From an uncultured Oscillospiraceae bacterium (GTDB taxonomy: Bacteria; Bacillota; Clostridia; Oscillospirales; Acutalibacteraceae), in assembly GCA_900545655.1 (NCBI GenBank), contig UQZY01000002.1, positions 22,543 through 86,542 of the forward strand: a stretch of DNA of 64,000 nt. The letters run 5' to 3'. A program made the position numbers and the translations under genes. Numbering within the stretch: the stretch's first letter is position 1; the number at the start of each line of letters is the position of its first letter. The notes beneath the pieces were generated by a model. The model searched no databases and had not been told where the DNA came from. It saw only the letters and a program-made list of their open reading frames with translations. This document shows, piece by piece, positions 1 through 64,000 of the stretch.

Positions 1-506
1 AGATGAAGCTTCTTGTACTCTGCAACGATACGGTCTATTTCATCTTTTCCCTTGTAGGTGAGGAAGATAGGACCGGTGTTTGCGTCACATGTGTCAACGT
101 GTCTTATTCTGTCGGCTTCCTTGTCGGCACGTGTAAGTTCATGCTTTTTGATTTTTCCCGAGATATACTCGTCAATTGATGCGCATCCGACAATGCCGGT
201 CTGCGTGCAGCCGTTCATAGTTTGCATGTATATGTAGAAACAAGGTGTGTTATCCTGCTTGCATATCTCGTCTGTCTCAAGACTTTTAAGATTTTTTGCT
301 GCGGTCTCATAGACGATATCCGAATAAATATCCGTATCCTTCGGAAGGTCTATCTCCGCCTTATCAACGTGAAGAAAAGAGTATGGGTTGCCCTTAACCT
401 TTTCGCGTGCCTCGTCGGATGTCATTACATCGTATGGGAGAGCGGCTACAAGGCTTGCATACTGCGGCATGGGGCGGACTGCTTTAAAAGGTCTGAAAAC
501 TGACAT
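1..506 (-). CDS. DUF1015 family protein, N-terminal part (gene runs off window start)
   Basis: Minus-strand ORF open to position 1. Hand translation from ATG 506-504 gives MSVFRPFKAVRPMPQYASLVAALPYDVMTSDEAREKV...KKHELTRADKEADRIRHVDTCDANTGPIFLTYK, which matches the conserved DUF1015 N-terminal blocks as I recall them. GGATGG SD-like 7 nt upstream. Confidence 0.55.
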   Translation of the reverse strand, partial: MSVFRPFKAVRPMPQYASLVAALPYDVMTSDEAREKVKGNPYSFLHVDKAEIDLPKDTDIYSDIVYETAAKNLKSLETDEICKQDNTPCFYIYMQTMNGCTQTGIVGCASIDEYISGKIKKHELTRADKEADRIRHVDTCDANTGPIFLTYKGKDEIDRIVAEYKKLH

Positions 507-551
507 GGGTAAACACCATCCTGAAAATTTTTGTTCCGTTGGGGAAATGAA

Positions 552-767
552 TTAAAGTGAAAAGTCGTCCTCGGAATAGTCATTGAAAATCTTTGCTTCA
601 CCCTTGGGTCTGCGCTTAAAGACATCATACTTGAATGATGAGCATGAAGAGCCCGGCATCATTATACCCTTTTTTATGCAAAGAATCATTGCATCGTCCG
701 GAGAAAAACGACCGAATGAGCAGTATTCGCATGCCGGTATTTTGTTGAAGTTAAAAAGCTTTTTCAT
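552..767 (-). CDS. small Cys-rich hypothetical protein (71 aa)
   Basis: ATG at 767 preceded by AAAGAGGA with 7 nt spacing. Product MKKLFNFNKIPACEYCSFGRF...SSCSS has four or more Cys. Sits between ylbJ and the DUF1015 gene on the same strand. Confidence 0.4.
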   Translation of the reverse strand: MKKLFNFNKIPACEYCSFGRFSPDDAMILCIKKGIMMPGSSCSSFKYDVFKRRPKGEAKIFNDYSEDDFSL

Positions 768-802
768 TTTCAATTCCTCTTTTTTTTACTGACGACAAGA
801 TT

Positions 803-2047
803 TTAACATAAGTCTTTAGGTATATCAAGGTCGAGTACAAGTAAAATTGACATAAAGAGCATTGAGGCGCATGCGACGGCGGAGAGAGACACGTCGGCGT
901 ATGTAGGTACGGACGTTGAAAGAAAGACCTCGGAGATATTCGGAAACAGGAGGCAGGCGGCGCGGCAGAAGAGAAAAGAGAGTCCGCCGCAGGCTACACG
1001 GGAGATGAGAAATTTTGAATAGGTGAGGCCGCCTGCCGAGATGCTGTCATGCACCTGAGCATGGACGCAGAATCCGCAAAAAGACAGCATGGCAGCAACA
1101 CTCGGGAGCAAAAGGGCTCCCGAGCCTTCGGCGCAGAGCATGGCACAGCCTGCCGTGACCTCAAGGGACGCCTTGAATATGTTTGGCAGGTCTGAAAGCA
1201 ATGCTGTCAGCGCCGAGAAAATCACAACATAAGCGCATATTTGAAGCATGGCAACAGATGAGCCGTTTACAGAAGCACAAAACGCTTCAAGAAAAGTTGT
1301 TTTGTCCTGTGAATACTCTTGCGAAGTGTTAAGGCTGTTTTGCGAATATTTTTTAATGTTGCTTTGAGAGGGACTGGAGTTGCTTTGAAGAGTGGCGGAG
1401 TTGTTTTGCGGAGCATTAAGGCTGCTTTGTGAAAGACTTTGAATACTGTCTTGTGAAGAATTTTTAACATTGCTTTGCAGTTTGTTGAATTGTTTGCCTG
1501 TACCCCGGAGTCTTGAACTGTTGCAGAGCATAAGACCCAGAAGAAGAGATGAGATGATCATCGAGGTATAAAGAAGAACTCCCGCTTTTATGCTGCCGAG
1601 CATGGAATAGCCTACGGTGCCTATAACGAAAGCGGGACCTGCATTTATGGAAAAGAGGCAGAGTAGTCCTGCCTCTTTTTTACTGATTTTTTGTTCCTTA
1701 CAAAGCTCCGCCGCCATGTGAGGCCCTACGGGAAAGCCTCCGATAAGGGACATAAGTATGACGGGACCGCAGTTTCCGGACAATCCGAATAGAGCTTTTG
1801 TTGTCGGTGACATAAGTGTACCCAACTTTTCAAGAAGTGGTGTTTTTGCTATGAACGACGAAAAAACAAGAAATGGGAACAGGGACGGAATCACCGCCCT
1901 TGAACACAGAGAGAGGGCGTCTGTAACGGCCTTTGAAATAATGCCGGTTTTTGTTATGAGCTCTACTCCGGTGATTGCTGCAAGGGTGAGCAAAAGGGTG
2001 GTCTTTATGACCTCAACCGGCTTTTTTGACGTTGTCTTTTCTTGCAT
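803..2047 (-). CDS. ylbJ: sporulation integral membrane protein YlbJ-like (two nucleoside-recognition/Gate domains) with internal S/Q/N-rich insertion
   Basis: 414-aa polytopic membrane protein. N- and C-terminal halves resemble the nucleoside transporter/FeoB Gate domain of YlbJ. The central approx. 60 aa are low-complexity (QSNVKNSSQDSIQSLSQSSLNAPQNNSATLQSNSSPSQSN). Confidence 0.65.
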   Translation of the reverse strand: MQEKTTSKKPVEVIKTTLLLTLAAITGVELITKTGIISKAVTDALSLCSRAVIPSLFPFLVFSSFIAKTPLLEKLGTLMSPTTKALFGLSGNCGPVILMSLIGGFPVGPHMAAELCKEQKISKKEAGLLCLFSINAGPAFVIGTVGYSMLGSIKAGVLLYTSMIISSLLLGLMLCNSSRLRGTGKQFNKLQSNVKNSSQDSIQSLSQSSLNAPQNNSATLQSNSSPSQSNIKKYSQNSLNTSQEYSQDKTTFLEAFCASVNGSSVAMLQICAYVVIFSALTALLSDLPNIFKASLEVTAGCAMLCAEGSGALLLPSVAAMLSFCGFCVHAQVHDSISAGGLTYSKFLISRVACGGLSFLFCRAACLLFPNISEVFLSTSVPTYADVSLSAVACASMLFMSILLVLDLDIPKDLC

Positions 2048-2267
2048 ACTTTATGACCTCACCCTTTTGCTCAAATTCAATGCGCAGAAATTTTCCGTTT
2101 ATATACATCTCTCCGTCGGCGTAGGAAAGCATTGAAATATTCTCGCCGAATATGCTTATCTCCAGCTCATCCGTGTCGAGCGTCACCCTGTCGTCGGTGT
2201 AGGCGAGAATTCCCTTGCAGCCGCTTATGTACAATTCTTTTTTGTTACTCATTTCAAGTCCGAACAT
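2013..2267 (-). CDS. yqfC: YabP/YqfC-family sporulation protein
   Basis: 84 aa with ISGCKGILAYTDDRVTLDTDELEISIFGENISM...GEMYINGKFLRIEF, typical of the YqfC/YabP beta-barrel. GGGAGGG RBS 9 nt upstream of ATG 2267. Overlaps the ylbJ start by 35 nt. Confidence 0.65.
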   Translation of the reverse strand: MFGLEMSNKKELYISGCKGILAYTDDRVTLDTDELEISIFGENISMLSYADGEMYINGKFLRIEFEQKGEVIKYARKDNVKKAG

Positions 2268-2283
2268 GACAGCTTATCCCTCC

Positions 2284-2325
2284 CAATCATAATGTATGGG
2301 AATTTGCAATATAATATTCCGGGTG
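2284..2325 (-). promoter_or_regulatory. candidate sigma-E-type sporulation promoter for yqfC-ylbJ
   Basis: On the minus strand the sequence reads gAATATT-N14-CATACATT ending approx. 24 nt before the yqfC ATG. This fits the ATATT-N14-CATACAnT sigma-E consensus as I remember it. Confidence 0.3.
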
Positions 2326-3525
2326 ATGATTTTGGATATTACGCAAAAAGCCTTAAGACTGTTTTTCGGATATGTTATGTTTGAGGCATCGGGAGGATTT
2401 CCGGATCGATTTTTTGATTCATGCAGGGCAAACGGCATAGACCTTTTTGACGTTACGAGAAAAAACGGCAATATATATGCAGGTGTAAGAATTTCTGATT
2501 ATAAAAGGATGCCCTCCGTCAGAAAAAACTCGGATATGAGTCTGCATATAGTCGAAAAGCGCGGACTGCCTTTTATGATTTACAAAAGGCGCAGCAGAGT
2601 TGGGCTTGCGGTAGGTTTCATTATTTTTATCATAATTCTGTGTGTTCTGTCGGGTATGCTTTTAAGCATAGATGTTGAGGGCAATGTAGATGTAGACGAG
2701 AATGAAATAATAAAGGCGTTTGAGGAAAACGGAGTGAGGGTCGGTGCAAGGATAAAGAAGATAGATATAACGGATGTCGAGAATCGTGTCTGCGCACAAA
2801 TTCCGGAGCTTGCATGGGTTTCTCTGAATATCTCGGGTACGGTCGCGCAGATAAAAGTACGGGAGGGGGTAAGGGCGCCCGAAATAGCAAGGGATGAAAA
2901 GCCCTGCAATATAATTGCAAAATACGGCGGACAGATCTCACAGTACGAGGTGTATGAGGGTACGGCGGAGCAACAGATAAACGCCGCCGTATCAAAGGGA
3001 GATTTGCTTATCTCCGGTATTATAACCTACAAGGACGGCACTACCGTTCTCCGTCCGGCGCGAGGAAAGGTTTTTGCAAAAACCGAACGTACGCTCTCTT
3101 TCACGCCGAATGAGGATTTTGAGATTTTTTATGTAAAAAGGATAATAAGGTCATACACGCTGGATTTTTTCGGGATGCGGTATACGTCGCCCCGCCGTTT
3201 TTTCAGAAAAGGGCAGGAATACGTGTACGGCAGCGAATACGAGGAGAGAGCGTATGTGAACGGAGTGAGTATCCCCGTTTGCATCTCGGAAAATCACGAG
3301 CTTGTGATGGGAGACGCGGTTTGCGACGGACTGTGCGGAGATACACGAAAAAAGAGCGTTTTTTTTGACGCTTTTCTCAGGGAAATTCGTGAAAACACAG
3401 ATATAGAAACAATCAGGGAGTGCGATGTAAATGTCGATGACAATGGGAAATTGGCATTTATAGGGAACTTTTCGATGGTAGAGGATATCGGTGAAACGGC
3501 TGAACTCTTGTATACAGAGTCTTGA
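2326..3525 (+). CDS. yqfD: sporulation protein YqfD (stage IV-like)
   Basis: N-terminus LRLFFGYVMFEASGGFPDRFFDSCRANGIDLFDV resembles the B. subtilis YqfD N-terminus (FFSGKV..E.TG.GIERLLNEC...GI.VF.V). A TM segment follows. The start is ambiguous (GTG 2323 or ATG 2326) and no clear SD is present. Confidence 0.65.
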   Translation: MILDITQKALRLFFGYVMFEASGGFPDRFFDSCRANGIDLFDVTRKNGNIYAGVRISDYKRMPSVRKNSDMSLHIVEKRGLPFMIYKRRSRVGLAVGFIIFIIILCVLSGMLLSIDVEGNVDVDENEIIKAFEENGVRVGARIKKIDITDVENRVCAQIPELAWVSLNISGTVAQIKVREGVRAPEIARDEKPCNIIAKYGGQISQYEVYEGTAEQQINAAVSKGDLLISGIITYKDGTTVLRPARGKVFAKTERTLSFTPNEDFEIFYVKRIIRSYTLDFFGMRYTSPRRFFRKGQEYVYGSEYEERAYVNGVSIPVCISENHELVMGDAVCDGLCGDTRKKSVFFDAFLREIRENTDIETIRECDVNVDDNGKLAFIGNFSMVEDIGETAELLYTES

Positions 3526-3682
3526 CAGACCACAATATACAGAAATTTTAATTTCAACAAAAGAACCTCTCACAATAAAATTCTGTTAATTTTAGCTAAA
3601 ATGTCTATTAACTTTTTATGAATAATAGATTATAATGTTAGCGTATAAATGGAAATTTAACATAGTATGGCAGGGCAAGCGG

Positions 3683-4684
3683 ATGGCAGAAAAAATTATT
3701 CATTTTGATGACGCGGAGAAGATTCAGCAGCTTTTCGGAAATCTTGACGAAAACTCGAAAATAATCGAGGAAGAGTACAGGGTTACGATGATTTTCCGCG
3801 GTGACGTACTTAAGATAAGCGGGGACGAAAAGGACATAAGCTCCGCAACCGGCGTGCTTGACGGACTTATGGAACTTTTATCACGCGGCGAAGAGATAAA
3901 AGAGCAGAACGTGCGTTATGCAATCGAGATGGAAAAGCAGGGCTCTGTTTCGGAACTGTCCCGTCTTGTTTCAGACTGTATATGTATCACATCGAGCGGC
4001 AAGCCCATCAAGGCTAAAACCGTAGGTCAGAAGCGGTATATCAACGCAATTCGTGAAAACACGGTCGTGTTCGGTATCGGTCCTGCCGGAACAGGAAAGA
4101 CCTACCTTGCGGTGGCCATGGCAGTAAAGGCTTTTAAGGCCCATGAAGTAAACAGGATTATTCTCACAAGACCTGCTGTTGAAGCCGGAGAAAGCCTCGG
4201 GTTTCTCCCCGGCGACCTTCAGCAGAAGGTTGACCCGTATCTGCGACCCCTTTATGACGCCCTTTTCGAGATGTTCGGCGCAGAGGGCTTTCAAAGGCAG
4301 ATGGAAAAGGGAACTATAGAAGTTGCGCCGCTTGCGTATATGCGCGGACGTACTTTGGACGAGAGCTTTATCATCCTCGATGAAGCTCAGAATACGACTT
4401 CCGAACAGATGAAGATGTTTCTTACGCGTCTCGGAAACGGCTCAAAGGCTGTTGTGACAGGAGACGTAACACAGATAGATTTACCCGGCGGAAAGAAATC
4501 CGGGCTTAAAGAAGTAATAAAAATTCTTAAAAATATCGATGGTATCGCAACCGTTCGTTTTGATGAGAAGGACGTTGTGCGCCATCACCTTGTACAGGAA
4601 ATTGTTAAGGCGTATGAACGGTATGCCGAAAAAACGGAGGGCAGAATAAATGGCAAACAAAATCAAGGTCGTAATAACAAATGA
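3683..4684 (+). CDS. phoH: PhoH-like ATPase (KH + PhoH domains; YqfE/YbeZ family)
   Basis: Walker A GIGPAGTGKTYLAV, DEAQN Walker B and GFLPGDLQQKVDPYLRPLYDALFEMFG are present. ATG at 3683 follows a TATAAT at 3631-3636. Part of the conserved phoH-ybeY-era order. Confidence 0.85.
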   Translation: MAEKIIHFDDAEKIQQLFGNLDENSKIIEEEYRVTMIFRGDVLKISGDEKDISSATGVLDGLMELLSRGEEIKEQNVRYAIEMEKQGSVSELSRLVSDCICITSSGKPIKAKTVGQKRYINAIRENTVVFGIGPAGTGKTYLAVAMAVKAFKAHEVNRIILTRPAVEAGESLGFLPGDLQQKVDPYLRPLYDALFEMFGAEGFQRQMEKGTIEVAPLAYMRGRTLDESFIILDEAQNTTSEQMKMFLTRLGNGSKAVVTGDVTQIDLPGGKKSGLKEVIKILKNIDGIATVRFDEKDVVRHHLVQEIVKAYERYAEKTEGRINGKQNQGRNNK

Positions 4685-5156
4685 CCAGAAGGATATCAAG
4701 ATCCCCAAAGGTCTTCGTATGCTTATACGCCGTTGCTGCACAGCTGTTCTTGTCATGGAGGACTTTGATAAGGACGCGGAGGTAGATGTAAAGCTTGTAA
4801 ACAACGAACAGATACGGGAACTTAACAAGACCTTCAGAAACATCGACAAGGAGACGGATGTACTGTCTTTCCCACTCGGCTCCGACGGTAACTTTGACGT
4901 AAACCTTGACACCGGAGAAGCGCAGCTCGGCGACATAGTTATCTCTATAGAAAAAGCTATTGAGCAGGCAGAACGCTACGGGCACAGCCTCCAGCGTGAA
5001 GTAGGATACCTTACAGTTCACTCCATGCTTCATCTTCTCGGATATGACCACGAGAACGGCGGACTTGAGCTTTTACATATGAGAGAAAAGGAAGAACAGG
5101 CTTTGTCTGAACTCGGACTCAAGAGAGACGGAAGCTACTATATGGGAGACGAATAA
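4650..5156 (+). CDS. ybeY: rRNA maturation endoribonuclease YbeY
   Basis: HSMLHLLGYDHE zinc-binding motif. GGAGGG RBS 7 nt upstream. The start overlaps the phoH 3' end. Confidence 0.9.
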   Translation: MANKIKVVITNDQKDIKIPKGLRMLIRRCCTAVLVMEDFDKDAEVDVKLVNNEQIRELNKTFRNIDKETDVLSFPLGSDGNFDVNLDTGEAQLGDIVISIEKAIEQAERYGHSLQREVGYLTVHSMLHLLGYDHENGGLELLHMREKEEQALSELGLKRDGSYYMGDE

Positions 5157-6059
5157 ATGACAGATACCACAACAGCGTTTGTTGCGATAGTAGGCAAACC
5201 GAACGTTGGAAAATCATCACTTCTCAACAAATTGCTGGGTCAGAAGGTGGCTATAGTTTCAAATAAGCCACAGACAACAAGAACAAGAATAATGGGAGTG
5301 CTTACCGACGGTGAGTGTCAGTTGGTTTTCACTGACACTCCGGGTTATCACAGACCTAAAAATAAACTCGGTGAAAATATGGTACGTGCCACGCTCGACA
5401 GTATCGGGGGCGTTGACGCGTGCCTTTTTGTTGTTGAGCCGACAGAGGAATTGAGCCCGACGGAGGAAGAACTTATCAATCGCTTTAAGTCGCTGAAAAT
5501 CCCCGTGATTCTTGCGATAAACAAGATTGACACCGTGACGGACAAGACAGAGCTTATAAAGGTTATGTCGTCCCTTGGGGGCGAGTATGATTTTGAGGCG
5601 GTAGTTCCCATAAGTGCTGTAAATGGCGAGGGCTTGTCAGAACTTATGACAGAGCTCAAAGGACTTGCTCAGCCGTCCCCTCATTTCTTTCCCGATGACA
5701 CTTTGACCGACCAGCCCGAGCGTGTTATTGCCGGTGAAATCATACGCGAAAAGATGCTGAGACTCCTTGACAAGGAGATTCCTCACGGAATTGCGGTAAG
5801 CATAGAAAAAATGCGTGAACGTGAGGACAAGGATATCTTAGATATTGAAGCCACCATTTACTGTGAACGCGAAAGCCATAAGGGAATTGTGATAGGCAAG
5901 GGCGGAAAAATGCTTAAAAAGATATCCACCTACGCCCGCTCTGATATGGAAAAGTTTTTTGACTGCCACGTAAACCTGCAGTGCTGGGTAAAGGTCAAAG
6001 AGGGCTGGCGTGACAGGGAAGGTCTTATCCACAATTTCGGACTTGACAGCGGAGAATAA
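5157..6059 (+). CDS. era: GTPase Era
   Basis: G1 motif GKPNVGKSSLLN, DTPG, and a C-terminal KH domain (GIVIGKGGKMLKKI). Starts immediately after the ybeY stop. Confidence 0.9.
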   Translation: MTDTTTAFVAIVGKPNVGKSSLLNKLLGQKVAIVSNKPQTTRTRIMGVLTDGECQLVFTDTPGYHRPKNKLGENMVRATLDSIGGVDACLFVVEPTEELSPTEEELINRFKSLKIPVILAINKIDTVTDKTELIKVMSSLGGEYDFEAVVPISAVNGEGLSELMTELKGLAQPSPHFFPDDTLTDQPERVIAGEIIREKMLRLLDKEIPHGIAVSIEKMREREDKDILDIEATIYCERESHKGIVIGKGGKMLKKISTYARSDMEKFFDCHVNLQCWVKVKEGWRDREGLIHNFGLDSGE

Positions 6060-6224
6060 ATGCTTTTGCAAATATTGGGTTCATAGTGAACAGACGTTAC
6101 ACGTCATATGCTACGGGATTTTTATATGTGCGTGTATAACAATCGTCGTATACGCAATCTGTTATACAATTGTTTACGCTGTTACTGCAAGGACATACTA
6201 CAAAATAGTCAGTGAATAAAAAAT

Positions 6225-6261
6225 ACGGACGCAGGAATGCATATCGCATTCCCCCGTCCGT
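6225..6261. terminator. bidirectional rho-independent terminator (era / higA-like convergent)
   Basis: acggacgcaggaatgc-atat-gcattcccccgtccgt forms a hairpin. It has a T-run on the plus strand and an A-run upstream. Confidence 0.6.
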
Positions 6262-6287
6262 GTTTCATTTTATCTCTGCAACAATTA

Positions 6288-6566
6288 TTATTTGTTTGGA
6301 ACGAATTCAACCTTCAAATGCATATCCATGCCATCTGCAAGGCGTTCGAGCATTTTGAGTGTAGGGTTTCCGTTGCCACTTTCTATTCTGCTTATGTCTG
6401 ATTGCGCAATACCGGATTTCATCGACAATTCATGTTGCGTCATATTTATACTTTTTCTTGCTTCAATCAGCGCTTTGATTACTTCGTACTGAGGCTGTAG
6501 CTTTTCGTATTCATGTCTGAATTCATCATCTTTCATTTTTTCGGAAAGAAAGTCACTGTATCTCAT
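6288..6566 (-). CDS. XRE-family HTH antitoxin (HigA-like)
   Basis: 92 aa with the HTH_3 motif INMTQHELSMKSGIAQSDISRIESG. Its ATG overlaps the upstream toxin stop in an ATGA arrangement. Confidence 0.75.
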   Translation of the reverse strand: MRYSDFLSEKMKDDEFRHEYEKLQPQYEVIKALIEARKSINMTQHELSMKSGIAQSDISRIESGNGNPTLKMLERLADGMDMHLKVEFVPNK

Positions 6567-6917
6567 TCATCTTTTCCTCCTTGCAATTTTATATATTTTT
6601 CTTTCAGATTTATGGCTTTTCTGTATTCATCAACAGGCAAATTCTGCTGCTTTTTAACGAATCCGTTTGTTATGATTATTTTTTCCCTGGCTGAAAAAAT
6701 ATAATATCCTTATTATCGAGTCTTTTCCTTTTGTTCTTAACTCGAAAATGCCATTTCCTATATACCTTGAAAATGGCATTCCGAGTGAATTTCCATATTC
6801 GGATAGCAAATCTATGTTTCGTAGAACTTTTGCTAAAAGCTTGTTATCGAGTGTATTGAGGAATTCGGCTATGTGTGATTTTCCGTTTTCTTCATAAAAA
6901 ATAATTTCAAAATTCAT
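6563..6917 (-). pseudogene. HigB/Gp49-like (RelE/ParE superfamily) toxin gene, frameshifted at an A6 homopolymer
   Basis: Frame A (6917-6654) gives MNFEIIFYEENGKSHIAEFL...GNGIFELRTKGKDSIIRILYFFSQGKNNHNKRIR*. Another frame continues AREKIIITNGFVKKQQNLPVDEYRKAINLKEKYIKLQGGKDE*, which is the expected family C-terminus. The stop of that frame overlaps the antitoxin ATG. Removing one A from the run at 6679-6684 (plus-strand T6) restores a 117-aa ORF. Confidence 0.6.
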
Positions 6918-6935
6918 TGGAATACCCCTACTGAT

Positions 6936-6986
6936 ATAGGATATATCCTATAAACATAATATTAGATATATCCTATCTTTGTCAAT
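6936..6986 (-). promoter_or_regulatory. TA operon promoter with palindromic operator
   Basis: Perfect 16-bp palindrome ATAGGATATATCCTAT (6936-6951). The half-site GATATATCCTAT recurs at 6965-6976. On the minus strand TTGACA (6986-6981), 18 nt, then TATTAT (6962-6957). AGGGG RBS before toxin ATG 6917. Confidence 0.5.
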
Positions 6987-7087
6987 ACTTTTTTTTACTT
7001 GAATATATCCGAATAAATTTTAAAATCAATGCTTTTGCAATGAACGGTCGAAAATCAGGTTTGAAAGGTCTCAATATGTTAAAATAT

Positions 7088-7116
7088 TTGCATTGACAGA
7101 GGTTTGTACGTATAAT
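7088..7116 (+). promoter_or_regulatory. sigma-A-type promoter for recO
   Basis: TTGCAT-17 nt-TATAAT, ending 29 nt upstream of the recO start. Confidence 0.5.
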
Positions 7117-7144
7117 TAACTTGTGTGAAGGGGAGGCGGTTTGA

Positions 7145-7954
7145 TTGCATATTGAGACGGACGGTCTTGTTATAAAAGAACAGAATGTCGGCGAATCCGA
7201 CCGCCTTATCACTGTGCTTACGGGACAGTACGGTCTTATAAGGGCCTTTGTTTCCGGAGGAAAAACCATAAAGAACAGAAATCTTGCCGGGACGCAGCTT
7301 CTCGCATACTCTGATTTTATGTTCTATAAGGGCAGGGATTCCTATAACGTGAATCATGCGGCGGAGCGCGAGGTTTTTTTCGACTTGCGTTCCAATATCG
7401 AGAACCTGAGCCTTGCCTTTTATCTTGCAGAGCTTTTCGGTGAGCTTGCACCCGAAAGCGCACAGTGTGATGAGCTGCTGAAATTGCTTCTCAACAGTAT
7501 CTACCTGCTATCGAAGGAAAAATGTGACCCGAGGATTGTAAAATCTGTCGCTGAACTGCGAAGTCTTTCAATTTCGGGATACATGCCCTCGCTTGTGGCC
7601 TGCCGTGAATGCGGAGAGTTTGAGTCGGACCTTTTTTATTTCAGCATAAGGAACGGAGATATCTGCTGCAGGGCGTGTATGGGTGACAGATCGGGACATT
7701 CGGAAGGCTCCGGCGCTTCCGTGCCGCAGAGCAGCAAGGAGTTTTCGGCGTATGGGTTTGATGCCTCACAGTGTCCGCTGAGCTACAGCGCCGTTACCGC
7801 AATGAGGCATATCATATACAGCGAGCCGAAGAAGGTGTTCGATTTTACTCTCGCACCGAATGCACTTTCCGAGCTCTCGACCGTCACGGAAAGCTTCGCA
7901 CTTTTCCAGACCGGAAGGAATTACAATACACTTGATTTTTACAAAAGCCTGTAG
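7145..7954 (+). CDS. recO: DNA repair protein RecO
   Basis: TTG start with GGAGG 8 nt upstream. N-terminal OB-fold block GLVIKEQNVGESDRLITVLTGQYGLIRAFVSGGK and C-terminal Cys4 zinc motif CRECGE...CCRAC match the RecO layout. Confidence 0.85.
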   Translation: MHIETDGLVIKEQNVGESDRLITVLTGQYGLIRAFVSGGKTIKNRNLAGTQLLAYSDFMFYKGRDSYNVNHAAEREVFFDLRSNIENLSLAFYLAELFGELAPESAQCDELLKLLLNSIYLLSKEKCDPRIVKSVAELRSLSISGYMPSLVACRECGEFESDLFYFSIRNGDICCRACMGDRSGHSEGSGASVPQSSKEFSAYGFDASQCPLSYSAVTAMRHIIYSEPKKVFDFTLAPNALSELSTVTESFALFQTGRNYNTLDFYKSL

Positions 7955-8014
7955 CAAGAACACAAACGATTTATTCCCAAAATGAATTTTATCAATAGAC
8001 TAAACGGAGAAACC

Positions 8015-10420
8015 ATGGATAAACATCTGGCAGCACTTGACTTTGACAAAATACTTGAAAGACTGAGCCTTGAGACCTCGTGTGAGGATGCACGTGAAAT
8101 GGCTCTGTCGCTTAAACCCGAAACCGATGTCGCAGAGGCGCAGAGACTTCTTGACATGACGGTGGATGCGCATATGCTTCTTGCAAAATTCGGAGGGCCG
8201 TCATTCGGCGGTCTTCACAATGTAAACAATCTCTTACACATTGCGAATAATGGGGGAACCCTGTCGATGAAGGATTTGCTTTCGGTCGGAGGAACACTTC
8301 GCACGATACGCTGTCTCGATGACTGGTATTCGCAGTGTGAGGGAATGGATACATCGCTCTCCGGGTACTTTTGCTCGCTTGCACCCGACAAGTATCTTGA
8401 GGACAGGATTTTCACGAGCATTCTCTCTGAGGATGAGATGGCGGATACCGCTTCCCGCGAACTTTCCGACATAAGGAAGGCGCTTCGCAGGCAGGAGAGC
8501 AAGATTCGTGATCAGCTTAACCATATAATTCACTCGTCACACTATCAGACGGCGCTTCAGGATGCCATAATCACCATGCGAAACGGCAGATATGTCGTAC
8601 CGGTAAAGCGTGAACACAAGGCGACTGTTGCGGGACTTGTGCAGGATACATCGGACAGCGGAGCAACCGTTTTCATAGAGCCGATGTCGGTCGTTGAGGC
8701 GAACAATGAGATAAAGGAGCTTCTCGGAAAAGAACGTGAGGAGATTGAAAAAATACTTGCGGAGATTTCAAACGAGGTCGGAGCCATATACGAGCCGATG
8801 AAGATTTCCTATGAGTCTGCCGTATACCTGAATATTGTTTTTGCCAAAGCTCATATGGCATACGCCATGAAAGCGTCCGTGCCGATACTGAACGGTGAGG
8901 GTATAGTGGATCTTCACGGGGCACGTCATCCGCTCATTGACCCGAAAAAGGTTGTAAAGACGGACATCCGGCTCGGGGAGGATTTTGATACGCTTGTCAT
9001 AACGGGACCGAATACCGGAGGTAAGACGGTTTCCATAAAGACCATAGGCCTGCTGTCGGCTATGGCGGCGTGCGGATTCATGCTTCCGTGCGGAGACAAC
9101 AGCAAAATAGCGGTGTTTCGGGACATCTTTGCGGACATCGGTGACGAGCAAAGTATCGAGCAGTCGCTTTCTACATTTTCATCACATATGACCAATATCG
9201 TAGATATATTGAATAAAGCGAAAAAGGGCTCGCTCGTGCTCATAGATGAGTTGGGAGCGGGCACCGATCCCGTCGAGGGTGCGGCGCTTGCTATGGCTAT
9301 TCTTGAAAAGCTTCATGCACAGGGCGCAACCGTTGCCGCAACCACGCACTATGCGGAGCTTAAAGCATATGCCCTTGAAACAGAGCGGGTGGAAAATGCC
9401 TGCTGCGAGTTCGACGTAAATACGCTTTCTCCGACATACAGACTTCTTATCGGTGTTCCCGGACGTTCAAATGCCTTTGCTATTTCCGAGCGTCTCGGAA
9501 TTCCCTGTGGCGTTGTCGAGCGTGCGAGGGCACTTATGTCCGCTGAAAACACACGCTTTGAGGACGTCGTGGAACAGCTTGAGGAAAGCCGCGCAAGGAT
9601 GGAAACAGAGCATCAAAGGGCTCAGGAGCAGTACCTTGAGGCAGAGGAGACAAAGAAGTCCGCGCAGGCTCTGATGGACAGCGTTGAAAGGCTCAAAAAC
9701 GAAGAGATTGAAAAAGCACGCTCCGAGGCAATGAAGATTGTCGAGCGCGCTAAAAGGGAAGCCGCGTACTTCCTTGATGATATCGAAGAACTTAAAAAGG
9801 AAAAGAAAAAAGAAAATGATCTCTCTGCTCTTTCCGCAAAGGCAAAGGGTGTTATAAAACGACACGAGGGTGAGCTTGACGACATAACCAATCCCATAAT
9901 TGCGTTGGCGCAGGACGAAAACTACGTTTTGCCGCGGCCGCTTGAGGTCGGTGATACGGTTGTCATAGCAGATCTCGGAACAACAGCGACCGTTTCCGCC
10001 TTGCCGGATAAAAAAGGTATGGTTGAAGTTACGAGCGGTATTCTCAAAACCCGTGTTGAGTTATCGAATCTTCGCCTCATGGAGGGCAAGGCGGCTAGGA
10101 ACGCGGCAAAGGGTATGCGGTCGCGACCCTCCGGCAGAGGTGTTTCAAAAAATATATCTTCAAAGTCAGACATGAAGGTCGCGACCTCTGTCGACCTGCG
10201 TGGTATGGCCTCGGACGAAGCTATCCACGCGCTTGACGGCTTTATCGACCTGCAGGCACGCTGCGGTATCGGTGAATTTACCGTGATTCACGGTAAGGGT
10301 ACCGGCGTGCTGCGAAAAGCCGTGAAGCAGTATCTTTCAAAGCATCCACAGGTGAAGGAATTTCGCCTCGGCACCTTCGGGGAGGGCGAGGACGGAGTTA
10401 CTATAGTAAAACTTAAGTAA
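8015..10420 (+). CDS. mutS2: endonuclease MutS2 (MutS ATPase + C-terminal Smr domain)
   Basis: Walker A GPNTGGKTV and ELGAGTDP are present. C-terminal Smr block DLRGMASDEAIHALDGFIDLQARCGIGEFTVIHGKGTGVLRKAV. ATG 8015 with GGAG 7 nt upstream. Confidence 0.9.
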   Translation: MDKHLAALDFDKILERLSLETSCEDAREMALSLKPETDVAEAQRLLDMTVDAHMLLAKFGGPSFGGLHNVNNLLHIANNGGTLSMKDLLSVGGTLRTIRCLDDWYSQCEGMDTSLSGYFCSLAPDKYLEDRIFTSILSEDEMADTASRELSDIRKALRRQESKIRDQLNHIIHSSHYQTALQDAIITMRNGRYVVPVKREHKATVAGLVQDTSDSGATVFIEPMSVVEANNEIKELLGKEREEIEKILAEISNEVGAIYEPMKISYESAVYLNIVFAKAHMAYAMKASVPILNGEGIVDLHGARHPLIDPKKVVKTDIRLGEDFDTLVITGPNTGGKTVSIKTIGLLSAMAACGFMLPCGDNSKIAVFRDIFADIGDEQSIEQSLSTFSSHMTNIVDILNKAKKGSLVLIDELGAGTDPVEGAALAMAILEKLHAQGATVAATTHYAELKAYALETERVENACCEFDVNTLSPTYRLLIGVPGRSNAFAISERLGIPCGVVERARALMSAENTRFEDVVEQLEESRARMETEHQRAQEQYLEAEETKKSAQALMDSVERLKNEEIEKARSEAMKIVERAKREAAYFLDDIEELKKEKKKENDLSALSAKAKGVIKRHEGELDDITNPIIALAQDENYVLPRPLEVGDTVVIADLGTTATVSALPDKKGMVEVTSGILKTRVELSNLRLMEGKAARNAAKGMRSRPSGRGVSKNISSKSDMKVATSVDLRGMASDEAIHALDGFIDLQARCGIGEFTVIHGKGTGVLRKAVKQYLSKHPQVKEFRLGTFGEGEDGVTIVKLK

Positions 10421-10433
10421 TGGAGGAAGTTTT

Positions 10434-11117
10434 ATGCAGTACAAAATCTTAGGGGAAACCTTACCGGTTGTTCTCTGCAGTCTTGAAGAAAACGAGAGAA
10501 TGATAACAGAAAGCGGATCTATGGCATGGATGTCGTCAAATATGCGCATGGATACATCGTCAAACGGAGGCCTCGGAAAAGCATTCGGAAGGATGTTTTC
10601 GGGAGAGGCACTGTTTCAGAATATCTACACCGCGCAGGGCGGACCGGGTGAGATTGCTTTTGCATCCAGCTTTCCGGGGTCGATAAAGGTTTTCAGACTT
10701 GATGCCGAGCATGATTACATATTCCAGAAGCGTTCTTTCCTCGCTTCAACCGACGGTGTAAGCCTTTCAGTTTTCTTCCAGAAGAAATTCGGAGCGGGCT
10801 TGTTCGGCGGAGAGGGCTTTATACTTCAGAAGGTAACGGGCAACGGCCTCGCATTTGCTGAGTTTGACGGTCACGTTGTGGAGTATGAGCTTGAAGCGGG
10901 ACAGCAGATTGTCGTAGACAGCGGATACCTTGCAGCCATGTCAACCACATGCTCCATGGATATCAGAACTATTTCCGGTGCAAAGAATATCATCTTCGGC
11001 GGTGAAGGCCTTTTCAACACCGTTATTACGGGACCGGGTCATGTATGGCTTCAGACAATGCCCGCACTCAGTGTTGCACGTGCACTCCAGCCCTACCTTG
11101 TAACATCCGGCGGCTGA
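10434..11117 (+). CDS. AIM24/TIGR00266-family protein (DUF124)
   Basis: 227 aa with repeated GEGLF/GPG blocks (FILQKVTGNGLAFAEFDGHVVEYELEAGQQIVVDSGYLAAM...NIIFGGEGLFNTVITGPGHVWLQ) characteristic of the family. GGAGG RBS. Confidence 0.65.
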   Translation: MQYKILGETLPVVLCSLEENERMITESGSMAWMSSNMRMDTSSNGGLGKAFGRMFSGEALFQNIYTAQGGPGEIAFASSFPGSIKVFRLDAEHDYIFQKRSFLASTDGVSLSVFFQKKFGAGLFGGEGFILQKVTGNGLAFAEFDGHVVEYELEAGQQIVVDSGYLAAMSTTCSMDIRTISGAKNIIFGGEGLFNTVITGPGHVWLQTMPALSVARALQPYLVTSGG

Positions 11118-11223
11118 TATACTTTTTACACATTAAAACCTTTCATACCGATTTTGTGACCGTTTGTCGCAAAGGTATTGAAAGGTTTATTTTTTTATGT
11201 TACTAATCGATTATCAAATATAT

Positions 11224-11251
11224 TGACTTACGTATTATTACGTATTATAAT
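11224..11251 (+). promoter_or_regulatory. hicAB promoter with tandem repeat in spacer
   Basis: TTGACT-16 nt-TATAAT. The spacer is a tandem TACGTATTA x2, a possible HicB operator. Confidence 0.45.
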
Positions 11252-11269
11252 TTTAAGGGATTGGTAACT

Positions 11270-11464
11270 ATGAAAAAGAGGGAATTGGAACGCATATTGA
11301 TTAAACACGGATGGCAAATTGCTCCGGGTGCAAACCACGACATTGCCACCAACAAATTCGTACACGGAGTTAAATTGACAATTCCGAGACATACTGAAAT
11401 AAATGAATATACGGCAAGAGGCATCTTAAAATGTGCCGGAATTGATTGGAGGAATCAAAAGTGA
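11270..11464 (+). CDS. hicA: HicA-family mRNA interferase toxin
   Basis: 64 aa with MKKRELERILIKHGWQIAPGANHDIATN...IPRHTEINEYTARGILKCAGI, the YcfA/HicA fold signature. Its stop TGA overlaps the hicB GTG (GTGA). Confidence 0.8.
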   Translation: MKKRELERILIKHGWQIAPGANHDIATNKFVHGVKLTIPRHTEINEYTARGILKCAGIDWRNQK

Positions 11465-11850
11465 AATATGTTTACTCGGCAATATTTACAAAGCTTGAAA
11501 ATGATGAATACAGTGTTGAGGTGCCGGATCTCCCCGGATGTATAACATGTGGAAGTGATCTTGCAGAAACAATATTTATGGCTTCAGATGCGATGGCAAT
11601 GTGGTTATGGGATGCGGAAAATAAAAAAGAAAATATTCCGAAACCGAAAAAAATTGAATCTGTTGAAAAGAATCAATTTGTAAACTTGATTGTTGCCGAC
11701 ACGGATGATTACAGAAAGAGACATGAAAACCGTGCAGTAAAGAAAACACTGTCAATACCGTCGTGGCTAAATTCTGAGGCTGAACAGGCGGGTGTCAACT
11801 TTTCACAGGTTCTGCAGGAAGCATTGAGAGAAAAGTTGAAAACGGAATAA
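11461..11850 (+). CDS. hicB: HicB-family antitoxin with C-terminal RHH (CopG-like) DNA-binding domain
   Basis: GTG start with GGAGGA 8 nt upstream. N-terminal HicB block KYVYSAIFTKLENDEYSVEVPDLPGCITCGSDLAE. C-terminal KKTLSIPSWLNSEAEQAGVNFSQVLQEAL is RHH-like. Confidence 0.8.
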   Translation: MKYVYSAIFTKLENDEYSVEVPDLPGCITCGSDLAETIFMASDAMAMWLWDAENKKENIPKPKKIESVEKNQFVNLIVADTDDYRKRHENRAVKKTLSIPSWLNSEAEQAGVNFSQVLQEALREKLKTE

Positions 11851-11887
11851 AATATTATTTATGATTGCGAAATTGCAATATTTCACC

Positions 11888-11935
11888 CAACAACTTGTGT
11901 AAAGCAAATCACTTTACACAAGTTGTTGATTTTTG
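11888..11935 (+). terminator. rho-independent terminator after hicB
   Basis: Perfect 17-bp stem caacaacttgtgtaaag / ctttacacaagttgttg with a 7-nt loop, followed by ATTTTTG. Confidence 0.7.
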
Positions 11936-11992
11936 CTGAAAAAGAGAGGCTAAAAAACGCTTAAAATATGCATGAGTACAAGAAAAACAGAC

Positions 11993-12021
11993 TTGACACG
12001 GGAGACGTTTATAAGTATAAT
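11993..12021 (+). promoter_or_regulatory. consensus sigma-A promoter for ylxM-ffh operon
   Basis: TTGACA-17 nt-TATAAT, exact consensus hexamers. Confidence 0.65.
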
Positions 12022-12069
12022 ACACGAGTGTAAAGAAGTTGACTTTACATTGGGGAAATTAAATGAGAG

Positions 12070-12447
12070 GTGATTTTGGACGTGGCAAAGAACTTTGAAG
12101 TTATAAACGTATTGCTCGACTTTTACGGTGACATGCTCACAGAAAAGCAAAGAGCGTTCATTGAGTATTATTACAACGACGACTTGTCACTTGCCGAGAT
12201 CGCCGAAAACGAAGGAATAACCAGACAGGGCGTGCGTGACGCCATAAAGCGTGCAGAGAGTCAGCTCTACGAGATGGAGTCAAGACTCGGACTTGCAAAA
12301 CGCTTTGAGGAAATGCGTAGCGGCCTGGAAGAGATACTCGAGTGTGCGGAGGAGATAAACGATCACAACATGCGTACGGGTCTTTCGAGGGACATAAACG
12401 AATCTGTTGTGAAGATAAAGCTCATCGTACAGCAATTATCAGAATAA
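12070..12447 (+). CDS. ylxM: YlxM/UPF0122 putative DNA-binding protein (signal recognition particle associated)
   Basis: LLDFYGDMLTEKQRAFIEYYYNDDLSLAEIAENEGITRQGVRDAIKRAE resembles B. subtilis YlxM ([34 protein letters not shown]). Immediately upstream of ffh. The start is ambiguous between GTG 12070, TTG 12076 and GTG 12082. Confidence 0.8.
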   Translation: MILDVAKNFEVINVLLDFYGDMLTEKQRAFIEYYYNDDLSLAEIAENEGITRQGVRDAIKRAESQLYEMESRLGLAKRFEEMRSGLEEILECAEEINDHNMRTGLSRDINESVVKIKLIVQQLSE

Positions 12448-12460
12448 GGAGTGAAGACTC

Positions 12461-13834
12461 TTGGCATTTGAAGGATTGTCAGACAGGCTGGAAGCCGCGT
12501 TTGCAAGACTGAAGAGTAAAGGCTCCCTTACAGAGTCAGACGTAAAAGAGGCCATGCGTGAAGTAAGGCTGGCACTTTTGGAAGCTGACGTAAGCTACAA
12601 GGTGGCCAAGGACTTCACCGCAGCCGTAACGGAAAGAGCCATCGGCGCAGAGGTTATGAAAAGCCTCACACCGTCGCAGATGGTTATTAAGATAGTAAAC
12701 GAAGAACTCACGGAACTTATGGGCGGTACGCAGACGAGACTCGCAGTTGCCCAGCATCCGCCGACCATCGTCATGATGTGCGGTCTTCAGGGCTCCGGTA
12801 AGACAACACATTGCGCAAAGATTGCAAAACGTCTTAAGAGTGAGGGACACAGGCCGCTGCTTGTAGCCTGCGACGTTTACAGACCGGCTGCTATAAAGCA
12901 GTTGCAGGTTGTAGGTGAACAGGTCGGGGTTCCGGTCTTTGAAAAAGGACAGGAGGATCCCGTTCTTATAGCGACAGAAGCCGTAAAGCTTGCGAAGGAC
13001 CAGGGATACGATTACGTATTTCTTGACACGGCGGGACGACTTCATGTTGACGAAGCACTCATGGAAGAGCTTCAGAACATAAAGGCCGCGGTACATCCGC
13101 ATGAGATACTTCTTGTTGTGGATGCCATGACCGGTCAGGACGCTGTAAATGTTGCGTCTGCATTCAATGATTCCGTTGGGCTTGACGGTCTTGTACTCAC
13201 AAAGCTTGACGGTGACACGAGAGGCGGTGCGGCGCTTTCCGCAAGAGCCATTACGGGCAAGCCCATAAAGTTTGTCGGTACAGGTGAAAAGCTTGATGAC
13301 CTTGACGTTTTCCATCCTGACAGAATGGCTTCGCGTATCCTCGGCATGGGAGATATGCTCTCTCTCATTGAAAAGGCAGAGCAGCAGTTTGACGAAGAGC
13401 AGGCGCTTGAGCTTGAGCGCAAGCTTCGTAAAAACAAGTTTGATCTTAATGACCTTCTTTCCAACCTGCAGCAGGTGCGTAAGCTCGGACCCATGCAGGA
13501 CTTACTCGGAATGATTCCGGGTATAGGAAACAAGGCTAAAGATATCGAAGTAGACGAAAAGCAGTTTGACAGGCTTCAGGCTCTTATTCAGTCTATGACA
13601 CCAAAGGAGAGGGAAAATCCCGACATCATCAATCCGTCGCGCAAACGCAGAATAGCAGCGGGTGCCGGTCAGCAGGTTGAGGACGTCAACAGGCTTCTTT
13701 CTCAGTACAGGCAGATGCAGAAGATGTTTAAGCAGATGAACAGTAAAAAATCCAGAAAGGCCATGAAGCGCATGAGTCAGAACATGAATCCGAATGACCT
13801 TAACGGACTTGATTTCAGTAAACTCGGTTTATAA
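12461..13834 (+). CDS. ffh: signal recognition particle protein Ffh
   Basis: TTG start with AAGGAG RBS. Begins MAFEGLSDRLEAAFARLKSKG. GTPase motifs GLQGSGKTT, DTAGR and TKLDG. C-terminal M-domain is Met-rich. Confidence 0.95.
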   Translation: MAFEGLSDRLEAAFARLKSKGSLTESDVKEAMREVRLALLEADVSYKVAKDFTAAVTERAIGAEVMKSLTPSQMVIKIVNEELTELMGGTQTRLAVAQHPPTIVMMCGLQGSGKTTHCAKIAKRLKSEGHRPLLVACDVYRPAAIKQLQVVGEQVGVPVFEKGQEDPVLIATEAVKLAKDQGYDYVFLDTAGRLHVDEALMEELQNIKAAVHPHEILLVVDAMTGQDAVNVASAFNDSVGLDGLVLTKLDGDTRGGAALSARAITGKPIKFVGTGEKLDDLDVFHPDRMASRILGMGDMLSLIEKAEQQFDEEQALELERKLRKNKFDLNDLLSNLQQVRKLGPMQDLLGMIPGIGNKAKDIEVDEKQFDRLQALIQSMTPKERENPDIINPSRKRRIAAGAGQQVEDVNRLLSQYRQMQKMFKQMNSKKSRKAMKRMSQNMNPNDLNGLDFSKLGL

Positions 13835-13897
13835 TCTTTGCAAATTACAAGTACTAATTATACTTTTGTACATTAAATCTTTTTGGAGGAATTAAAA

Positions 13898-14143
13898 ATG
13901 GCAGTAAAAATCAGACTTCGCAGAATGGGTGCAAAGAAGGCTCCTTTCTATCGTATCGTAGTAGCGGATTCACGTTTCCCGAGAGACGGACGTTTCATCG
14001 AGGAAATCGGTTACTATGATCCCACAAAGGATCCTGTAGTTCTCAAGGTTGATGACGAGAAGGTTCAGCAGTGGATTGCTAACGGCGCACAGCCTACAGA
14101 CACAGTTCGTGCACTTCTCAAGAAGAGCGGAGCTATAAAATAA
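13898..14143 (+). CDS. rpsP: 30S ribosomal protein S16
   Basis: [51 protein letters not shown]. Confidence 0.95.
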
Positions 14144-14160
14144 TCGGGAGGCTTTAAGGT

Positions 14161-14394
14161 ATGCGTGAATTATTAACAGCAATTGCGCAGGGTCTTGTAG
14201 ATGACCCGTCAGCCGTTACGGTTGATGTTGACGAGCCCAACGAAAACGGTGTAACCGTTTTCCACCTCCATGTTGCTCCTGATGACATGGGAAGAGTTAT
14301 AGGAAAGCAGGGCCGTATTGCCAAGGCTATCCGTACCGTTATGCGTGCGACTGCAAATAAGCAGGACGCTCACATAGCAGTTGAAATCGACTGA
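14161..14394 (+). CDS. khpA: KH-domain RNA-binding protein (KhpA/YlqC)
   Basis: 77 aa with the GxxG motif VIGKQGRIAKAIRTV. Sits in the conserved position between rpsP and rimM. Confidence 0.85.
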   Translation: MRELLTAIAQGLVDDPSAVTVDVDEPNENGVTVFHLHVAPDDMGRVIGKQGRIAKAIRTVMRATANKQDAHIAVEID

Positions 14395-14488
14395 GACCAG
14401 GTTGATCATTGATTTTAAACGCAAAAGAAGAGGGCAAGCATTGAACGTATTTCAAAGCTTGCCCTGTTTTGGATTTTGAGGTGAAAGC

Positions 14489-15022
14489 ATGCTTCTTTCT
14501 TATCTTGAGCTCGGAAAAATAGTGAGTACACACGGTATAAAGGGCGAACTCAGAGTTCAGTATTGGTGTGACAGCCCCGAGTTTTTTAAAAGCTTCACAC
14601 GTGTGTATCTGAAGAAGGACGGCGCCGACGAGCGTCGCGTCCTGTCTGCACGGCCGCACGGAAATGTCATGCTTCTGACGCTTGAGGGCGTTGACGACAC
14701 TGATAAGGCAAACGCCCTTCGCGGCAGAACGGTATATGTAAAAAGAGAGGATGCACCGCTTCCTGCGGGGCGCTATTTTATAGCAGAGCTTATAGGCTGT
14801 ACCGTGCGTGACGCCGATGACGCCGAAAAGACTTACGGCGTTATAAAGGACGTGACGAATTCGGGTGCATCGGACATATGGCATATCGAAAATGACGGAA
14901 GATTATATCTGCTGCCGTCTATACCGGAAATTGTGAAAAAAGTGGATGTCGAAAACGGTGTCGCTCTTATAACACCGATACCGGGTATTTTCGGAGAGGA
15001 GTATGAGGTTCGTGAGGATTGA
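14489..15022 (+). CDS. rimM: ribosome maturation factor RimM
   Basis: LELGKIVSTHGIKGELRV N-terminal block plus a PRC-barrel C-terminus. Conserved position before trmD. Confidence 0.9.
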   Translation: MLLSYLELGKIVSTHGIKGELRVQYWCDSPEFFKSFTRVYLKKDGADERRVLSARPHGNVMLLTLEGVDDTDKANALRGRTVYVKREDAPLPAGRYFIAELIGCTVRDADDAEKTYGVIKDVTNSGASDIWHIENDGRLYLLPSIPEIVKKVDVENGVALITPIPGIFGEEYEVRED

Positions 15023-15704
15023 TATACTGACGCTTTTTCCGGAGATGTGTGAAACCGTTCTCTACACAAGTATAATAGGCAGAGCCCGCGCGGCGGGCTG
15101 TGTGGAGATAAATTGCCATAACATAAGGGACTACACCGATGACAAGCACGGCCGTGTTGACGATGCGCCGTATGGCGGCGGCACGGGAATGATCATGCAG
15201 GCAGAGCCTGTTTACAAGTGCTATACGGCACTCACCGATAACGGAAACAAGCCGTATCATCTTGTTTATATGACGCCTCAGGGCAAAACACTCACGCAGG
15301 AGCGTGTAAAAGAGCTTTCAAGGCTGGATAATCTGGCGATTCTCTGCGGACACTATGAGGGGATTGACGAGAGGGTTATCGATGAATTGTGCCCCGAGGA
15401 AATATCAATCGGTGACTACGTCCTGACGGGAGGCGAGCTTCCGGCGCTTGTTTTGTGTGACAGCGTGTGCAGGATGCTTCCGGGTGTCCTTAAAAATGAT
15501 GATGCATATACTAAAGAGAGCCATTATAACGGACTTCTCGAGTATCCGCAGTATACGAGACCGGCCGTTTGGCGTGACAAAGAGGTGCCGGAAATTCTTC
15601 TCTCCGGTCATCATGAGAACATAGCAAGGTGGCAGGATGAGCAGTCACTTGAAAGGACAAAACTAAAGAGACCCGATCTTTTGAAGAAAGACCCGACCTC
15701 TTAA
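15003..15704 (+). CDS. trmD: tRNA (guanine37-N1)-methyltransferase TrmD
   Basis: IDILTLFPEM and YGGGTGMIM SPOUT motifs. Start overlaps the rimM end. A GTG at 15012 is an alternative start. Confidence 0.9.
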   Translation: MRFVRIDILTLFPEMCETVLYTSIIGRARAAGCVEINCHNIRDYTDDKHGRVDDAPYGGGTGMIMQAEPVYKCYTALTDNGNKPYHLVYMTPQGKTLTQERVKELSRLDNLAILCGHYEGIDERVIDELCPEEISIGDYVLTGGELPALVLCDSVCRMLPGVLKNDDAYTKESHYNGLLEYPQYTRPAVWRDKEVPEILLSGHHENIARWQDEQSLERTKLKRPDLLKKDPTS

Positions 15705-15732
15705 AACGACAGACACAGAAAAGGACATAAAC

Positions 15733-15769
15733 GCACGGTGTAACCGCCTGTTACGTGCTTCTGTTTTTT
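15733..15769 (+). terminator. putative terminator after trmD
   Basis: Imperfect hairpin cacggtgtaac-cgcct-gttacgtg followed by cttctgttttttc. Confidence 0.4.
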
Positions 15770-15911
15770 CACGAAAAAAATAACTCAACAGTATATATGA
15801 ACAAAACGCTTTTTGCAAGCCTTTTTTGTTGAAAAAAACTGTGAAAAATTCACAAACATTCGGTGATTTTATGTCGAAGTTTGTAATCTGGGACAAATAT
15901 TTTTTTTTTCG

Positions 15912-15940
15912 TTGACTATGTGAAGTTTTGTGACTATAAT
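15912..15940 (+). promoter_or_regulatory. sigma-A promoter for ptsH
   Basis: TTGACT-17 nt-TATAAT. Confidence 0.55.
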
Positions 15941-16005
15941 GATAGCAATTTGAAAAATCACTATAATTTTTTCTAACTATTTTGATTATTTGTGAGGGAA
16001 TTATT

Positions 16006-16269
16006 ATGTATGTAAAAGACGTTAAGGTTCAGAATCAGGTAGGACTTCACGCTCGTCCTGCAACATTTTTCATTCAGAAGGCAAACGAGTTCAAGTCTTC
16101 TATATGGGTTGAGAAAGATGAGCGCAGAGTAAATGCCAAGTCACTTCTCGGTGTTTTATCACTCGGTATCATGGGCGGAACGGAAATCCGTATCATGGCC
16201 GGCGGTTCAGATGAAGAAGAGGCAGTTGAAGCTCTTGTAGCTCTCGTTGAATCAGGTTTTGCAGAATAA
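16006..16269 (+). CDS. ptsH: phosphocarrier protein HPr
   Basis: His15 motif GLHARPA and Ser46 region NAKSLLGVLSLG. GAGGGA RBS. Confidence 0.85.
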   Translation: MYVKDVKVQNQVGLHARPATFFIQKANEFKSSIWVEKDERRVNAKSLLGVLSLGIMGGTEIRIMAGGSDEEEAVEALVALVESGFAE

Positions 16270-16287
16270 TTTTAATCGCTTTAATTG

Positions 16288-16330
16288 GGCACACTGCTGA
16301 TATACTCCGGCGGTGTGCTTTTTGTTTTAC
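16288..16330 (+). terminator. terminator after ptsH
   Basis: gggcacac...gtgtgc stem followed by TTTTTTGTTTT. Confidence 0.5.
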
Positions 16331-16402
16331 AGCCAAGCTCTTTTGCGGTTTGTTTTCTGCTTTATGGATTGTTTTCTTACGGATAAATAAGGGGGTGAGT
16401 AT

Positions 16403-18235
16403 ATGCCGAATGAGAGACTTTCGTACCTTCGCGGAAAATCCATGCGCCTGCCGCTTTTGCCGGGGGTGTATATCATGAAAAATTCCGATGGTGAGATTAT
16501 TTACATCGGGAAGGCGAAGCTTCTCAAAAACAGGGTTAGCCAGTATTTCGGCTCCCAGAACAACCATACGACAAAGGTGCGCAGGATGGTTGAAAATGTA
16601 TATGATTTCGAACATATCCTCACCGGAAGCGAATTTGAGGCGCTTGTTCTTGAGTGCAGCCTTATAAAACAGTATAAGCCGAAGTACAATATCCTTCTGA
16701 AGGACGACAAGGGATACAGTTATATAAAGATAACAAATGAGCCGTGGAGAAGGCTTAAGAGTGCAAAGCAGAAGGTTGATGACGGCTCGCAGTATATCGG
16801 ACCGTACATGAGCGGCTTTGTCGTAAAGGAATCACTTGACGCGGCACTCAAGATTTTTAAACTTCCGCAGTGCAACAAAAGCTTTCCGTGCGGCAGCGTG
16901 AACAACCGTCCCTGTCTTAACTATCATATGAGGCAATGTATGGCGCCCTGTACGGGACGCGTTAAAAAGGCAGACTATGACGCCGCAGTAAATGATGCTA
17001 TAGAATTTCTCAAAGGAGATACAAAGGAGTATCTCAAGCTGCTTGAAAAACGAATGGAGTCCTACTCTGAGAACCTTGAGTTTGAAAAGGCTGCAGAGAC
17101 AAGGGACAGGATTTCGGCGATAAGGCGGCTTTCCGACAAGCAGAAGGTCTTGCTTTGCGGAACGGAGACAAAGGACGTTTTTGCGCTTGCACGCGACGAT
17201 GACGTAATCTGCTTCAATGTACTTCGCTTTGTCGACGGAAAGCTTTCTCAGAGTGAAAATCATTTTACGGATATTTCCGAGACTTTGAGTATGACGAGAG
17301 CGGATTTTATAAAGAGATTTTACATCGCCCATGATGACATACCTCCGCTTATCTTTACGGACGGTGAGTGTGACGACACGGAACTTATAATGAAATGGCT
17401 CGGTGAAAGACTGGGTAAAAAGGTTACTATCAGCGTTCCCGAAAAGGGAAATCAGGCAGAGGTTGTCCGTATGTCAAAAAACAATGCATACGAGGCGATA
17501 GCAGAGAAAAAACACAGAAAAAAATCAAACACGGCGGTTATCGAGCTCGGCGAGCTGCTGGGACTCAGTAAGGCTCCGGAGTTTATCGAATCTTACGATA
17601 TCTCTCACACCGCCGGAGCGGATTCGGTCGGCGGAATGGTTGTGTTTAAAAACGGCGAGCCCTACAGAGCGGGATACAGAAAATTCATAATAAAAGAAGC
17701 TGTCGGCGGAGACGATTACGGAGCTATGAAGGAGGTTCTGACACGCCGGTTTGAGCATTATTTCAAGGACAGGGATGAGGGTAAGGAGGACGGCTTTGCA
17801 CGTCTGCCGGACCTTATTCTTATGGACGGAGGACAGGGTCAGGTAAACGTTGCACTCTCCGTTCTCGAAGTATATCAGCTTCACATTCCTGTTTTCGGAA
17901 TGGTAAAGGACGGAAAACACAGGACGCGCGCTATTTCGTGTGACGGCGGAGAGATCTCGATAAACAGCAAGCGAAAGGTCTTTACTCTTGTTTCCGGTAT
18001 TCAGGAGGAGGTTCACAGGTTTGCCATAGGCTATCATCGTAAGAAGCACGCGAAAACCTCAAAAACAAGCGAGCTTACGGGCATACCGGGCATAGGACCC
18101 AAAAAAGCTCAGGCTCTTTGGAAAAAGTTTAAAACCATAGACGCGATAAAACGGGCATCCGTTGACGAGCTTGCCGCGACGCCGGGCCTGGGCATTGCCG
18201 ATGGTGTCCATATTAAAGCGTTTTTTTCGGAGTAA
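16403..18235 (+). CDS. uvrC: excinuclease ABC subunit C (UvrC)
   Basis: N-terminal GIY-YIG (GVYIMKNSDGEIIYIGKAKLLKNRVSQY) and C-terminal RNase H-like/HhH (GIPGIGPKKAQAL) domains. 610 aa. Confidence 0.9.
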   Translation: MPNERLSYLRGKSMRLPLLPGVYIMKNSDGEIIYIGKAKLLKNRVSQYFGSQNNHTTKVRRMVENVYDFEHILTGSEFEALVLECSLIKQYKPKYNILLKDDKGYSYIKITNEPWRRLKSAKQKVDDGSQYIGPYMSGFVVKESLDAALKIFKLPQCNKSFPCGSVNNRPCLNYHMRQCMAPCTGRVKKADYDAAVNDAIEFLKGDTKEYLKLLEKRMESYSENLEFEKAAETRDRISAIRRLSDKQKVLLCGTETKDVFALARDDDVICFNVLRFVDGKLSQSENHFTDISETLSMTRADFIKRFYIAHDDIPPLIFTDGECDDTELIMKWLGERLGKKVTISVPEKGNQAEVVRMSKNNAYEAIAEKKHRKKSNTAVIELGELLGLSKAPEFIESYDISHTAGADSVGGMVVFKNGEPYRAGYRKFIIKEAVGGDDYGAMKEVLTRRFEHYFKDRDEGKEDGFARLPDLILMDGGQGQVNVALSVLEVYQLHIPVFGMVKDGKHRTRAISCDGGEISINSKRKVFTLVSGIQEEVHRFAIGYHRKKHAKTSKTSELTGIPGIGPKKAQALWKKFKTIDAIKRASVDELAATPGLGIADGVHIKAFFSE

Positions 18236-18325
18236 GATTGGCTATTATTACAACAAGAGACAGTTTACAAATCAGGGCGTATAATGGTATAATATACTGA
18301 ATTTTATGTCGAAACACGGAGTTTA

Positions 18326-18877
18326 ATGATGAGAGTTATTACGGGTACAGCAAGAGGGATGAAGCTCAAAACTCTTGAGGGACTTGAAGTACGTCCCACA
18401 ACCGACCAGGTCAAGGAATCTGTTTTCAATATCATACAGTTTGAGGTTCCGGGTGCGAGGGTGCTTGACCTTTTTGCAGGCTCCGGACAACTCGGGATAG
18501 AGGCTTTAAGCCGAGGCGCGTCTGTTGCCGCTTTTGTTGATAACAGCAGAGAGTCGGTTGCCGTTGTAAATGAAAACCTTAAGCATACAAAGCTTTCCGA
18601 GCGTGCCACGGTAAAAAATGAGGACGCCTTAAGCTTCCTTAATTCGACAAGGGATACATTTGACATTGCCTTTCTCGACCCTCCTTACAGAAAGGATTTT
18701 GTTGTTTCCGTGCTTCCTGCTCTCACGCAAAGGATGTCAGACGGAGGAGTTATCATCTGCGAAACCGCAAGAGAGGAAGTCCTTCCCGAAAAAGTGGGAA
18801 GGTTTAAGCTTCACAAGGAGTACAGATACGGAAAGATAAAACTCACTGTCTACAGAAACGGAGAGGAGAACGACTGA
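18326..18877 (+). CDS. rsmD: 16S rRNA (guanine966-N2)-methyltransferase RsmD
   Basis: LDLFAGSGQLGIEALSRGA SAM motif and DPPY motif. Confidence 0.85.
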   Translation: MMRVITGTARGMKLKTLEGLEVRPTTDQVKESVFNIIQFEVPGARVLDLFAGSGQLGIEALSRGASVAAFVDNSRESVAVVNENLKHTKLSERATVKNEDALSFLNSTRDTFDIAFLDPPYRKDFVVSVLPALTQRMSDGGVIICETAREEVLPEKVGRFKLHKEYRYGKIKLTVYRNGEEND

Positions 18878-19365
18878 TGATTACAGCCATTTGTCCGGGC
18901 AGCTTTGACCCGATAACAAACGGACATCTTGACATCATTGAACGAGCTTCAAAGTTGTTTGATAACGTTATAGTTGTCGTTATGACAAACTACAGAAAAA
19001 AAGGAAATAACTCTTTTACCGTTGAAGACCGTGTTAAGCTTATAAAGAAGAGTACCACGCACCTCGAAAACGTAAGAGTTACCTCATATGACGGACTTCT
19101 CGCTGAGTACGCGAGGGAAAACGGTGTGCAGGTTGTTGTAAAGGGCTTGCGTGCCCTTTCGGACTTTGACAACGAATTCCAGCAGGCACTCGGAAACAGA
19201 CGTCTCAACCAAGAACTTGAAACCGTATTCATTGCGACAAAGGCCGAAAACATGTTTTTAAGTTCAAGCCTTGTAAGACAGATAGGTGAACTCGGCGGTG
19301 ACATATCGGATTTTGTTCCCCCGCCGGTTTTACATGATATTGAAGAACATTTAAGAAAGGACTGA
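18877..19365 (+). CDS. coaD: phosphopantetheine adenylyltransferase
   Basis: AICPGSFDPITNGHLDII (T/HxGH nucleotidyltransferase motif). Overlaps the rsmD stop. Confidence 0.9.
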   Translation: MITAICPGSFDPITNGHLDIIERASKLFDNVIVVVMTNYRKKGNNSFTVEDRVKLIKKSTTHLENVRVTSYDGLLAEYARENGVQVVVKGLRALSDFDNEFQQALGNRRLNQELETVFIATKAENMFLSSSLVRQIGELGGDISDFVPPPVLHDIEEHLRKD

Positions 19366-19370
19366 TTCAC

Positions 19371-20399
19371 GTGGCTCAGATAGAAGAACTCCTCGATGAG
19401 ATGGAAGATATTCTTGCGGACGGAAAAGGAAAAGCTTTTTCAAACAGAATGACTGTTGACGTTGAAGCCCTGAAGACAGTCATCGACGACCTGCGCTTTA
19501 GTGTTCCCGAGGAAGTGAAGCAGGCACGTATTCTCGCATCCGAGCGACGTGAGATAATGAGCAGAGCAAACCGTGAAGCAGAGGAGATAATAGAGGATGC
19601 ACGTATAAAAAGTCGTGATCTTCTTGCTGCTGCGGAGCACAGAGCACGCGAAAACGACGTTGAAACCAACAGGCGAAACGAGGAACTTATAAAAGACGCA
19701 CAGGAGAGGGCAAAGAGCATTCTTGACAGTGCGCGTACAGAGGCCGACAAGCTTGTTTCCTCACAAAACATCCTTGAAGAGGCAAAGACCGCTTCAAAGA
19801 ATCTTACAGAACATGCGCAGGCGGAGGCAGGGGCTCTCAGGGAAGAGGCGGAGAAGCTTCTTGCCGCAGCAAAGGATCAGGCTCAGAGCATCCTCAGCGA
19901 ATCAAAGGAACAGGCACAAAACATCCTTACGGAGGCAAAAACCCGTGCCGAAAGACTTGAGCAGGAAGCAGAGTACAAGTCACAGAGCAAAATGGATGAG
20001 GCTGCAAAGTGGTCGCATGACCTTAAGATGAATGCGAGCAAATATGTGGACGAGCTCGTCAATGAAACCGAATACAGGGTTGCAAAGAGTCTGAATGAGA
20101 TACAGAAGCTTCAGGACAGTCTTAAGGCTGCCGCAAAGAATTCATCACAGGCTCAAAAGCGTGCGGACAGACAGCGCCGTGCACAGGGCTCGGCAGTCTC
20201 TTCAAAGCGTGCCGAATCAGAGAGAAAGCACACGGAAAACATGAAACGGAACAGTCAGAGCACCTACGGTAAGAAACGCCCGTCTTCGCAGTACGTAACC
20301 GAGGACAATGACATAGAGGTCATCATGCCGAAGCCGAGCATTATAGACGTACCGCTCAGCGACACCCCGATAGTACCGGATGAAGAATTCTTTCTCTGA
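19371..20399 (+). CDS. coiled-coil protein of unknown function (ATP-synthase-b-like heptad repeats, low-complexity basic C-terminus)
   Basis: 342 aa from a GTG start with AAAGGA 9 nt upstream. Long E/A/R/K-rich helical repeats (EEIIEDARIKSRDLLAAAEHRARE...). No catalytic motif recognised. Confidence 0.4.
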   Translation: MAQIEELLDEMEDILADGKGKAFSNRMTVDVEALKTVIDDLRFSVPEEVKQARILASERREIMSRANREAEEIIEDARIKSRDLLAAAEHRARENDVETNRRNEELIKDAQERAKSILDSARTEADKLVSSQNILEEAKTASKNLTEHAQAEAGALREEAEKLLAAAKDQAQSILSESKEQAQNILTEAKTRAERLEQEAEYKSQSKMDEAAKWSHDLKMNASKYVDELVNETEYRVAKSLNEIQKLQDSLKAAAKNSSQAQKRADRQRRAQGSAVSSKRAESERKHTENMKRNSQSTYGKKRPSSQYVTEDNDIEVIMPKPSIIDVPLSDTPIVPDEEFFL

Positions 20400-20428
20400 T
20401 TTGTTCAGGTTATAATTACAGCTACTAC

Positions 20429-20460
20429 GCGGCGCACCTTGCGTGTGCCGCTCCTTTTTT
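20429..20460 (+). terminator. terminator
   Basis: gcggcgcac-cttgc-gtgtgccgc followed by TCCTTTTTT. Confidence 0.5.
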
Positions 20461-20518
20461 AAGGGAAGCCGGGTCATAATTTTCAAGACTTTTGCATAGA
20501 GTTTACAGGGTGATATTT

Positions 20519-21004
20519 ATGTTTGTGTTTTCAGTAAACTCAAAAACCGCTAAGGTTATTATTCTTGCGGCGGTCGGCATCGTAGCCGGAATCATACTTG
20601 CAAGAGTGAGTACTGCCACCGGCGATGTATCAAATATGAACGGTATTGTTCTCAAGGCGTCAGACACAAAGGAACGTGTGGCTTTTCTTTCGCAGTTCGG
20701 ATGGGAGGTATCCGAGGATCCTCTCGAGGTTGCGGAGGTAATCATTCCCACCGAATTTGACGAAACGTATAAGGCGTACAATGATATACAGAAAAAGCAG
20801 GGTTTTGATCTTGAAAAATACAAGGGCACCAGGGTAAAACGCTGGACCTATGAGATAAAAAACTATCCGGGCTATGCCGGGAATTCCGGGTGTATTCGGG
20901 CAAATATTCTTGTCTGTGACGGCAATGTCATAGGCGGTGATATCTGCTCGGTTGAACTCGACGGCTTTATGCACGGCTTTAAGGTGAAAGAAAATGCGGC
21001 TTGA
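20519..21004 (+). CDS. small membrane-anchored protein (possibly DUF4830-like)
   Basis: N-terminal TM helix (AKVIILAAVGIVAGIILA) then a soluble domain with CDGNVIGGDICS. ATG 20519 preferred over the longer ORF. Confidence 0.35.
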   Translation: MFVFSVNSKTAKVIILAAVGIVAGIILARVSTATGDVSNMNGIVLKASDTKERVAFLSQFGWEVSEDPLEVAEVIIPTEFDETYKAYNDIQKKQGFDLEKYKGTRVKRWTYEIKNYPGYAGNSGCIRANILVCDGNVIGGDICSVELDGFMHGFKVKENAA

Positions 21005-21695
21005 TAAATTCATTTCATCCCAGACATCACTTTCAAGGAGCGATGTAAAAAAACTGATAAAACACGGAGCTGTAACGGTTGACAAAGCTGTTGCGGCATC
21101 GTGTGATATGCAGATTTTTCCGGAGACCTCTGAGATTGTAGTAGGCGGACAGGCTCTCTCTTATAAAAAGTATGTATATTATATATTAAATAAGCCGAAG
21201 GGCGTGGTCAGCGCAACGGATGACAAAATGCACAAAACGGTTCTTGACCTTGTTCCGGACAACCTTAAACGACCCGGACTTTTTCCTGCCGGAAGACTTG
21301 ACGCGGACACCACGGGTTTTGTTTTACTCACCGATGACGGAGATTTTGCACATCGCATATTGTCGCCGAAAAACCATATCGAAAAAACATATATCGCGAC
21401 GCTTGAAAAGACCTTGACCGAGGAGGATATCTCCGCTTTTGCCGCAGGTATAACGCTTTCGGACGGATACGAGTGCTTGCCTGCTGCAGTCAAACTTGTC
21501 GGACAGGCAGTTGCAGAGGTAAAAATCTGCGAAGGAAAATACCACCAAATCAAGCGTATGTTTGCCGCGAGAGGGAACAGGGTGCTTGAACTTAAACGTG
21601 TAAAAATGGGTGGACTGTCACTAGATATTGCATTGGAGCCCGGTAAAATGAGAGAATTAACACAAGACGAATTGTTGAAAATTACCAACACCTGA
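20994..21695 (+). CDS. rRNA pseudouridine synthase (RsuA/RluB family)
   Basis: S4 domain MRLDKFISSQTSLSRSDVKKLIKHGAVTV and catalytic block GRLDADTTGFVLLTDDGDF. Confidence 0.8.
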   Translation: MRLDKFISSQTSLSRSDVKKLIKHGAVTVDKAVAASCDMQIFPETSEIVVGGQALSYKKYVYYILNKPKGVVSATDDKMHKTVLDLVPDNLKRPGLFPAGRLDADTTGFVLLTDDGDFAHRILSPKNHIEKTYIATLEKTLTEEDISAFAAGITLSDGYECLPAAVKLVGQAVAEVKICEGKYHQIKRMFAARGNRVLELKRVKMGGLSLDIALEPGKMRELTQDELLKITNT

Positions 21696-21883
21696 ATAGT
21701 GCATATTGACACGATTTCACATATTTATTGTAGTTATTTTGTATATTTTTGTATAAAATCTGACGAAAAAAGTTGCATTTTGTTGAGTTATTGTGTACAA
21801 TGTATAAGAAATTGCTCTAACATTTTGCACAAAAAGTACAAACAGCAGTAATTACTATACAAATCACTGGGGGTTTTGAGTAT

Positions 21884-22969
21884 ATGTCCAACAGACTGTT
21901 TCAGGGAGTCATTCACCAGATGCGCGACGCGATTGACAGAACAGTTGGTGTGATTGACGAAACCGGTTCAATCATCTCTTGCAGTGAGCTTGAGCGAATC
22001 GGCGGTCAGATACCTCTTGACACATCCGACATCTTTTCGACAAATGATGCGGTTTGCCTTGACGGTGTGACTTATCTGACCTTTGGATCTCATTTACGCC
22101 ATGAGTATGCTGTTTTTGTTGACGGTGAAGACGACCTTGCCGAAAAATACGCAAGAATTCTCTCTGTTTCACTTTCAAGTATAAAACAGTTTTATGATGA
22201 AAAATATGACAGGAGTAACTTCGTAAAGAATGTTATTCTTGATAACATCCTTCCGGGTGACATACATGTAAAGGCACGTGAGCTTCGCTTCAACAATGAT
22301 GCAACACGTGTTGTTCTTCTCATAAGGATTACGGGACATGAGGACGCGTCTGTTTTCGACGTCATACAGAATCTTTTCCCGGACAAGAACAAGGACTTTG
22401 TTATAAACATAAATGAGACGGATATCGCTCTTGTAAAAGAGGTGCGTAACAATATCGAGCCGAAGAACCTTGAAAAGCTGGCTCATTCCATTTCTGACGC
22501 ACTTTCGACCGAGTTCTACAGCAACGCGCTTGTGGGAATAGGCACGACTGTTGTAGGAATCCGTGACCTTTCGAGATCCTTAAAGGAAGCTCAGGTTGCA
22601 CTTGAGGTAGGAAAGGTTTTTGATACCGAGAAAAACATAGTAAGCTATGATAATCTGGGTATTGCACGTCTTATTTATCAGCTTCCGACAACCCTTTGCG
22701 AGATGTTCCTCCAGGAGGTTTTCAAAAGAGGCTCTATAGAGAACCTTGATCAGGAAACACTTTTTACCATTCAAAAATTCTTTGAAAATAACCTCAACGT
22801 TTCTGAGACATCACGTAAGCTTTTTGTTCACAGAAACACCTTGGTTTACAGACTTGAAAAGATAAAGAAATTTACAGGACTTGACCTTCGTGAGTTTGAT
22901 GATGCCATCGTATTTAAGGTAGCCCTTATGGTAAAGAAATATCTGGACGCAAATCCGACAAAATTCTGA
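21884..22969 (+). CDS. PucR/CdaR-family transcriptional regulator
   Basis: C-terminal PucR HTH NLNVSETSRKLFVHRNTLVYRLEKIKKFTGLDL. GGGGG RBS. Confidence 0.7.
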   Translation: MSNRLFQGVIHQMRDAIDRTVGVIDETGSIISCSELERIGGQIPLDTSDIFSTNDAVCLDGVTYLTFGSHLRHEYAVFVDGEDDLAEKYARILSVSLSSIKQFYDEKYDRSNFVKNVILDNILPGDIHVKARELRFNNDATRVVLLIRITGHEDASVFDVIQNLFPDKNKDFVININETDIALVKEVRNNIEPKNLEKLAHSISDALSTEFYSNALVGIGTTVVGIRDLSRSLKEAQVALEVGKVFDTEKNIVSYDNLGIARLIYQLPTTLCEMFLQEVFKRGSIENLDQETLFTIQKFFENNLNVSETSRKLFVHRNTLVYRLEKIKKFTGLDLREFDDAIVFKVALMVKKYLDANPTKF

Positions 22970-23211
22970 TAAAAAATACTAAATATTGTGTCGGCTTTTG
23001 TGCAAAAGCACAAAATTCAGAAACCGGTTACAAAAGGGTTACAAACTATAATTAAATATGGTATACTATAGACTGTATAGGTGTTCTTATGCCCATACAG
23101 TCTTTTGTGTTTTTTAAAACACGACTTTTCGGAGAAAAAGATAATTGAAAAATAACTGAAAAATTGACTTCAGATGAATAACAGACCATTTTTAGGAGCA
23201 GTGCGTAACAG

Positions 23212-24576
23212 ATGATAGAGTTTAAAAATGTTTACAAAAAGTACGATAACGGTACGGAAGCACTGAAAAATGTCAACCTTCGTATTGAGCGCGGAGAGTT
23301 CGTTTTTATTGTCGGTGCATCCGGCTCCGGTAAGAGTACTTTCCTAAAGACGATAATGCGCGAGGAGGTACCCACCTCCGGAAGCATTATGATAAATAAC
23401 TATGACCTTACCAAGATGACAAATAAGGAAATTCCTTATTTTCGGCGTACCATGGGTATAGTTTTTCAGGACTTCAGACTCATACCTACCATGACCGTGT
23501 ATGACAATGTTGCATTTGCAATGAGGGTTATAGGTGCAAATGAAAAGGAAATACGTAAAAGAGTGCCGTTTGTCTTGAGCCTTGTCGGACTTAAGGAAAA
23601 GGCACGCTCGCTTCCGAATGAGATCTCGGGCGGTGAGCAGCAGCGTGTCGCACTTGCGAGAGCGCTTGTAAACAATGCGAATACCATCATTGCCGACGAG
23701 CCTACGGGTAACATAGACCCGGAGATGTCCTATGAGATAGTGGATCTTCTCAATCACATAAACGAAAACGGAACCACGGTAATAATGGTTACGCATGAGC
23801 ATGATCTTGTAAAAAAGTTTAATCACAGAATCGTTGTAATTGATGACGGTACTGTAGTATCGGATACGGCAGCAGGCGGAGTTCTCCGTTATAAAACGGA
23901 GACAGGCTACAAGCCTGTTTCGGAGCCGGGAAGCACACAGAATCCTAATACCGATGAAGCGGTAAAGGTTGCGGAGGCTGTAAAGGCTGCCATGGCAGCA
24001 AAAGCTTCCGGTGCAGGTGTTGTTTCTGCGGCAGGCGGTGCTTCTGCGACAGGTACTGCTTCTGCGGCAGGTTCGGCTACCGCGGCGGGCTCAGCTTCTG
24101 CGACAGGTACTGTTTCCGCGGCAGGTTCGGCTTCTGCGGCTCAGCAGTCGAAAGCCAAGACGGAAACAACCGAAAAGAGCTTTGGTACAGGGACAACGGC
24201 CGCAGATTCCGCCGTGCCTTTAACCGACTCTTATAAGCCGTCTCCCTTTATGGCACAGATGAGCTCGTATGCCGCAAAGGCAACGGCAGCAAAGGATTCC
24301 GACACCGCCGATGACGGTAAAGCCGCCGCAGCTTCCGCGCAGTCCGTGAAGCCTGCACCGGAATCACAGCCGACGCAGAGTTCACCTGTGACTGAGATCT
24401 TTACGATACCGGTTTCAACCGAAACCTTAAACAACTCATCCGAGACGAAGGTGGGGTCACCTCTTTCAGCCGCACGTCCGGCTCCGGAAACTCCGCCGAA
24501 AAAAAACACCTATACTACAATTGACGGTGTTGATTACTCAAAGTATTTTGAGGACGCAGAGGAGGATGAGAAATAA
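23212..24576 (+). CDS. ftsE: cell division ATP-binding protein FtsE with approx. 225-aa Ala/Ser/Thr-rich C-terminal extension
   Basis: Residues 1-228 form a complete FtsE ABC ATPase (GASGSGKST, LSGGEQQRVALARAL, IIADEPTGNID, H-loop VTHEH). It continues in frame to 454 aa through low-complexity repeats (SAAGGASATGTASAAGSATAAGSASATGTVSAAGSASAA). Confidence 0.85.
   Translation: MIEFKNVYKKYDNGTEALKNVNLRIERGEFVFIVGASGSGKSTFLKTIMREEVPTSGSIMINNYDLTKMTNKEIPYFRRTMGIVFQDFRLIPTMTVYDNVAFAMRVIGANEKEIRKRVPFVLSLVGLKEKARSLPNEISGGEQQRVALARALVNNANTIIADEPTGNIDPEMSYEIVDLLNHINENGTTVIMVTHEHDLVKKFNHRIVVIDDGTVVSDTAAGGVLRYKTETGYKPVSEPGSTQNPNTDEAVKVAEAVKAAMAAKASGAGVVSAAGGASATGTASAAGSATAAGSASATGTVSAAGSASAAQQSKAKTETTEKSFGTGTTAADSAVPLTDSYKPSPFMAQMSSYAAKATAAKDSDTADDGKAAAASAQSVKPAPESQPTQSSPVTEIFTIPVSTETLNNSSETKVGSPLSAARPAPETPPKKNTYTTIDGVDYSKYFEDAEEDEK
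24040..24147 (+). repeat. 54-bp tandem repeat x2 inside ftsE extension
   Basis: gcttctgcgacaggtactg(c/t)tt(c)tgcggcaggttcggct... repeated head to tail. Encodes ASATGT(A/V)SAAGSA. Confidence 0.7.
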
Positions 24577-25520
24577 TGTCCGAAGAAAAGATAAGACGAA
24601 AAGCTTCGTTCAACATAAATTACCTCACAAAAGAAGGCGTAAGAAACGTATGGTCAAACAGGCTTATGTCCATTGCCTCAATCGCGGTTCTTTCTTCCTG
24701 TCTGGTGCTTATCGGTTGTGCGATTATGCTTTTCGTAAACATAAATTCAATGCTTGAAAATGTCGAAGATCAGAACGTAATCATGGTATATCTGAATGAC
24801 GGAATAACCGATGAACAGGTAAATAAGGTCGGTCAGGACATACGTATGATTCCGAGCGTAGCCTCCGTTGACTTTGTTTCAAAGGAGGACGCATATAAAT
24901 CTCAGCTTGAAAGCATGGGCGACGAGGCCAGTCTGCTTGACGGACTTGAGGAAAATCCGCTGCCCGACGCCTACAAGGTAACGCTTGAAAACCTGAATGA
25001 CTACGACAACGTCATGACCATGCTTACCTCGGTGGAAAACACACTCAGTGTAAGGGGAAACAGCGACCTTGCCGGTCAGGTGAGACAGATTCGCTCCGGC
25101 GTGACATATATAAGCGTCGGAATGATAATCATGCTTCTTGCGGTTTCGCTTTTCATTATTGCAAATACCGTAAGAGTTACCATGTATAACAGAAGACTTG
25201 AGATAAGCATCATGAAGGCGGTCGGTGCCACCAACTGGTTTATACGCTGGCCATTCATCATAGAAGGTATTCTTATCGGAATCATCTCCGGTTTTGTTTC
25301 ACTTCTTCTTGTGTTCGGCCTTTACGAGCTTGCTCTTAAGTCACTCGGGACGATATTTACACTTTTCGGAGCAACGTCAATTCCGTTCAGCTCATATGCA
25401 TTGCCGATGCTTCTTGCGTTTATTCTCATAGGCGTATTTGCAGGCGTATTCGGAAGTATATTCTCAATGGGACGTTATCTTAAGGAACAAGGGAGCGTGG
25501 TATCTGATGACAATGAATAA
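24576..25520 (+). CDS. ftsX: cell division permease FtsX
   Basis: Four TM segments with a large extracytoplasmic loop. GAGGAGGA RBS. ATG overlaps the ftsE stop. Confidence 0.85.
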   Translation: MSEEKIRRKASFNINYLTKEGVRNVWSNRLMSIASIAVLSSCLVLIGCAIMLFVNINSMLENVEDQNVIMVYLNDGITDEQVNKVGQDIRMIPSVASVDFVSKEDAYKSQLESMGDEASLLDGLEENPLPDAYKVTLENLNDYDNVMTMLTSVENTLSVRGNSDLAGQVRQIRSGVTYISVGMIIMLLAVSLFIIANTVRVTMYNRRLEISIMKAVGATNWFIRWPFIIEGILIGIISGFVSLLLVFGLYELALKSLGTIFTLFGATSIPFSSYALPMLLAFILIGVFAGVFGSIFSMGRYLKEQGSVVSDDNE

Positions 25521-26847
25521 GACACACAGCAGAGTGAAGTCGATTATTTCTCTTTTCATGGTTCTTGTTTTCGCAGTGGTCGGAATCGCCTCTGTTCCCG
25601 CGTATGCAAAGAAGTATGAGGAAACCGACCCTGAAATCATAGAGCTTAGAAAAGAAATAGAAGCTCTTAAAAACGACGCCGCAAAGGCGAGGGAGCAGCG
25701 TCAGAAGCTCGAAGGGGAAATTGACGATGTATCCGCCTCCGCAATGCAGGTTCAAAAAGAGGTTGACGCTCTTCAGGAGGAAGTTGACGTATATCAAAGT
25801 CAGATAAACGCACTCAATAAACAGATAAGACTCCTTGACAACCAGATTATCGGCATAGAAAAATCCATAAAGGAGACCGAGGAAAAGGTTGCCGAGCAGG
25901 AGAAGAAGATAAAGGAAACTCAGAAGCTTCTCGGGGAACGTATACGTGCCATGTATATGTCCGGAAATGTCTCCTCCGTTGAGCTTATCCTTGAAGCAAA
26001 CAGCTTTGAAAGCCTTCTTACAAGGCTTGAGCTTGTATCACAGGTGAGTAAGCACGATAACAAGATTGTCGATGATCTTAAAAGCGAGATAAAGGAGATG
26101 GAGGACTTAAAGACATCTCTTTTGAAGCAGAAGGATACCCTCACCGAGAACAAAAAGGAAATTGAAACATCAAAGGCGGATGTTGTCGCTTCTCAGAAAG
26201 AGATAAAGGCGCTGAAATCAACCGTTGACAAAAAACTTTCAAAGCTCGAAAACTACCTCAGCACCCTGAATAAACAGGATTCGCAGCTTGCAAAGCTCGA
26301 GCAGCAGGCCGAGGCACAGCAGGCGGCATACTCGTATAAGATTGACCAGATGCTTGCCGGAAAGGCTTCGCAGGGCAGCGGTTCGGCAAACCTTATCTGG
26401 CCGGTTCCGTATTCCAGCTCGTATATCAGCTCTGGTTACGGAAGAAGGTCCGGCGTAGGCGTCGGAGATTTCCACTACGGAATTGACATAACCATGCCGG
26501 GAGCCGAAAGCAACGACAAGAAAATAATTGCGGCCGGTGACGGCACGGTTCTTATCGCAAGCAGTATTTGCAGTCATAACTACAGGAAAAATTATAGCTG
26601 CGGCTGTAACTGGGGCTTTGGCGACTATGTTGTTATAGACCACGGCGATGGCGTGCGTGCTTACTATGCACATCTTTCGCATGTCAGCGTTACACAGGGT
26701 CAAACCGTTTCACAGGGACAGACGATAGGCTATATGGGATGTACCGGCTATTCGACCGGCTGGCATCTTCACTTTGAAATACGTGTCGGCAGCGGTTCTC
26801 AGAGCCAGACGGCGAGAAATCCGCTCAATTATGTAAGTAAGCCATAA
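25507..26847 (+). CDS. M23-family peptidoglycan DD-metalloendopeptidase with N-terminal coiled-coil (EnvC/PcsB-like FtsEX partner)
   Basis: Signal/TM then approx. 250 aa of coiled coil. C-terminal M23 motifs HYGIDIT and HLHFEIR. Confidence 0.8.
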   Translation: MTMNKTHSRVKSIISLFMVLVFAVVGIASVPAYAKKYEETDPEIIELRKEIEALKNDAAKAREQRQKLEGEIDDVSASAMQVQKEVDALQEEVDVYQSQINALNKQIRLLDNQIIGIEKSIKETEEKVAEQEKKIKETQKLLGERIRAMYMSGNVSSVELILEANSFESLLTRLELVSQVSKHDNKIVDDLKSEIKEMEDLKTSLLKQKDTLTENKKEIETSKADVVASQKEIKALKSTVDKKLSKLENYLSTLNKQDSQLAKLEQQAEAQQAAYSYKIDQMLAGKASQGSGSANLIWPVPYSSSYISSGYGRRSGVGVGDFHYGIDITMPGAESNDKKIIAAGDGTVLIASSICSHNYRKNYSCGCNWGFGDYVVIDHGDGVRAYYAHLSHVSVTQGQTVSQGQTIGYMGCTGYSTGWHLHFEIRVGSGSQSQTARNPLNYVSKP

Positions 26848-26859
26848 AGGAGACAGACG

Positions 26860-28059
26860 ATGAGTAAAAAAATCCCACTTGGAACAGGGCTCGCTGTACT
26901 CTTTATAGTTATGGCGGCAACAATAGCAATCACGATGAAGATTTCAATGAGCGTTTACAATAACCTCATAAGTGATCTTACAAGCCGTACGGCGATGTAT
27001 GACAACCTTGCGGAAATAGATGACCTCGTACGTGAAGACTTTTTCGGAAATATCGAGTCGGAAAGCATAAACTCGGGAATTGCGGACGGGTATATAAAGG
27101 GACTGGGAGACAGTGCATCGTTCTACCTTACACCGTCAGAATATGTCACCTACTATAACCGTCTTCTCGGCAAGATGTCCGGTACGGGAATCACCTGTAC
27201 CTTCAATGAAGACACGGGCAATCTGTATATCACGGCTGTGGCAAAAAATTCTCCTGCGGAGACAGCCGGAATAAAAGCCGGAGATGAAATAACGGAAATA
27301 GGAAATGAAGCTGTTACAAAGACGAATTATACATCGCTCATGTCAAAGCTTTACGGCGAAAAGATGAGCAGTGTAAAGGTTACGTATGTAAGAGAAAAGA
27401 CAACAAAGACCGAAAATCTTGTTATGGGTTACAGTGAAGCCACGGTTTCCTCGAGAAGCATCGGTACAATCGGAATAATCTCAATAAATGCTTTTTATGA
27501 AAACACGATTGCGCAGTTTAAGGACGCGGTTAACAGCCTCACAAAGGAGGGCTGCAAGTCCCTGATACTTGACGTGAGAAATTGTTCGGAGGGAAGTATT
27601 GATTACGCCGCAAAGGTGCTTGATATCCTCGTGCCTGTAGCGTCTGACGGCAGAGCTGCCATGGCTACTGCGGTTGACAAGAAAGGTAAGACAGTTAAGA
27701 CATTCCCGTCCGACTCGGACTGTATCGTTCTACCCATGCTTGTTCTCGTAAACGGAAACACCTCCGGTCCTGCAGAGCTTTTTGCATGTGACCTCAGAGA
27801 CTTCGGAAAAGCCGAGCTTATAGGAACAACCACAAAGGGTATCGGCTCCATGCAAGAGGTTCATCAGTTCTCCGACGGCAGCGCAGTAGTTCTCACGGTT
27901 GCCGAGATACTTCCTTATAAGAGTGATTCTTATAACGGAGTCGGACTGAAACCCGATCACGAGGTGAGTATGACTGCAGAGCAAACGGCACAGATAGGAA
28001 TCATGAAGGATACCGATGACGCACAGCTTCAGAAAGCACTTGAACTGCTTGCAGACTAA
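26860..28059 (+). CDS. S41-family C-terminal processing peptidase (CtpA-like, PDZ-containing)
   Basis: N-terminal TM anchor. PDZ block GIKAGDEITEIGNEAV. Catalytic region LILDVRNCSEGSI...VNGNTSGPAELFA with Ser/Lys dyad context. Confidence 0.8.
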   Translation: MSKKIPLGTGLAVLFIVMAATIAITMKISMSVYNNLISDLTSRTAMYDNLAEIDDLVREDFFGNIESESINSGIADGYIKGLGDSASFYLTPSEYVTYYNRLLGKMSGTGITCTFNEDTGNLYITAVAKNSPAETAGIKAGDEITEIGNEAVTKTNYTSLMSKLYGEKMSSVKVTYVREKTTKTENLVMGYSEATVSSRSIGTIGIISINAFYENTIAQFKDAVNSLTKEGCKSLILDVRNCSEGSIDYAAKVLDILVPVASDGRAAMATAVDKKGKTVKTFPSDSDCIVLPMLVLVNGNTSGPAELFACDLRDFGKAELIGTTTKGIGSMQEVHQFSDGSAVVLTVAEILPYKSDSYNGVGLKPDHEVSMTAEQTAQIGIMKDTDDAQLQKALELLAD

Positions 28060-28116
28060 GGAAACAGGTTTGCAGTTTAAAAAACTTGCTATTGTAGAAT
28101 AAAAAACATATAATAT

Positions 28117-28149
28117 AAGGTAGCACTCTCTGTGTGCTACCTTATTTTT
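28117..28149 (+). terminator. terminator after ctpA-like gene
   Basis: aaggtagcac-tctct-gtgctacctt followed by ATTTTTT. Confidence 0.6.
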
Positions 28150-28169
28150 TCGGAAGGGGTTAACCTATA

Positions 28170-30377
28170 ATGAAGTCTAACCGGATTTTAACTGTAATAA
28201 TGTCTTTGATTGTCATTTTGGCAATTGCCGTAACACCGCTGACGGTTGCTACCGCTGAAGGTGATCCAGACCCCTCGGGCTCGGATGTCTCGGGATCAGA
28301 TGTTTCCGGCTCGGATGTATCCGGTTCAGACGTTTCGGGCTCCGACGTATCAGGTTCGGATGCTTCCGGGACAACCACGACAACGAAAAAGACAACGACC
28401 ACAACAAAGAAAAATACCACAACTACTAAAAAGGTGACGACTACCAAAACTGCTACATCGACCAAGAGGCAGGCTGCTACGGGACAGTCCGCCCAGACAA
28501 AGCCTGCCACAAAATCCGCGGCAACAAAACCTGCGACAAATAAAAGCGTAAACACCAAGCCCGCGGCACCTGCTCCGACACAGACCTCCGCTGAGTCTGC
28601 GGGAAATAATGAGATACAGTCACTCAGCATAAAAACATCTGACGGAAAAGAACTTCTTAAAGCATTTTTACCGGATGTTCATACATATACGGTTACTGTT
28701 CCCGAGGGGACGAACACTCTTGATGTTACACCTGTTTATACGGAGCAGTCCAACGTGGAAATAAAGGGAGCCGATGACTTAAAGGCAAATAATTATACCG
28801 TGACAATAACGCTTACAAACCCGGACGGTACAAGCAGTGTTTATACCGTAAATGTTGAAGGCGCTGTTCCCGCAAGTCACGTAAGAGAAGATAACGAAGG
28901 CTTTATGAAGGTTGTTTTCGGTGTAATAATTGTCTCCGCAATTCTTCTTCTTGTGATTATTATTTTCGGTATAGTAAGTATCATAAAAAATAAAAAACTT
29001 TCAAATACAACGCCTTATACCTTCAACTTCGGAAGCGGGGAGGCATCGGACGAAGATTTTTCGGATAAGAAACCGACAAAAAGCTTCACAGGACTGGATT
29101 TCTCGTCTGCAAACGGCGGACTTAATTATGACTTCATTGAAAAGATGGCTGAAAATTATGAGCCGGTATCAACCAGCGGACCAATTACGGCACCGCGTGA
29201 AGAGACAAAGCCTCTTGTAGAAATGAATCCGAGTGTTGAAAAGGTTGAATTTGTTGCAAATGAGCCTGATATTCTTGTTCCTGAGCAAACGGGAATATTG
29301 ACTCCGGGTGCCGAAGCGCCTGAGGAGCTTCCAATTGAGTTCAGCGCACCTACACCGATAATAAATCCGTCTGAGGATAATGGTATTGAAAACGCAGTCT
29401 CTGCTCCTGCTTCGACAGTTGAGCCGACGCTTGAAGCTCCAGCTGAGACTATTCCGACAGTAGTGTTGCCTACAGAATTTGCACAGACTCTCGAAGAAAA
29501 TGCAGAGCCTGAGCCGACAGTTGAGGCAACGTTCCAGCCGACAATTGAGGTGCCTGCAGAATCGGAATCAATACCGGAAGCACCTGTTGAGCTCGGCACA
29601 TCTACACCGGTAATAAATTCGTCTGTGGATAATGATATTGAAACCGCAGGCTTTACTCCTATCCCGACAGAAATGCCTGCAGAATTTACGCAGACAGTCG
29701 AAGAAGATGTACATTCCGAGCCGATAGTTGAAGCACCCACCGAGTCAGAGCCAACTCTTGAAGCACCGATTCAGCCAACGGTTGAGGCACCTGCCGAGTC
29801 AGAGCCGACACTTGAAGCACCGATTCAGCCGACGGTAGAGGCACCTGCCGAGTCAGAACAAAATCCGTCGGAGGATCAGATACATCTCAATTTCGATTCA
29901 TCCATGTCCGGCTTTGTAAACGAGCCGGTACTTGACCTTCCGACCGAGCCGTTTGCGGACGCGTATGTTGAGGCTATTGAGCCGAATCCGACTAAAACTT
30001 CAATACCGGAGCAGGCTTCCGAACCGGAAACAATTTCCGAACAGGAGGTAACTCCTGAAACAGAGTCGATTTCCGAAGCAGAGCAGATTCCCGAGCAGCA
30101 GACGGCCTCTGAAACAGAATCAATATCCGGTGCTGAATCAGTTTCCGAGTCTGAATCGATTCCTGAGACTGGTACTGAGCCGGAGCATGCTTTTGAATCT
30201 GATACAAAGTCGGAGCCTGAATCTGGACAGGAACAGGACCCTGAACCGGAGCCTGACCCTGAACCGGAGCCTGAGCCAGAACCGGAGCCGCAGTTCCAGG
30301 ATTATACTTTCCAGCTTCCTTATGAGGCAGGAAAAACTCTCGGAAGAAATCCGTTTGAACAAAGTGCTGATGATTGA
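28170..30377 (+). CDS. repeat-rich single-pass membrane protein: signal peptide, (SGSDV)6, Thr/Lys-rich mucin-like linker, cadherin-like beta-sandwich domain, TM helix, approx. 430-aa acidic E/P/T-rich tail
   Basis: GAAGGGG RBS. Signal peptide MKSNRILTVIMSLIVILAIAVTPLTVATA. The cadherin-like (Big/Cadherin_3-type) segment is SLSIKTSDGKELLKAFLPDVHTYTVTVPEGTNTLDVTPVYTEQSNVEIKGADDLKANNYTVTITLTNPDGTSSVYTVNVE. TM helix VVFGVIIVSAILLLVIIIFGIVSII. The tail carries EPTLEAPIQPTVEAPAES x2 and PEPEPDPEPEPEPEPEP repeats. Confidence 0.6.
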   Translation: MKSNRILTVIMSLIVILAIAVTPLTVATAEGDPDPSGSDVSGSDVSGSDVSGSDVSGSDVSGSDASGTTTTTKKTTTTTKKNTTTTKKVTTTKTATSTKRQAATGQSAQTKPATKSAATKPATNKSVNTKPAAPAPTQTSAESAGNNEIQSLSIKTSDGKELLKAFLPDVHTYTVTVPEGTNTLDVTPVYTEQSNVEIKGADDLKANNYTVTITLTNPDGTSSVYTVNVEGAVPASHVREDNEGFMKVVFGVIIVSAILLLVIIIFGIVSIIKNKKLSNTTPYTFNFGSGEASDEDFSDKKPTKSFTGLDFSSANGGLNYDFIEKMAENYEPVSTSGPITAPREETKPLVEMNPSVEKVEFVANEPDILVPEQTGILTPGAEAPEELPIEFSAPTPIINPSEDNGIENAVSAPASTVEPTLEAPAETIPTVVLPTEFAQTLEENAEPEPTVEATFQPTIEVPAESESIPEAPVELGTSTPVINSSVDNDIETAGFTPIPTEMPAEFTQTVEEDVHSEPIVEAPTESEPTLEAPIQPTVEAPAESEPTLEAPIQPTVEAPAESEQNPSEDQIHLNFDSSMSGFVNEPVLDLPTEPFADAYVEAIEPNPTKTSIPEQASEPETISEQEVTPETESISEAEQIPEQQTASETESISGAESVSESESIPETGTEPEHAFESDTKSEPESGQEQDPEPEPDPEPEPEPEPEPQFQDYTFQLPYEAGKTLGRNPFEQSADD
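28275..28364 (+). repeat. 15-bp tandem repeat x6 (encodes SGSDV)
   Basis: Successive tcgggctcggatgtc-like units with synonymous wobble variation. Confidence 0.75.
29748..29855 (+). repeat. 54-bp tandem repeat x2 (encodes EPTLEAPIQPTVEAPAES), plus PEPEP-coding repeats at 30236-30291
   Basis: gagccaactcttgaagcaccgattcagccaacggttgaggcacctgccgagtca is repeated with 6 substitutions. Confidence 0.75.
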
Positions 30378-30388
30378 TAAAAAAACAA

Positions 30389-30414
30389 GCCCAAAGCCTT
30401 GGCTTTGGGCTTGA
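30389..30414. terminator. bidirectional terminator (palindrome)
   Basis: aagcccaaagcc-ttgg-ctttgggctt flanked by an A-run and a T-run. Lies between convergent genes. Confidence 0.65.
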
Positions 30415-30435
30415 AAATTATGTAATACATCACTT

Positions 30436-31155
30436 TTATCCGAGAAATGGATAATTGAGGACACTCATCGGTATGATAAGTCTGCTGCAGCAAACGGGGA
30501 AGTCATAACCGTTTAGGTTTACGGACTGTGTTACCTCTATGATGTTTTCATCATCTGCTTTTTGGAGGATTTCACTCTCGTACTCCGTGGGCCTGCGAAT
30601 GATGCTGTTTGTCTTTATCGAAGAAACGTCTCCGCCGAGCTCCTTGATGAGAGAATCGGTGAAGGACTTTCTGTCAACAGGTGAAACCTCAGCTCTTCGG
30701 AACAGCTTTTCAGGGATATAATTCGAGTCGATGACCAACGGCTTGCCTTCGATAAAACGGATTCGCTTTATTCCGCAAAGCTCGGTGCCTTTATCCCATA
30801 TTTCTGATAAAAAACCGTCCTTAACGGTCTCGTTGAATTCGTCTACGACTTTACCCGTATAGTTAAGATCCAGTTTGTTCATTATGAGTGAGATAGAGAG
30901 GAAGGGCATAAGCTCCGCATTTTTTTCGCGTTTGCAGACAAAGGTTCCGATTCCCTGCTTCTTGTAGATAACACCCTCGTCCTCAAGCTGTGAAAGTGCT
31001 GTTCTTACGGTTGCTCTTCCGACATTCAGGTCTTCCATCAGGCGGTACTCCGTAGGCAGCTGCGACCCCTCGGGATAATTGCCGGAAACAATGAGCTTCA
31101 TGATATAATTTTTTACGTAGCTGTAAAGTGTTGCTGAATTTTCTCTTCTTGACAT
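30436..31155 (-). CDS. GntR-family transcriptional regulator with UTRA effector domain
   Basis: wHTH block LPTEYRLMEDLNVGRATVRTALSQLEDEGVIYKKQGIGTFV. GGAGG RBS before ATG 31155. The longer ORF from 31203 is unlikely. Confidence 0.8.
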   Translation of the reverse strand: MSRRENSATLYSYVKNYIMKLIVSGNYPEGSQLPTEYRLMEDLNVGRATVRTALSQLEDEGVIYKKQGIGTFVCKREKNAELMPFLSISLIMNKLDLNYTGKVVDEFNETVKDGFLSEIWDKGTELCGIKRIRFIEGKPLVIDSNYIPEKLFRRAEVSPVDRKSFTDSLIKELGGDVSSIKTNSIIRRPTEYESEILQKADDENIIEVTQSVNLNGYDFPVCCSRLIIPMSVLNYPFLG

Positions 31156-31309
31156 TTTACTGCCTCCAATAAAACTATTTGCAATTTCACACCCTGTGTT
31201 CAATATACAATTATAGGTTTAAAGCAGTACGTGTCAATGGATTTGAGCGTGAATAAAAAACTTTGTTAATAGTGTAACAATCCGCTTGATTTTTTATACT
31301 TTATTTTAA

Positions 31310-31885
31310 TTATTTTGCCTCGGTTTTTTGCATTCCTTTTACAAAGCTGTCGGTTTTTCTTATAAACTCATCGATATCCAGTTCTTTATTTTTCAGGCCC
31401 TCCTGTACGATAAGACCGTCGGAAATAAGAAGGCACGCCCAGGCGATATAATCTGCGTTTTCATCTCCGATACGTTCCGCAATCTTCTTTGAAATAATTC
31501 TCTGGAACTTTTTGTATCTCTCCAAAAGCATTCCCGAAATCTCTTCGTTTCCGATGCATGCATTGTAAAGCAGGTGAATACGCGGTCCGGAGATGTTTAT
31601 ATTTCTTTCGATAACATATTTTATAAGTCTGTGGAGCGATGTATCCTTTCCCTTATCCTCGGTCCATTTTATAAGGTCATTCCATTGCTCGTCGAGATAC
31701 CTGTCGGTTATGTCGAGAAGAATGTCTTCCTTTACTTTATAATGATAATAAAGAGTGCCTTTTGAAATACCGGCTGCTTTCGCAATGGAAGCCAGTGAGA
31801 TGTCCGCAAGAGAATTTTCCTGCAAAAGCTCTTCAGTTGCATTCATGATTATGTCTTTAACATTTTCTTTTCTCGGTGCAGCCAT
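31310..31885 (-). CDS. TetR/AcrR-family transcriptional regulator
   Basis: HTH block LADISLASIAKAAGISKGTLYYHY. ATG 31885 with AAGGGAG upstream. Divergent from the glpA-like cluster. Confidence 0.8.
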   Translation of the reverse strand: MAAPRKENVKDIIMNATEELLQENSLADISLASIAKAAGISKGTLYYHYKVKEDILLDITDRYLDEQWNDLIKWTEDKGKDTSLHRLIKYVIERNINISGPRIHLLYNACIGNEEISGMLLERYKKFQRIISKKIAERIGDENADYIAWACLLISDGLIVQEGLKNKELDIDEFIRKTDSFVKGMQKTEAK

Positions 31886-32036
31886 TTTGTTATTTTCTCC
31901 CTTGTTGTTAATATGCACGAACATTGTATCAGTTTTATGTGTATAAGTCCAGTTGACAATGTCGAAATAAAGTTGTATAATAGCGGCAGAAAGTCGGTCG
32001 TTTGACCGACTGATTAAAGAAAAGGGTGTCATCAGA

Positions 32037-33767
32037 ATGAATATTGAAAAAATTCAGAACGAACTTTCTAAAAAGTATGGTGGCAGAGTAAAGGCAACAC
32101 TTGAGGGCGACATTATTCGTCTTACAGGAAGTCTTGACCGTTGGGAAGATGTTTTTGATGCGTGTGCAACGGCAGCACACAAGAACTCAAAGATTCATGT
32201 CGTAAATGACATCGAATTTACCGGCGCAGAGCTTCCGAAGATGAGAGTACCTTCGCTTAAGGACAATGAGCTTGAGGGAAAAACTCCTGATGTTCTTGTA
32301 ATAGGCGGCGGTATTTCGGGTTGTTCAATTGCTCGTGAACTTTCAAAGTGGGATCTCGACATAATGCTTGTTGAAAAAGAAGCGGATTTTGCTCTTCAGG
32401 CATCGGGAAGAAACGACGGAGAGGTTCACGTAGGCTTCGACCTTTCAAAGGGCTCACTCAAGCAAAAATATGTTTTGCTCGGAAATCATATGTTTGACAA
32501 GGTATGCGAGGATCTTGACGTACCGTTCAAGAGGATAGGACAGTATGCCTGCTTTACACAGAGCTGGCTCTTTATTCCGGTATTTTTCCTTTCTCTTTGG
32601 AGAAAGTATTATGACGGTGTATGGGATACACATTTCATTACAAGAAATAAACTCCTTTCATCACAGCCTACATTTGATAAGAATATGCGTTTTGCCGTTT
32701 ATAACAGTTCGGCAGGTGTTGTATGTCCTTACGGTCTTACAATTGCGTATGCCGAAAATGCCGCTGAAAACGGTGTAAATGCTTACCTTAATACTGCTGT
32801 TCTCTCCATGGATACGGATGAGAACGGAAACATAACGGCAGTTCATACAAACCGCGGTACGGTTTATCCGAAGGTTATTGTAAATGCTGCAGGCGTATTT
32901 GCAGATGATGTTGCAGAGATGGCACATGACCGTTTTTACTCCATTCATCCGAGACGCGGAACAAACTCAATCCAGGACAGAAAGTCCGCAGGTATTATCA
33001 ATACTATCGCTTCCGTTCAGCATATCAAGCTCGAAAAAACTAAGAGCCATACAAAGGGCGGCGGACTTATTCACACGGTACATGACAACATACTGGCAGG
33101 ACCGGATGCTGTTGAGTGCTTTGAGAAAGAGGATACATCGACAAGGCCTGAGAGTATAAAGACTGTTTACGACAAGCAGAAGGGAACCGTTCCGGCTGCA
33201 AGCGAGAGGGATATCATCACATACTTCACAGGTGTACGTGCTCCGACTTTTGAAGAGGACTTCGTTATCGAGTGGGGAAGAAAGTGTCCGAATATGCTTC
33301 ATTGCGGCGGTATCCAGTCACCGGGTCTTACGGCGGCTCCCGCGTTTGCTCTCGACATCGAGAAGATGATTGTTGATAAGCTCGGCGGAGAGGGAAAGGT
33401 TGCACGTAATAAGGACTTCAATCCGGTAAGACACGGCGTTCCCGTTCTCAATAAGATGTCTCCTGAGGAGCGTGCAAAGATGATAGCCGAAAATCCTGAT
33501 TACGGCGTTATCATTTGCCGTTGTGAGGAGATTTCCAAGGGTGAAATCATTGATGCTCTTAACCGTCCTCTATGCCCGCCGACGGTTGACGCTATAAAGA
33601 AGCGTATCCGTCCGGGAATGGGACGTTGCCAGGGTGGCTTCTGTATGCCGCTCATAACAAAGATTATCGCAGAGCATGAAAATCTTAAGCTTTCAGACGT
33701 TAAAAAGTCTTCTGCAGAGTCCGTAATTGTTTACGGCGAAACAAAGGGAGGTGCCGCAAATGATTAA
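32037..33767 (+). CDS. FAD-dependent oxidoreductase, anaerobic glycerol-3-phosphate dehydrogenase GlpA-like with C-terminal BFD-like [2Fe-2S] domain
   Basis: DVLVIGGGISGCSIARELSKWDLDIMLVEKEADFALQASGRNDGEVH (DAO-family FAD site). C-terminal CRCEEISKGEIIDAL...GMGRCQGGFC. Has an approx. 80-aa N-terminal extension. Confidence 0.75.
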   Translation: MNIEKIQNELSKKYGGRVKATLEGDIIRLTGSLDRWEDVFDACATAAHKNSKIHVVNDIEFTGAELPKMRVPSLKDNELEGKTPDVLVIGGGISGCSIARELSKWDLDIMLVEKEADFALQASGRNDGEVHVGFDLSKGSLKQKYVLLGNHMFDKVCEDLDVPFKRIGQYACFTQSWLFIPVFFLSLWRKYYDGVWDTHFITRNKLLSSQPTFDKNMRFAVYNSSAGVVCPYGLTIAYAENAAENGVNAYLNTAVLSMDTDENGNITAVHTNRGTVYPKVIVNAAGVFADDVAEMAHDRFYSIHPRRGTNSIQDRKSAGIINTIASVQHIKLEKTKSHTKGGGLIHTVHDNILAGPDAVECFEKEDTSTRPESIKTVYDKQKGTVPAASERDIITYFTGVRAPTFEEDFVIEWGRKCPNMLHCGGIQSPGLTAAPAFALDIEKMIVDKLGGEGKVARNKDFNPVRHGVPVLNKMSPEERAKMIAENPDYGVIICRCEEISKGEIIDALNRPLCPPTVDAIKKRIRPGMGRCQGGFCMPLITKIIAEHENLKLSDVKKSSAESVIVYGETKGGAAND

Positions 33768-35019
33768 GACAGATGTTTTGGTTATAGGTGGCGGCCCCGC
33801 AGGTCTTGCGGCAGCCATTTCGGCTCACAAAAACGGTGCGGACGTCATCCTTATCGAGCGTGAGGCACGCCTCGGCGGAATACTTAAGCAGTGCATACAT
33901 GACGGATTCGGACTTGTTCGTTTTAAAGAAAAGCTTTCAGGTCCCGAGTACGCCGAGCGCTTCATAGACGAGTTCCATGAACTCGACATAAAGTCAATGC
34001 TCCTTACATTCGTTACGGATGTTAAGAAGCTTGACGACGGAACATTCAAGACTACGGTTGTGAGCCGTGAGGGCGTTACGGATATTATGTCCAAGTCACT
34101 CATACTTGCAACAGGTTGCCGTGAGCGTACAAGCAAGCAGGTTTTCATACACGGTACGAGACCTGCGGGCGTATTTACGGCAGGCACGGCACAGCACTTT
34201 ACCAACCTGCTCGGTGAGCTTCCCACGAAGAAGTGCGTTATTCTCGGATCGGGTGATATCGGCCTTATCATGGCGCGTCGTCTGACTCTTGAAGGCGCAA
34301 AGGTTCTCGGTGTTTATGAGGTTAAGCCTACACCGTCAGGTCTTACAAGAAATATACATCAGTGTCTCCACGACTTTGATATCCCGCTTCATCTTTCACA
34401 TACCGTTACACGTGTATTCGGTGAGGACAGACTTACAGCGGTTGAGATTGCACAGGTTGATGATAAGATGAGACCTATAAAGGGTACAGAGGAAATCATC
34501 GAATGTGATGCACTTATCCTTTCGGTTGGACTTATTCCGGAGAATGAGATTGCGGAAAATCTCGGAGTAAAGCTTGACCCGAGAACAAAGGGTCCGCGTT
34601 GTGACGCAAGTCTTATGACAACGGTACCGGGAATTTTCTCATGCGGTAACGCACTTCACGTAAACGACCTTGTTGACTATGTATCTGAGAGCGGAGAAAC
34701 AGCCGGTAAAGCTGCCGCAACATATTCGGGAGCAGAGAGAAAGGTTGTAAGTGTTGAGCCGGGAGATAAGATCCTTTACATCGTTCCGCAGAGCTTAGAC
34801 ACTCTTGCAGACAATTCAAAAACGGTTGTTTACTTCAGAAGCCGTGACGTTTATGATAATAGTATGTTCAGAGTAACAGTTGACGGAAAAACGGTATTTG
34901 AGAAAAAGTATGCGTTCCTTCGTCCGCCGGAGATGGAAAAAGTTATAGTTGACTTTGCATCCTGCGGTGTTACCGAAAACAGCGTTATTAAGGCAGAAGT
35001 TGAGGTGATAGACAAATGA
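33760..35019 (+). CDS. NAD(P)/FAD-dependent pyridine nucleotide-disulfide oxidoreductase-like protein (GlpA-cluster subunit)
   Basis: Two Rossmann motifs, VLVIGGGPAGLAAA and VILGSGDIGLIMARRL. GGAGG RBS before ATG 33760. Confidence 0.75.
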   Translation: MIKTDVLVIGGGPAGLAAAISAHKNGADVILIEREARLGGILKQCIHDGFGLVRFKEKLSGPEYAERFIDEFHELDIKSMLLTFVTDVKKLDDGTFKTTVVSREGVTDIMSKSLILATGCRERTSKQVFIHGTRPAGVFTAGTAQHFTNLLGELPTKKCVILGSGDIGLIMARRLTLEGAKVLGVYEVKPTPSGLTRNIHQCLHDFDIPLHLSHTVTRVFGEDRLTAVEIAQVDDKMRPIKGTEEIIECDALILSVGLIPENEIAENLGVKLDPRTKGPRCDASLMTTVPGIFSCGNALHVNDLVDYVSESGETAGKAAATYSGAERKVVSVEPGDKILYIVPQSLDTLADNSKTVVYFRSRDVYDNSMFRVTVDGKTVFEKKYAFLRPPEMEKVIVDFASCGVTENSVIKAEVEVIDK

Positions 35020-35384
35020 GTAAGAGCACAATAGTTTGCATCAACTGCCCTCGTGGTTGTACAATGGAGGTTGAACAGAACGGTGACGAGATAAAGGTTG
35101 CCGGAAACTTCTGTAAACGCGGTGAGCAGTTTGCACAAAACGAGCTTACGAATCCTATGAGAACAATTTGCTCAACAGTTCGTACTACATTTGCAGATGC
35201 ACCGGTTATTCCGTGCAGAGTTTCATGCGACATACCGAAGAATAAGATATTCGACGTTATGGCTGAAATAAATAAGGCAGTCGTTGACAAGCCGATACAC
35301 AGAGGAGACGTTATCATCTCTCATGTGCTCGGACTTGAGGCTGACGTAATTGCAACCTCGGATCTTCTTTCCGAGCTCGCATAA
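35016..35384 (+). CDS. DUF1667 domain protein (Cys-rich small subunit of the GlpA-like trio)
   Basis: CINCPRGC...CKRGEQFAQNE...CRVSC. Start overlaps the upstream stop (ATGA). Confidence 0.75.
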   Translation: MSKSTIVCINCPRGCTMEVEQNGDEIKVAGNFCKRGEQFAQNELTNPMRTICSTVRTTFADAPVIPCRVSCDIPKNKIFDVMAEINKAVVDKPIHRGDVIISHVLGLEADVIATSDLLSELA

Positions 35385-35449
35385 TTAGATTTTATAAGTA
35401 AAAGAACAAATTAAAAAATGACAAAACAAAAGAAAAAGGAGTTTTGACT

Positions 35450-37213
35450 ATGGGTTACAAACCGTACAAAGGCTTTGAGCCAAAGTGGATTAAAGAAGCT
35501 GCTCCGGCTGACAGCTACCGTTCCATCTTCCGTTGGGGAGATCCGAACCACTTCAAATTTCCGAAGGAGTCTCTTTACAACATGGTAAAGGACAGAATCG
35601 GAGTAGATGATGATTATTGCAAAGACTACAAACTTGACACAGGTCTCGAAAAAGTTGATTTTAAAGGCGAATATGCTCCGAAAATGGCTGCCGAGCACGT
35701 AGATTTTTTCAAGAGTGTCTACGGGGATGATTGGTCACAGTCTGACTATGACCGCCTTTCGGTTGCTTACGGACAGACTGCATATGACCTTTATCGTATG
35801 CGTGAACACAAGTTCGACAGTCTTCCTGATATTGTAGTTTATCCGAGTACATCAGAGCAGATTGAAAAGACAGTTGACTACTGCGCAAAGAATAAGATTC
35901 CTCTTTATGTTTACGGTGGCGGTTCATCGGTAACAAGAGGCGTTGAGCCTGTAAACGGCGGCGTTTCACTCGACATGAGACGCAAGTTCACCAAGGTTAT
36001 AGCCTTCAATGAAGTTGACCAGACAATCACTGTTCAGGCAGGTATGTCGGGTCCTGATCTTGAGAAGCATCTTAACAACGCTGTTGCAGAATTCGGCGCA
36101 AAGAGAGCTTACACATGCGGTCACTTCCCGCAGTCTTTTGAGTATTCATCAGTAGGCGGCTGGGTAGTAACCAGAGGTTCAGGTCAGAACTCAACATACT
36201 ATGGCTGCATCTCAGATATGGTTATCCAGCAGAAATATGCTACTCCGAGAGGAAGAGTTCTTACATCTCACTATCCTCGTGAGGCTACAGGTCCTAACCT
36301 TAATCAGATCATGATGGGCTCAGAGGGCACTTTCGGTGTTCTTACAGAAGTAACACTTAAGGTTTTCCGCTTTATGCCTGAAAACAGAATCCGTTTCTCA
36401 TTCATCTTTAAGACATGGGAATCAGCTATGGACTTTGCACGTGAGGCTCTTCAGTCAGAAGCAGGATTCTCATCTGTATTCCGTCTTTCAGACCCTGAAG
36501 AGACAAACATGATGCTTCGTCTTTACAACGTTGACGAAACTCCTCTTCATCCGCTTCTTGAAAAGCTCGGCTACAAGGATATGGAGCGTTGTCTCTTCCT
36601 CGGCTTCACTGACGGTGAAAAAGGTTATTGCAGAAACGTTGCAAAGAATATCTATAAAATTGCACTTCAGCACGGCGCTCTTCCTCTTACAGGTGCTGTA
36701 TGTAAGGGTTGGGAAAAAGGTAGATTTGATGACCCGTACATGAGAGACTCTCTCCATGATTTCGGTATAATCATCGACACAATGGAGTGTACGGTAAACT
36801 GGTCAAATATGGCTCAGGTTCACAGAGATGTACGTGCCGTATGTCATGCGCGTCCTGACACGGTTGTAACAACTCATATGTCACACTGCTATCCGCAGGG
36901 TGCAAATCTCTACTTTATCTTTGTTGCCAAAATTGACAACTCAGAAGACTTCAAAGCATATCATGCAACTATTCTTGACGCTATTCAGAAGTCAGGCGCT
37001 GCTCTTTCTCACCATCACGGTATCGGTAAGATGTTTGCTCCGTGGCTTGAGGGTGACCTCGGAAGAACTGAGTACGGTGTTATCAGAGCTCTTAAGGAGT
37101 ACTTTGATCCTGATTACACAATGAACCCGGGCGGAACAATAGGTCTTGACCTTCCTGAGGATAAGAAGAGATTCCTCCGTGAGGGCTACAGCGACATGGC
37201 TGACCTTAAATAA
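35450..37213 (+). CDS. FAD-linked oxidase (PCMH/VAO fold), alkyl-dihydroxyacetonephosphate-synthase-like
   Basis: FAD-binding block IVVYPSTSEQIEKTVDYCAKNKIPLYVYGGGSSVTRG. C-terminal HHH loop SHHHGIGKMFAPWL. 589 aa with an approx. 120-aa N-terminal extension, as in AGPS rather than GlcD-type lactate/glycolate oxidases. AAAGGAG RBS. Confidence 0.6.
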   Translation: MGYKPYKGFEPKWIKEAAPADSYRSIFRWGDPNHFKFPKESLYNMVKDRIGVDDDYCKDYKLDTGLEKVDFKGEYAPKMAAEHVDFFKSVYGDDWSQSDYDRLSVAYGQTAYDLYRMREHKFDSLPDIVVYPSTSEQIEKTVDYCAKNKIPLYVYGGGSSVTRGVEPVNGGVSLDMRRKFTKVIAFNEVDQTITVQAGMSGPDLEKHLNNAVAEFGAKRAYTCGHFPQSFEYSSVGGWVVTRGSGQNSTYYGCISDMVIQQKYATPRGRVLTSHYPREATGPNLNQIMMGSEGTFGVLTEVTLKVFRFMPENRIRFSFIFKTWESAMDFAREALQSEAGFSSVFRLSDPEETNMMLRLYNVDETPLHPLLEKLGYKDMERCLFLGFTDGEKGYCRNVAKNIYKIALQHGALPLTGAVCKGWEKGRFDDPYMRDSLHDFGIIIDTMECTVNWSNMAQVHRDVRAVCHARPDTVVTTHMSHCYPQGANLYFIFVAKIDNSEDFKAYHATILDAIQKSGAALSHHHGIGKMFAPWLEGDLGRTEYGVIRALKEYFDPDYTMNPGGTIGLDLPEDKKRFLREGYSDMADLK

Positions 37214-37249
37214 TTGTTAACCAGTCTTCATATATAAATCCTATCCAAA

Positions 37250-37290
37250 AAGGAAACGGGCACCGCAAGGTGTCCGTTTCCTTTTTGATA
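37250..37290 (+). terminator. terminator
   Basis: aaaggaaacgggcacc-gcaa-ggtgtccgtttccttttt. Confidence 0.7.
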
Positions 37291-37351
37291 TCAACTGTCG
37301 GATTTCAGAAAAAATGCTTCTTTGTTAATAGTTTTTATCCGTTAAGTAAGT

Positions 37352-38002
37352 GTGCAAAATAAGAATGAACGGCACGAAAGTTCGGATTTCTTGTGTCAAA
37401 AATTTTATACATTGCGACACAAAACATGTCCTATTTTACCTTATGAGAGTTATCCGCATATCATAGTAGATGATACCGTAGACAAGTTGGAGCGAGAGGG
37501 CACGGAATATTGTCTTTGCGAGAAAAATGTGCTAGGATACTATAGAGGAAACAAGGAAAAATATGACCTCATAGACATAATAATCATAGGGCTCGGAGGC
37601 TTTGAGAAAAAGGATGATGAAACCATCATAGGCTTTCTTGACAACATACTGGACCGAGACCTTGAGCCGCTGATGAGAAGAAAAATACTTAAAGAGAAAT
37701 TTGACATAACAACAGATGAAGACTTTATGGAGGTGTTTGATGACATGTGTAACTTAAGCGACGGTGTATATCTTGACGGAGTGGAAAAAGGTATTATGCA
37801 GGGCAAGGCAGAAGGACTCTTGCAAGGTGAAGCTCGTGGCATTGAAAAAGGAATCATGCAGGGCAAAGCAGAGGGTATCATACAAAATAAAATTGATATG
37901 CTCAGACAGTTTATGTCCAACAATCATACGTTTGAAGAATTTATACAGTTATTCAACATAACCGACAAAAACGAAATAAAGTTTTTGAAGGAAAATCTGT
38001 AA
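37352..38002 (+). CDS. Rpn/YhgA-family (PD-(D/E)XK putative transposase) C-terminal-half remnant (DUF4351-like); probably a gene fragment
   Basis: C-terminal EDFMEVFDDMCNLSDGVYLDGVEKGIMQGKAEGLLQGEARGIEKGIMQGKAEGIIQNKIDMLRQFM matches the G-rich (E/K)G(I/L)xQG repeats and trailing helix of Rpn proteins. The N-terminal nuclease core is absent. No ATG or RBS; the ORF starts at a GTG inside AT-rich DNA. Confidence 0.35.
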   Translation: MQNKNERHESSDFLCQKFYTLRHKTCPILPYESYPHIIVDDTVDKLEREGTEYCLCEKNVLGYYRGNKEKYDLIDIIIIGLGGFEKKDDETIIGFLDNILDRDLEPLMRRKILKEKFDITTDEDFMEVFDDMCNLSDGVYLDGVEKGIMQGKAEGLLQGEARGIEKGIMQGKAEGIIQNKIDMLRQFMSNNHTFEEFIQLFNITDKNEIKFLKENL

Positions 38003-38032
38003 AAATTTGATATAACAATAGAGGATAAACAA

Positions 38033-38062
38033 AAAAGCAGTCCGGTTGGACTGCTTTTCTTT
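38033..38062. terminator. bidirectional terminator shared by 37352 ORF and tRNA-Leu
   Basis: aaaagcagtcc-ggtt-ggactgctttt palindrome with T-runs on both strands. Confidence 0.7.
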
Positions 38063-38147
38063 TGGTGCACCTGACAGGAATCGAACCTGCACCTCTTGCG
38101 AGACTAGATCCTAAGTCTAGCGCGTCTGCCAGTTCCGCCACAGGTGC
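38063..38147 (-). tRNA. tRNA-Leu (anticodon UAG), class II with long variable arm, encoded CCA
   Basis: Reverse complement reads GCACCTGTGGCGGAACTGGCAGACGCGCTAGACTTAGGATCTAGTCTCGCAAGAGGTGCAGGTTCGATTCCTGTCAGGTGCACCA. 7-bp acceptor stem. Anticodon loop CTTAGGA gives TAG with G37. T-loop GGTTCGATTCC. Confidence 0.9.
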
Positions 38148-38178
38148 ATGTGAAGTTTTTGTGCAATGCGCAAAAAGT

Positions 38179-38207
38179 ATTATACATAATCACATGCACC
38201 TTTTCAA
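38179..38207 (-). promoter_or_regulatory. promoter for tRNA-Leu
   Basis: On the minus strand TTGAAA-17 nt-TATAAT, ending approx. 31 nt before the mature 5' end. Confidence 0.5.
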
Positions 38208-38320
38208 GACTATGGATAAATATTATTGAGTTGAATAATTTGCGGAACCGGCGTACAATAAAAGTACGATTAATGGGACAACATGTCTCGCAGGGGACTT
38301 AATGCATGGGGGTGCAGCGT

Positions 38321-39319
38321 ATGTCCGGAAATAACAATTCAAAATTAAAATTACTTCGTATTTATGACATCCTTTGTGAAAAGAGTGATGAGGAGCATCC
38401 TCTTTCCGCATCGGATATCAGTGCCGAGCTCAGCTTGTTCGGTATCAATTCGGAACGAAAATCGGTATACAGTGATATTTCTGTGCTTCAGTCATACGGA
38501 TACGACATCATAAAAGTGTCGCAACCGAAAAAAGGCTTTTATGTAGGTGACAGAGATTTTCAGATTGCCGAAGTGCGTCTGCTTATAGACGCTGTTCAGT
38601 CGGCTAAGTTTATAACCGAGCACAAGACCGAGGAGCTTATTTCAAAGATAGAAAAAAGGCTCAGTAGGTATCAGCGTGAAATGCTTTCAAAACAGGTATA
38701 TGTAGACCACAGAAATAAGAACGGCAATGAAAAAATCTATTACACGATAGACTCTCTTTCACAGGCTATAACCGAAAAGAAAAAGGTGCGTATACACTAT
38801 ATCAAGAGGCGCATTGAGACGGGTGAGAGACCGAAAAACGAGGAGCATGTATACATCGTCACGCCGTACGCCCTTATTTGGTCAAACGACTATTACTATC
38901 TTGTGTGTAACAACAATAAATATGACAATCTCATGCATCTTCGCATTGACAAAATCATTTCAACAAAGGTTTTATCCGATGACGGACGCCCGATTTCAGA
39001 GGTAAGCAAGTATAAAAACGCTTTTGACGCAGCCGACTATGCCTCAAAGGTATTCAATATGTATTCGGGAAGCCCGGAAAGGATAAGCCTTATATGTGCA
39101 AATTCACTTTGGGACACGGTACGTGACAGATTCGGTGAGGATGTCATGGTTATTGAACGTACAAATGAAACCTTTACCATAGCGACAACAGCTGCTCTCA
39201 GCGAGGGACTTACGGCATGGATTTTACAGTATGCCGACAGGATGAAGGTGGAATCACCGAGGTCGCTTAAGGATGAGGTTCTTGAAAAGGCAAGAGCTAC
39301 GGTGGCGGCGTATGAATAA
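38321..39319 (+). CDS. WYL-domain transcriptional regulator (HTH-WYL-WCX architecture)
   Basis: N-terminal wHTH KLKLLRIYDILCEKSDEEHPLSASDISAELS. Central WYL-like region YIVTPYALIWSNDYYYLVC. C-terminal extension. GGGGGTG RBS before ATG 38321. Confidence 0.7.
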   Translation: MSGNNNSKLKLLRIYDILCEKSDEEHPLSASDISAELSLFGINSERKSVYSDISVLQSYGYDIIKVSQPKKGFYVGDRDFQIAEVRLLIDAVQSAKFITEHKTEELISKIEKRLSRYQREMLSKQVYVDHRNKNGNEKIYYTIDSLSQAITEKKKVRIHYIKRRIETGERPKNEEHVYIVTPYALIWSNDYYYLVCNNNKYDNLMHLRIDKIISTKVLSDDGRPISEVSKYKNAFDAADYASKVFNMYSGSPERISLICANSLWDTVRDRFGEDVMVIERTNETFTIATTAALSEGLTAWILQYADRMKVESPRSLKDEVLEKARATVAAYE

Positions 39320-39950
39320 GGTCAACTACGGTAAGGAACTTGAAAAAAAGCTGTCGCTTATACAGAGGGAGATTGATTCCCATGGGCTCAGTGTAAGGCC
39401 GACTTTATTGCTTCACAGTTGCTGCGGACCGTGCTCTTCATATGTTCTTGAGTACCTTGAGCCGTATTTCAAGATAACGGTATTTTATTTCAATCCTTGT
39501 ATTTTTCCTCGGAGTGAGTATCTGCACCGTAAAGAAGTTCAAAAAGAGCTGATAAGTCAGATGAATGGGAACGGGTCGGAGATAAGCTTCCTGGATGCTG
39601 ATTATGACCATGATTCATTCCTTGATTTGGTGAAGGGCCATGAAAACGATCCCGAGTGCGGAGAACGCTGCCATATCTGTTACAGACAAAGGCTTTCGCA
39701 GACAGCGGTATATGCAAAGGAAGGCAAATACGATTATTTTACAACTACACTTACGGTGAGTCCTTACAAGGATGCTGAGATTTTAAACAAGCTCGGAGCG
39801 GAGCTTTCACGCGATTATGAAATCCCTTATCTCTTGTCCGATTTCAAGAAAAAAGAGGGTTATAAGAGATCCATAGAGCTTAGTAAAGCATACAACCTTT
39901 ACAGACAGGACTATTGTGGCTGTGAGTTCTCTTTGCGAGACTGCGGATAA
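39312..39950 (+). CDS. queH: epoxyqueuosine reductase QueH (DUF208)
   Basis: LLLHSCCGPCSSYVLEYLEPYFKITVFYFNPCIFP...CGCEFS, the characteristic QueH Cys motifs. ATG overlaps the WYL stop. Confidence 0.85.
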   Translation: MNKVNYGKELEKKLSLIQREIDSHGLSVRPTLLLHSCCGPCSSYVLEYLEPYFKITVFYFNPCIFPRSEYLHRKEVQKELISQMNGNGSEISFLDADYDHDSFLDLVKGHENDPECGERCHICYRQRLSQTAVYAKEGKYDYFTTTLTVSPYKDAEILNKLGAELSRDYEIPYLLSDFKKKEGYKRSIELSKAYNLYRQDYCGCEFSLRDCG

Positions 39951-40010
39951 ATTGACTTATCTGCGCCGTTGAAGTATAATTTACTCCGACTGGAGGGATA
40001 TATTTTCTCT

Positions 40011-41363
40011 ATGATAAAGAAAAGAAACAATGAAGAGTTCAAGAAAATGATCATGTTTTTCATGTCAATTATCATTCTTGTTGCTCTTACCGCTATATTT
40101 GCATTTACATGGTTTGACATAAATAAAACCATGGAAGTAATGCCTTTCGACACCAAGGGTCACTATCTTATTATTTTACTGTATTTCTCTATGCAGTACC
40201 TCTTTTCAAGGATTTACGGTGCATTGCAGATAGGCTACTACAAGATGTCTGACATCCTTTATTCGCAGGCACTTACAACAATTATCGTGGATATCCTTAT
40301 GTATGCGGTAATGAGCCTTGTTGCGCGTGAACTTATTTCGCCGGCGCCTGTTGTGATTATGCTATGTATGCAAGTCGTTGTTATCGCGGTGTGGTCTTTT
40401 ATAAGCACACATCTTTACAAAAAGCTTTATCCGCCGTATAGACTTGTAGTTATTTACAGCAACCATTCCGCAACTAACCTTGTGCGTAAAATGGCAGTAC
40501 GTGACGACCAGTTTCAAATCTGTGAGGCAGTAAGGCTTGAAGAGGGCTTTGACAGAATAAAAGAACGGATTGACTGCTATGACGGTGCTATCATATGCGA
40601 CATACCGGGCTCTGACAGGAATGATCTTCTTAAGTACTGCTTTGATAACAATAAACGTACCTACGTAACTCCTAAGATTTCGGATATACTTATCCGTGCC
40701 GGAGAAAATATTCATCTTTTTGATACACCGTTGCTCCTTTGCAAAAACAGCGGACTTACCTTTGAAGAGAGATTTTTCAAGAGAATTCTCGACATCCTTG
40801 TTGCAACGCTGGGGCTTATTGTGATGAGTCCGTTTATGCTTATAACGGCGCTTGCCATTAAAATTCAGGACGGCGGTCCGGTTTTCTTTAAACAGGACAG
40901 AGTTACAAAGGATGGAAAGGTTTTCAAGATAATCAAATTCCGCAGTATGAAGGTTGATGCCGACGCCGACAGAGGCGGGGAGGCTCATTCCGCCACGGTT
41001 GATGATGACAGAATCACACCGGTAGGAAGGGTAATCCGCGCCTGCAGGATGGACGAGTTCCCGCAGATATTCAATATCCTTAAGGGAGATATGTCAGTTG
41101 TGGGACCGAGACCAGAGTGCGTTGAAAATGTTGAAAGGTACCTACAGGAAGTACCTGAATTTGCATACAGGCACAAGGTTAAGGCCGGTCTTACCGGTTA
41201 TGCACAGATTTACGGCAAGTACAACACAACTGCGTATGATAAGCTCAAGCTGGATTTATTTTACATCGAAAACTATTCCATAAGAACAGATCTTCGACTT
41301 ATTTTTATGACCGTAAAGGTGCTCTTTATGAAGGAGAGTACCGAGGGCTTTGATGAAACCTAA
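40011..41363 (+). CDS. polyprenyl-phosphate sugar phosphotransferase (bacterial sugar transferase, WbaP/CpsE-like)
   Basis: 4-5 N-terminal TM helices plus the C-terminal catalytic domain PVFFKQDRVTKDGKVFKIIKFRSM...DEFPQIFNILKGDMSVVGPRPE. TATAAT at 39976 with GGAGGGA RBS before ATG 40011. Confidence 0.85.
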   Translation: MIKKRNNEEFKKMIMFFMSIIILVALTAIFAFTWFDINKTMEVMPFDTKGHYLIILLYFSMQYLFSRIYGALQIGYYKMSDILYSQALTTIIVDILMYAVMSLVARELISPAPVVIMLCMQVVVIAVWSFISTHLYKKLYPPYRLVVIYSNHSATNLVRKMAVRDDQFQICEAVRLEEGFDRIKERIDCYDGAIICDIPGSDRNDLLKYCFDNNKRTYVTPKISDILIRAGENIHLFDTPLLLCKNSGLTFEERFFKRILDILVATLGLIVMSPFMLITALAIKIQDGGPVFFKQDRVTKDGKVFKIIKFRSMKVDADADRGGEAHSATVDDDRITPVGRVIRACRMDEFPQIFNILKGDMSVVGPRPECVENVERYLQEVPEFAYRHKVKAGLTGYAQIYGKYNTTAYDKLKLDLFYIENYSIRTDLRLIFMTVKVLFMKESTEGFDET

Positions 41364-41739
41364 AAATAAATATGTCAGATAAATACAAATTGCTCTGTCG
41401 GGTAGGCGGGGTAATTTGTTATTTTTTTAACACATGATTGTATTATTTGGGACATTTTTTCTTGTTGATAATTTACAATGAAAATCAAACAAAAGTATTA
41501 AAAACACAGAAAAATAATTATCGGACGCCTTGCAGCGGACTTATTTGTTGACATCGTTGAATTTAATAGTTTAAAGTGAAAGAGGAATTATATCGGATTA
41601 ATCGGAATATTTTTAACTGACAGAACATTTTAACTGCCTGTTTTTGTTTGCCTGCGGGCGACTGTTTTTTTGCGTCATTTTTTTAAAAGAATTTCGGAAA
41701 ATTTGTTAAGAAAGGACAAGATACGAAGGTAAAAGAGAA

Positions 41740-42423
41740 TTGAAAAGCATAAATTTATTTGAAGGTTTAACGGAAAGAGAGATAAAGAAGATATGCTCCG
41801 ATAAGGAGTGCAGAAAAACTGCATATTCAGAGGGAGATATCATCTTTTCAAAGGAAAAATTTGAAAGGGCAATCGGAATAATCCTTGAGGGCAGGGCGTC
41901 TGTTTATACGCCTGACGGGAGTGTCATGATAAGGAGACTTAAAAAGCACGATTGCTTTGGGATTGCTACGCTTTTTAACGATGAGAACAGATATATCTCA
42001 AAAATAGTTGCAATAGATTATTGCAAGGTTTTTTTTATTCCTGAGCGTGTTGTAATTGACTTTGTTGAGGAGTATCCGAGGTTTGCCATTAATTGTATCG
42101 CTCTTCAGAGCAAAAAAACCAGATATCTCAACATTCTTATTGACATATACTCATCCTCGAGTGTGACGATGAAACTTTCAAAATATCTGTTGGAGGGAGA
42201 AGCAAATGCAGGTTTTTTGCAGGAGTTTTCACCGACAAGGCTTTCAAACATACTCAGTATAGGCAGAGCCTCTCTTTACAGGGCTCTTGAAGAGTTTGAA
42301 AATACAGGTGCAATAAAAACGGAAGGAAAGAAAATAATTGTATCTGATATGGAAATTTTAAAAAAATTTGCAAATGGCAGTATGAAAGGAGATAACCATG
42401 AAGAAGAAACTAACAACAGTTAA
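41740..42423 (+). CDS. Crp/Fnr-family transcriptional regulator (cNMP-binding + C-terminal HTH)
   Basis: TTG start. cNMP-like beta-roll GDIIFSKEKFERAIGIILEGRASVY. C-terminal HTH LSNILSIGRASLYRALEEFENTGAI. The 3' end overlaps hydC by 26 nt. Confidence 0.7.
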   Translation: MKSINLFEGLTEREIKKICSDKECRKTAYSEGDIIFSKEKFERAIGIILEGRASVYTPDGSVMIRRLKKHDCFGIATLFNDENRYISKIVAIDYCKVFFIPERVVIDFVEEYPRFAINCIALQSKKTRYLNILIDIYSSSSVTMKLSKYLLEGEANAGFLQEFSPTRLSNILSIGRASLYRALEEFENTGAIKTEGKKIIVSDMEILKKFANGSMKGDNHEEETNNS

Positions 42424-42895
42424 GTTCACGGCCTCGCCGGAAAAAGCAGCTATGCTGGATGAGGCTATTGAGCGATTCAGGGGACAGGGCGGCTGTCTTA
42501 TGCCCATCATGCAGGAAGCACAGGAAATTTACGGATATCTTCCTGTTGAGGTTCAGACGCATATAGCCGAGAAACTTGAAATTTCCGCCGAAGAGGTTTA
42601 CGGAGTAGCTACATTTTATTCCATGTTCAACCTCTCTCCGAAGGGAAAATACTCAATAAGCGTGTGTCTCGGAACAGCGTGCTACGTAAAAGGCTCACAG
42701 GATGTTCTTGACAGACTTTGCAGTGAACTCGGAATAGGTCCGGGAGATTGCACGGAGGACGGAAAATTTTCAATTGAGGCCTGCCGCTGTGTAGGTGCCT
42801 GCGGCCTTGCCCCAGTAATGATGATAAATGATGATGTTTATGGTCGTCTTACTCCGGACATGATTCCGGGTATTCTTGAAAAGTACAAGGACTGA
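42398..42895 (+). CDS. hydC: [FeFe]-hydrogenase gamma subunit / NuoE-like thioredoxin-fold [2Fe-2S] protein (HydC/HndA)
   Basis: CLGTACYVKGSQ...CRCVGACGLAPV NuoE-type Cys4 motif. GGAGA RBS. Confidence 0.85.
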   Translation: MKKKLTTVKFTASPEKAAMLDEAIERFRGQGGCLMPIMQEAQEIYGYLPVEVQTHIAEKLEISAEEVYGVATFYSMFNLSPKGKYSISVCLGTACYVKGSQDVLDRLCSELGIGPGDCTEDGKFSIEACRCVGACGLAPVMMINDDVYGRLTPDMIPGILEKYKD

Positions 42896-42934
42896 TCGAA
42901 GCTCATCTATTGATAAAGGTTTGAAGGAATCGGA

Positions 42935-43294
42935 ATGAAGATTGTAACTATTAAAGAACTGTTGGGCGCAGAGGTTTTATGTAACGAAGATAAGCTGGAT
43001 TGTCAGGTGTACTCCGCTTGCGGCAGCGACATGATGAGCAATGTGCTGGCATATGTGGAGGAGGAAGCAATCCTTCTGACCGGGCTTATCAATTCTCAGG
43101 TTATTAGAACTGCGGAAATGATGGATATGGTTTGCGTGGTATTCGTAAGAGGAAAAATACCGACCCCGGAAATGGTTGAGCTTGCGAGGGACTCCGGAAT
43201 AGTCCTCCTGATTACTGATAAAACCATGTTTGAGACCTGCGGTATTCTGTATGAAAACGGTTTACGAGGAAGGGTGACAACCGAGCATGAGTGA
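42935..43294 (+). CDS. DRTGG-domain protein
   Basis: 119 aa with DMMSNVLAYVEEEAILLTGLINSQVIRTAEMMDMVCVVFVRGKIPTPEMVELARDSGIVLLITDKTMFE, the DRTGG-domain pattern seen in hydrogenase loci. Confidence 0.65.
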   Translation: MKIVTIKELLGAEVLCNEDKLDCQVYSACGSDMMSNVLAYVEEEAILLTGLINSQVIRTAEMMDMVCVVFVRGKIPTPEMVELARDSGIVLLITDKTMFETCGILYENGLRGRVTTEHE

Positions 43295-43712
43295 ACCCTT
43301 AAAGTTTCATTATGACGTTGACGGTGAGGATTTTACCTCGGCGGGTCTGGCGTCGGTTCAGGTGAAAAAAACCTTATCTCAATTGGGACTCAACTCAGAT
43401 GTCATAAGACGTATTTCAATCGCGATGTATGAAGGGGAAATAAATATGGTCATACACGCGGGCGGAGGAGTCGCAGACGTAGATATCTTTGAGGATCATA
43501 TAGCTATAGCGCTTATTGATCACGGTCCCGGTATAAAGGATATAGGTCTTGCCATGCAGGAAGGGTATTCGACAGCGCCTGAAAGCATACGTTCACTGGG
43601 CTTCGGTGCCGGTATGGGTCTTCCAAATATGAAACGTTACACGGATAAAATGGAAATAACTTCTGTTGTGGGTGTAGGTACAACGATAAATATGGAAGTT
43701 TGGTTTAAGTAA
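43287..43712 (+). CDS. GHKL/HATPase_c protein, anti-sigma-factor-like serine kinase (RsbW/SpoIIAB-like)
   Basis: 141 aa with N-box and G-box segments IAMYEGEINMVIHAGGG...HGPGIKD...GFGAGMGLP. Confidence 0.65.
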   Translation: MSEPLKFHYDVDGEDFTSAGLASVQVKKTLSQLGLNSDVIRRISIAMYEGEINMVIHAGGGVADVDIFEDHIAIALIDHGPGIKDIGLAMQEGYSTAPESIRSLGFGAGMGLPNMKRYTDKMEITSVVGVGTTINMEVWFK

Positions 43713-43733
43713 TTTCAGAAAGCAACCTTAAGG

Positions 43734-45005
43734 GTGAGAGTTATGACAACATATCAGCACTCAGTTATTCTTGATACCTCAAAGTGTACGGGTTGTACTA
43801 CCTGTACAAAGCACTGTCCTACGGAGGCAATAAGAATAAAGGATGGGGTGGCATCCATAAACTCCGACAGATGCATTGACTGCGGCGAGTGTATAAGACA
43901 CTGTCCGCATCATGCCAAGAAAGCGAATTACAGCAAGTTTTCTACGGGGGATAAGGGTAAGTGGAAGATTGCTCTTCCCGCTCCGACTCTTTATGCACAG
44001 TTTGACGGTCTTGATGATACAAACTATGTATTGTCCGGCCTTATTGATATCGGCTTCGACAGTGTGTTTGAGGTTGCAAAGGCAGCTGAGCTGGTATCTG
44101 CATATACGAGAAATTACCTCAAATTCGACTGGATAAAAAGGCCTGCGATAAGCTCTGCTTGTCCTGTTATCATCAGGCTTATTCAGTTTAGATTTCCGTC
44201 TCTTACAGACAATATCGTTACGCTTTTACCGCCGGTTGAGATTGCGGCTATGATGGCAAGAGAAGATGCCCTTTCAAAGCATCCGGAATTAAAGGCGGAG
44301 GATATCAAGGTTTACTTTATTTCTCCGTGCCCGGCAAAGGTCAGCTATGTAAACAACGGCTTCGGTAAACACAAAAGCTATGTTGATGAGGTTCTCTCAA
44401 TAAGTGATATCTACTTTCAGCTTCTCTCGGTCATGAAAAGAAAGAATGAGCCGAGGCAGCTTTCGGAATCCGGAAGGATAGGAGTGAGTTGGGCACAGTC
44501 GGGCGGAGAATCATCTGCTCTTTTCAGCGAGCACTATCTTGCCGCCGACGGAATTGAAAATGTTATAAGAGTTCTTGATCAAATTGAAAACAGTTCTATT
44601 CCTCAGCTTGACTTTATTGAACTCAACGCATGCCCGGGAGGCTGTGTAGGAGGAGTCATGTGCGTAGAAAATCCGTTTATAGCAAAGGCAAGATTGCTTT
44701 CTCTCAGAAATTATCTGCCGGTATCACAGACCTTTCCCAAAACGGAAAAGGGCGACAACTTTATACCGCGCGACTTTTTCTTTGACGAGTTTCCGAAGTA
44801 CAGCCCCATCAGTAAGCTCAGCGACAATATAGGTGAATCGATGAGAATGATGGCAGCCATTCAGGCTCTGAAGGAAAGCTTACCCGGAATTGATTGCGGA
44901 GCGTGCGGCGCACCCACCTGCAGAGCTTTTGCCGAGGATGTGGTAAAGGGAGAAGCAAGGATAAAGAACTGTAAGATAAGAACGCCGGAGGATGCAGAAA
45001 AATGA
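43734..45005 (+). CDS. sensory-type [FeFe]-hydrogenase homolog (HydS/HfsB-like, Group C-like): 2x[4Fe-4S] ferredoxin + partially degenerate H-cluster domain + C-terminal Cys4 motif
   Basis: CTGCTTCTKHCP and CIDCGECIRHCP ferredoxin motifs. H-domain motifs L1-like SSACPVII (one Cys), L2-like ISPCPAKV, L3 ELNACPGGCVGGVMC. C-terminal DCGACGAPTCRAF...NC. Confidence 0.7.
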   Translation: MRVMTTYQHSVILDTSKCTGCTTCTKHCPTEAIRIKDGVASINSDRCIDCGECIRHCPHHAKKANYSKFSTGDKGKWKIALPAPTLYAQFDGLDDTNYVLSGLIDIGFDSVFEVAKAAELVSAYTRNYLKFDWIKRPAISSACPVIIRLIQFRFPSLTDNIVTLLPPVEIAAMMAREDALSKHPELKAEDIKVYFISPCPAKVSYVNNGFGKHKSYVDEVLSISDIYFQLLSVMKRKNEPRQLSESGRIGVSWAQSGGESSALFSEHYLAADGIENVIRVLDQIENSSIPQLDFIELNACPGGCVGGVMCVENPFIAKARLLSLRNYLPVSQTFPKTEKGDNFIPRDFFFDEFPKYSPISKLSDNIGESMRMMAAIQALKESLPGIDCGACGAPTCRAFAEDVVKGEARIKNCKIRTPEDAEK

Positions 45006-45328
45006 CTGTTTCGGAACTTGTGAAAAAACTGAATCTCAAAGCGGTTACATTGCCAGGGCCAGAAAGGGTTATAGGCGGAGTGTATATCGGCGACCTGTTG
45101 AGCTTTGTCATGGGAAAAGCCCGTGAGGGCGATGTATGGATAACCATAATGTCGAATATCAACGTTATGGCTGTCGCTACACTTGCAAATACTTCGTGTA
45201 TTATTCTTGCGGAGGGTGTCACTCTTGAGGAGAAAATTGTTGATACCGCAAAGGAAAAGTGTATCAATATTCTTTCTTCGGATAAGACGGCATATGAGCT
45301 TGCGGTTGAAATTTCAAGAGCGGTATGA
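45002..45328 (+). CDS. DRTGG-domain protein (second copy)
   Basis: 108 aa with GDLLSFVMGKAREGDVWITIMSNINVMAVATLANTSCIILAEG...AKEKCINILSSDKTAYE. Overlaps the upstream stop. Confidence 0.65.
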   Translation: MTVSELVKKLNLKAVTLPGPERVIGGVYIGDLLSFVMGKAREGDVWITIMSNINVMAVATLANTSCIILAEGVTLEEKIVDTAKEKCINILSSDKTAYELAVEISRAV

Positions 45329-45331
45329 AGC

Positions 45332-46081
45332 ATGAGATATTATTATGATTTTCATATTCACTCGTGCCTGTCTCCTTGTGCTGACAATGATATGACGCCG
45401 AACAATATCTCCGGAATGCTTAAGCTTGCCGGTATAAAGGTTGCGGCACTGACGGACCACAACTCCCTTAAAAACTGTCCGGCTTTTTTTGAGGCGGCAG
45501 AGCGTAACGGGATTATACCGATAGCGGGTGTTGAGATAACCACCTTGGAGGATATCCACGTTGTATGTCTTTTCAGAAGGCTTTCGGCGGCTATGGAATT
45601 TGATGTGGAACTTTACAGACACAGGGTGCTTATAAAGAATAAAACCGAGGTGTTCGGAGATCAGCTTATTTTGGACGGAAAAGACGCGACTGTTTCTACG
45701 GAACCGTATTTTCTGACAAACGCGACTGATTTGTCCGTGGACGATATTCCGCTACTCGTAAAAAATTTTAACGGTATTTCATACCCCGCTCATGTTGACA
45801 GAGAGGCAAACGGTATCATTGCAATTCTCGGTGATTTTCCCGAAAAGCCGGCATTTGACTGTGTGGAATTTCGCAGTTTTGAAAATAAGGAGAAATACAT
45901 AAAGGCATACGATAAGCTTGTCGGGAAAAAGGTGTTGTACGGATCGGATTCACATTTTTTATGCGGAATCGAAGACGCGGCAAATGCCTTTGAATTTGAA
46001 GCCGAGGAAAGGGATCCTCTTGTTGTTACAGACAAAATTTTTGATTTTATCGCGGGAGATTGTGAGGGAACGGTTTTATGA
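45332..46081 (+). CDS. PHP-domain phosphoesterase (predicted protein phosphatase of the cassette)
   Basis: N-terminal YYDFHIHSCLSPCAD and LTDHNS metal-binding His motifs of the PHP fold. Confidence 0.7.
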   Translation: MRYYYDFHIHSCLSPCADNDMTPNNISGMLKLAGIKVAALTDHNSLKNCPAFFEAAERNGIIPIAGVEITTLEDIHVVCLFRRLSAAMEFDVELYRHRVLIKNKTEVFGDQLILDGKDATVSTEPYFLTNATDLSVDDIPLLVKNFNGISYPAHVDREANGIIAILGDFPEKPAFDCVEFRSFENKEKYIKAYDKLVGKKVLYGSDSHFLCGIEDAANAFEFEAEERDPLVVTDKIFDFIAGDCEGTVL

Positions 46082-46635
46082 AGGAACTGTCACTTAACAT
46101 CTTGGATGTTGCAAAAAATTCCGTGACTGCGGGTGCGACCCTTATTGAAATAACAATTTCCGAGACAGACGAGACGATGGAAATCATGATAAGGGATAAC
46201 GGCTGCGGGATGGATGAGGAAACCATAAACAGCGTGACAAATCCGTTTTATACGACAAGAACAACACGTTCCGTGGGACTTGGGGTTCCTCTTTTTAAAA
46301 TGGAAGCGGAAATGACGGGCGGATGGCTTAAGATAACTTCATATTCGAAAGAAGAGTATCCAGACAGACACGGGACTGCGGTAACAGCCTTCTTTAATAA
46401 AAAACACATAGACTTTATAGGACTCGGAGATATGGTCTCCACCATAACCACTCTCGTGGGTGGTTCTCCGGATGTTGATTTCATATTTTTACACACTTAT
46501 GGGGAGAAGTCGGTGTCCGTTGATACGCGTGAAATACGCGTAGCTGTCGGTGAGGATATCTCGCTTGACAATATTGAAATACTTTTATGGATTGAAAATT
46601 CATTGAAAGAAGAATACGGAAATTTGTACTATTAA
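46078..46635 (+). CDS. GHKL/HATPase_c protein (second serine-kinase-like ATPase)
   Basis: LNILDVAKNSVTAGAT...IRDNGCGMDEETINSVTNPFYTTR...GLGVPL (N, G1, G2 boxes). Confidence 0.65.
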   Translation: MKELSLNILDVAKNSVTAGATLIEITISETDETMEIMIRDNGCGMDEETINSVTNPFYTTRTTRSVGLGVPLFKMEAEMTGGWLKITSYSKEEYPDRHGTAVTAFFNKKHIDFIGLGDMVSTITTLVGGSPDVDFIFLHTYGEKSVSVDTREIRVAVGEDISLDNIEILLWIENSLKEEYGNLYY

Positions 46636-46646
46636 CAAAGAAAGGG

Positions 46647-47027
46647 TTGATTAAGATGAAATCTCTTGCAGAGCTTGAGGAGATCCGCAACAAAATGAAG
46701 CCGTCGGTAGTGCTTCGTGAGGATTCGGGAAAAACGCGTGTGGTTGTAGGTATGGCTACATGCGGAATAGCAGCCGGAGCACGACCTGTTTTGCAATCAT
46801 TTGTTGAAAATGTTGCAAATGAAGGACTCGGTGACAAGGTGCAGGTTCTCCAGACAGGGTGTATAGGAATATGTCGTTACGAGCCTGTTGCCGAGGTTTA
46901 CGAGGCGGGAAAAGAGAAGGTTACGTATGTAAAGCTTGATGCCGAAAAAGCAAAACGTATTGTTGAGGAACATCTCAAGGGCGGTAAAGTTGTTGCAGAG
47001 TATACCATTGCAAATTATGAAAAATAA
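46647..47027 (+). CDS. thioredoxin-like [2Fe-2S] ferredoxin (HndB-like small subunit)
   Basis: MATCGIAAGARPV...TGCIGICRYEPV. Confidence 0.7.
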   Translation: MIKMKSLAELEEIRNKMKPSVVLREDSGKTRVVVGMATCGIAAGARPVLQSFVENVANEGLGDKVQVLQTGCIGICRYEPVAEVYEAGKEKVTYVKLDAEKAKRIVEEHLKGGKVVAEYTIANYEK

Positions 47028-47033
47028 AGAGAG

Positions 47034-48842
47034 GTGTTAAGCATGATTCGTTCACAAGTACTTATTTGTGGTGGTACAGGCTGTACCTCTTACGGAAGCA
47101 AGCTTGTCAGGGAGGCGTTTGAAAGGGAAATTTCCGCAAAAGGTCTCTTGGATGAAGTGAAAATCGTCGGGACCGGCTGTTTCGGTCTTTGCGGTTACGG
47201 ACCGGTAGTCATTGTTTATCCCGACGGAACTTTTTACGGTAAGCTGACGCCTGAGGATGTGCCCGAGATAGTTGAAGAGCATCTTCTCAAAGGTCGTGTG
47301 GTAACAAGACTTGAATACAAGGATGTCAACATGACTCCGGATATCGACCTTTCACAGGTTTCTTTGGCTGATACGACTTTTTATAAGACGCAAAAGAGAA
47401 TTGCTTTGCGCAACTGCGGTGTCATAGACCCAGAGCAGATTGACGAGTATATCGCAATGGACGGATATCGTGCTCTCGGTAAATGTCTTACGGAAATGAC
47501 TCCTCAGCAGGTTATAGATGTTGTCCTTGATTCCGGTCTTTGCGGACGCGGCGGTGCGGGATTCCCGACAGGACGCAAATGGTCGTTTGCAGCTGCAAAT
47601 GACGCCGACCAAAAGTATGTATGCTGTAATGCCGATGAGGGCGACCCGGGAGCATTCATGGACCGTTCGGTGCTTGAGGGAGATCCGCATGCATTGCTTG
47701 AGGCAATGACTATCGCGGGATACGCAATAGGCGCAAACCAGGGTTACATATACGTGCGTGCAGAGTATCCTATAGCAGTAAAGCGTCTTAAGATTGCTAT
47801 CGCTCAGTCAAGAGAATACGGACTTCTCGGAAAGAATATTTTTGATTCCGGATTTGATTTTGATATTGATATACGTCTTGGCGCCGGTGCGTTTGTATGC
47901 GGTGAGGAAACGGCTCTCATGACCTCTATCGAGGGTAAGAGGGGAGAACCTCGCCCGCGTCCTCCGTTCCCGGCAGTTAAGGGCCTTTTCGCAAAGCCCA
48001 CTATTTTGAACAACGTTGAGACATACGCCAACATCCCGCAGATTATTCTTAACGGTGCCGATTGGTTTAAGTCAATGGGTACCGAAAAGTCCAAGGGAAC
48101 GAAGGTGTTCGCACTCGGCGGAAAGATAAACAACACGGGACTTGTAGAGGTTCCCATGGGTACGACTCTTCGACATATCGTCGAGGATATAGGCGGCGGT
48201 ATACCGGACGGTAAAAAGTTTAAGGCTGCACAGACCGGAGGTCCTTCCGGCGGATGTATCCCTGCAGAGCATTTTGATATTGAAATTGACTATGACAATC
48301 TTCTTGCCATCGGCTCAATGATGGGCTCCGGCGGGCTTATCGTAATGGATGAGGATACCTGTATGGTTGATATCGCCAAATTCTTCCTTGAGTTCACCGT
48401 TGACGAGTCATGTGGAAAGTGCACACCGTGTCGTATCGGTACGCGCAGGCTTCTTGAAATTCTCAACAAGATAACCTCCGGCGAGGGAACAATGGAAGAC
48501 CTCGACGAGCTTGAGGAGCTTGCCAATCTTATCAAGGATACGGCCCTTTGCGGTCTCGGTCAGACGGCTCCGAATCCTGTCCTTTCAACACTTCACTTTT
48601 TCAGGGACGAATACATCGCCCATATCGTAGATAAGAAGTGTCCTGCAGGCGTCTGCAAAAACCTTCTTACCTTCAAAATTATCGAAGACAAGTGTAAGGG
48701 ATGCACAAAGTGCGCGAGAAACTGTCCTGTTTCCGCAATCAGCGGTACGGTCAAGCAACCGCATGTTATTGATACATTCAAGTGTATCAAGTGCGGTGCT
48801 TGTATTGAAAACTGTGCTTTTGACGCAATAATCAAGGAATAA
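47034..48842 (+). CDS. hydB: [FeFe]-hydrogenase beta subunit / NuoF-like NAD(P)H-binding flavoprotein (HydB/HndC)
   Basis: N-terminal [2Fe-2S] block VLICGGTGCTSYGS. FMN/NADH site GRGGAGFPTGRKW. SLBB domain. 4Fe-4S CGKCTPCRIG. C-terminal 2x ferredoxin motifs CKGCTKCARNCP and CIKCGACIENC. Confidence 0.9.
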   Translation: MLSMIRSQVLICGGTGCTSYGSKLVREAFEREISAKGLLDEVKIVGTGCFGLCGYGPVVIVYPDGTFYGKLTPEDVPEIVEEHLLKGRVVTRLEYKDVNMTPDIDLSQVSLADTTFYKTQKRIALRNCGVIDPEQIDEYIAMDGYRALGKCLTEMTPQQVIDVVLDSGLCGRGGAGFPTGRKWSFAAANDADQKYVCCNADEGDPGAFMDRSVLEGDPHALLEAMTIAGYAIGANQGYIYVRAEYPIAVKRLKIAIAQSREYGLLGKNIFDSGFDFDIDIRLGAGAFVCGEETALMTSIEGKRGEPRPRPPFPAVKGLFAKPTILNNVETYANIPQIILNGADWFKSMGTEKSKGTKVFALGGKINNTGLVEVPMGTTLRHIVEDIGGGIPDGKKFKAAQTGGPSGGCIPAEHFDIEIDYDNLLAIGSMMGSGGLIVMDEDTCMVDIAKFFLEFTVDESCGKCTPCRIGTRRLLEILNKITSGEGTMEDLDELEELANLIKDTALCGLGQTAPNPVLSTLHFFRDEYIAHIVDKKCPAGVCKNLLTFKIIEDKCKGCTKCARNCPVSAISGTVKQPHVIDTFKCIKCGACIENCAFDAIIKE

Positions 48843-48857
48843 GGAGAGAGTATAGAT

Positions 48858-50597
48858 ATGAATATGGTAAATGTTACAATCAACGGTATGAAAATAAGCG
48901 TACCACAGGGCTCTACTATACTCGAGGCTGCAAGGGAACTCGGAATTGAGATACCGACTCTTTGCTTTATGAGAAAGAAAAACGAGATTGGTGCATGCCG
49001 CATTTGTGTTGTAGAGGTCAAAGGCGCAAAAACTCTCGTTACGGCATGTGTTATGCCTGTTTCTGAGGGAATGGATATACTTACAAACTCGGACAGAGTT
49101 ATAAAAGCAAGAAAGAAAATCATAGAATTGATTCTTTCAAATCACAACTGTTCCTGCCTTTCATGTGACAGATCCGAGAACTGCGAGCTTCAGACACTTG
49201 CACGTAATTACGGAGTGGACATGAACAAATTTGAAGGACAGAAGACGGAATCGGATTTTGATGAAAGCTCTCCTTCAATAGTGAGGGATAACAGCAAGTG
49301 TATACTTTGCCGTCGCTGCGTTGCCGCTTGTGAATCACAGACGGGAGTTATCGGTGCAAACCACAGAGGCTTTGATACCGTAATAGGCTGTGCTTTTGAG
49401 TCAAAACTTGCAGACGTTGCATGCGTGAACTGCGGACAATGTATAGAAGCCTGTCCTACGGGTGCTCTTTCCGAAAAAGATCAGATAGATGACGTTATAG
49501 CCGCTATAAACAATCCGGAAAAGGTTGTTGTCGTACAGACAGCTCCCGCAATACGTGTTGCGATAGCCGAGGCATTCGGAAATCCTGTCGGAACAATGGC
49601 AAAGGGAAAAATGGTTGCAGCGCTCAGAAGACTTGGTTTTGATAAGGTTTTTGATACTGATTTTACGGCCGACCTTACAATTATGGAGGAGGCTACGGAA
49701 TTCCTTGACAGATTCAAAAACGGCGGAACGCTTCCCCTTATCACAAGCTGCTCGCCGGGATGGATAAAATTCTGTGAGACATACTATCCGGAGTTTATCC
49801 CGAATCTTTCCACATGTAAATCTCCGCAGCAGATGTTCGGTGCAACGCTCAAGACCTGGTGGGCAGAAAAGAACGGAATCGACCCGAGGCGTATAGTTTC
49901 CGTTTCAATCATGCCGTGTACCGCAAAGAAATTTGAAATCGGTAGAGAAAACGAAGCTGCTGCCGGAATACCGGATGTTGACTATGTTCTTACTACAAGG
50001 GAGCTTGCAAAGATGATAAAACGTGCAGGTATTAACTTCAATGCTCTTCCCGATGAGGAATACGACAGCCCTCTCGGAGAGGCAACAGGTGCCGGAGTTA
50101 TCTTTGCCGCAACGGGCGGTGTTATGGAGGCAGCTCTTCGAACGGCTGTGGATGTCATAACGGGCAAGGACAACGAGACATATGACTTTACAGAGGTGCG
50201 CGGAACCGACGGAATCAAGGAGGCAACATATAAGGTTGGGGATATTGAACTCAGCGTTGCGGTTGCAAGCGGACTTGACAATGCAAGAAAGGTTCTCGAG
50301 GACGTAAAGAGCGGTAAAAAGAACTACCAGTTTATAGAAATCATGTGTTGCCCTGAGGGCTGTGTAAACGGCGGAGGACAGCCGATTCATCCGAATTGGG
50401 AGCGTCAGACTATGGATATTCCGGCTATTCGTTCAAAATCAATCTATGAGGAGGATAGGCATCTTCCGAAGCGTAAGTCACATAAGAACGAAGAGGTTAA
50501 GCTACTTTATGACGAATATTTCGGAAGTCCCAACAGTCATAAGGCTCATGAAATTCTCCATACAACATACATTGACAGATTGGGTACACTCAAGTAA
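48858..50597 (+). CDS. hydA: [FeFe]-hydrogenase catalytic subunit HydA (N-terminal 2Fe-2S + 4Fe-4S domains, H-cluster domain)
   Basis: H-cluster motifs L1 TSCSPGW (see finding), L2 MPCTAKKFE, L3 EIMCCPEGCVNGGGQP. N-terminal CRICVVEV 2Fe-2S block and 2x CxxCxxCxxxCP. Confidence 0.9.
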   Translation: MNMVNVTINGMKISVPQGSTILEAARELGIEIPTLCFMRKKNEIGACRICVVEVKGAKTLVTACVMPVSEGMDILTNSDRVIKARKKIIELILSNHNCSCLSCDRSENCELQTLARNYGVDMNKFEGQKTESDFDESSPSIVRDNSKCILCRRCVAACESQTGVIGANHRGFDTVIGCAFESKLADVACVNCGQCIEACPTGALSEKDQIDDVIAAINNPEKVVVVQTAPAIRVAIAEAFGNPVGTMAKGKMVAALRRLGFDKVFDTDFTADLTIMEEATEFLDRFKNGGTLPLITSCSPGWIKFCETYYPEFIPNLSTCKSPQQMFGATLKTWWAEKNGIDPRRIVSVSIMPCTAKKFEIGRENEAAAGIPDVDYVLTTRELAKMIKRAGINFNALPDEEYDSPLGEATGAGVIFAATGGVMEAALRTAVDVITGKDNETYDFTEVRGTDGIKEATYKVGDIELSVAVASGLDNARKVLEDVKSGKKNYQFIEIMCCPEGCVNGGGQPIHPNWERQTMDIPAIRSKSIYEEDRHLPKRKSHKNEEVKLLYDEYFGSPNSHKAHEILHTTYIDRLGTLK

Positions 50598-50714
50598 AAT
50601 GGATGTGAACAATAATTGAACATAAAACGCTGACCTGACACCGAAAACCTTATGAAGCCGAAAAACGGTTTTGTGAGCTTTGAGGTGAAAGACACAGAAA
50701 ATATCCTATGAAAA

Positions 50715-50766
50715 TAATCAGGTTGCGTAAAGCAGTTGCTTTTTGCAGCCTGATTTCCTGTTTTTA
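50715..50766 (+). terminator. terminator after hydA
   Basis: Long imperfect hairpin aatcaggttgcgtaaagcag-ttgctttttgcagcctgatt followed by TCCTGTTTTT. Confidence 0.55.
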
Positions 50767-50815
50767 TAAAATATTTATCTGACGGTTTTTTTTATGGCGG
50801 AAAGGAGACAAACAG

Positions 50816-51061
50816 ATGGAAAAAAGAGTTGCCGTAATTGGTATAATTGTCGAAAACGCTGATTCTGCTCCGCAGGTTAATGAAATACTGCATGGGTATT
50901 CGGAGTTTATCGTAGGTCGCATGGGTATACCGTATACGGCAAAGGAATTGCATATCATAAGTATTGCCGTGGATGCTCCGATGGATATCATAAATGCAAT
51001 ATCCGGAAAAGTAGGAAGAATACCCGGTGTTTCCGCAAAAGCCGTTTGTTCGGCAAAGTAA
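50816..51061 (+). CDS. TM1266-family putative iron-only hydrogenase system regulator (TIGR03959-like)
   Basis: 81 aa with MEKRVAVIGIIVENADSAPQVNEILHGYSEFIVGRMGIPY...HIISIAVDAP, an ACT/NikR-C-like small regulator typical of this family. Confidence 0.65.
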   Translation: MEKRVAVIGIIVENADSAPQVNEILHGYSEFIVGRMGIPYTAKELHIISIAVDAPMDIINAISGKVGRIPGVSAKAVCSAK

Positions 51062-51106
51062 AGCTTTTAGTTTTTGAATAAATTTTCAGTGGGGTGTGAA
51101 TTAAAA

Positions 51107-52162
51107 ATGAAAAGAATATTATCAATTGTTATGGCTTTTGTCCTTGTACTCACGCTTTTCTCAGCCTGTGGTAAAAAGGGTACTCCCGAACAGCCGGGCA
51201 AAGAGCCTGAAAAGCCGGAGTCATCGGTTCCGAAGGCAACCGGCGTTACGGTAAAACTTGCAACGCTTCAGGGACCAACCGGTATGGGTATGGCATATTT
51301 ACTGGATGATTCCGACAACGGTAAAACTCTTAACAAGTATGAGTATACCGTAGCATCCTCTCCGGATGAGATTACAGGAAAGCTTATTTCGGGTAACTTT
51401 GACATTGCCGCTGTTCCTACAAATGCCGCTGCGACGCTCTATAACAAGTCGAACGGAAAGGTGAAGCTTCTTGCTCTTAACACGGGCTGTGTTCTTTATA
51501 TACTGGAAAAGGGAAACACAATAAAGAGTATTTCAGACCTTAAGGGAAAAACGGTATATGTGAGCGGACAGGGTGCAACACCGGAGTATATCCTTAACTA
51601 TGTGCTGAGTGAGAACGGTCTTAAGCCGGGAACAGACGTAAAAATTGACTTTACGTATTCCGCTCATAATGATCTTGTTGCGTATGCTGCGAGCGGAAAG
51701 GCAGATGTTCTTCTTCTTCCGGAGCCTGCGGCAACGGCACTTCTTGCACAGAATAAGGATATGCGCGTAGCACTCAGCATAAGCGATGTATGGGCAGATA
51801 CAGTAAAGGGTACAAGCTATGAGGGCACTCAGATTGCCATGGGATGCGTGGCTGTAAACACCGAGTTTGCTGAAGCTCATCCGGATGCCGTTGAGGCGTT
51901 CCTCTACGAATACGAGAAGTCAATAAAGGATATAACAAACACCGAGAATCTTGACAAAAGCGCCGAGACAATCGCAAAAGTCGGTATTGTTGCCAAAGCG
52001 GGCATTGCAAAGAGTGCACTTCCGCGCTGCAATATCATCTTTGCCAAGGGCGAAGAAATGAAGAAAATGACAGAGGGCTTCTATAAGGTTCTCTTTGATG
52101 CTCAGCCAAATTCGGTCGGAGGTAAATTGCCGGATGAAAACTTCTATTACAAAGCAAAATAG
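51107..52162 (+). CDS. ABC transporter substrate-binding lipoprotein (NMT1/TauA/SsuA-like)
   Basis: Lipobox LTLFSAC. Periplasmic-binding fold. Confidence 0.75.
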   Translation: MKRILSIVMAFVLVLTLFSACGKKGTPEQPGKEPEKPESSVPKATGVTVKLATLQGPTGMGMAYLLDDSDNGKTLNKYEYTVASSPDEITGKLISGNFDIAAVPTNAAATLYNKSNGKVKLLALNTGCVLYILEKGNTIKSISDLKGKTVYVSGQGATPEYILNYVLSENGLKPGTDVKIDFTYSAHNDLVAYAASGKADVLLLPEPAATALLAQNKDMRVALSISDVWADTVKGTSYEGTQIAMGCVAVNTEFAEAHPDAVEAFLYEYEKSIKDITNTENLDKSAETIAKVGIVAKAGIAKSALPRCNIIFAKGEEMKKMTEGFYKVLFDAQPNSVGGKLPDENFYYKAK

Positions 52163-52973
52163 ATTTGGCGGCAAAGTAAAATATTTAATTGTCGCAGTTA
52201 TATGGCTTACGATTTGGGAAGTTTCCGCGGTGCTTGCAAATGACCCGATTTTGTTTGTGCCACCACACAGAGGTTTTGTGACATTTTTTAAGCTTGCCTC
52301 GACTTGGGAGTTTTGGAAGACTGTACTTACTTCCGTGCTGCGCGTGCTTTCAGGCTTTGTCCTCGGATATATCAGCACTGCATTGCTTAGCTTTTGCGCG
52401 TACAGAAGCTCCTTCATAAAAGCTTTTATAACTCCGATAATTAATATAATCAAGGCAACTCCCGTTGCATCCTTCATAATCGTCATGCTTATGTGGGCGG
52501 GAAAAAACTTTGTGCCCATTTTCATATGCGTACTTATGGTTACCCCCATTGTGTGGAGCAATGTACTGGAGGGTCTTATGAGTGTGGATAAGAATCTTCT
52601 GGAAATGGCGGATGTTTACAAGATGACAACGAGTGAAAAGATAAAGCACATATATATACCGAGCCTTATTCCGTACAATGCGGCTGCCGTGGATTCGGGC
52701 CTCGGCTTGTGCTGGAAGGCAGGCGTTTCCGCAGAGGTAATCTGTCGGACAATTCCGTCTATAGGAAACAGTATATGGGAGACAAAGTTCTATGTTATAA
52801 CAGATGAGCTGTTTGCATGGACAACTATGGTAGTGTTACTAAGTCTTATCTTTGACTGGATTTTAAGTCATGCTATGAATAAGGTTTTCCGTAACTATGC
52901 TGTACAGAAAGATTTTATGCGACTGACGGAAGATCATGATGAATTAAAATCCGGGATAGAGGTGGATGTGTGA
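52134..52973 (+). CDS. ABC transporter permease (TauC/SsuC-like)
   Basis: Six TM helices with an EAA-like loop. ATG 52134 overlaps the SBP 3' end. Confidence 0.75.
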   Translation: MKTSITKQNRFGGKVKYLIVAVIWLTIWEVSAVLANDPILFVPPHRGFVTFFKLASTWEFWKTVLTSVLRVLSGFVLGYISTALLSFCAYRSSFIKAFITPIINIIKATPVASFIIVMLMWAGKNFVPIFICVLMVTPIVWSNVLEGLMSVDKNLLEMADVYKMTTSEKIKHIYIPSLIPYNAAAVDSGLGLCWKAGVSAEVICRTIPSIGNSIWETKFYVITDELFAWTTMVVLLSLIFDWILSHAMNKVFRNYAVQKDFMRLTEDHDELKSGIEVDV

Positions 52974-53563
52974 TCCATTTTAAAAATGTATCATTCTCAT
53001 ATAAGGATAACAAAAAAAAGGAAAAAATGATGACGCAGGTTTTTGATAACCTGAGTCTTGAAATTCCTGACAACGGAATAACGGCGGTCGTTGCGCCGTC
53101 CGGAGTCGGAAAGACAACGCTTTTGAAGCTTATTGCCGGGCTTCTTTCACCGGATTCCGGAAAGATAAAAACTACGGCCGGTGAAGGGATGCGCGTTGCC
53201 GACGTTTTTCAGGAGCAGAGACTGCTTCCGTGGTATTCGGCATTTGAAAATGTAAAGGTCGTAACAAAACGTCCGGACGGCGAGATAAAGGACTTTCTTT
53301 CAAAACTGGGAATAACGGACGATTTGCAGAAAAAGCGGCCGTCCGAGCTGTCCGGAGGACAGCGGCAGCGCGTGTGTCTTTCAAGGGCATTGTTATTTGA
53401 TTCGGATATACTTCTTCTTGATGAGCCCTTCACCGGACTGGATGATAAAAACCGTGAAATCGTTCAGCAGGAAATAAAAGAATATGCGAGAAAAAAGCCG
53501 GTGGTACTGGTCTCTCATGTTGAAGAGGACCTTGAAATTGCCGACAAGAAAATAGAATTGTAA
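52970..53563 (+). CDS. ABC transporter ATP-binding protein (short, 197 aa)
   Basis: Walker A APSGVGKTTLL, signature LSGGQRQRVCLSRAL, Walker B LLLDEPFTGLD. Confidence 0.8.
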   Translation: MIHFKNVSFSYKDNKKKEKMMTQVFDNLSLEIPDNGITAVVAPSGVGKTTLLKLIAGLLSPDSGKIKTTAGEGMRVADVFQEQRLLPWYSAFENVKVVTKRPDGEIKDFLSKLGITDDLQKKRPSELSGGQRQRVCLSRALLFDSDILLLDEPFTGLDDKNREIVQQEIKEYARKKPVVLVSHVEEDLEIADKKIEL

Positions 53564-53573
53564 AAAAAGAACC

Positions 53574-53604
53574 CGGAATGTCATATGACATTCCGAGTTT
53601 TTTT
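53574..53604. terminator. bidirectional terminator (ABC ATPase / ackA convergent)
   Basis: cggaatgtcatatgacattccg perfect palindrome flanked by an A-run and a T-run. Confidence 0.7.
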
Positions 53605-53607
53605 GGA

Positions 53608-53752
53608 ATTAGGACTTTAGCGAGCGAGTCCTTCGACAGCACGAAAGTGCGGGGACCCCGAAAACCGAGATACGGTTTTGGGGGAGAGGAAGATTGGTGA
53701 AGGCAAGCGACCGAAAGTCCGATTAGGACTTTAGTGAGCGAGTCCTTCGACA
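53608..53752. repeat. 31-bp direct repeat (53608-53638 and 53722-53752, 30/31 identical) flanking an 83-bp hairpin-rich spacer; second copy is the ackA 3' end
   Basis: ATTAGGACTTTAG(C/T)GAGCGAGTCCTTCGACA occurs twice. The spacer contains a gcac-GAAA-gtgc tetraloop hairpin and ccccgaaaaccg...cggttttgggg. Confidence 0.7.
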
Positions 53753-54936
53753 ATCTGACGAGTGTCTCTTGCTATCATAAGCTCCTCATTTGTAGGAATT
53801 ACATATACTTCAACCTTTGAATCCGGTGTTGAAATCTTAACCTCTTTACCGCGGCTGTTGTTTGCTTCTTCATCAACCTTTATGCCGAGGAATGAAAGGT
53901 TTTCCAGTACTCTTTTACGTAATTCTGGGCTGTTTTCACCTACGCCTGCCGTAAAGCAGATATAGTCAACTCCGCCCATTGCGGCAACAAATCCTCCCAT
54001 GTATTTTGTGACCTGATAGTAGAGAATTTCAAGAGCGAGCTGTGCACGTTCATTTCCATTCTTTGCTGCAGCCTCAACGTCACGCATGTCAGAGGATACT
54101 CCTGATACACCGAGAAGTCCCGATTCTTTATTCATCATCTGGTCGGTTTCCGCGGGCGTCATATTTTCTTTTGCCTGTATGAAGGTTATTGCGGACGGGT
54201 CAACACCGCCGCAGCGGGATCCCATGATGAATCCGTCAAGAGGGGTGATACCCATTGTTGTGTCTATAACCTTGCCGTCAACAATAGCCGAAAGTGAAGA
54301 TCCGTTACCGATATGTGCAACGATAACCTTTTTACCTTCAAGGCTTTCACCGAGCATTTTTGCAAGATGGCGGCTTACGTACTTGTGAGAGGTACCGTGG
54401 AATCCGTAGCGACGTACTTTGTACTTTTCGTAGTACTCATATGGTACCGGGAAGATATATGCCTTCGGCGGCATGGTGCTGTGAAAGGCGTTATCAAAAA
54501 CAACAACCTCGGGCTTGTCCTTTCCGAATACCTCCTGACAAGCGTCTATACCCTGAAGGTGAGCTGCATTGTGAAGGGGAGCGAGGTCTATAAGAGATCT
54601 TATTCCCTCTTTAACCTCATCTGTAACAAGACAACTGTCGTTGAAAAGTGCACCGCCCTGCACTATGCGGTGTCCTATTGCATCAATTTCGTCAAGCGAG
54701 TCTATAACCTTTGTCTCACCCTCGGTAAGGGCTTTTTTTACTTCCATGAAAGCCTGTGTATGGTTGTTGAGCGTATTGTTATTTTCAACCTTTCTTCCGT
54801 CAGCTGTTTTGCCCTCAAAGTGTCCGTCTACCCCGATTCTTTCGCAGAGACCTTTTGCAAGCAATTTTTCACCGTCCATATCGATAAGCTGATACTTAAG
54901 TGATGAGCTTCCGCAGTTTACTACAAGAATTTTCAA
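53731..54936 (-). CDS. ackA: acetate kinase
   Basis: TTG start (KILVVNCGSSSLKYQL) with AAAGG upstream. The upstream in-frame ATG at 55038 would add 34 atypical residues. Motifs present, including HLGNG and EEANN. Confidence 0.9.
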   Translation of the reverse strand: MKILVVNCGSSSLKYQLIDMDGEKLLAKGLCERIGVDGHFEGKTADGRKVENNNTLNNHTQAFMEVKKALTEGETKVIDSLDEIDAIGHRIVQGGALFNDSCLVTDEVKEGIRSLIDLAPLHNAAHLQGIDACQEVFGKDKPEVVVFDNAFHSTMPPKAYIFPVPYEYYEKYKVRRYGFHGTSHKYVSRHLAKMLGESLEGKKVIVAHIGNGSSLSAIVDGKVIDTTMGITPLDGFIMGSRCGGVDPSAITFIQAKENMTPAETDQMMNKESGLLGVSGVSSDMRDVEAAAKNGNERAQLALEILYYQVTKYMGGFVAAMGGVDYICFTAGVGENSPELRKRVLENLSFLGIKVDEEANNSRGKEVKISTPDSKVEVYVIPTNEELMIARDTRQIVEGLAH

Positions 54937-55150
54937 TTTCTTCAGACCTTTCCCTAGTTGTTCAATAATTATAGTTAAAACTTTCTCAAGCGGGTGTATT
55001 GTAGCACAAATTAAACTCTGTAACCATAGTTTTTTCAAAATAGTTCATATTTTCTTAAAAACATACTTTATTTAGTACATATTATATATTAAAATAATAA
55101 CATATTGTGTATTGCTTTATGCATTTATTTTCTTTTAAGGGGGCTTTTCT

Positions 55151-56344
55151 TTGAAGGTTACCGGAATAGTCGCAGAGTACAATCCTTTTCATAACGGCCA
55201 TAAGTATATGATTGACTGTGTGCGCGGCTATGGCGCGACACACGTCGTTGCCGCTATGAGCGGCAACTTTGTTCAGCGCGGAAGCGTTGCGATAATGGAC
55301 AAAAGAGCCAGGGCAAGGGCGGCACTTATGAACGGAGTAGACCTTGTGGTAGAACTGCCGCTGCCGTGGGCAGTGTCCACGGCGGAGCTTTTTGCCCGCG
55401 GTGGAGTGTCCGTTTTGAACGCACTCGGCTGTGTGGATACACTTGCATTCGGTTGTGAGACCGCAGAGTCCGAAAAGCTTTTAAAGACAGCCGATGCGGT
55501 ATGCGACATAAGAGTACATGACCTCATAAAAAAAGAACTTGAGGGCGGAATAAACTACGCTGCCGCTCGTGAAAATGCGGTTTTAAAGTTTTACGGAGAT
55601 GAAATTTCAAGTGTTCTGACGAAGCCGAATAACATACTTGCGGTAGAGTATATAAAGGCAATGAAGAGGCTTGGCTCGGATATGGATATTTACCCTGTTT
55701 TCCGAAAGGGTGCAGGACATGATGAGCTCAAAGAAAACGGAGAGTTTGCAAGCGCCTCGGCATTGCGTATACTTATGGAACGCGGTGATACGGCTTACAG
55801 GAGCTTTATGCCGTTGACAACGGCCGAGGAATTTTTGAATATGAAGTCTGTCGGACGTGCTCCCGTATGTCAGGATGAGAGTGAAAGAGCGATTCTTTCA
55901 AGGCTGCGTATGCTCTCGATTGACGACATAAAAGCCGCTCCGGATATTTCCGAGGGACTTGAAAACAGGATTTATGACGCTATAAAAACTGCTACATCGC
56001 TCGAGGAGCTCTACAGTATAATCAAAACGAAGCGCTATACTCATTCGAGGATAAGGAGAATTATTACATCTCTTTATCTGGGTCTTAAAGCGGAGGATAC
56101 GAAAGGGGAAATTCCGTATATCCGCGTTATAGGTTTCAACGAGCGTGGAAGAGAGATCTTAAGGGAGGCAAAAGAGGTCGCAAAGCTCCCTGTTATAATG
56201 AAAACGTCACAGATTGCAGCTCTGTCAAGTGACGCAAAGCATGTATTTGAGTTAGAGTGTAAAGCAACCGACCTTTACAACCTTGCGACTCCACGTGTTT
56301 TACCCTGCGGAACCGAGTGCTCCGATGAGATTGTTATGCTCTGA
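55151..56344 (+). CDS. tmcAL: tRNA(Met) cytidine acetate ligase TmcAL (YlbM/UPF0348 nucleotidyltransferase)
   Basis: TTG start with GGGGG 9 nt upstream. GIVAEYNPFHNGHKYMI HxGH motif. Confidence 0.8.
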   Translation: MKVTGIVAEYNPFHNGHKYMIDCVRGYGATHVVAAMSGNFVQRGSVAIMDKRARARAALMNGVDLVVELPLPWAVSTAELFARGGVSVLNALGCVDTLAFGCETAESEKLLKTADAVCDIRVHDLIKKELEGGINYAAARENAVLKFYGDEISSVLTKPNNILAVEYIKAMKRLGSDMDIYPVFRKGAGHDELKENGEFASASALRILMERGDTAYRSFMPLTTAEEFLNMKSVGRAPVCQDESERAILSRLRMLSIDDIKAAPDISEGLENRIYDAIKTATSLEELYSIIKTKRYTHSRIRRIITSLYLGLKAEDTKGEIPYIRVIGFNERGREILREAKEVAKLPVIMKTSQIAALSSDAKHVFELECKATDLYNLATPRVLPCGTECSDEIVML

Positions 56345-56393
56345 AACCGCGTAGTTAAAGTAAAAACTGTGCCATGAGCAAAAGGAGAAGCAA

Positions 56394-57392
56394 ATGAGAA
56401 GAAGAGGATTTGATCTTGGAATCTGGCTGGTTGTATGTGCTCTGGCTATTTTCCTGGTTTTCGGTCCCGTACCTTTAAAAAATCATTTTTTACACAGACA
56501 AAATGAAAAGGTAACCGAAGCCGTTACGGAGGATATGAATCCGAGCAGTCCTTTGGACGAGCCCGTTACCGAAAAAGAGACGACTACGGGCGACAGTAAA
56601 AAGGAAAAGCCGGTTTCCACAACTTTATCCGACAAGCCCTACCTCATAAAAGTAAACAGAAGGCAAAATGTTGTCACCGTATACTCAAGGGATGAGAACG
56701 GCGCTTATACGGTTCCGGTAAGAGTTTTTGTATGCTCCGCCGGCCGAGGGGCAAACACCCCTCTCGGTACTTACAGGACCAGTGCGAAATACACATGGAA
56801 AATCCTTGTGGGAGATGTGTGGGGACAGTACAGCACGAGAATTGTCGGAGGAGTTCTTTTTCATTCTGTCCCATATGTAGAAAAGACTAAAAATTCTCTT
56901 GAATACTGGGAGTATAACAGACTCGGTACTAACAGATCCCTCGGCTGTATACGCCTTACGGTTATAGATGCAAAATGGATATTTGACAACTGTCCGCTGG
57001 GTACAACCGTTGTTATTTACGAAAGCTCCGATCCGGGACCTCTCGGAAAACCGAGTGCGCCGAGGATAGATACAACGCTGTCAATTCGCGGTTGGGATCC
57101 GACGGATCCGGACCCGGGAAATCCGTGGAGGAATTATACCCCTCCGACCGAGCCAGTTGCAACGAGGCCTTCTGTTACAACGACAAAGCCTGTAACCGAC
57201 ACGACAGAGCCGACAACCTCTGACATAACAGAATCGACCGCAGAAACAACAGATTCTACAACGGAAACAACGACGGACACAACTGAGGAATCAACGACGG
57301 AAACGACAAAACCGACGACCACAACGAAGCCGACAACGACTACAACAAAGCCGGCGACGTCGGGTGACGGTACACCTCAGTCAAAAGGATAA
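56394..57392 (+). CDS. L,D-transpeptidase (YkuD domain) with TM anchor and Thr/Pro-rich C-terminal tail
   Basis: Catalytic block GVLFHSVPYVEKTKNS...NRLGTNRSLGCIRL (His...Cys). C-terminus TTEPTTSDITESTAETTDSTTETTTDTTEESTTETTKPTTTTKPTTTTTKP. Confidence 0.75.
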   Translation: MRRRGFDLGIWLVVCALAIFLVFGPVPLKNHFLHRQNEKVTEAVTEDMNPSSPLDEPVTEKETTTGDSKKEKPVSTTLSDKPYLIKVNRRQNVVTVYSRDENGAYTVPVRVFVCSAGRGANTPLGTYRTSAKYTWKILVGDVWGQYSTRIVGGVLFHSVPYVEKTKNSLEYWEYNRLGTNRSLGCIRLTVIDAKWIFDNCPLGTTVVIYESSDPGPLGKPSAPRIDTTLSIRGWDPTDPDPGNPWRNYTPPTEPVATRPSVTTTKPVTDTTEPTTSDITESTAETTDSTTETTTDTTEESTTETTKPTTTTKPTTTTTKPATSGDGTPQSKG

Positions 57393-57436
57393 ATTGTAAA
57401 AAACAGATAAAAAAACAGTCGTCAAATTGAATAATG

Positions 57437-57498
57437 AACCGACCCCCAAAAGTCAGAGCAAAATCTGACTGTCGGAGGTCGGTTTTTCTTTGTACTTA
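57437..57498. terminator. bidirectional nested-hairpin terminator
   Basis: aaccgacc...gtcaga-gcaaaa-tctgac...ggtcggtt followed by TTTTTC. Lies between convergent genes. Confidence 0.6.
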
Positions 57499-57528
57499 AA
57501 GGTCATTTTGGGAGCGACGACAAGTGTG

Positions 57529-58875
57529 TCAGTCGGCTTCTCCCGTACAGCAGTCAAGAGACATGTTGTATCCCGTTATCCTGACCGGAATGATTTTGTT
57601 GCTGAGAGCGCTTACTATTGACGTTGTCCCGGCTGAGGTGAGTCTGAAGGAAACAGGGGTGTAGTTTTTTGTGTATCCGTGAAATATCCCCTCTTTTGCA
57701 TTGTACTTTTCAACAAGCACTTCCGGTCTTTTCCCGATTTGATTTCGGAAAAACTCCGACCGTAGATCCTCTGCGGTTTTGAGGGCAATTCCTGTTCGTT
57801 CGGACTTTATCTGTGAATCAACCTGAGGCATTTCGGCAGCTTTTGTCCCTGTTCTGGCAGAGTAGGGGAAGACATGAATTTTTTCAAACTGAATCCTTTT
57901 TGCAAGGCTTATTGATTCCTCAAAGTCCTCGTTCGTCTCACCCGGAAAGCCTATCATGAGGTCCGTCGTTATGGTTGCATCCTTAAACTTTGTGCGGAGC
58001 TTTTTGCAGAGAGCTTCATATTCTGCCGCACTGTAGTGTCTGTTCATCCTTTTCAGCGTTCTGTCACAGCCGCTCTGGAGTGAAATATGGAACTGAGGAC
58101 AGAAGTTTTCAAGAGACGCCAGCCTGTCAATTGCTTCGTCGGAGATGTTATCAAATTCAAGCGAGCCTATCCTTACACGGTCAAAGCCCTTGCTGCATGC
58201 AAGCTCGATTGCGTCAACGAAGGTCTTGCCGATATCAAGGCCGTAGCAACAGAAATTTATCCCGACAAGCACTACCTCACGAAAGCCTGCAAGCTTAATC
58301 TTGTCAAGTTCGGATGAGAGACTTTCAAGCGAGCGTGAGCGCGAATGTCCCTTGGAGGTCGGAATGATACAGTATGTGCAGTACCTGTCGCATCCGTCCT
58401 GTATCTTTATAACGGCACGGGTTCTTCCTTCAAAGCCTGCGATAGGCATATTTTCAAATGAATCGCCTTTTTCGTGAACGGGTATGCTCACCATTCGCAG
58501 AGCTTCCTTTCCCTGCGGCGATGTATCCCTTTTCTTTATATACTCCTCGACCATGGCGATAACAAGAGAATGATCCTTGTTTCCGGTGATGATGTCGGCC
58601 TCCGTGAGCTCATTTGCCTTGTCTGGATATGCCTGCGGCATACAGCCTGTGAGCACGAGGACGGCATCCCTGTTGGTTCGTCTGAATTTTCTGACTGCCT
58701 GTCTTGTCTTTTTGTCACTTTCGGCTGTAACGGTGCAGGAGTTTATAACGATAACGTCTGCTGCTTCGGGCGAGGCGGCCTCGATAAAAAATCCGTTTCG
58801 CTGAAACAATTCTTTCATGGCTTCTGTCTCGTACGCATTTACCTTGCATCCGAGTGTGTAAAAAAATACTGTCAT
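57529..58875 (-). CDS. radical-SAM tRNA methylthiotransferase (MiaB/MtaB family, likely MtaB/YqeV)
   Basis: UPF0004 N-terminal Cys (TLGCKVN...NSCTV...TGCM), radical SAM CDRYCTYC, and a C-terminal TRAM-like segment. Confidence 0.85.
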   Translation of the reverse strand: MTVFFYTLGCKVNAYETEAMKELFQRNGFFIEAASPEAADVIVINSCTVTAESDKKTRQAVRKFRRTNRDAVLVLTGCMPQAYPDKANELTEADIITGNKDHSLVIAMVEEYIKKRDTSPQGKEALRMVSIPVHEKGDSFENMPIAGFEGRTRAVIKIQDGCDRYCTYCIIPTSKGHSRSRSLESLSSELDKIKLAGFREVVLVGINFCCYGLDIGKTFVDAIELACSKGFDRVRIGSLEFDNISDEAIDRLASLENFCPQFHISLQSGCDRTLKRMNRHYSAAEYEALCKKLRTKFKDATITTDLMIGFPGETNEDFEESISLAKRIQFEKIHVFPYSARTGTKAAEMPQVDSQIKSERTGIALKTAEDLRSEFFRNQIGKRPEVLVEKYNAKEGIFHGYTKNYTPVSFRLTSAGTTSIVSALSNKIIPVRITGYNMSLDCCTGEAD

Positions 58876-58986
58876 CTTCTTTTATTCTCTTTCTTTGTAT
58901 TTCCCTTTGTTTTATGAACAATATTATAACCCATTTGTCATAACTTGCATAGGCTTTTTCATAGAATTGACGTGAGGTGGTATAAC

Positions 58987-60144
58987 GTGAAAAAGCTTTT
59001 CATAAGAATTCTTTCAATTATCATTACGGTATCACTTGTGCTTGTGAGTACTGCTTTGCCGGTATTTGCAAAGGGTATGCCGGTGGAGATAAAATCGGAA
59101 GCGGCGATACTGATAGACGTAAATACCGGCAGGGTTTTGGCGGCGCAGCAGGAGCACAAAAGAGTGTATCCGGCGTCAGTAACGAAGATAATGAGCCTGC
59201 TGCTTGTTGCGGAGGCGATTGACGCAGGCAGGATTCAGTTTGATACAGAGGTCACCGCAAGTCATGATGCCTGCGCCAAGGGCGGCTCGCAGATATGGCT
59301 CAAGGAAGGTGAGGTTATGACCGTGGATGAGCTTCTGCGAGCCTCCTTTATCGCCTCCGCAAACGATGCCTGCGCCGCACTTGCCGAGCTCGTTGCCGGC
59401 TCGGAAACGGCGTTCGTTCAGATGATGAACGATCGCGCCGCTGAACTTTCCATGAAGGATACATATTTTGAAAACTGCACAGGTCTTGATGATGATACAG
59501 AGAAGCATCTGACCTCTGCATATGATATTGCAATCATGTCACGCGAGCTCCTAAAGCATAAATGGGTAACGAGATACAGTACTGTGTGGATGGATACCCT
59601 CAGAGACGGAGCAACCGAGCTTACAAACACAAACAAGCTTGTCCGGTTTTACGAGGGTACAACCGGACTCAAGACCGGAACGACATCAAAGGCGGGGTCG
59701 TGTCTTTCGGCGTCAGCGGAGCGAAACGGCACGCACCTTTTAGCCGTTGTTATGGGCGCACCGACGAGTGACGTGCGTTTCGCGGACGCAAAAGCTCTTC
59801 TGAATTGGGGTTTTGCAAATTACACCGCCGTACGCCTTGCCGTTGACCCCTCACTTGTCGTTCCGGTAAACGTCCGGCACTCAACCGTTAAATCCGTAAT
59901 GCCTGAAATCTGCGGTGAGAAGAAGGCCTTGGTTGAACAAAAATATAAGGACGGGATAGAGCAGAAGATTACACTCCCGGTAGACGTTGAAGCACCCGTT
60001 TCAAAGAAACAGGTGCTGGGCAAGGTTGAATTTTTTGCAAACAATGAACTTATAGGTACGGTAAACCTTGTTTCTCCGATTGAAATTGTCGAAATTTCAT
60101 TTTTTGATGCGGTTATATCTTTCCTCGGAAGTTTGTCAAAATAG
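58987..60144 (+). CDS. D-alanyl-D-alanine carboxypeptidase (PBP5/DacA-like)
   Basis: SVTK (SxxK), SAND (SxN) and KTGTT (KTG) motifs. Signal/TM at the N-terminus. GTG 58987 with GAGGTGG upstream. Confidence 0.85.
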   Translation: MKKLFIRILSIIITVSLVLVSTALPVFAKGMPVEIKSEAAILIDVNTGRVLAAQQEHKRVYPASVTKIMSLLLVAEAIDAGRIQFDTEVTASHDACAKGGSQIWLKEGEVMTVDELLRASFIASANDACAALAELVAGSETAFVQMMNDRAAELSMKDTYFENCTGLDDDTEKHLTSAYDIAIMSRELLKHKWVTRYSTVWMDTLRDGATELTNTNKLVRFYEGTTGLKTGTTSKAGSCLSASAERNGTHLLAVVMGAPTSDVRFADAKALLNWGFANYTAVRLAVDPSLVVPVNVRHSTVKSVMPEICGEKKALVEQKYKDGIEQKITLPVDVEAPVSKKQVLGKVEFFANNELIGTVNLVSPIEIVEISFFDAVISFLGSLSK

Positions 60145-60251
60145 TAACCATTTTGTTTGACTAGATATATGTTCTTATGTTATTATGTTAAATACATTTT
60201 CGCGGATTGAGAGAAATTTTGAGGGAAAAAGGACGTCTGGGAGGTAAGTTT

Positions 60252-61397
60252 ATGTTTGATCATAAAAATCAATATCCGGTGATTCTGGTACCGGGTGTTG
60301 CCAGTTACGGAGAAGGAGCAAGTGCTGCAAGAGTTGCAAAAAGCATGGGTCTTGAGTGCCGCCTTGTATCCTTCGGACTTGTTTCGGGTATCTGGGACAG
60401 AGCCTGTGAACTTTACGCGCAGATTTTCGGCGGAAGAGTTGACTATGGTGAAGCTCATTCAAAGAAGTACGGTCATTCCCGTTTCGGAAAATTTTACTCC
60501 GCTATGACAGCCAAGGACCCTGAAAAGATAAACATCATTGCTTACGGTTTCGGAGCCCCTGTAGCAAGACTTTTTATTGACCTTCTCTGCAACGGCTCGG
60601 AAGAGGAAAAGGCCGCAACTGTTCCCGAAGAGCTTTCGGGTCTTTTCAAGGGCGGAAACAAGGGCTTTGTACATTGCCTTGTTACAGTTGCCGGTATAAA
60701 CTCCGGTATCACACTTCCGCTTGCGCTTGAAACAAAAATTCCGAATTTTAAAAAGCACTGCGTGAAGACTGCGGTTTATTTTGAAAACGCTTTGTCCAAC
60801 ACGGGATATATCGACCCCTACTACAAAAACAATGAGCTTAAGATAACACAGCACGGTTTTTCCTTTAAAACAGTCACGGCGGAGAACGGCGGAAAAACAA
60901 AAGAGGTTATTGACGAGGCGGGTGTTGATAATTATCTCTCAAGGACGGAGGACAACATCTTCTATGAACTCGGTATTGACGGAATGGAGAGGTTCAACAG
61001 GTACATGACTTCTTCCGAAGAAACATATTACATCGCTGTTGCCGGAAGCGTCACAAAGGACTTTTTCGGAAAGGTAACGCTTCCTACTCTCAAGGCGGGA
61101 GCTTGTGCTCCGGCCTCACTTCTCATCTCAACCTTTGAGAATTATCTTCCGGAGTATCCGATTGTGACGGGAGAGTATCATGAAAACGACGGACTTGTAA
61201 ATACGGTTTCGTCATTGCCGCCGGTATCCGAGACTGCCGCAAGCTTTAAATCCGCCGATCAATGTGTTCCGGGTGTATGGTATATGATGCCTGTTTCAGA
61301 GAAAAACCATCTTTTCTTTACAGGTCATTTTGTAAGACCCGACAAGTATCGCAATAAGGTATATGATCTCATAAAATTAATTTGCAATCTTGAATAA
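60252..61397 (+). CDS. family I.5 (Geobacillus/Staphylococcus-type) lipase homolog lacking the nucleophile serine (AYGFG instead of AHSQG)
   Basis: Strong similarity to thermophilic Bacillus lipases (WDRACELYAQIFGGRVDYGEAHSKKYGHSRFG; ENDGLVNTVS Asp; KNHLFFTGH His). The nucleophile elbow reads IIAYGFGAPVARLF. GGAGG RBS before ATG 60252. Confidence 0.6.
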   Translation: MFDHKNQYPVILVPGVASYGEGASAARVAKSMGLECRLVSFGLVSGIWDRACELYAQIFGGRVDYGEAHSKKYGHSRFGKFYSAMTAKDPEKINIIAYGFGAPVARLFIDLLCNGSEEEKAATVPEELSGLFKGGNKGFVHCLVTVAGINSGITLPLALETKIPNFKKHCVKTAVYFENALSNTGYIDPYYKNNELKITQHGFSFKTVTAENGGKTKEVIDEAGVDNYLSRTEDNIFYELGIDGMERFNRYMTSSEETYYIAVAGSVTKDFFGKVTLPTLKAGACAPASLLISTFENYLPEYPIVTGEYHENDGLVNTVSSLPPVSETAASFKSADQCVPGVWYMMPVSEKNHLFFTGHFVRPDKYRNKVYDLIKLICNLE

Positions 61398-61452
61398 AAG
61401 ACATATGTTCACTCGTATTTCAGGCCGCACGGCAGAAAGGTAAGGTTTTAAT

Positions 61453-62826
61453 TTGCAGTTAACAGATAACTACTCGGCTATAACCGACCAGATAACCGAG
61501 TTATCAGAGAGGACTCTTAAAAACAGTACGATAGACAAGAGTCTTTACACAAAGTACAATGTAAAACGCGGACTTCGTGACCTCGACGGTAAGGGCGTAC
61601 TTACGGGACTTACCGAGATATCCGAGGTACAGGGACGTATTAAGGATGAAAACGGAAATGAAATTGAAACCGACGGTATTTTGCGTTACCGCGGCTACAA
61701 TGTCGAAGATATAATTAACGGCTTCCCGAAGGACAGCAATTATGCGTTTGAAGAGGTTATATACCTTCTTCTCTTCGGCGAGCTTCCCTCTGCAAAGGCA
61801 TTTGAGGATTTCAAGGTTCTCCTTGCCAATTACAGAAAGCTACCCACTCACTTTGTACGTGATATCATCATGAAGGCACCCAGCAAGGACATGATGAATA
61901 CGCTTGCAAGAAGTGTGCTCACGCTTTATTCCTATGACCAGAATGGGGACGACACATCTATTGAAAATGTACTTCGTCAGTGTCTTGAACTTATTTCTCT
62001 GTTTCCGCAGCTTTCGGTTTACGGATACCAGACCTATAAGTATTACCATGACGGAGATTCATTCTTCATTCATGCTCCGAGAGATGATTTTTCAATATCT
62101 GAAAACATACTTCATATGCTCAGGGCGGACAGTCAGTTTACAACGCTTGAAGCGAAGGTTCTCGACATGGCACTGGTGCTCCATGCAGAGCACGGCGGCG
62201 GTAACAACTCGACCTTTACAACTCACGTTGTTACTTCCTCAGGAACTGACACATATTCCGCCATGGCAGCGGCTCTCGGCTCTCTTAAGGGTCCGAAGCA
62301 CGGTGGTGCAAACATAAAGGTTGTCAGGATGTTCCAGGATATTGAGGAAAACGTCCGTGACTGGAATGATGATGAAGAGATAGCATCTTATCTTTTCAAA
62401 ATACTCAATAAGGAAGCATTTGACAAAGCAGGTCTTATCTATGGTATAGGACATGCTATCTACACAAAGTCAGACCCGAGAGCACGTATGTTCAAGGGAT
62501 TTGTTGAGCGCCTTTCGGCAGAAAAAGGACGCACGGATGAGTTTGCTCTTTATGAAAAGGTAGAAAAATTAGCACCGGGTGTTATTTCCGGAAACAGAAA
62601 GATGTATAAGAATATCTGTGCCAATGTCGACTTTTACAGCGGATTTGCATATTCAATGCTTGACCTTCCTACCGAGCTCTACACGCCTTTGTTTGCCTGT
62701 GCGAGAATTTCAGGCTGGAGTGCGCATCGTCTTGAGGAAATCATCAACGCAGGTAAGATCATACGTCCTGCATACATGAACGTCGGAGCAAACAAGGAGT
62801 ATATCGCTCTGTCCGACAGAAAATAA
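61453..62826 (+). CDS. citrate synthase
   Basis: TTG start. Catalytic motifs HAEHGGGNNSTF, GIGHAIY and the DFYSG region. Confidence 0.9.
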   Translation: MQLTDNYSAITDQITELSERTLKNSTIDKSLYTKYNVKRGLRDLDGKGVLTGLTEISEVQGRIKDENGNEIETDGILRYRGYNVEDIINGFPKDSNYAFEEVIYLLLFGELPSAKAFEDFKVLLANYRKLPTHFVRDIIMKAPSKDMMNTLARSVLTLYSYDQNGDDTSIENVLRQCLELISLFPQLSVYGYQTYKYYHDGDSFFIHAPRDDFSISENILHMLRADSQFTTLEAKVLDMALVLHAEHGGGNNSTFTTHVVTSSGTDTYSAMAAALGSLKGPKHGGANIKVVRMFQDIEENVRDWNDDEEIASYLFKILNKEAFDKAGLIYGIGHAIYTKSDPRARMFKGFVERLSAEKGRTDEFALYEKVEKLAPGVISGNRKMYKNICANVDFYSGFAYSMLDLPTELYTPLFACARISGWSAHRLEEIINAGKIIRPAYMNVGANKEYIALSDRK

Positions 62827-62838
62827 AATACAAAAAAG

Positions 62839-62874
62839 TAAGTCCGGATGGTTTTCCATCCGGACTTATTTTTA
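62839..62874. terminator. bidirectional terminator
   Basis: aagtccggatgg-tttt-ccatccggactt followed by ATTTTTAT. Confidence 0.7.
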
Positions 62875-62881
62875 TCTGGTT

Positions 62882-64000
62882 TTAATCCTGTTCCGCAGCC
62901 TCGGTTACTTCAACGTCGGTCCAAACCTGAAGTATAACGGTTGTACCCTTGTTGTATTGCTCGCCGACATTTAAGTTTGCGGAAGCAACTGTTCCCGAAG
63001 TCTCCTTACCGGAGTTTGCTTTCTCAACCTTTTTACACTTGAAACCAAGCTCCGTGAGCTTTGCACTGGCGGCTTCATAGGTTTCTTTTGTGACGTCTAT
63101 CATGGTTATCTGCTCGGTTCCCTTTGAGATAACAAGTGAAATTTTGGTGCCCTTCGGAACCTTTGAGCCTTCTTTGACGCTCTGGGAAATGATATACCCG
63201 TTTTTGACCTCGTCACTGTACTCTTCGGTAGTGGTTATCTCAAAGTCTGAGAAAAATGCCTTCTGAGAAGAAATACTTGAATATGTTTTTCCCATAAATG
63301 TGGGAACAACAACCATCTCCTGAGTGCTGTCGGAGGTACCGCTGCTTTTATCCGAATTTCCCGTTCCGAAATGACCTTTTAAAACAGTCATACAGAGAAT
63401 AGCAAAAATAAGGAGAGCAATTCCTGCGGCGATGGCACCGGAAATAACGGCAACCTTTTTGGTGTCATTCGTGAACTTTGTCTTTTTTTGTTCGCCGCTT
63501 GCTGCGTTTCTTTGAGGTGCACGTCCCTGCTTTTGCTTTGACATGCTGTGCTGCGGATGTCTTTGGGGCTGTGCGGTCCTTTGAGGCTGAACCGGTCTTA
63601 TGGGACCGTTGTTATACTCTGCCGCAAGTGCTGTTGTAGGAGAGGCGGAGAGCTCGGCTCGAAACTGCTCAACAGTTTTTGTTCTGTCCTCGGGCATAAT
63701 CTGGAGAGCATTTATAAGAGCGTTTATGACGTAGGCCGGAATCTGTTCCGCAAACTTTGCGGGAATCATCATTCGGTCACCTTTCATACGAACGGTTGAT
63801 TCAATAGGCGTACTGCCTATAAGTGCACGGTAGAGGACTGCCGCAAAGGCATATATGTCAGTCCATGGTCCGGACGGAGCCTTTACTCCGAACTGTTCAA
63901 CGGGTGCGTATCCCGAGAATACCTCGGCAGCGATACCCGAATTTACGTTTCTGCACTCAGGAACACTGAATCCACCTATACGTATTTTATGGTCTGCGCA
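62882..64000 (-). CDS. PASTA-domain Ser/Thr protein kinase (PrkC/Stk1-like), C-terminal part; gene continues past window end
   Basis: The frame is open to position 64000 and encodes the kinase C-lobe (DIYAFAAVLYRALIGSTP). It then has a basic linker, a TM helix (VAVISGAIAAGIALLIFAIL) and two PASTA-like repeats. Confidence 0.8.
   Translation of the reverse strand, partial: CADHKIRIGGFSVPECRNVNSGIAAEVFSGYAPVEQFGVKAPSGPWTDIYAFAAVLYRALIGSTPIESTVRMKGDRMMIPAKFAEQIPAYVINALINALQIMPEDRTKTVEQFRAELSASPTTALAAEYNNGPIRPVQPQRTAQPQRHPQHSMSKQKQGRAPQRNAASGEQKKTKFTNDTKKVAVISGAIAAGIALLIFAILCMTVLKGHFGTGNSDKSSGTSDSTQEMVVVPTFMGKTYSSISSQKAFFSDFEITTTEEYSDEVKNGYIISQSVKEGSKVPKGTKISLVISKGTEQITMIDVTKETYEAASAKLTELGFKCKKVEKANSGKETSGTVASANLNVGEQYNKGTTVILQVWTDVEVTEAAEQD

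Follow-up and report, generated by a model that had tools for sequence, protein, structure and literature searches.

The closest described relatives of the locus reported here are Group D (M2e) [FeFe]-hydrogenase clusters, of which those of Thermoanaerobacter (TamHydS, Tmath_0862, with Tmath_0865-0869), Caldanaerobacter, Caldicellulosiruptor (Csac_1857/Athe_1292) and C. thermocellum (Cthe_0335 and Cthe_0338-0342) were compared. The presence of an M2e gene and a "histidine kinase" gene beside a bifurcating hydrogenase has already been described in Caldicellulosiruptor, Thermoanaerobacter and C. thermocellum. In T. tengcongensis, the native operon runs hydC-tte0891-hydD-hydB-hydA, and the enzyme purified from this organism contains HydA-D only. 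One criterion for Group D proteins is the loss of Cys299 together with the replacement of Met353 by Ser or Thr (Land 2020). TamHydS binds the [2Fe] cofactor and interconverts H+ and H2 near to the thermodynamic potential, at low reported rates. Also reported for TamHydS are low turnover, high (sub-millimolar) affinity for H2, tolerance of CO and a structural change induced by H2, and its properties have been explicitly compared with those of the [NiFe] regulatory hydrogenase. In a 2026 study of TamHydS, H2 failed to reduce the C-terminal cluster.

Two further systems are comparable in part. Group C proteins (T. maritima HydS, R. albus HydS and Thermoanaerobacterium HfsB of hfsABCD) share with the sensor-type protein analysed here a low-activity H-domain devoid of the proton-relay Cys, two N-terminal [4Fe-4S] clusters and a C-terminal four-Cys cluster domain, and are often encoded next to a Group A hydrogenase. 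In contrast, Group C proteins carry a PAS domain past the C-terminal cluster and are linked to Ser/Thr kinase/phosphatase genes, whereas the neighbours in the present locus are DRTGG proteins, a SpoIIAB-like ATPase, a PHP protein and a GHL-like ATPase. For hfsB there is genetic evidence of a regulatory role, and its deletion alters adhE expression in T. saccharolyticum. In the [NiFe] HoxBC-HoxJ-HoxA system of Ralstonia/Cupriavidus, a low-activity, inhibitor-tolerant hydrogenase similarly serves as an H2 sensor controlling hydrogenase genes. However, the metal centre and the proteins are unrelated, and neither a PAS histidine kinase (HoxJ) nor a response regulator (HoxA) is encoded in the present locus. 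In the literature to April 2026, no worked-out signal transduction was found for sensory-hydrogenase loci, as had been stated before.

The window, i.e., the whole stretch of 64,000 nucleotides analysed, derives from an uncultured Oscillospiraceae bacterium. The features of the locus are as follows.

41385-41419: terminator of the preceding gene, strong hairpin
41416-41433, strand not given: Rex-like operator candidate, TTGTTATTTTTTTAACAC, 12/14 consensus positions
41548-41577, + strand: promoter-like site, TTGACA-18-TAAAGT, a 10/12 consensus match only
41740-42423, + strand: crp/fnr-family regulator, 227 aa; Pfam cNMP_binding (9e-14) and HTH_Crp_2
42398-42895, + strand: hydC, NuoE-like [2Fe-2S] subunit; PF01257 2Fe-2S_thioredx (184 bits), NuoE TIGR01958
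42935-43294, + strand: DRT1, divergent single-domain DRTGG protein, 119 aa; PF07085 (27 bits)
43287-43712, + strand: HAT1, SpoIIAB/RsbW-like GHKL ATPase, 141 aa; HATPase_c_2
43743-45005, + strand: Group D (M2e) putative sensory [FeFe]-hydrogenase, 420 aa; two Fer4, Fe_hyd_lg_C and PF04060
45002-45328, + strand: DRT2, DRTGG protein, 108 aa; PF07085 (33 bits)
45332-46081, + strand: PHP-domain metal-dependent phosphoesterase, 249 aa
46078-46635, + strand: HAT2, small GHKL ATPase, 185 aa; HATPase_c
46603-46632: promoter-like site 5' of hydD
46656-47027, + strand: hydD/hndB-like thioredoxin-like [2Fe-2S] ferredoxin, 123 aa; partial PF01257 match
47043-48842, + strand: hydB, NuoF-like FMN/NADH subunit, 599 aa; Complex1_51K (1e-45), NADH_4Fe-4S, SLBB, Fer4
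48805-48832: promoter-like site 5' of hydA
48858-50597, + strand: hydA, catalytic [FeFe]-hydrogenase subunit, M3 architecture; NF040763 (891.2 bits)
50716-50770, + strand: intrinsic terminator closing the operon, a long hairpin followed by a T-run; dG -29.6 kcal/mol, z -6.4

Domain searches found every gene that a first-pass annotation had proposed, where it had placed it and on the + strand; as it had described, hydC is split from hydD, hydB and hydA by a cassette of co-oriented genes that centres on a sensory-type [FeFe]-hydrogenase, and the inserted genes did not turn out to be ordinary metabolic enzymes. The operon so split is of the HydABC type and A. woodii-like. The size given for the insertion, seven genes in 4.1 kb, needs correction: six genes lie in between (42935-46635, 3.7 kb), and the figures of seven genes and 4.1 kb require inclusion of the hndB-like gene (42935-47027). 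Upstream alternative starts exist for the sensor (GTG 43734), hydD (TTG 46647) and hydB (GTG 47034) genes, and gene calls and conservation indicate that the ATG codons at 43743, 46656 and 47043 are likely the true starts. A gene for acetate kinase is also found nearby in the window.

The 11 genes spanning positions 41740-50597 are all on the + strand and closely packed, with intergenic spacing ranging from -26 to +39 nt. The 3' end of crp/fnr overlaps hydC by 26 nt, an overlap already noticed in the first pass; DRT2 overlaps the sensor gene by 4 nt, and ATGA/ATGAGTGA overlaps occur three times within the locus. Strong hairpin terminators bound the unit on both sides, and the promoter-like site at 41548-41577 lies about 160 nt 5' of crp, past the terminator of the preceding gene. 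A terminator scan against shuffled sequences revealed no convincing terminator inside the operon, which bears out the earlier claim: the internal matches have short stems (5-6 bp), fall in coding regions and are no commoner than in shuffles (12 vs 8.8 +/- 3.1). Judged from its sequence, the locus would be one transcription unit, at most two, and a single transcript for the whole operon is plausible. In some relatives the HAT2-hydD gap is widened to 226-270 nt, and in C. thermocellum the M2e gene departs from the growth-phase pattern of the remaining hydrogenase genes.

The operon appears to encode an electron-bifurcating HydABC [FeFe]-hydrogenase of the A. woodii type (Group A3, "A6" in NCBIfam); we infer bifurcating activity from homology. 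HydA scores well above the curated family cut-off (891.2 vs 765 bits), matches A. woodii HydA1 (PDB 7q4v) over its full length (701 bits) and has an identical TSCSPGW motif. NuoF-like flavin and NuoE-like [2Fe-2S] subunits are co-encoded with HydA, as in A. woodii. HydB features an N-terminal 2Fe-2S domain and two C-terminal [4Fe-4S] clusters (nuoF_fam, 513 bits), and HydC passes the NuoE TIGR01958 cut-off (144.1 vs 142.4 bits). In HydD, the Cys motif and its flanks are invariant. The likeness to A. woodii covers the enzyme only, and the nested sensor cassette sets the present locus apart.

The hydrogenase-like protein encoded in the cassette belongs to Group D (M2e), where it is placed by motifs, domains and identity to TamHydS, and is a putative sensor. 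Two Fer4 domains (residues 11-61) precede Fe_hyd_lg_C (91 bits) and PF04060 (residues 383-414), and the motifs are SSACP, SPCPAK, ELNACPGGCVGG and a C-terminal Cx2Cx4Cx16C. In the alignment to DdH, the L1-L3 motifs read SSACP, SPCPAK and ELNACPGGCV, with the proton-relay Cys299 replaced by Ala (SSACP) and Met353 by Ser (SPCPAK). Across 39 diverse family members, no variation was seen in the H-cluster cysteines (C140, C196, C297, C301) or in C385, C388, C393 and C410 of the C-terminal cluster (CGACGAPTC-x16-C). Identity to TamHydS, the coding sequence of which is OCR-damaged, is about 44% over 309 aa (E 7e-78), as against 23% for the HydA of the window, a Group A protein. The chain stops 10 residues past the last Cys of the C-terminal motif, and no Pfam or NCBIfam match to a PAS domain was found in the sensor or any other gene of the locus. 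The first-pass annotation was right in recognizing a sensory-type protein, but not in likening it to HydS of Group C or to the hfs type; a Group C HydS/HfsB identity was rejected because the four-Cys cluster domain is not followed by PAS. Low turnover and high H2 affinity are putative properties of this protein, by analogy with TamHydS, from which all the biochemistry comes; H2 sensing is a putative role of both proteins.

A new observation concerns other lineages, which encode covalent fusions of the sensor to DRT1, to HAT1 or to DRT2, the three genes nearest to it here. Among 150 family representatives at 50% identity, we identified seven M2e::DRT2, two DRT1::M2e and one HAT1::M2e proteins, and no fusion to PHP or HAT2. 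DRT1 (P0155, P0187) and HAT1 (P0147/P0284 cluster) are joined to the sensor N-terminus. DRT2 is joined to the C-terminus straight after the C-terminal [4Fe-4S] domain, and this site, as also had not been noted before, is exactly the PAS position of Group C sensors. The fusions recur across sources: one M2e::DRT2 cluster has 80 members, on contigs the longest of which reaches 515 kb, and the sources include the genome of an isolate. The interaction partners of the sensor are now testable.

DRT1 and DRT2 are paralogues (hhalign, 97.4%), the DRTGG matches in the PDB being 3l2b and 2ioj, and neither protein has the canonical GDR/TGG motif. A conserved Ser motif in both aligns weakly (E ~0.1) with a similar GAMS stretch of AF_1212, the one solved DRTGG protein compared; the conserved Ser is therefore no specific evidence of a phospho-acceptor, and such a role of DRTGG proteins, as in STAS antagonists, is putative. 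HAT1 matches spIIAB (TIGR01925) at 1.6e-16, under the equivalog cut-off, and its top PDB matches are SpoIIAB (8e-10) and RsbW. All 76 orthologues share E49xxxN53xxxH57, D78xGxG82 and G105-G111 without change, and HAT1 is a putative serine kinase or partner-binding switch. As in the SpoIIAB-SpoIIAA-SpoIIE and RsbW-RsbV-RsbU systems, HAT1 is a single-domain GHKL protein with intact N, G1 and G2 boxes, and its gene overlaps that of a small alpha/beta-domain protein, DRT1. Unlike these systems, the locus features no sigma factor and, in Pfam and NCBIfam searches, no STAS protein or PP2C phosphatase; its only phosphoesterase is PHP, which has a nuclease-like fold. The RsbW-like kinase of SiaABC acts on a non-STAS substrate. 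SiaABC of P. aeruginosa is a threonine-phosphorylation pathway.

PHP and HAT2 are members of the module, but to interpret them simply as a phosphatase and its kinase would be unwarranted. A new finding is that the modelled PHP fold is like that of the EndoQ/TrpH branch of nucleases and nucleotide phosphodiesterases and unlike that of protein phosphatases, and this fold argues against a protein phosphatase; no close relationship in fold or sequence to CpsB/YwqE-type protein tyrosine phosphatases was found, and this assignment was rejected. HAT2 is the orthologue of T. tengcongensis TTE0891 and C. thermocellum Cthe_0339, labelled "histidine kinase". However, it matches the ATP-binding domain only (residues 6-107), has no HisKA match and no DHp/His box, and is not accompanied by a receiver gene in the locus. 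In its whole-chain fold, also newly modelled, HAT2 resembles MutL/GyrB more than histidine-kinase domains. A two-component sensor histidine kinase was therefore rejected, and to count HAT2 among the "kinase genes", as had been done, is an over-reading, given the missing DHp/His box and the likeness of its fold to MutL/GyrB.

The relatives compared are gut and rumen Oscillospirales MAGs. The exact ten-gene order from hydC to hydA occurs in 62 of the 65 informative species-level genomes, where the median distance between neighbouring genes ranges from -13 to +30 nt, and such recurrence places the arrangement far beyond chance. The arrangement is neither unusual nor new: loci of this type are known, the present one is unexceptional among them, and its order is the norm in its clade.

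Group D clusters resemble the locus in having a sensor devoid of PAS, with the same SSACP, SPCPAK and Cx2Cx4Cx16C motifs, the same HydABCD enzyme and the same small GHKL gene immediately 5' of hydD. In contrast, their hydC follows the sensor gene and directly precedes the GHKL gene, whereas in the window and the 62 relatives hydC is 5' of the cassette. Locus tags leave room for two genes between sensor and hydC in these clusters, which, by analogy with four loci (L088, L067, L072, L081), may be DRT2 and PHP; the metagenomic L088, of Thermoanaerobacter-type order, has the same DRTGG, HATPase and PHP neighbours as the window. A third order, with hydC after hydD, is found in L085. The module is kept down to 33-40% sensor identity while hydC changes place, and linkage to HydABC holds through all three orders. 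The cassette lies away from HydABC in L084 and L091; in L091, HydB and HydA are absent and HydD stays beside the cassette, while in L087 the cassette is found beside a formate-dehydrogenase-like NuoEF complex. The L091 and L087 occurrences are as expected of an autonomous regulator.

The best overall explanation, towards which we lean on balance, is a HydABCD operon with a nested H2-sensor module providing feedback control of the hydrogenase. DRT1, HAT1, the sensor and DRT2 would form one sensor complex. H2 at the low-turnover H-cluster would cause a redox or conformational change of the sensor, with the DRTGG domain as an output element standing in for PAS. Since H2 does not reduce the C-terminal cluster of TamHydS, a redox relay via the domain adjoining DRT2 is unlikely, and coupling, if any, would be conformational. 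HAT1 would then carry out a step dependent on ATP, in which a partner is either phosphorylated on serine or sequestered, akin to a partner switch operating without STAS or PP2C. H2 partial pressure would thereby feed back on the co-encoded hydrogenase, possibly directly on the enzyme or via lineage-specific transcription factors, such as Crp/Fnr in the window. Several points count against this explanation: the module has no conserved output domain (DNA-binding, receiver or sigma factor), Crp/Fnr is confined to one genus-level lineage, the STAS and PP2C partners that define SpoIIAB-type kinases are missing, PHP does not have the fold of a protein phosphatase, and the C. thermocellum M2e gene deviates in its growth-phase pattern.

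Enzymes under nucleotide control, among them CBS-pyrophosphatases and Pta, contain DRTGG domains, and the PDB matches of DRT1 and DRT2 agree with this. The module might accordingly read the redox or energy state (ferredoxin/NADH ratio, adenine nucleotides) and not H2, the H-domain acting as a redox-poised Fe-S protein and the DRTGG and GHKL proteins reading nucleotides. Two ATP-binding proteins in the locus, apparent Rex-type NADH control at the same promoters and the failure of H2 to reduce the TamHydS C-terminal cluster fit this reading, but we regard it as unlikely, given the invariant H-cluster cysteines across the family, the [2Fe] binding and H2 affinity of TamHydS, and DRT proteins without the canonical motif.

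It is very unlikely that M2e serves the enzyme as a functional module for catalysis or electron entry, such as an alternative head that docks on HydBCD and produces or consumes H2, with the small proteins as assembly or stability factors. The interconversion of H+ and H2 by TamHydS, the intact N-terminal 2x[4Fe-4S] relay, the position of the sensor gene among structural genes and the HydD-like ferredoxin accompanying the cassette would all suit such a role. Against it stand the replacement of the proton-transfer Cys and the M353/M497 residues, the low reported rates, the HydA-D composition of the purified T. tengcongensis enzyme, the fusions to SpoIIAB-like ATPase and DRTGG domains and the existence of the cassette without HydB/HydA.

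Mere hitch-hiking, in which the cassette regulates something else (e.g., adhE, as proposed for hfsB) with no tie to the flanking hydrogenase, is comparably improbable. The cassettes away from HydABC, the hfsB deletion phenotype and the nearby acetate kinase gene are compatible with it, but 62 of 65 relatives carry the cassette inside the run of subunit genes, with genes that overlap or are closely spaced, its HydABC linkage survives three gene orders, and HAT2 adjoins hydD in every locus where both are found. A post-transcriptional output, in which the sensor complex would direct EndoQ/RNase AM-like PHP and MutL/GyrB-like HAT2 to process or degrade hyd mRNA, or to act on DNA, is equally improbable, as a similar fold does not reveal the substrate, no domain for binding nucleic acids was detected, L089 lacks PHP but keeps HAT2, hydC parts the two genes in the Thermoanaerobacter-type order, and neither protein is fused to the sensor.

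Transcriptional control of the operon may vary among lineages. Rex-like boxes are enriched 5' of hydC in relatives (12/61 regions vs 0.58 +/- 0.70 in shuffles), suggesting that NADH-responsive Rex probably acts at the hyd promoter in many of them; taken by itself, the candidate operator at 41416-41433 in this window is weak. An AraC-family gene has been reported beside TamHydS, whereas a Crp/Fnr gene overlaps hydC here. The Crp/Fnr protein has no Fnr-type Cys cluster. L090, the closest genome, likewise has a Crp/Fnr gene directly 5' of hydC, no such gene was found there in the remaining relatives (60-odd), and its presence at this locus is limited to this genus-level lineage.

Eleven genes on the + strand, bounded by strong terminators at 41385-41419 and 50716-50770 (the latter with a dG of -29.6 kcal/mol and a z-score of -6.4), make up the locus. 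Genes were assigned by domain and family searches, HydA by NCBIfam model NF040763, as follows:

41740-42423, +, Crp/Fnr-family regulator, overlapping hydC by 26 nt
42398-42895, +, HydC, NuoE-like
42935-43294, +, DRT1, a DRTGG protein
43287-43712, +, HAT1, a SpoIIAB/RsbW-like ATPase (HATPase_c_2)
43743-45005, +, sensor (M2e), 420 residues, with two Fer4 motifs, the [FeFe]-hydrogenase H-domain and a C-terminal PF04060 Fe-S domain
45002-45328, +, DRT2, a second DRTGG protein
45332-46081, +, PHP phosphoesterase
46078-46635, +, HAT2, a second GHKL ATPase
46656-47027, +, HydD/HndB-like thioredoxin-like [2Fe-2S] ferredoxin
47043-48842, +, HydB, NuoF-like
48858-50597, +, HydA

The locus is, with high confidence, a bifurcating hydrogenase operon hosting a conserved nested module. 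The searches confirmed the split operon at the coordinates proposed in the first-pass annotation, including the overlap between the Crp/Fnr gene and hydC; the interpretation given there holds in part. The seven genes and 4.1 kb originally counted between hydC and the hndB-like gene are six genes and 3.7 kb; the higher figures hold only if the hndB-like gene itself is included. Three start codons probably lie a few codons downstream of the longest-ORF starts. HydA scores 891 bits on NF040763 (cut-off 765) and 701 bits against the solved bifurcating HydA1 of A. woodii. The L1 motif of HydA (residues about 295-301) reads TSCSPGW, while the textbook form is TSCCPxW; since the solved A. woodii HydA1 (7q4v) features the identical sequence, this is a trait of the subgroup and not a defect.

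Intergenic gaps across the eleven genes range from -26 to +39 nt. This packing, three overlapping stop/start pairs and the flanking terminators are consistent with a single transcription unit. Caution is warranted because promoter-like hexamers precede hydD (46603-46632) and hydA (48805-48832), because the HAT2-hydD gap reaches 226-270 nt in some relatives, and because the C. thermocellum gene Cthe_0335 differed from other hydrogenase genes in its growth-phase pattern. Such promoter-like matches are no more frequent than in shuffled sequences. Leader and intergenic regions gave no Rfam match to a riboswitch or known RNA element at E <= 1.

In the sensor, the L1 motif is SSACP, in which the proton-relay Cys is lost, the L2 motif is SPCPAK, with Ser in place of Met353, and the L3 motif is ELNACPGGCVGG; the C-terminal end carries the pattern Cx2Cx4Cx16C, and the protein has no PAS domain. 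Lack of PAS, loss of the relay Cys, replacement of Met353 and the C-terminal cluster motif have been published as hallmarks of the M2e subclass (Group D), of which TamHydS from Thermoanaerobacter mathranii is the only characterised member. Measured against an OCR-damaged reference coding sequence of TamHydS (2026 supplement), the sensor shares about 44% identity across 309 residues (E 7e-78), and HydA is 23% identical to the same damaged sequence. The initial description as a HydS-like sensory hydrogenase was right in spirit, but the family is Group D; membership in Group C/HydS or in the hfs (HfsB) group is ruled out by the missing PAS domain. Searches of the PDB by sequence retrieved no Group C or D structure.

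The sensor family includes at least 8000 proteins at E <= 1e-20 and 384 clusters at 50% identity (E <= 1e-30), and of the first 600 genome stretches that matched one C-terminal motif, 593 encode a relative. The window locus is therefore one of thousands. Of the loci in the 80 closest species-level genomes, 65 were long enough to be judged, all from gut, faecal or rumen MAGs assigned to Oscillospirales, Acutalibacteraceae or Ruminococcaceae, with sensor identities of 55-70%. Comparing how hydC and hydB are separated by the cassette, we found the exact order hydC-DRT1-HAT1-M2e-DRT2-PHP-HAT2-hydD-hydB-hydA in 62/65 loci; hydC lies between PHP and HAT2 in 3/65. Median intergenic distances among relatives range from -13 to +30 nt. 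The hydC-first order is the local norm rather than the product of an insertion confined to this genome. Origin of the GHKL and PHP gene pair from a defence system or a mobile element was rejected, as PADLOC gave no meaningful matches, GC content is even over the locus and the flanks are syntenic housekeeping genes. HAT2 and PHP are not defence-system components.

In more distant loci the module is kept but the position of hydC shifts. For instance, locus L088 has the order PHP-hydC-HAT2, in L085 hydC follows hydD, and L089 lacks DRT1 and PHP. This arrangement is already on record: in Caldicellulosiruptor, Thermoanaerobacter and C. thermocellum, M2e genes occur near trimeric bifurcating hydrogenases, often with a histidine/serine kinase gene in between, and the native T. 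tengcongensis operon is hydC-tte0891-hydD-hydB-hydA, the purified enzyme consisting of HydA-D only. The locus in the window thus belongs to a known type and is unremarkable within it.

Partners of the sensor are suggested by gene fusions, which were sought in the 150 best representatives of the sensor family at 50% identity. Among these, a DRT2-type DRTGG domain is fused to the sensor C-terminus, directly past the four-Cys domain, in seven clusters, a DRT1-type domain to the N-terminus in two, and HAT1 to the N-terminus in one; no fusion to PHP or HAT2 was seen. Of the M2e::DRT2 clusters, one comprises 80 proteins of constant length encoded on contigs of up to 515 kb, the DRT1::M2e fusion is found in an isolate genome, and HAT1::M2e has 5-6 full-length members on contigs of up to 347 kb. 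At fusion loci no separate gene is present for the expected neighbour. Errors of gene calling do not account for the fusions, which mark DRT1, HAT1 and DRT2 as likely physical partners of the sensor. Since PAS sits after the C-terminal cluster in Group C sensors, at the position where DRT2 is fused, DRTGG is the leading candidate for the Group D output element. An apparent HAT2::HydD fusion (P0348, a 303-residue ENA singleton), residues 182-302 of which are 66% identical to the window HydD, was held unreliable, as one sequence on one contig may reflect read-through or an assembly artefact.

Bifurcating [FeFe]-hydrogenases govern the H2 output of gut, rumen and biofuel fermenters. In line with the initial remark on signal transduction, the latest Group D study, the 2026 TamHydS paper, calls for interaction partners to be identified. 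Literature searches for DRTGG with hydrogenase, or for partner-switching with sensory hydrogenase, retrieved nothing relevant among the papers available. To the specialist the locus itself is no surprise; the fusion evidence is new, and turns a sensor next to kinases into concrete, testable partners, namely DRT1, the SpoIIAB-like ATPase and, at the PAS position, DRT2.

The SpoIIAB signature of HAT1 (ExxxNxxxH, DxGxG and GFGAGMG) is invariant in 76 orthologues, and among solved structures it is closest to SpoIIAB and RsbW. A conserved Ser of DRT1 and DRT2 was considered as a specific phospho-site; the case is weakened by a similar GAMS stretch in AF_1212, the one solved DRTGG protein compared, in an alignment that is itself weak (E about 0.1). 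HAT2 is annotated in databases as a sensor histidine kinase. Its ATP-binding site is intact and its model, built like the others from database homologues, is confident (pLDDT 89.9), but it has no DHp/His box, and the label of kinase gene used at first goes too far for it. Motif I of HAT2 (DxxxNSxxAGA) resembles the MutL motif ExxxNSxDAGA. For PHP, a CpsB/YwqE-type protein phosphatase was not supported. The evidence on both proteins does not favour a kinase paired with its phosphatase, and the names usually given to them, histidine kinase and phosphatase, are doubtful. Internal stops in PHP and HAT2 of five relatives proved to be artefacts of ORF extension beyond the true stops.

According to the literature, TamHydS has a low turnover and an H2 affinity of about 0.1 mM, tolerates CO and changes its structure in response to H2, and H2 leaves its C-terminal cluster unreduced. 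For the module as a whole, H2-responsive feedback regulation is the function we favour, by a modest degree. Binding of H2 at the H-cluster would alter the conformation of a DRT1-HAT1-M2e-DRT2 complex; HAT1 would then carry out an ATP-dependent phosphorylation or partner-exchange step, the outcome of which would feed back on the co-encoded hydrogenase, while Rex and, in the window, Crp/Fnr would act at the promoter. This particular DRTGG/HAT1 route is proposed tentatively, at somewhat less than even chances. HAT2 invariably precedes hydD, and the isolate genome GCA_020558355.1 (locus L091) carries the whole module with a HydD-like gene and no HydB or HydA nearby. The module and its ferredoxin can consequently stand alone, and HAT2 and HydD may form the link to the enzyme. 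In L091:5941-9955 the order is HAT1, a gene of 109 codons, PHP, HAT2, DRT1::M2e and the HydD-like gene; the cassette directly follows a V-type ATPase operon and precedes glycogen genes.

A bolder reading is unlikely. It posits an undescribed H2 pathway formed by DRT1-HAT1-M2e-DRT2 with PHP and the MutL-like HAT2, in which DRTGG would replace PAS as output, the SpoIIAB-like ATPase would operate without STAS or PP2C, and an EndoQ/RNase AM-like PHP nuclease and a GHL ATPase would act on nucleic acid (e.g., hyd mRNA) or directly on HydD/HydABC, not via a classical transcription factor. Still less probable, and roughly on a par with one another, are an output directed at nucleic acid through PHP and HAT2, a module sensing redox or nucleotides, regulation of unrelated targets, and a catalytic role for M2e. 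Complexes other than hydrogenases may also be served by the module: in L087:1-9323, NuoE/NuoF-like, molybdopterin (formate-dehydrogenase-like) subunit and GltD-like genes are followed directly by a gene for a Group D sensor, which has DRTGG and HATPase genes as neighbours.

Rex-like operators (TTGTTAANNNNTTAACAA; at least 12/14 positions) occur upstream of hydC in 12/61 regions of relatives L002-L081, vs 0.58 +/- 0.70 in shuffles. The window has one candidate site (12/14, 41416-41433), which overlaps the T-tail of the preceding terminator. The Crp/Fnr gene also occurs on a metagenome contig identical to this one and, at 86% identity, in L090, the closest genome. It is absent upstream of hydC in other relatives, where the operon begins 100-350 nt after variable genes, and no conserved upstream regulator was found among relatives; the Crp/Fnr gene of the window operon is lineage-specific. 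A weak terminator-like hairpin with a T-run (41648-41661) lies between a promoter-like site (41548-41577) and the crp start codon. Upstream synteny with L090 covers a WYL/WCX regulator, QueH and a sugar transferase (window 38306-41363, L090:1776-6446); L090 has an extra gene, for an iron-containing alcohol dehydrogenase, inserted after the sugar transferase gene and before crp.

Immediately past the hydA terminator, the region 50816-53563 (+) encodes a TM1266-family putative [FeFe]-hydrogenase-system regulator (81 residues, TIGR03959, 108 bits), followed by an ABC transporter composed of an NMT1/phosphonate-binding-type SBP, a permease and an ATPase, a trio also found after hydA in L090. The region's top promoter-like match (TTGACA-17-TAAAAT, 11/12, 50572-50600) coincides with the hydA stop codon and precedes the terminator hairpin; a transcript initiated there would need to pass the hairpin at 50716-50770 before reaching the TM1266-like gene. 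The site and hairpin, which have no Rfam match, could be an attenuator-like leader.

What the first reader, a model, noticed from the sequence alone, without database searches (positions are those of the whole stretch)
43734..45005. Sensory hydrogenase homolog with incomplete H-cluster ligand set and an extra C-terminal Cys4 motif
The protein keeps two N-terminal [4Fe-4S] ferredoxin motifs and recognisable L2 and L3 H-cluster motifs (SPCPAK, ELNACPGGCVGG). Its L1-equivalent has a single Cys (SSACPV). It ends with DCGACGAPTCRAF...NC rather than a PAS domain. This fits a regulatory (Group C-like) rather than catalytic role, but the C-terminal metal site differs from the PAS-containing HydS/HfsB proteins I know of.
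Basis: partly seen in the sequence, partly recalled or inferred. Interest (0 to 1): 0.55.

Follow-up and report, generated by a model that had tools for sequence, protein, structure and literature searches.

The report
Known-type putative hydrogen-sensing [FeFe] hydrogenase
This gene encodes an ordinary member of an already described family of slow, probably hydrogen-sensing iron hydrogenases (Group D, "M2e", HydS-type) that sits next to the cell's main hydrogen-producing enzyme; its metal-binding site is complete, not defective.

Summary
The protein (420-423 aa) has two ferredoxin-type [4Fe-4S] motifs, an [FeFe]-hydrogenase H-domain and a C-terminal Cx2Cx4Cx16C motif (Pfam PF04060). It has no PAS domain.

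In SSACPV, Ala replaces the proton-relay Cys (CpI C299). The ligand Cys (C300) is kept, so all four [4Fe-4S]H cysteines are present.

This combination is the published definition of Group D / M2e putative sensory hydrogenases, whose model enzyme is TamHydS. That definition includes no C299, Ser at M353, the Group-D-specific Glu/Glu/Ser/Asp proton path and a position upstream of a bifurcating HydABC. The protein is about 49% identical to TamHydS. PAS-containing Group C proteins carry the same C-terminal Cys4 motif, so that site is not a difference.

The family is large: at least 593 species genomes carry it. It lies in a conserved cassette: DRTGG, SpoIIAB-like ATPase, M2e, DRTGG, PHP, GHKL ATPase, then HydB and HydA.

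One modest new point: all 10 long family representatives are natural fusions of M2e to the flanking DRTGG or ATPase proteins. This suggests those neighbours are the signalling partners.

Verdict: a new member of a known kind, of low interest.

The parts
43743..45005 (+). Group D (M2e, HydS-type) [FeFe]-hydrogenase gene, 420 aa. The mechanical ORF starts at GTG 43734.
   Evidence: ORF. RBS and ATG. P0001 is 420 aa and 100% identical. Domains.
43785..43907 (+). Two ferredoxin-type [4Fe-4S] motifs (C18/21/24/28 and C47/50/53/57), forming the N-terminal F-domain.
   Evidence: Pfam Fer4 families. Cys conserved in 99-113 of 113 family members.
43971..44654 (+). H-domain (Fe_hyd_lg_C), residues 80-307.
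   Evidence: Pfam 1.1e-25. AF2 model pLDDT 92.9. Best PDB folds are [FeFe] hydrogenases.
44151..44168 (+). L1 variant SSACPV. Ala142 replaces the proton-relay Cys (CpI C299). Cys143 is the [4Fe-4S]H ligand (C300).
   Evidence: Alignments. Family column 142 shows A38/S23/F16/T11 with no Cys among the 10 commonest residues; column 143 is Cys in 112/113. TamHydS has ISSACPA.
44322..44339 (+). L2 SPCPAK. Ser197 sits at the CpI M353 position, Cys199 corresponds to C355, and Lys202 to K358.
   Evidence: position 197 is T52/S45 and C199 is Cys in 112/113. Ser/Thr at M353 is a conserved M2e trait.
44499..44510 (+). SGGE. Ser256 and Glu259 match TamHydS S249 and E252. With D272 and E296 they form the Group-D-specific alternative proton path.
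44619..44654 (+). L3 ELNACPGGCVGG. Glu296 matches TamHydS E289, Asn298 sits at the M497 position, and C300 and C304 correspond to C499 and C503.
   Evidence: Cys in 110/113 at each position; position 298 is variable (R/L/N/S/Y/M).
44892..44972 (+). C-terminal Cx2Cx4Cx16C site for a fourth [4Fe-4S] cluster (PF04060, RnfB-like).
   Evidence: Pfam 2e-15. RnfB chain 9eri_B matches at 1e-13 on residues 378-415. Cys in 106-109/113. Shown to be a [4Fe-4S] cluster in TamHydS.
42935..43294 (+). DRTGG-domain protein 1. Its end overlaps the next gene by 8 nt.
   Evidence: Pfam. Present in 77 of 83 related loci. Fused to the N-terminus of M2e in P0168 and P0202.
43287..43712 (+). SpoIIAB-like HATPase_c_2 protein (Ser-kinase / anti-sigma type). 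N, G1 and G2 boxes are visible by eye.
   Evidence: Pfam and TIGR01925 hits. Nearest PDB chain is SpoIIAB, 1e-6. Present in 81/83 loci. Fused to M2e in P0161.
45002..45328 (+). DRTGG-domain protein 2. Its start ATGA overlaps the M2e stop codon.
   Evidence: Pfam. Present in 80/83 loci. Fused to the C-terminus of M2e in 7 representatives.
45332..46081 (+). PHP-domain metal phosphoesterase, a candidate phosphatase.
   Evidence: Pfam. Present in 77/83 loci. Present in distant loci L081 and L087.
46078..46635 (+). Stand-alone GHKL ATPase (HATPase_c) with no His-phosphoacceptor domain.
   Evidence: Pfam. PDB matches cover only histidine-kinase catalytic domains. Present in 76/83 loci.
42398..42895 (+). 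HydC (NuoE-type [2Fe-2S]) subunit of the bifurcating hydrogenase.
46647..50597 (+). Thioredoxin-like [2Fe-2S] ferredoxin (46647-47027), HydB/NuoF (47034-48842) and catalytic HydA (48858-50597). These are the presumed target of regulation.
   Evidence: HydA scores 891 bits to NCBIfam 'NADH-dependent [FeFe] hydrogenase group A6'.
41740..42423 (+). Crp/Fnr-family regulator at the head of the gene string. It overlaps hydC by 26 nt and is not conserved in relatives.
   Evidence: Pfam. No hits in 83 related loci.

Best explanation
The gene encodes a Group D (M2e subclass, HydS-type) [FeFe] hydrogenase.

Predicted cofactors: it should bind a normal H-cluster through four cysteines, plus two N-terminal [4Fe-4S] clusters and one C-terminal [4Fe-4S] cluster.

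Active-site differences from Group A:
- The Group-A proton pathway is replaced: C299 to Ala, E279 to Ser, E282 to Thr, R286 to Leu and S319 to Val.
- A Glu259-Glu296-Ser256-Asp272 path takes its place.
- Met353 is Ser.

Expected behaviour, by analogy: the characterised homologue TamHydS turns over H2 slowly, binds it with raised affinity and dwells in reduced states. That behaviour suits a sensor. This is not shown for the present protein.

Inferred mechanism: the H2-dependent state of the protein is passed by direct contact to the proteins of the flanking genes. These are two DRTGG proteins, a SpoIIAB-like ATPase/Ser-kinase, a PHP phosphoesterase and a stand-alone GHKL ATPase. Together they would form a PAS-less, partner-switching-like module that tunes the co-encoded electron-bifurcating hydrogenase HydABC according to H2 level.

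Confidence by step: identity as Group D about 0.95, H2-sensor role about 0.6, partner-switching mechanism about 0.35.
For: Architecture: Fer4 x2 + Fe_hyd_lg_C + PF04060, with no PAS.

Ligand mapping: Ala on C299, Cys on C300.

Conservation in 113 diverse members:
- the four H-cluster Cys are present in 110-112 of 113
- position 142 has no Cys among the 10 commonest residues
- position 197 is Ser/Thr in 97 of 113
- the C-terminal Cys4 is present in 106-109 of 113
- E259 is Glu in 84 of 113, E296 in 103 of 113, and D272 is Asp in 78 of 113

Literature: these are the published defining traits of M2e / Group D and of its exclusive proton path.

Similarity: about 49% identity over 410 aa to TamHydS. 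The TamHydS sequence was rebuilt from the paper's coding sequence, and its register matched 19 of 19 published residue numbers.

Structure: AF2 pLDDT 92.9, and the best PDB folds are [FeFe] hydrogenases.

Gene context: the cassette DRTGG, HATPase_c_2, M2e, DRTGG, PHP, HATPase_c, then HydB and HydA is kept in most of 83 loci, down to 32-40% identity.

Fusions and coupling: all 10 representatives of 500 aa or more are M2e fused to orthologues of DRTGG2 (7), DRTGG1 (2) or the SpoIIAB-like ATPase (1). One fusion was seen on independent NCBI and JGI contigs. Start and stop codons overlap at three junctions of the cassette.

Prior classification: M2e proteins have been classed as sensory since 2012 because of their position near kinases and bifurcating hydrogenases.
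Against: - No Group D protein has been shown to sense H2 in vivo.
- TamHydS still catalyses H2 evolution and oxidation at low rates.
- Its C-terminal cluster is not reduced by H2, and mutating it hardly changes activity. The obvious signalling element therefore seems not to signal through its redox state.
- The cassette has no conserved DNA-binding or sigma-factor output. The Crp-type gene upstream is absent from 83 related loci.
- The DRTGG proteins are not known kinase substrates.
- H-cluster insertion cannot be tested here. No HydE/F/G gene was found among the 20 larger window ORFs scanned.
- The AF2 model of a natural M2e-DRTGG fusion is confident (pTM 0.84), but no PAE or coordinates were available, so no interface was verified.
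Confidence: 0.7

Rival explanations
1. It is simply a slow but genuine metabolic hydrogenase. It would exchange electrons with ferredoxin through its N-terminal clusters, and its position near regulators would be incidental.
For: TamHydS evolves and oxidises H2 close to the thermodynamic potential. All H-cluster ligands and the K358 equivalent are kept. The two N-terminal clusters are of the type used for catalytic electron transfer in M2 enzymes.
Against: TamHydS rates are low and the Group A proton path is missing. The gene is locked in a conserved cassette with ATPase, kinase-like and phosphoesterase genes, and is sometimes fused to them. That pattern is not expected for a plain redox enzyme. 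A fully catalytic HydA is encoded 4 kb downstream.
Confidence: 0.15
2. It senses cellular redox state (ferredoxin or NADH poise) rather than H2. This could work through its Fe-S clusters, with or without a [2Fe]H subsite, as in the Nar1/NARF hydrogenase-like proteins.
For: It carries four Fe-S sites. The C-terminal cluster of TamHydS needs a stronger reductant than H2. Authors of omics papers leave open 'H2 levels or redox changes'.
Against: TamHydS spontaneously incorporates [2Fe]adt and responds to H2. Residues lining the [2Fe]H pocket and the dedicated proton path E259/E296 are conserved across the family. A cluster-only sensor would have no use for them.
Confidence: 0.1
3. It is a stoichiometric accessory subunit of the HydABC complex, for example an extra electron entry module, rather than a regulator.
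For: It is encoded between hydC and hydB/hydA in one gene string with short gaps.
Against: Solved HydABC complexes from A. woodii, T. kivui and T. maritima contain no such subunit (PDB chains; paper). The conserved partners are ATPase, DRTGG and PHP proteins, and the natural fusions are to those, not to HydA, HydB or HydC.
Confidence: 0.04
4. It is a Group C (PAS-type, HydS/HfsB) sensory hydrogenase.
For: It shares the N-terminal clusters, the loss of C299 and the same C-terminal Cys4 motif.
Against: No PAS domain, even at E<=10. The protein ends 10 residues after the last Cys. It has Ser at M353 and the Group-D-exclusive E252-type path.
Confidence: 0.01

Closest known systems
TamHydS, Thermoanaerobacter mathranii HydS ([FeFe] hydrogenase Group D, subclass M2e)
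   Same: - Same domain order.
- L1 is ISSACP in both.
- Ser at the M353 position.
- E/E/S/D alternative proton path.
- Asp before the first C-terminal Cys.
- Identical Cx2Cx4Cx16C spacing.
- A HATPase gene upstream and a bifurcating hydrogenase downstream.
- About 49% identity.
   Different: - Asn298 instead of Leu at the M497 position, a column that varies across the family.
- Asn412 instead of the conserved Asp before the last Cys.
- Lys36 for R32 and Val39 for K35.
- An extra Cys310.
- A Crp-type rather than an AraC-type neighbouring regulator.
- The host is an uncultured gut or rumen Clostridia bacterium rather than a thermophile.
TmHydS / HfsB-type sensory hydrogenases (Group C, subclass M2f)
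   Same: Two N-terminal [4Fe-4S] motifs, an H-domain without the C299 proton relay, the same C-terminal Cys4 cluster domain, and a position next to bifurcating hydrogenase genes.
   Different: Group C carries a PAS domain after the Cys4 motif; this protein has none. TmHydS has Gly at M353 and Ser at M497. The E252-type path is reported as exclusive to Group D.
Prototypical Group A hydrogenases (CpI, DdHydAB, and the window's own HydA)
   Same: Same fold (Foldseek E 1e-17 to 1e-20, TM 0.62-0.71) and the same four-Cys anchoring of the H-cluster.
   Different: Only 18-23% identity. The proton path C299/E279/E282/R286/S319 is replaced. There is no small-subunit-like C-terminus. There is an additional C-terminal cluster.
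PF04060 'FeS' domain of RnfB/RsxB
   Same: Same CxxCxxxxC...C motif. RnfB chain 9eri_B matches residues 378-415 at 1e-13.
   Different: In RnfB the domain is N-terminal and forms part of a membrane redox complex. Here it ends a soluble hydrogenase-like protein.
SpoIIAB-SpoIIAA-SpoIIE partner-switching modules, and the [NiFe] regulatory hydrogenase HoxBC-HoxJ (functional analogies only)
   Same: The upstream neighbour is SpoIIAB-like. A phosphoesterase is also encoded. Like the [NiFe] regulatory hydrogenase, a slow hydrogenase sits beside the genes it may control.
   Different: There is no STAS protein, no PP2C phosphatase, no sigma factor, no PAS or HoxJ kinase and no response regulator. DRTGG and PHP proteins occupy those places.

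Membership tests
[FeFe] hydrogenase Group D (M2e, HydS-type) | H-domain with the four [4Fe-4S]H cysteines (CpI C300, C355, C499, C503) | tested here: met
   C143, C199, C300 and C304 align to them. Conserved in 110-112 of 113 members.
[FeFe] hydrogenase Group D (M2e, HydS-type) | Two N-terminal ferredoxin-type [4Fe-4S] motifs | tested here: met
   Pfam Fer4 families on residues 11-61.
[FeFe] hydrogenase Group D (M2e, HydS-type) | C-terminal Cx2Cx4Cx16C cluster motif | tested here: met
   C388, C391, C396 and C413 have the exact spacing. PF04060 at 2e-15.
[FeFe] hydrogenase Group D (M2e, HydS-type) | No PAS domain | tested here: met
   No PAS hit at E<=0.01 on the whole protein or at E<=10 on the last 113 aa.
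[FeFe] hydrogenase Group D (M2e, HydS-type) | Proton-relay Cys (C299) and the rest of the Group A proton path absent | tested here: met
   Alignment with the window's HydA gives Ala142 for C299, Ser for E279, Thr for E282, Leu for R286 and Val for S319. DdH alignment.
[FeFe] hydrogenase Group D (M2e, HydS-type) | Hydroxyl residue (Ser/Thr) at the M353 position | tested here: met
   Ser197. The family column is T52/S45 of 113.
[FeFe] hydrogenase Group D (M2e, HydS-type) | Group-D-exclusive proton path E252-E289-S249-D265 (TamHydS numbering) | tested here: met
   E259, E296, S256 and D272.
[FeFe] hydrogenase Group D (M2e, HydS-type) | Encoded upstream of a multimeric bifurcating Group A hydrogenase and beside a histidine-kinase-like ATPase | tested here: met
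   Gene order. Conserved.
[FeFe] hydrogenase Group D (M2e, HydS-type) | Sequence relatedness to the type enzyme TamHydS | tested here: met
   About 49% identity over 410 aa, against 18-23% to Group A. The TamHydS sequence was rebuilt from an OCR-damaged supplement, so the figure is approximate.
[FeFe] hydrogenase Group D (M2e, HydS-type) | Binds a [2Fe]H subsite, with slow H2 turnover and stabilised reduced states | not testable with these tools
   Needs expression, maturation and FTIR/EPR/electrochemistry. Known only for TamHydS.
[FeFe] hydrogenase Group C (M2f; TmHydS, HfsB) | PAS domain C-terminal to the Cys4 motif | tested here: not met
   The protein ends 10 residues after Cys413.
[FeFe] hydrogenase Group A (catalytic) | Canonical L1 TSCCPxW with proton-relay Cys, and MPC in L2 | tested here: not met
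   SSACPV and SPC are found instead. TIGR02512 scores 89 bits against a cut-off of 406.
SpoIIAB/RsbW partner-switching system (for the cassette) | STAS-domain antagonist, PP2C phosphatase and a cognate sigma factor | tested here: not met
   Only the SpoIIAB-like ATPase is present (60 bits against a cut-off of 135). The neighbours are DRTGG, PHP and GHKL proteins.

The most novel reading that the evidence does not exclude
Group D hydrogenases may signal through a dedicated, so far undescribed six-gene module: DRTGG, SpoIIAB-like ATPase, M2e, DRTGG, PHP, GHKL ATPase. They would not signal through a PAS domain or through the redox state of their C-terminal cluster.

In this reading the hydrogenase physically docks the DRTGG and ATPase proteins. 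The evidence is recurrent natural fusions and overlapping start and stop codons. The H2-dependent conformation of the hydrogenase would then gate an ATP-driven, partner-switching-like cycle, reset by the PHP phosphoesterase. That cycle would control HydABC, possibly after translation, since no conserved DNA-binding output is encoded.
Probability: 0.35. Interest if true: 0.55.

Novelty: new member of a known kind. Interest (0 to 1): 0.2.

Why it matters
For this window, little: the protein is a routine member of a family defined in 2010-2012 and studied biochemically since 2019.

It is useful mainly as a correction. Loss of one Cys from the TSCC motif removes the proton relay, not a cluster ligand. 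The C-terminal Cys4 site is shared by all putative sensory [FeFe] hydrogenases.

The wider family still matters. How PAS-less Group D enzymes transmit an H2 signal is an open question stated in the literature. The conserved cassette and the natural fusions to DRTGG and SpoIIAB-like proteins name concrete partners to test. These bacteria are abundant in rumen and gut, where control of H2 production bears on methane emission.

Tried and rejected
- **PAS search.** Searched the C-terminal 113 aa at E<=10 and found nothing.
- **Genome scan.** It returned only close relatives (55-69% identity), so the T. mathranii locus itself was not retrieved. TamHydS had to be rebuilt from an OCR-damaged coding sequence with a frameshift-tolerant alignment. 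The 49% identity is therefore approximate.
- **PDB sequence searches of neighbours.** The PHP protein and both DRTGG proteins gave nothing usable. The only matches were chance hits to designed 'Pizza' repeat proteins.
- **AF2 model of a natural M2e-DRTGG fusion (P0171).** The model was confident, but no PAE or coordinates are exposed, so the interface could not be assessed.
- **Literature.** A search for 'DRTGG' together with hydrogenase found no paper that uses the word. The Greening 2016 ISME J paper is not held, so the correspondence to HydDB class C1 ('histidine kinase-linked') rests on my own knowledge.
- **Crp-type gene upstream.** Considered as the transcriptional output and rejected as a general answer, because it is absent from 83 related loci.
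- **HydE/F/G.** Looked for them in 20 larger ORFs of the window and found none. This is uninformative, since the catalytic HydA needs them too.
- **Nar1-like (no [2Fe]H) reading.** Considered, and kept only as a low-probability rival.
Full report
**The observation**

An ORF on the + strand runs from 43734 to 45005 and encodes 423 aa. The GTG at 43734 lies inside a ribosome-binding site, AAGGGTGAGAG. An ATG follows at 43743. A 100%-identical database protein is 420 aa long. The gene is therefore most likely 43743-45005.

- two CxxCxxCxxxCP motifs
- SSACPV (residues 140-145)
- SPCPAK (197-202)
- ELNACPGGCVGG (296-307)
- DCGACGAPTCRAF...NC (387-413)

Pfam gives two Fer4 motifs, Fe_hyd_lg_C (1e-25) and PF04060 'FeS' (2e-15). 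There is no PAS domain. Searching the last 113 residues alone at E<=10 also finds none.

**The ligand set**

phmmer against PDB aligns 'ISSACPV' with 'FTSCCPG' of the D. desulfuricans enzyme. MAFFT aligns it with 'ITSCSPG' of the window's own HydA.

Ala142 falls on the first Cys of the pair (CpI C299). From established knowledge of CpI and DdH, that Cys starts the proton-transfer pathway and is not a ligand. Cys143 falls on C300, the real [4Fe-4S]H ligand. C199, C300 and C304 correspond to C355, C499 and C503. All four ligands are therefore present, and 'incomplete H-cluster ligand set' is wrong.

The same alignment shows that the rest of the Group A proton path is also replaced: E279 to Ser, E282 to Thr, R286 to Leu and S319 to Val.

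**What it is**

Land et al. 2020 (PMC8163306) define the M2e subclass, or Group D, by:
- two N-terminal [4Fe-4S] motifs
- an H-domain lacking C299 and the Group A proton path
- Ser/Thr at M353
- a C-terminal Cx2Cx4Cx16C motif
- no PAS domain
- a gene upstream of a trimeric bifurcating hydrogenase and next to a histidine-kinase-like ATPase

Cabotaje et al. 2023 (PMC10407848) add a Group-D-exclusive proton path, E252-E289-S249-D265.

The window protein has all of these: Ser197, then E259, E296, S256 and D272.

I rebuilt TamHydS from the coding sequence in the supplement of PMC13104023 with a frameshift-tolerant alignment, because the text had OCR errors. Its register reproduces 19 of 19 published residue numbers. 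It is about 49% identical to the window protein over 410 positions. Its L1 is ISSACPA.

An AF2 model is confident (pLDDT 92.9, pTM 0.91). Its best PDB matches are [FeFe] hydrogenases at 18-22% identity. No closer, Group C/D-like match appeared among them.

**The family**

HMMER against 1.84 billion representatives finds 384 clusters at E<=1e-30. Most are full-length at 410-460 aa.

In 113 diverse members:
- the four H-cluster cysteines are kept in 110-112
- position 142 has no Cys among its commonest residues (A, S, F, T and others)
- the M353 position is Ser/Thr in 97
- the C-terminal Cys4 is kept in 106-109

The window protein is a consensus member. Its only small departures are Asn412 where most have Asp, Asn298 at the variable M497 position, and an extra Cys310.

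NCBI already annotates the near-identical protein as '[Fe-Fe] hydrogenase large subunit C-terminal domain-containing protein' from a Clostridia MAG. The closest genomes are rumen and gut Oscillospiraceae, Acutalibacteraceae and Ruminococcaceae MAGs.

**The C-terminal site and PAS**

The literature states that the same Cys4 domain is 'a unifying structural feature' of Group C (M2f) and Group D (M2e). In Group C it sits between the H-domain and PAS. Only the PAS domain is missing here. That makes the protein Group D rather than Group C.

In TamHydS the site binds a [4Fe-4S] cluster. That cluster is not reduced by H2, and disrupting it hardly affects catalysis.

**Gene context**

The gene lies in one tightly packed + strand string:
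1. Crp-type regulator (41740)
2. HydC/NuoE (42398)
3. DRTGG protein (42935)
4. SpoIIAB-like HATPase_c_2 (43287)
5. M2e (43743)
6. DRTGG protein (45002)
7. PHP phosphoesterase (45332)
8. stand-alone GHKL ATPase (46078)
9. [2Fe-2S] ferredoxin (46647)
10. HydB/NuoF (47034)
11. HydA (48858)

Three junctions have overlapping start and stop codons.

tblastn of these proteins against 83 related loci shows the same order in nearly all of them: HATPase_c_2 in 81, DRTGG2 in 80, PHP in 77 and GHKL in 76. The cassette persists in loci whose M2e is only 40% and 32% identical (L081, L087).

The Crp gene is not conserved.

The placement agrees with older comparative work. That work listed 'D M2e' genes five genes upstream of bifurcating hydrogenases in Caldicellulosiruptor, Caldanaerobacter, C. 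thermocellum and Thermoanaerobacter. It classed them as sensory for that reason.

**How it most likely works**

Shown for the homologue only: TamHydS binds [2Fe]adt, turns over H2 slowly, has raised H2 affinity and stabilises reduced H-cluster states. E252 and E289 are needed for activity.

Inferred for this protein: the same chemistry, because all the residues involved are conserved.

How the signal leaves a PAS-less protein is stated as an open question. All 10 family representatives of 500 aa or more turn out to be natural fusions of M2e:
- seven with a C-terminal domain orthologous to the downstream DRTGG protein (29-43% identity to the window's DRTGG2)
- two with an N-terminal domain orthologous to the upstream DRTGG protein (41-43%)
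- one with the SpoIIAB-like ATPase (45%)

One fusion occurs on independent NCBI and JGI contigs, in the expected cassette position. Together with the conserved order and the overlapping start and stop codons, this argues that M2e contacts these proteins directly.

The upstream ATPase is nearest to the anti-sigma factor/Ser-kinase SpoIIAB. By eye it keeps the N, G1 and G2 boxes. The PHP protein keeps its HxH motif.

I therefore propose an H2-gated, ATP-dependent, partner-switching-like module acting on HydABC. It would have DRTGG in place of STAS and PHP in place of PP2C. This step is inference. No STAS protein, PP2C phosphatase, sigma factor or conserved DNA-binding protein is present.

I found no paper in the library that mentions DRTGG together with hydrogenases.

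**Rivals**

- A slow metabolic hydrogenase (0.15).
- A redox sensor rather than an H2 sensor, possibly without [2Fe]H (0.10).
- A stoichiometric HydABC subunit (0.04). Solved HydABC complexes lack such a subunit.
- A Group C sensor (0.01), excluded by the absence of PAS.

**Side observation**

The catalytic HydA of this window reads TSCSPGW. Here it is the ligand Cys (C300) that is replaced, by Ser.

A. woodii HydA1 has the identical motif. Katsyv et al. 2023 report Ser301 as a ligand of the A1 cluster with no effect on the H-cluster spectra. All 41 related loci whose HydA could be read have TSCSP.

So in this locus the 'sensor' has the all-Cys site and the 'enzyme' has the variant one. This variant is already known.

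**Verdict**

The protein is a typical Group D (M2e, HydS-type) putative H2-sensing hydrogenase in its typical cassette next to HydABC. It is a new member of a known kind, with interest about 0.2.

The only forward-looking element is the fusion-based pointer to DRTGG and SpoIIAB-like proteins as the missing signalling partners of Group D sensors.

Noticed in passing
window 49743-49763 (HydA gene 48858-50597): The catalytic HydA has L1 = TSCSPGW. The [4Fe-4S]H ligand Cys (CpI C300) is Ser, while the proton-relay Cys is kept. A. woodii HydA1 (7q4v) has the identical motif, and Ser301 is reported there as a cluster ligand with normal spectra. All 41 readable HydA genes in related loci also have TSCSP.
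   Followed up: yes
window 50337-50384: The L3 motif of the same HydA reads EIMCCPEGCVNGGGQP. It has an extra Cys just before the C499 equivalent, and Glu in place of the first Gly. Relatives mostly have MACPGGC or MGCPGGC, and 3 of 41 have MCCPGGC. Whether the extra Cys compensates for the Ser ligand is unknown.
   Followed up: partly
window 43731-43745: The mechanical ORF start (GTG 43734) lies inside the Shine-Dalgarno-like AAGGGTGAGAG. The real start is probably ATG 43743, giving 420 aa, the length of the identical database protein.
   Followed up: yes
proteins P0147, P0171, P0229, P0224, P0249, P0166, P0284, P0168, P0202, P0161; loci L085, L086, L084: Natural fusions of the M2e hydrogenase with orthologues of its flanking genes: DRTGG2-like at the C-terminus (7), DRTGG1-like at the N-terminus (2) and the SpoIIAB-like ATPase at the N-terminus (1). 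These are all 10 of the family representatives of 500 aa or more.
   Followed up: partly
window 41740-42423: A Crp/Fnr-family regulator heads the hydrogenase gene string and overlaps hydC by 26 nt. No counterpart was found in 83 related loci, so it looks like a lineage-specific addition.
   Followed up: partly
window 44967-44972 and 44661-44663: Two small departures of this protein from the Group D consensus. Asn412 precedes the last cluster Cys, where 76 of 113 members have Asp; that Asp was proposed to tune the cluster potential in TamHydS. There is also an extra Cys310, shared by only 6 of 113 members.
   Followed up: no
window 38063-38147 (- strand): A single tRNA-Leu gene. The 62-aa ORF listed at 37953-38141 on the - strand overlaps it and is probably not a gene.
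   Followed up: no
window 42398-42895 and 46647-47027: The locus encodes a full NuoE-type HydC at the head of the string and a second, shorter thioredoxin-like [2Fe-2S] ferredoxin (126 aa) directly before hydB. The same pair recurs in distant loci L081 and L087. It may be a fourth (HydD-like) subunit of the hydrogenase.
   Followed up: no
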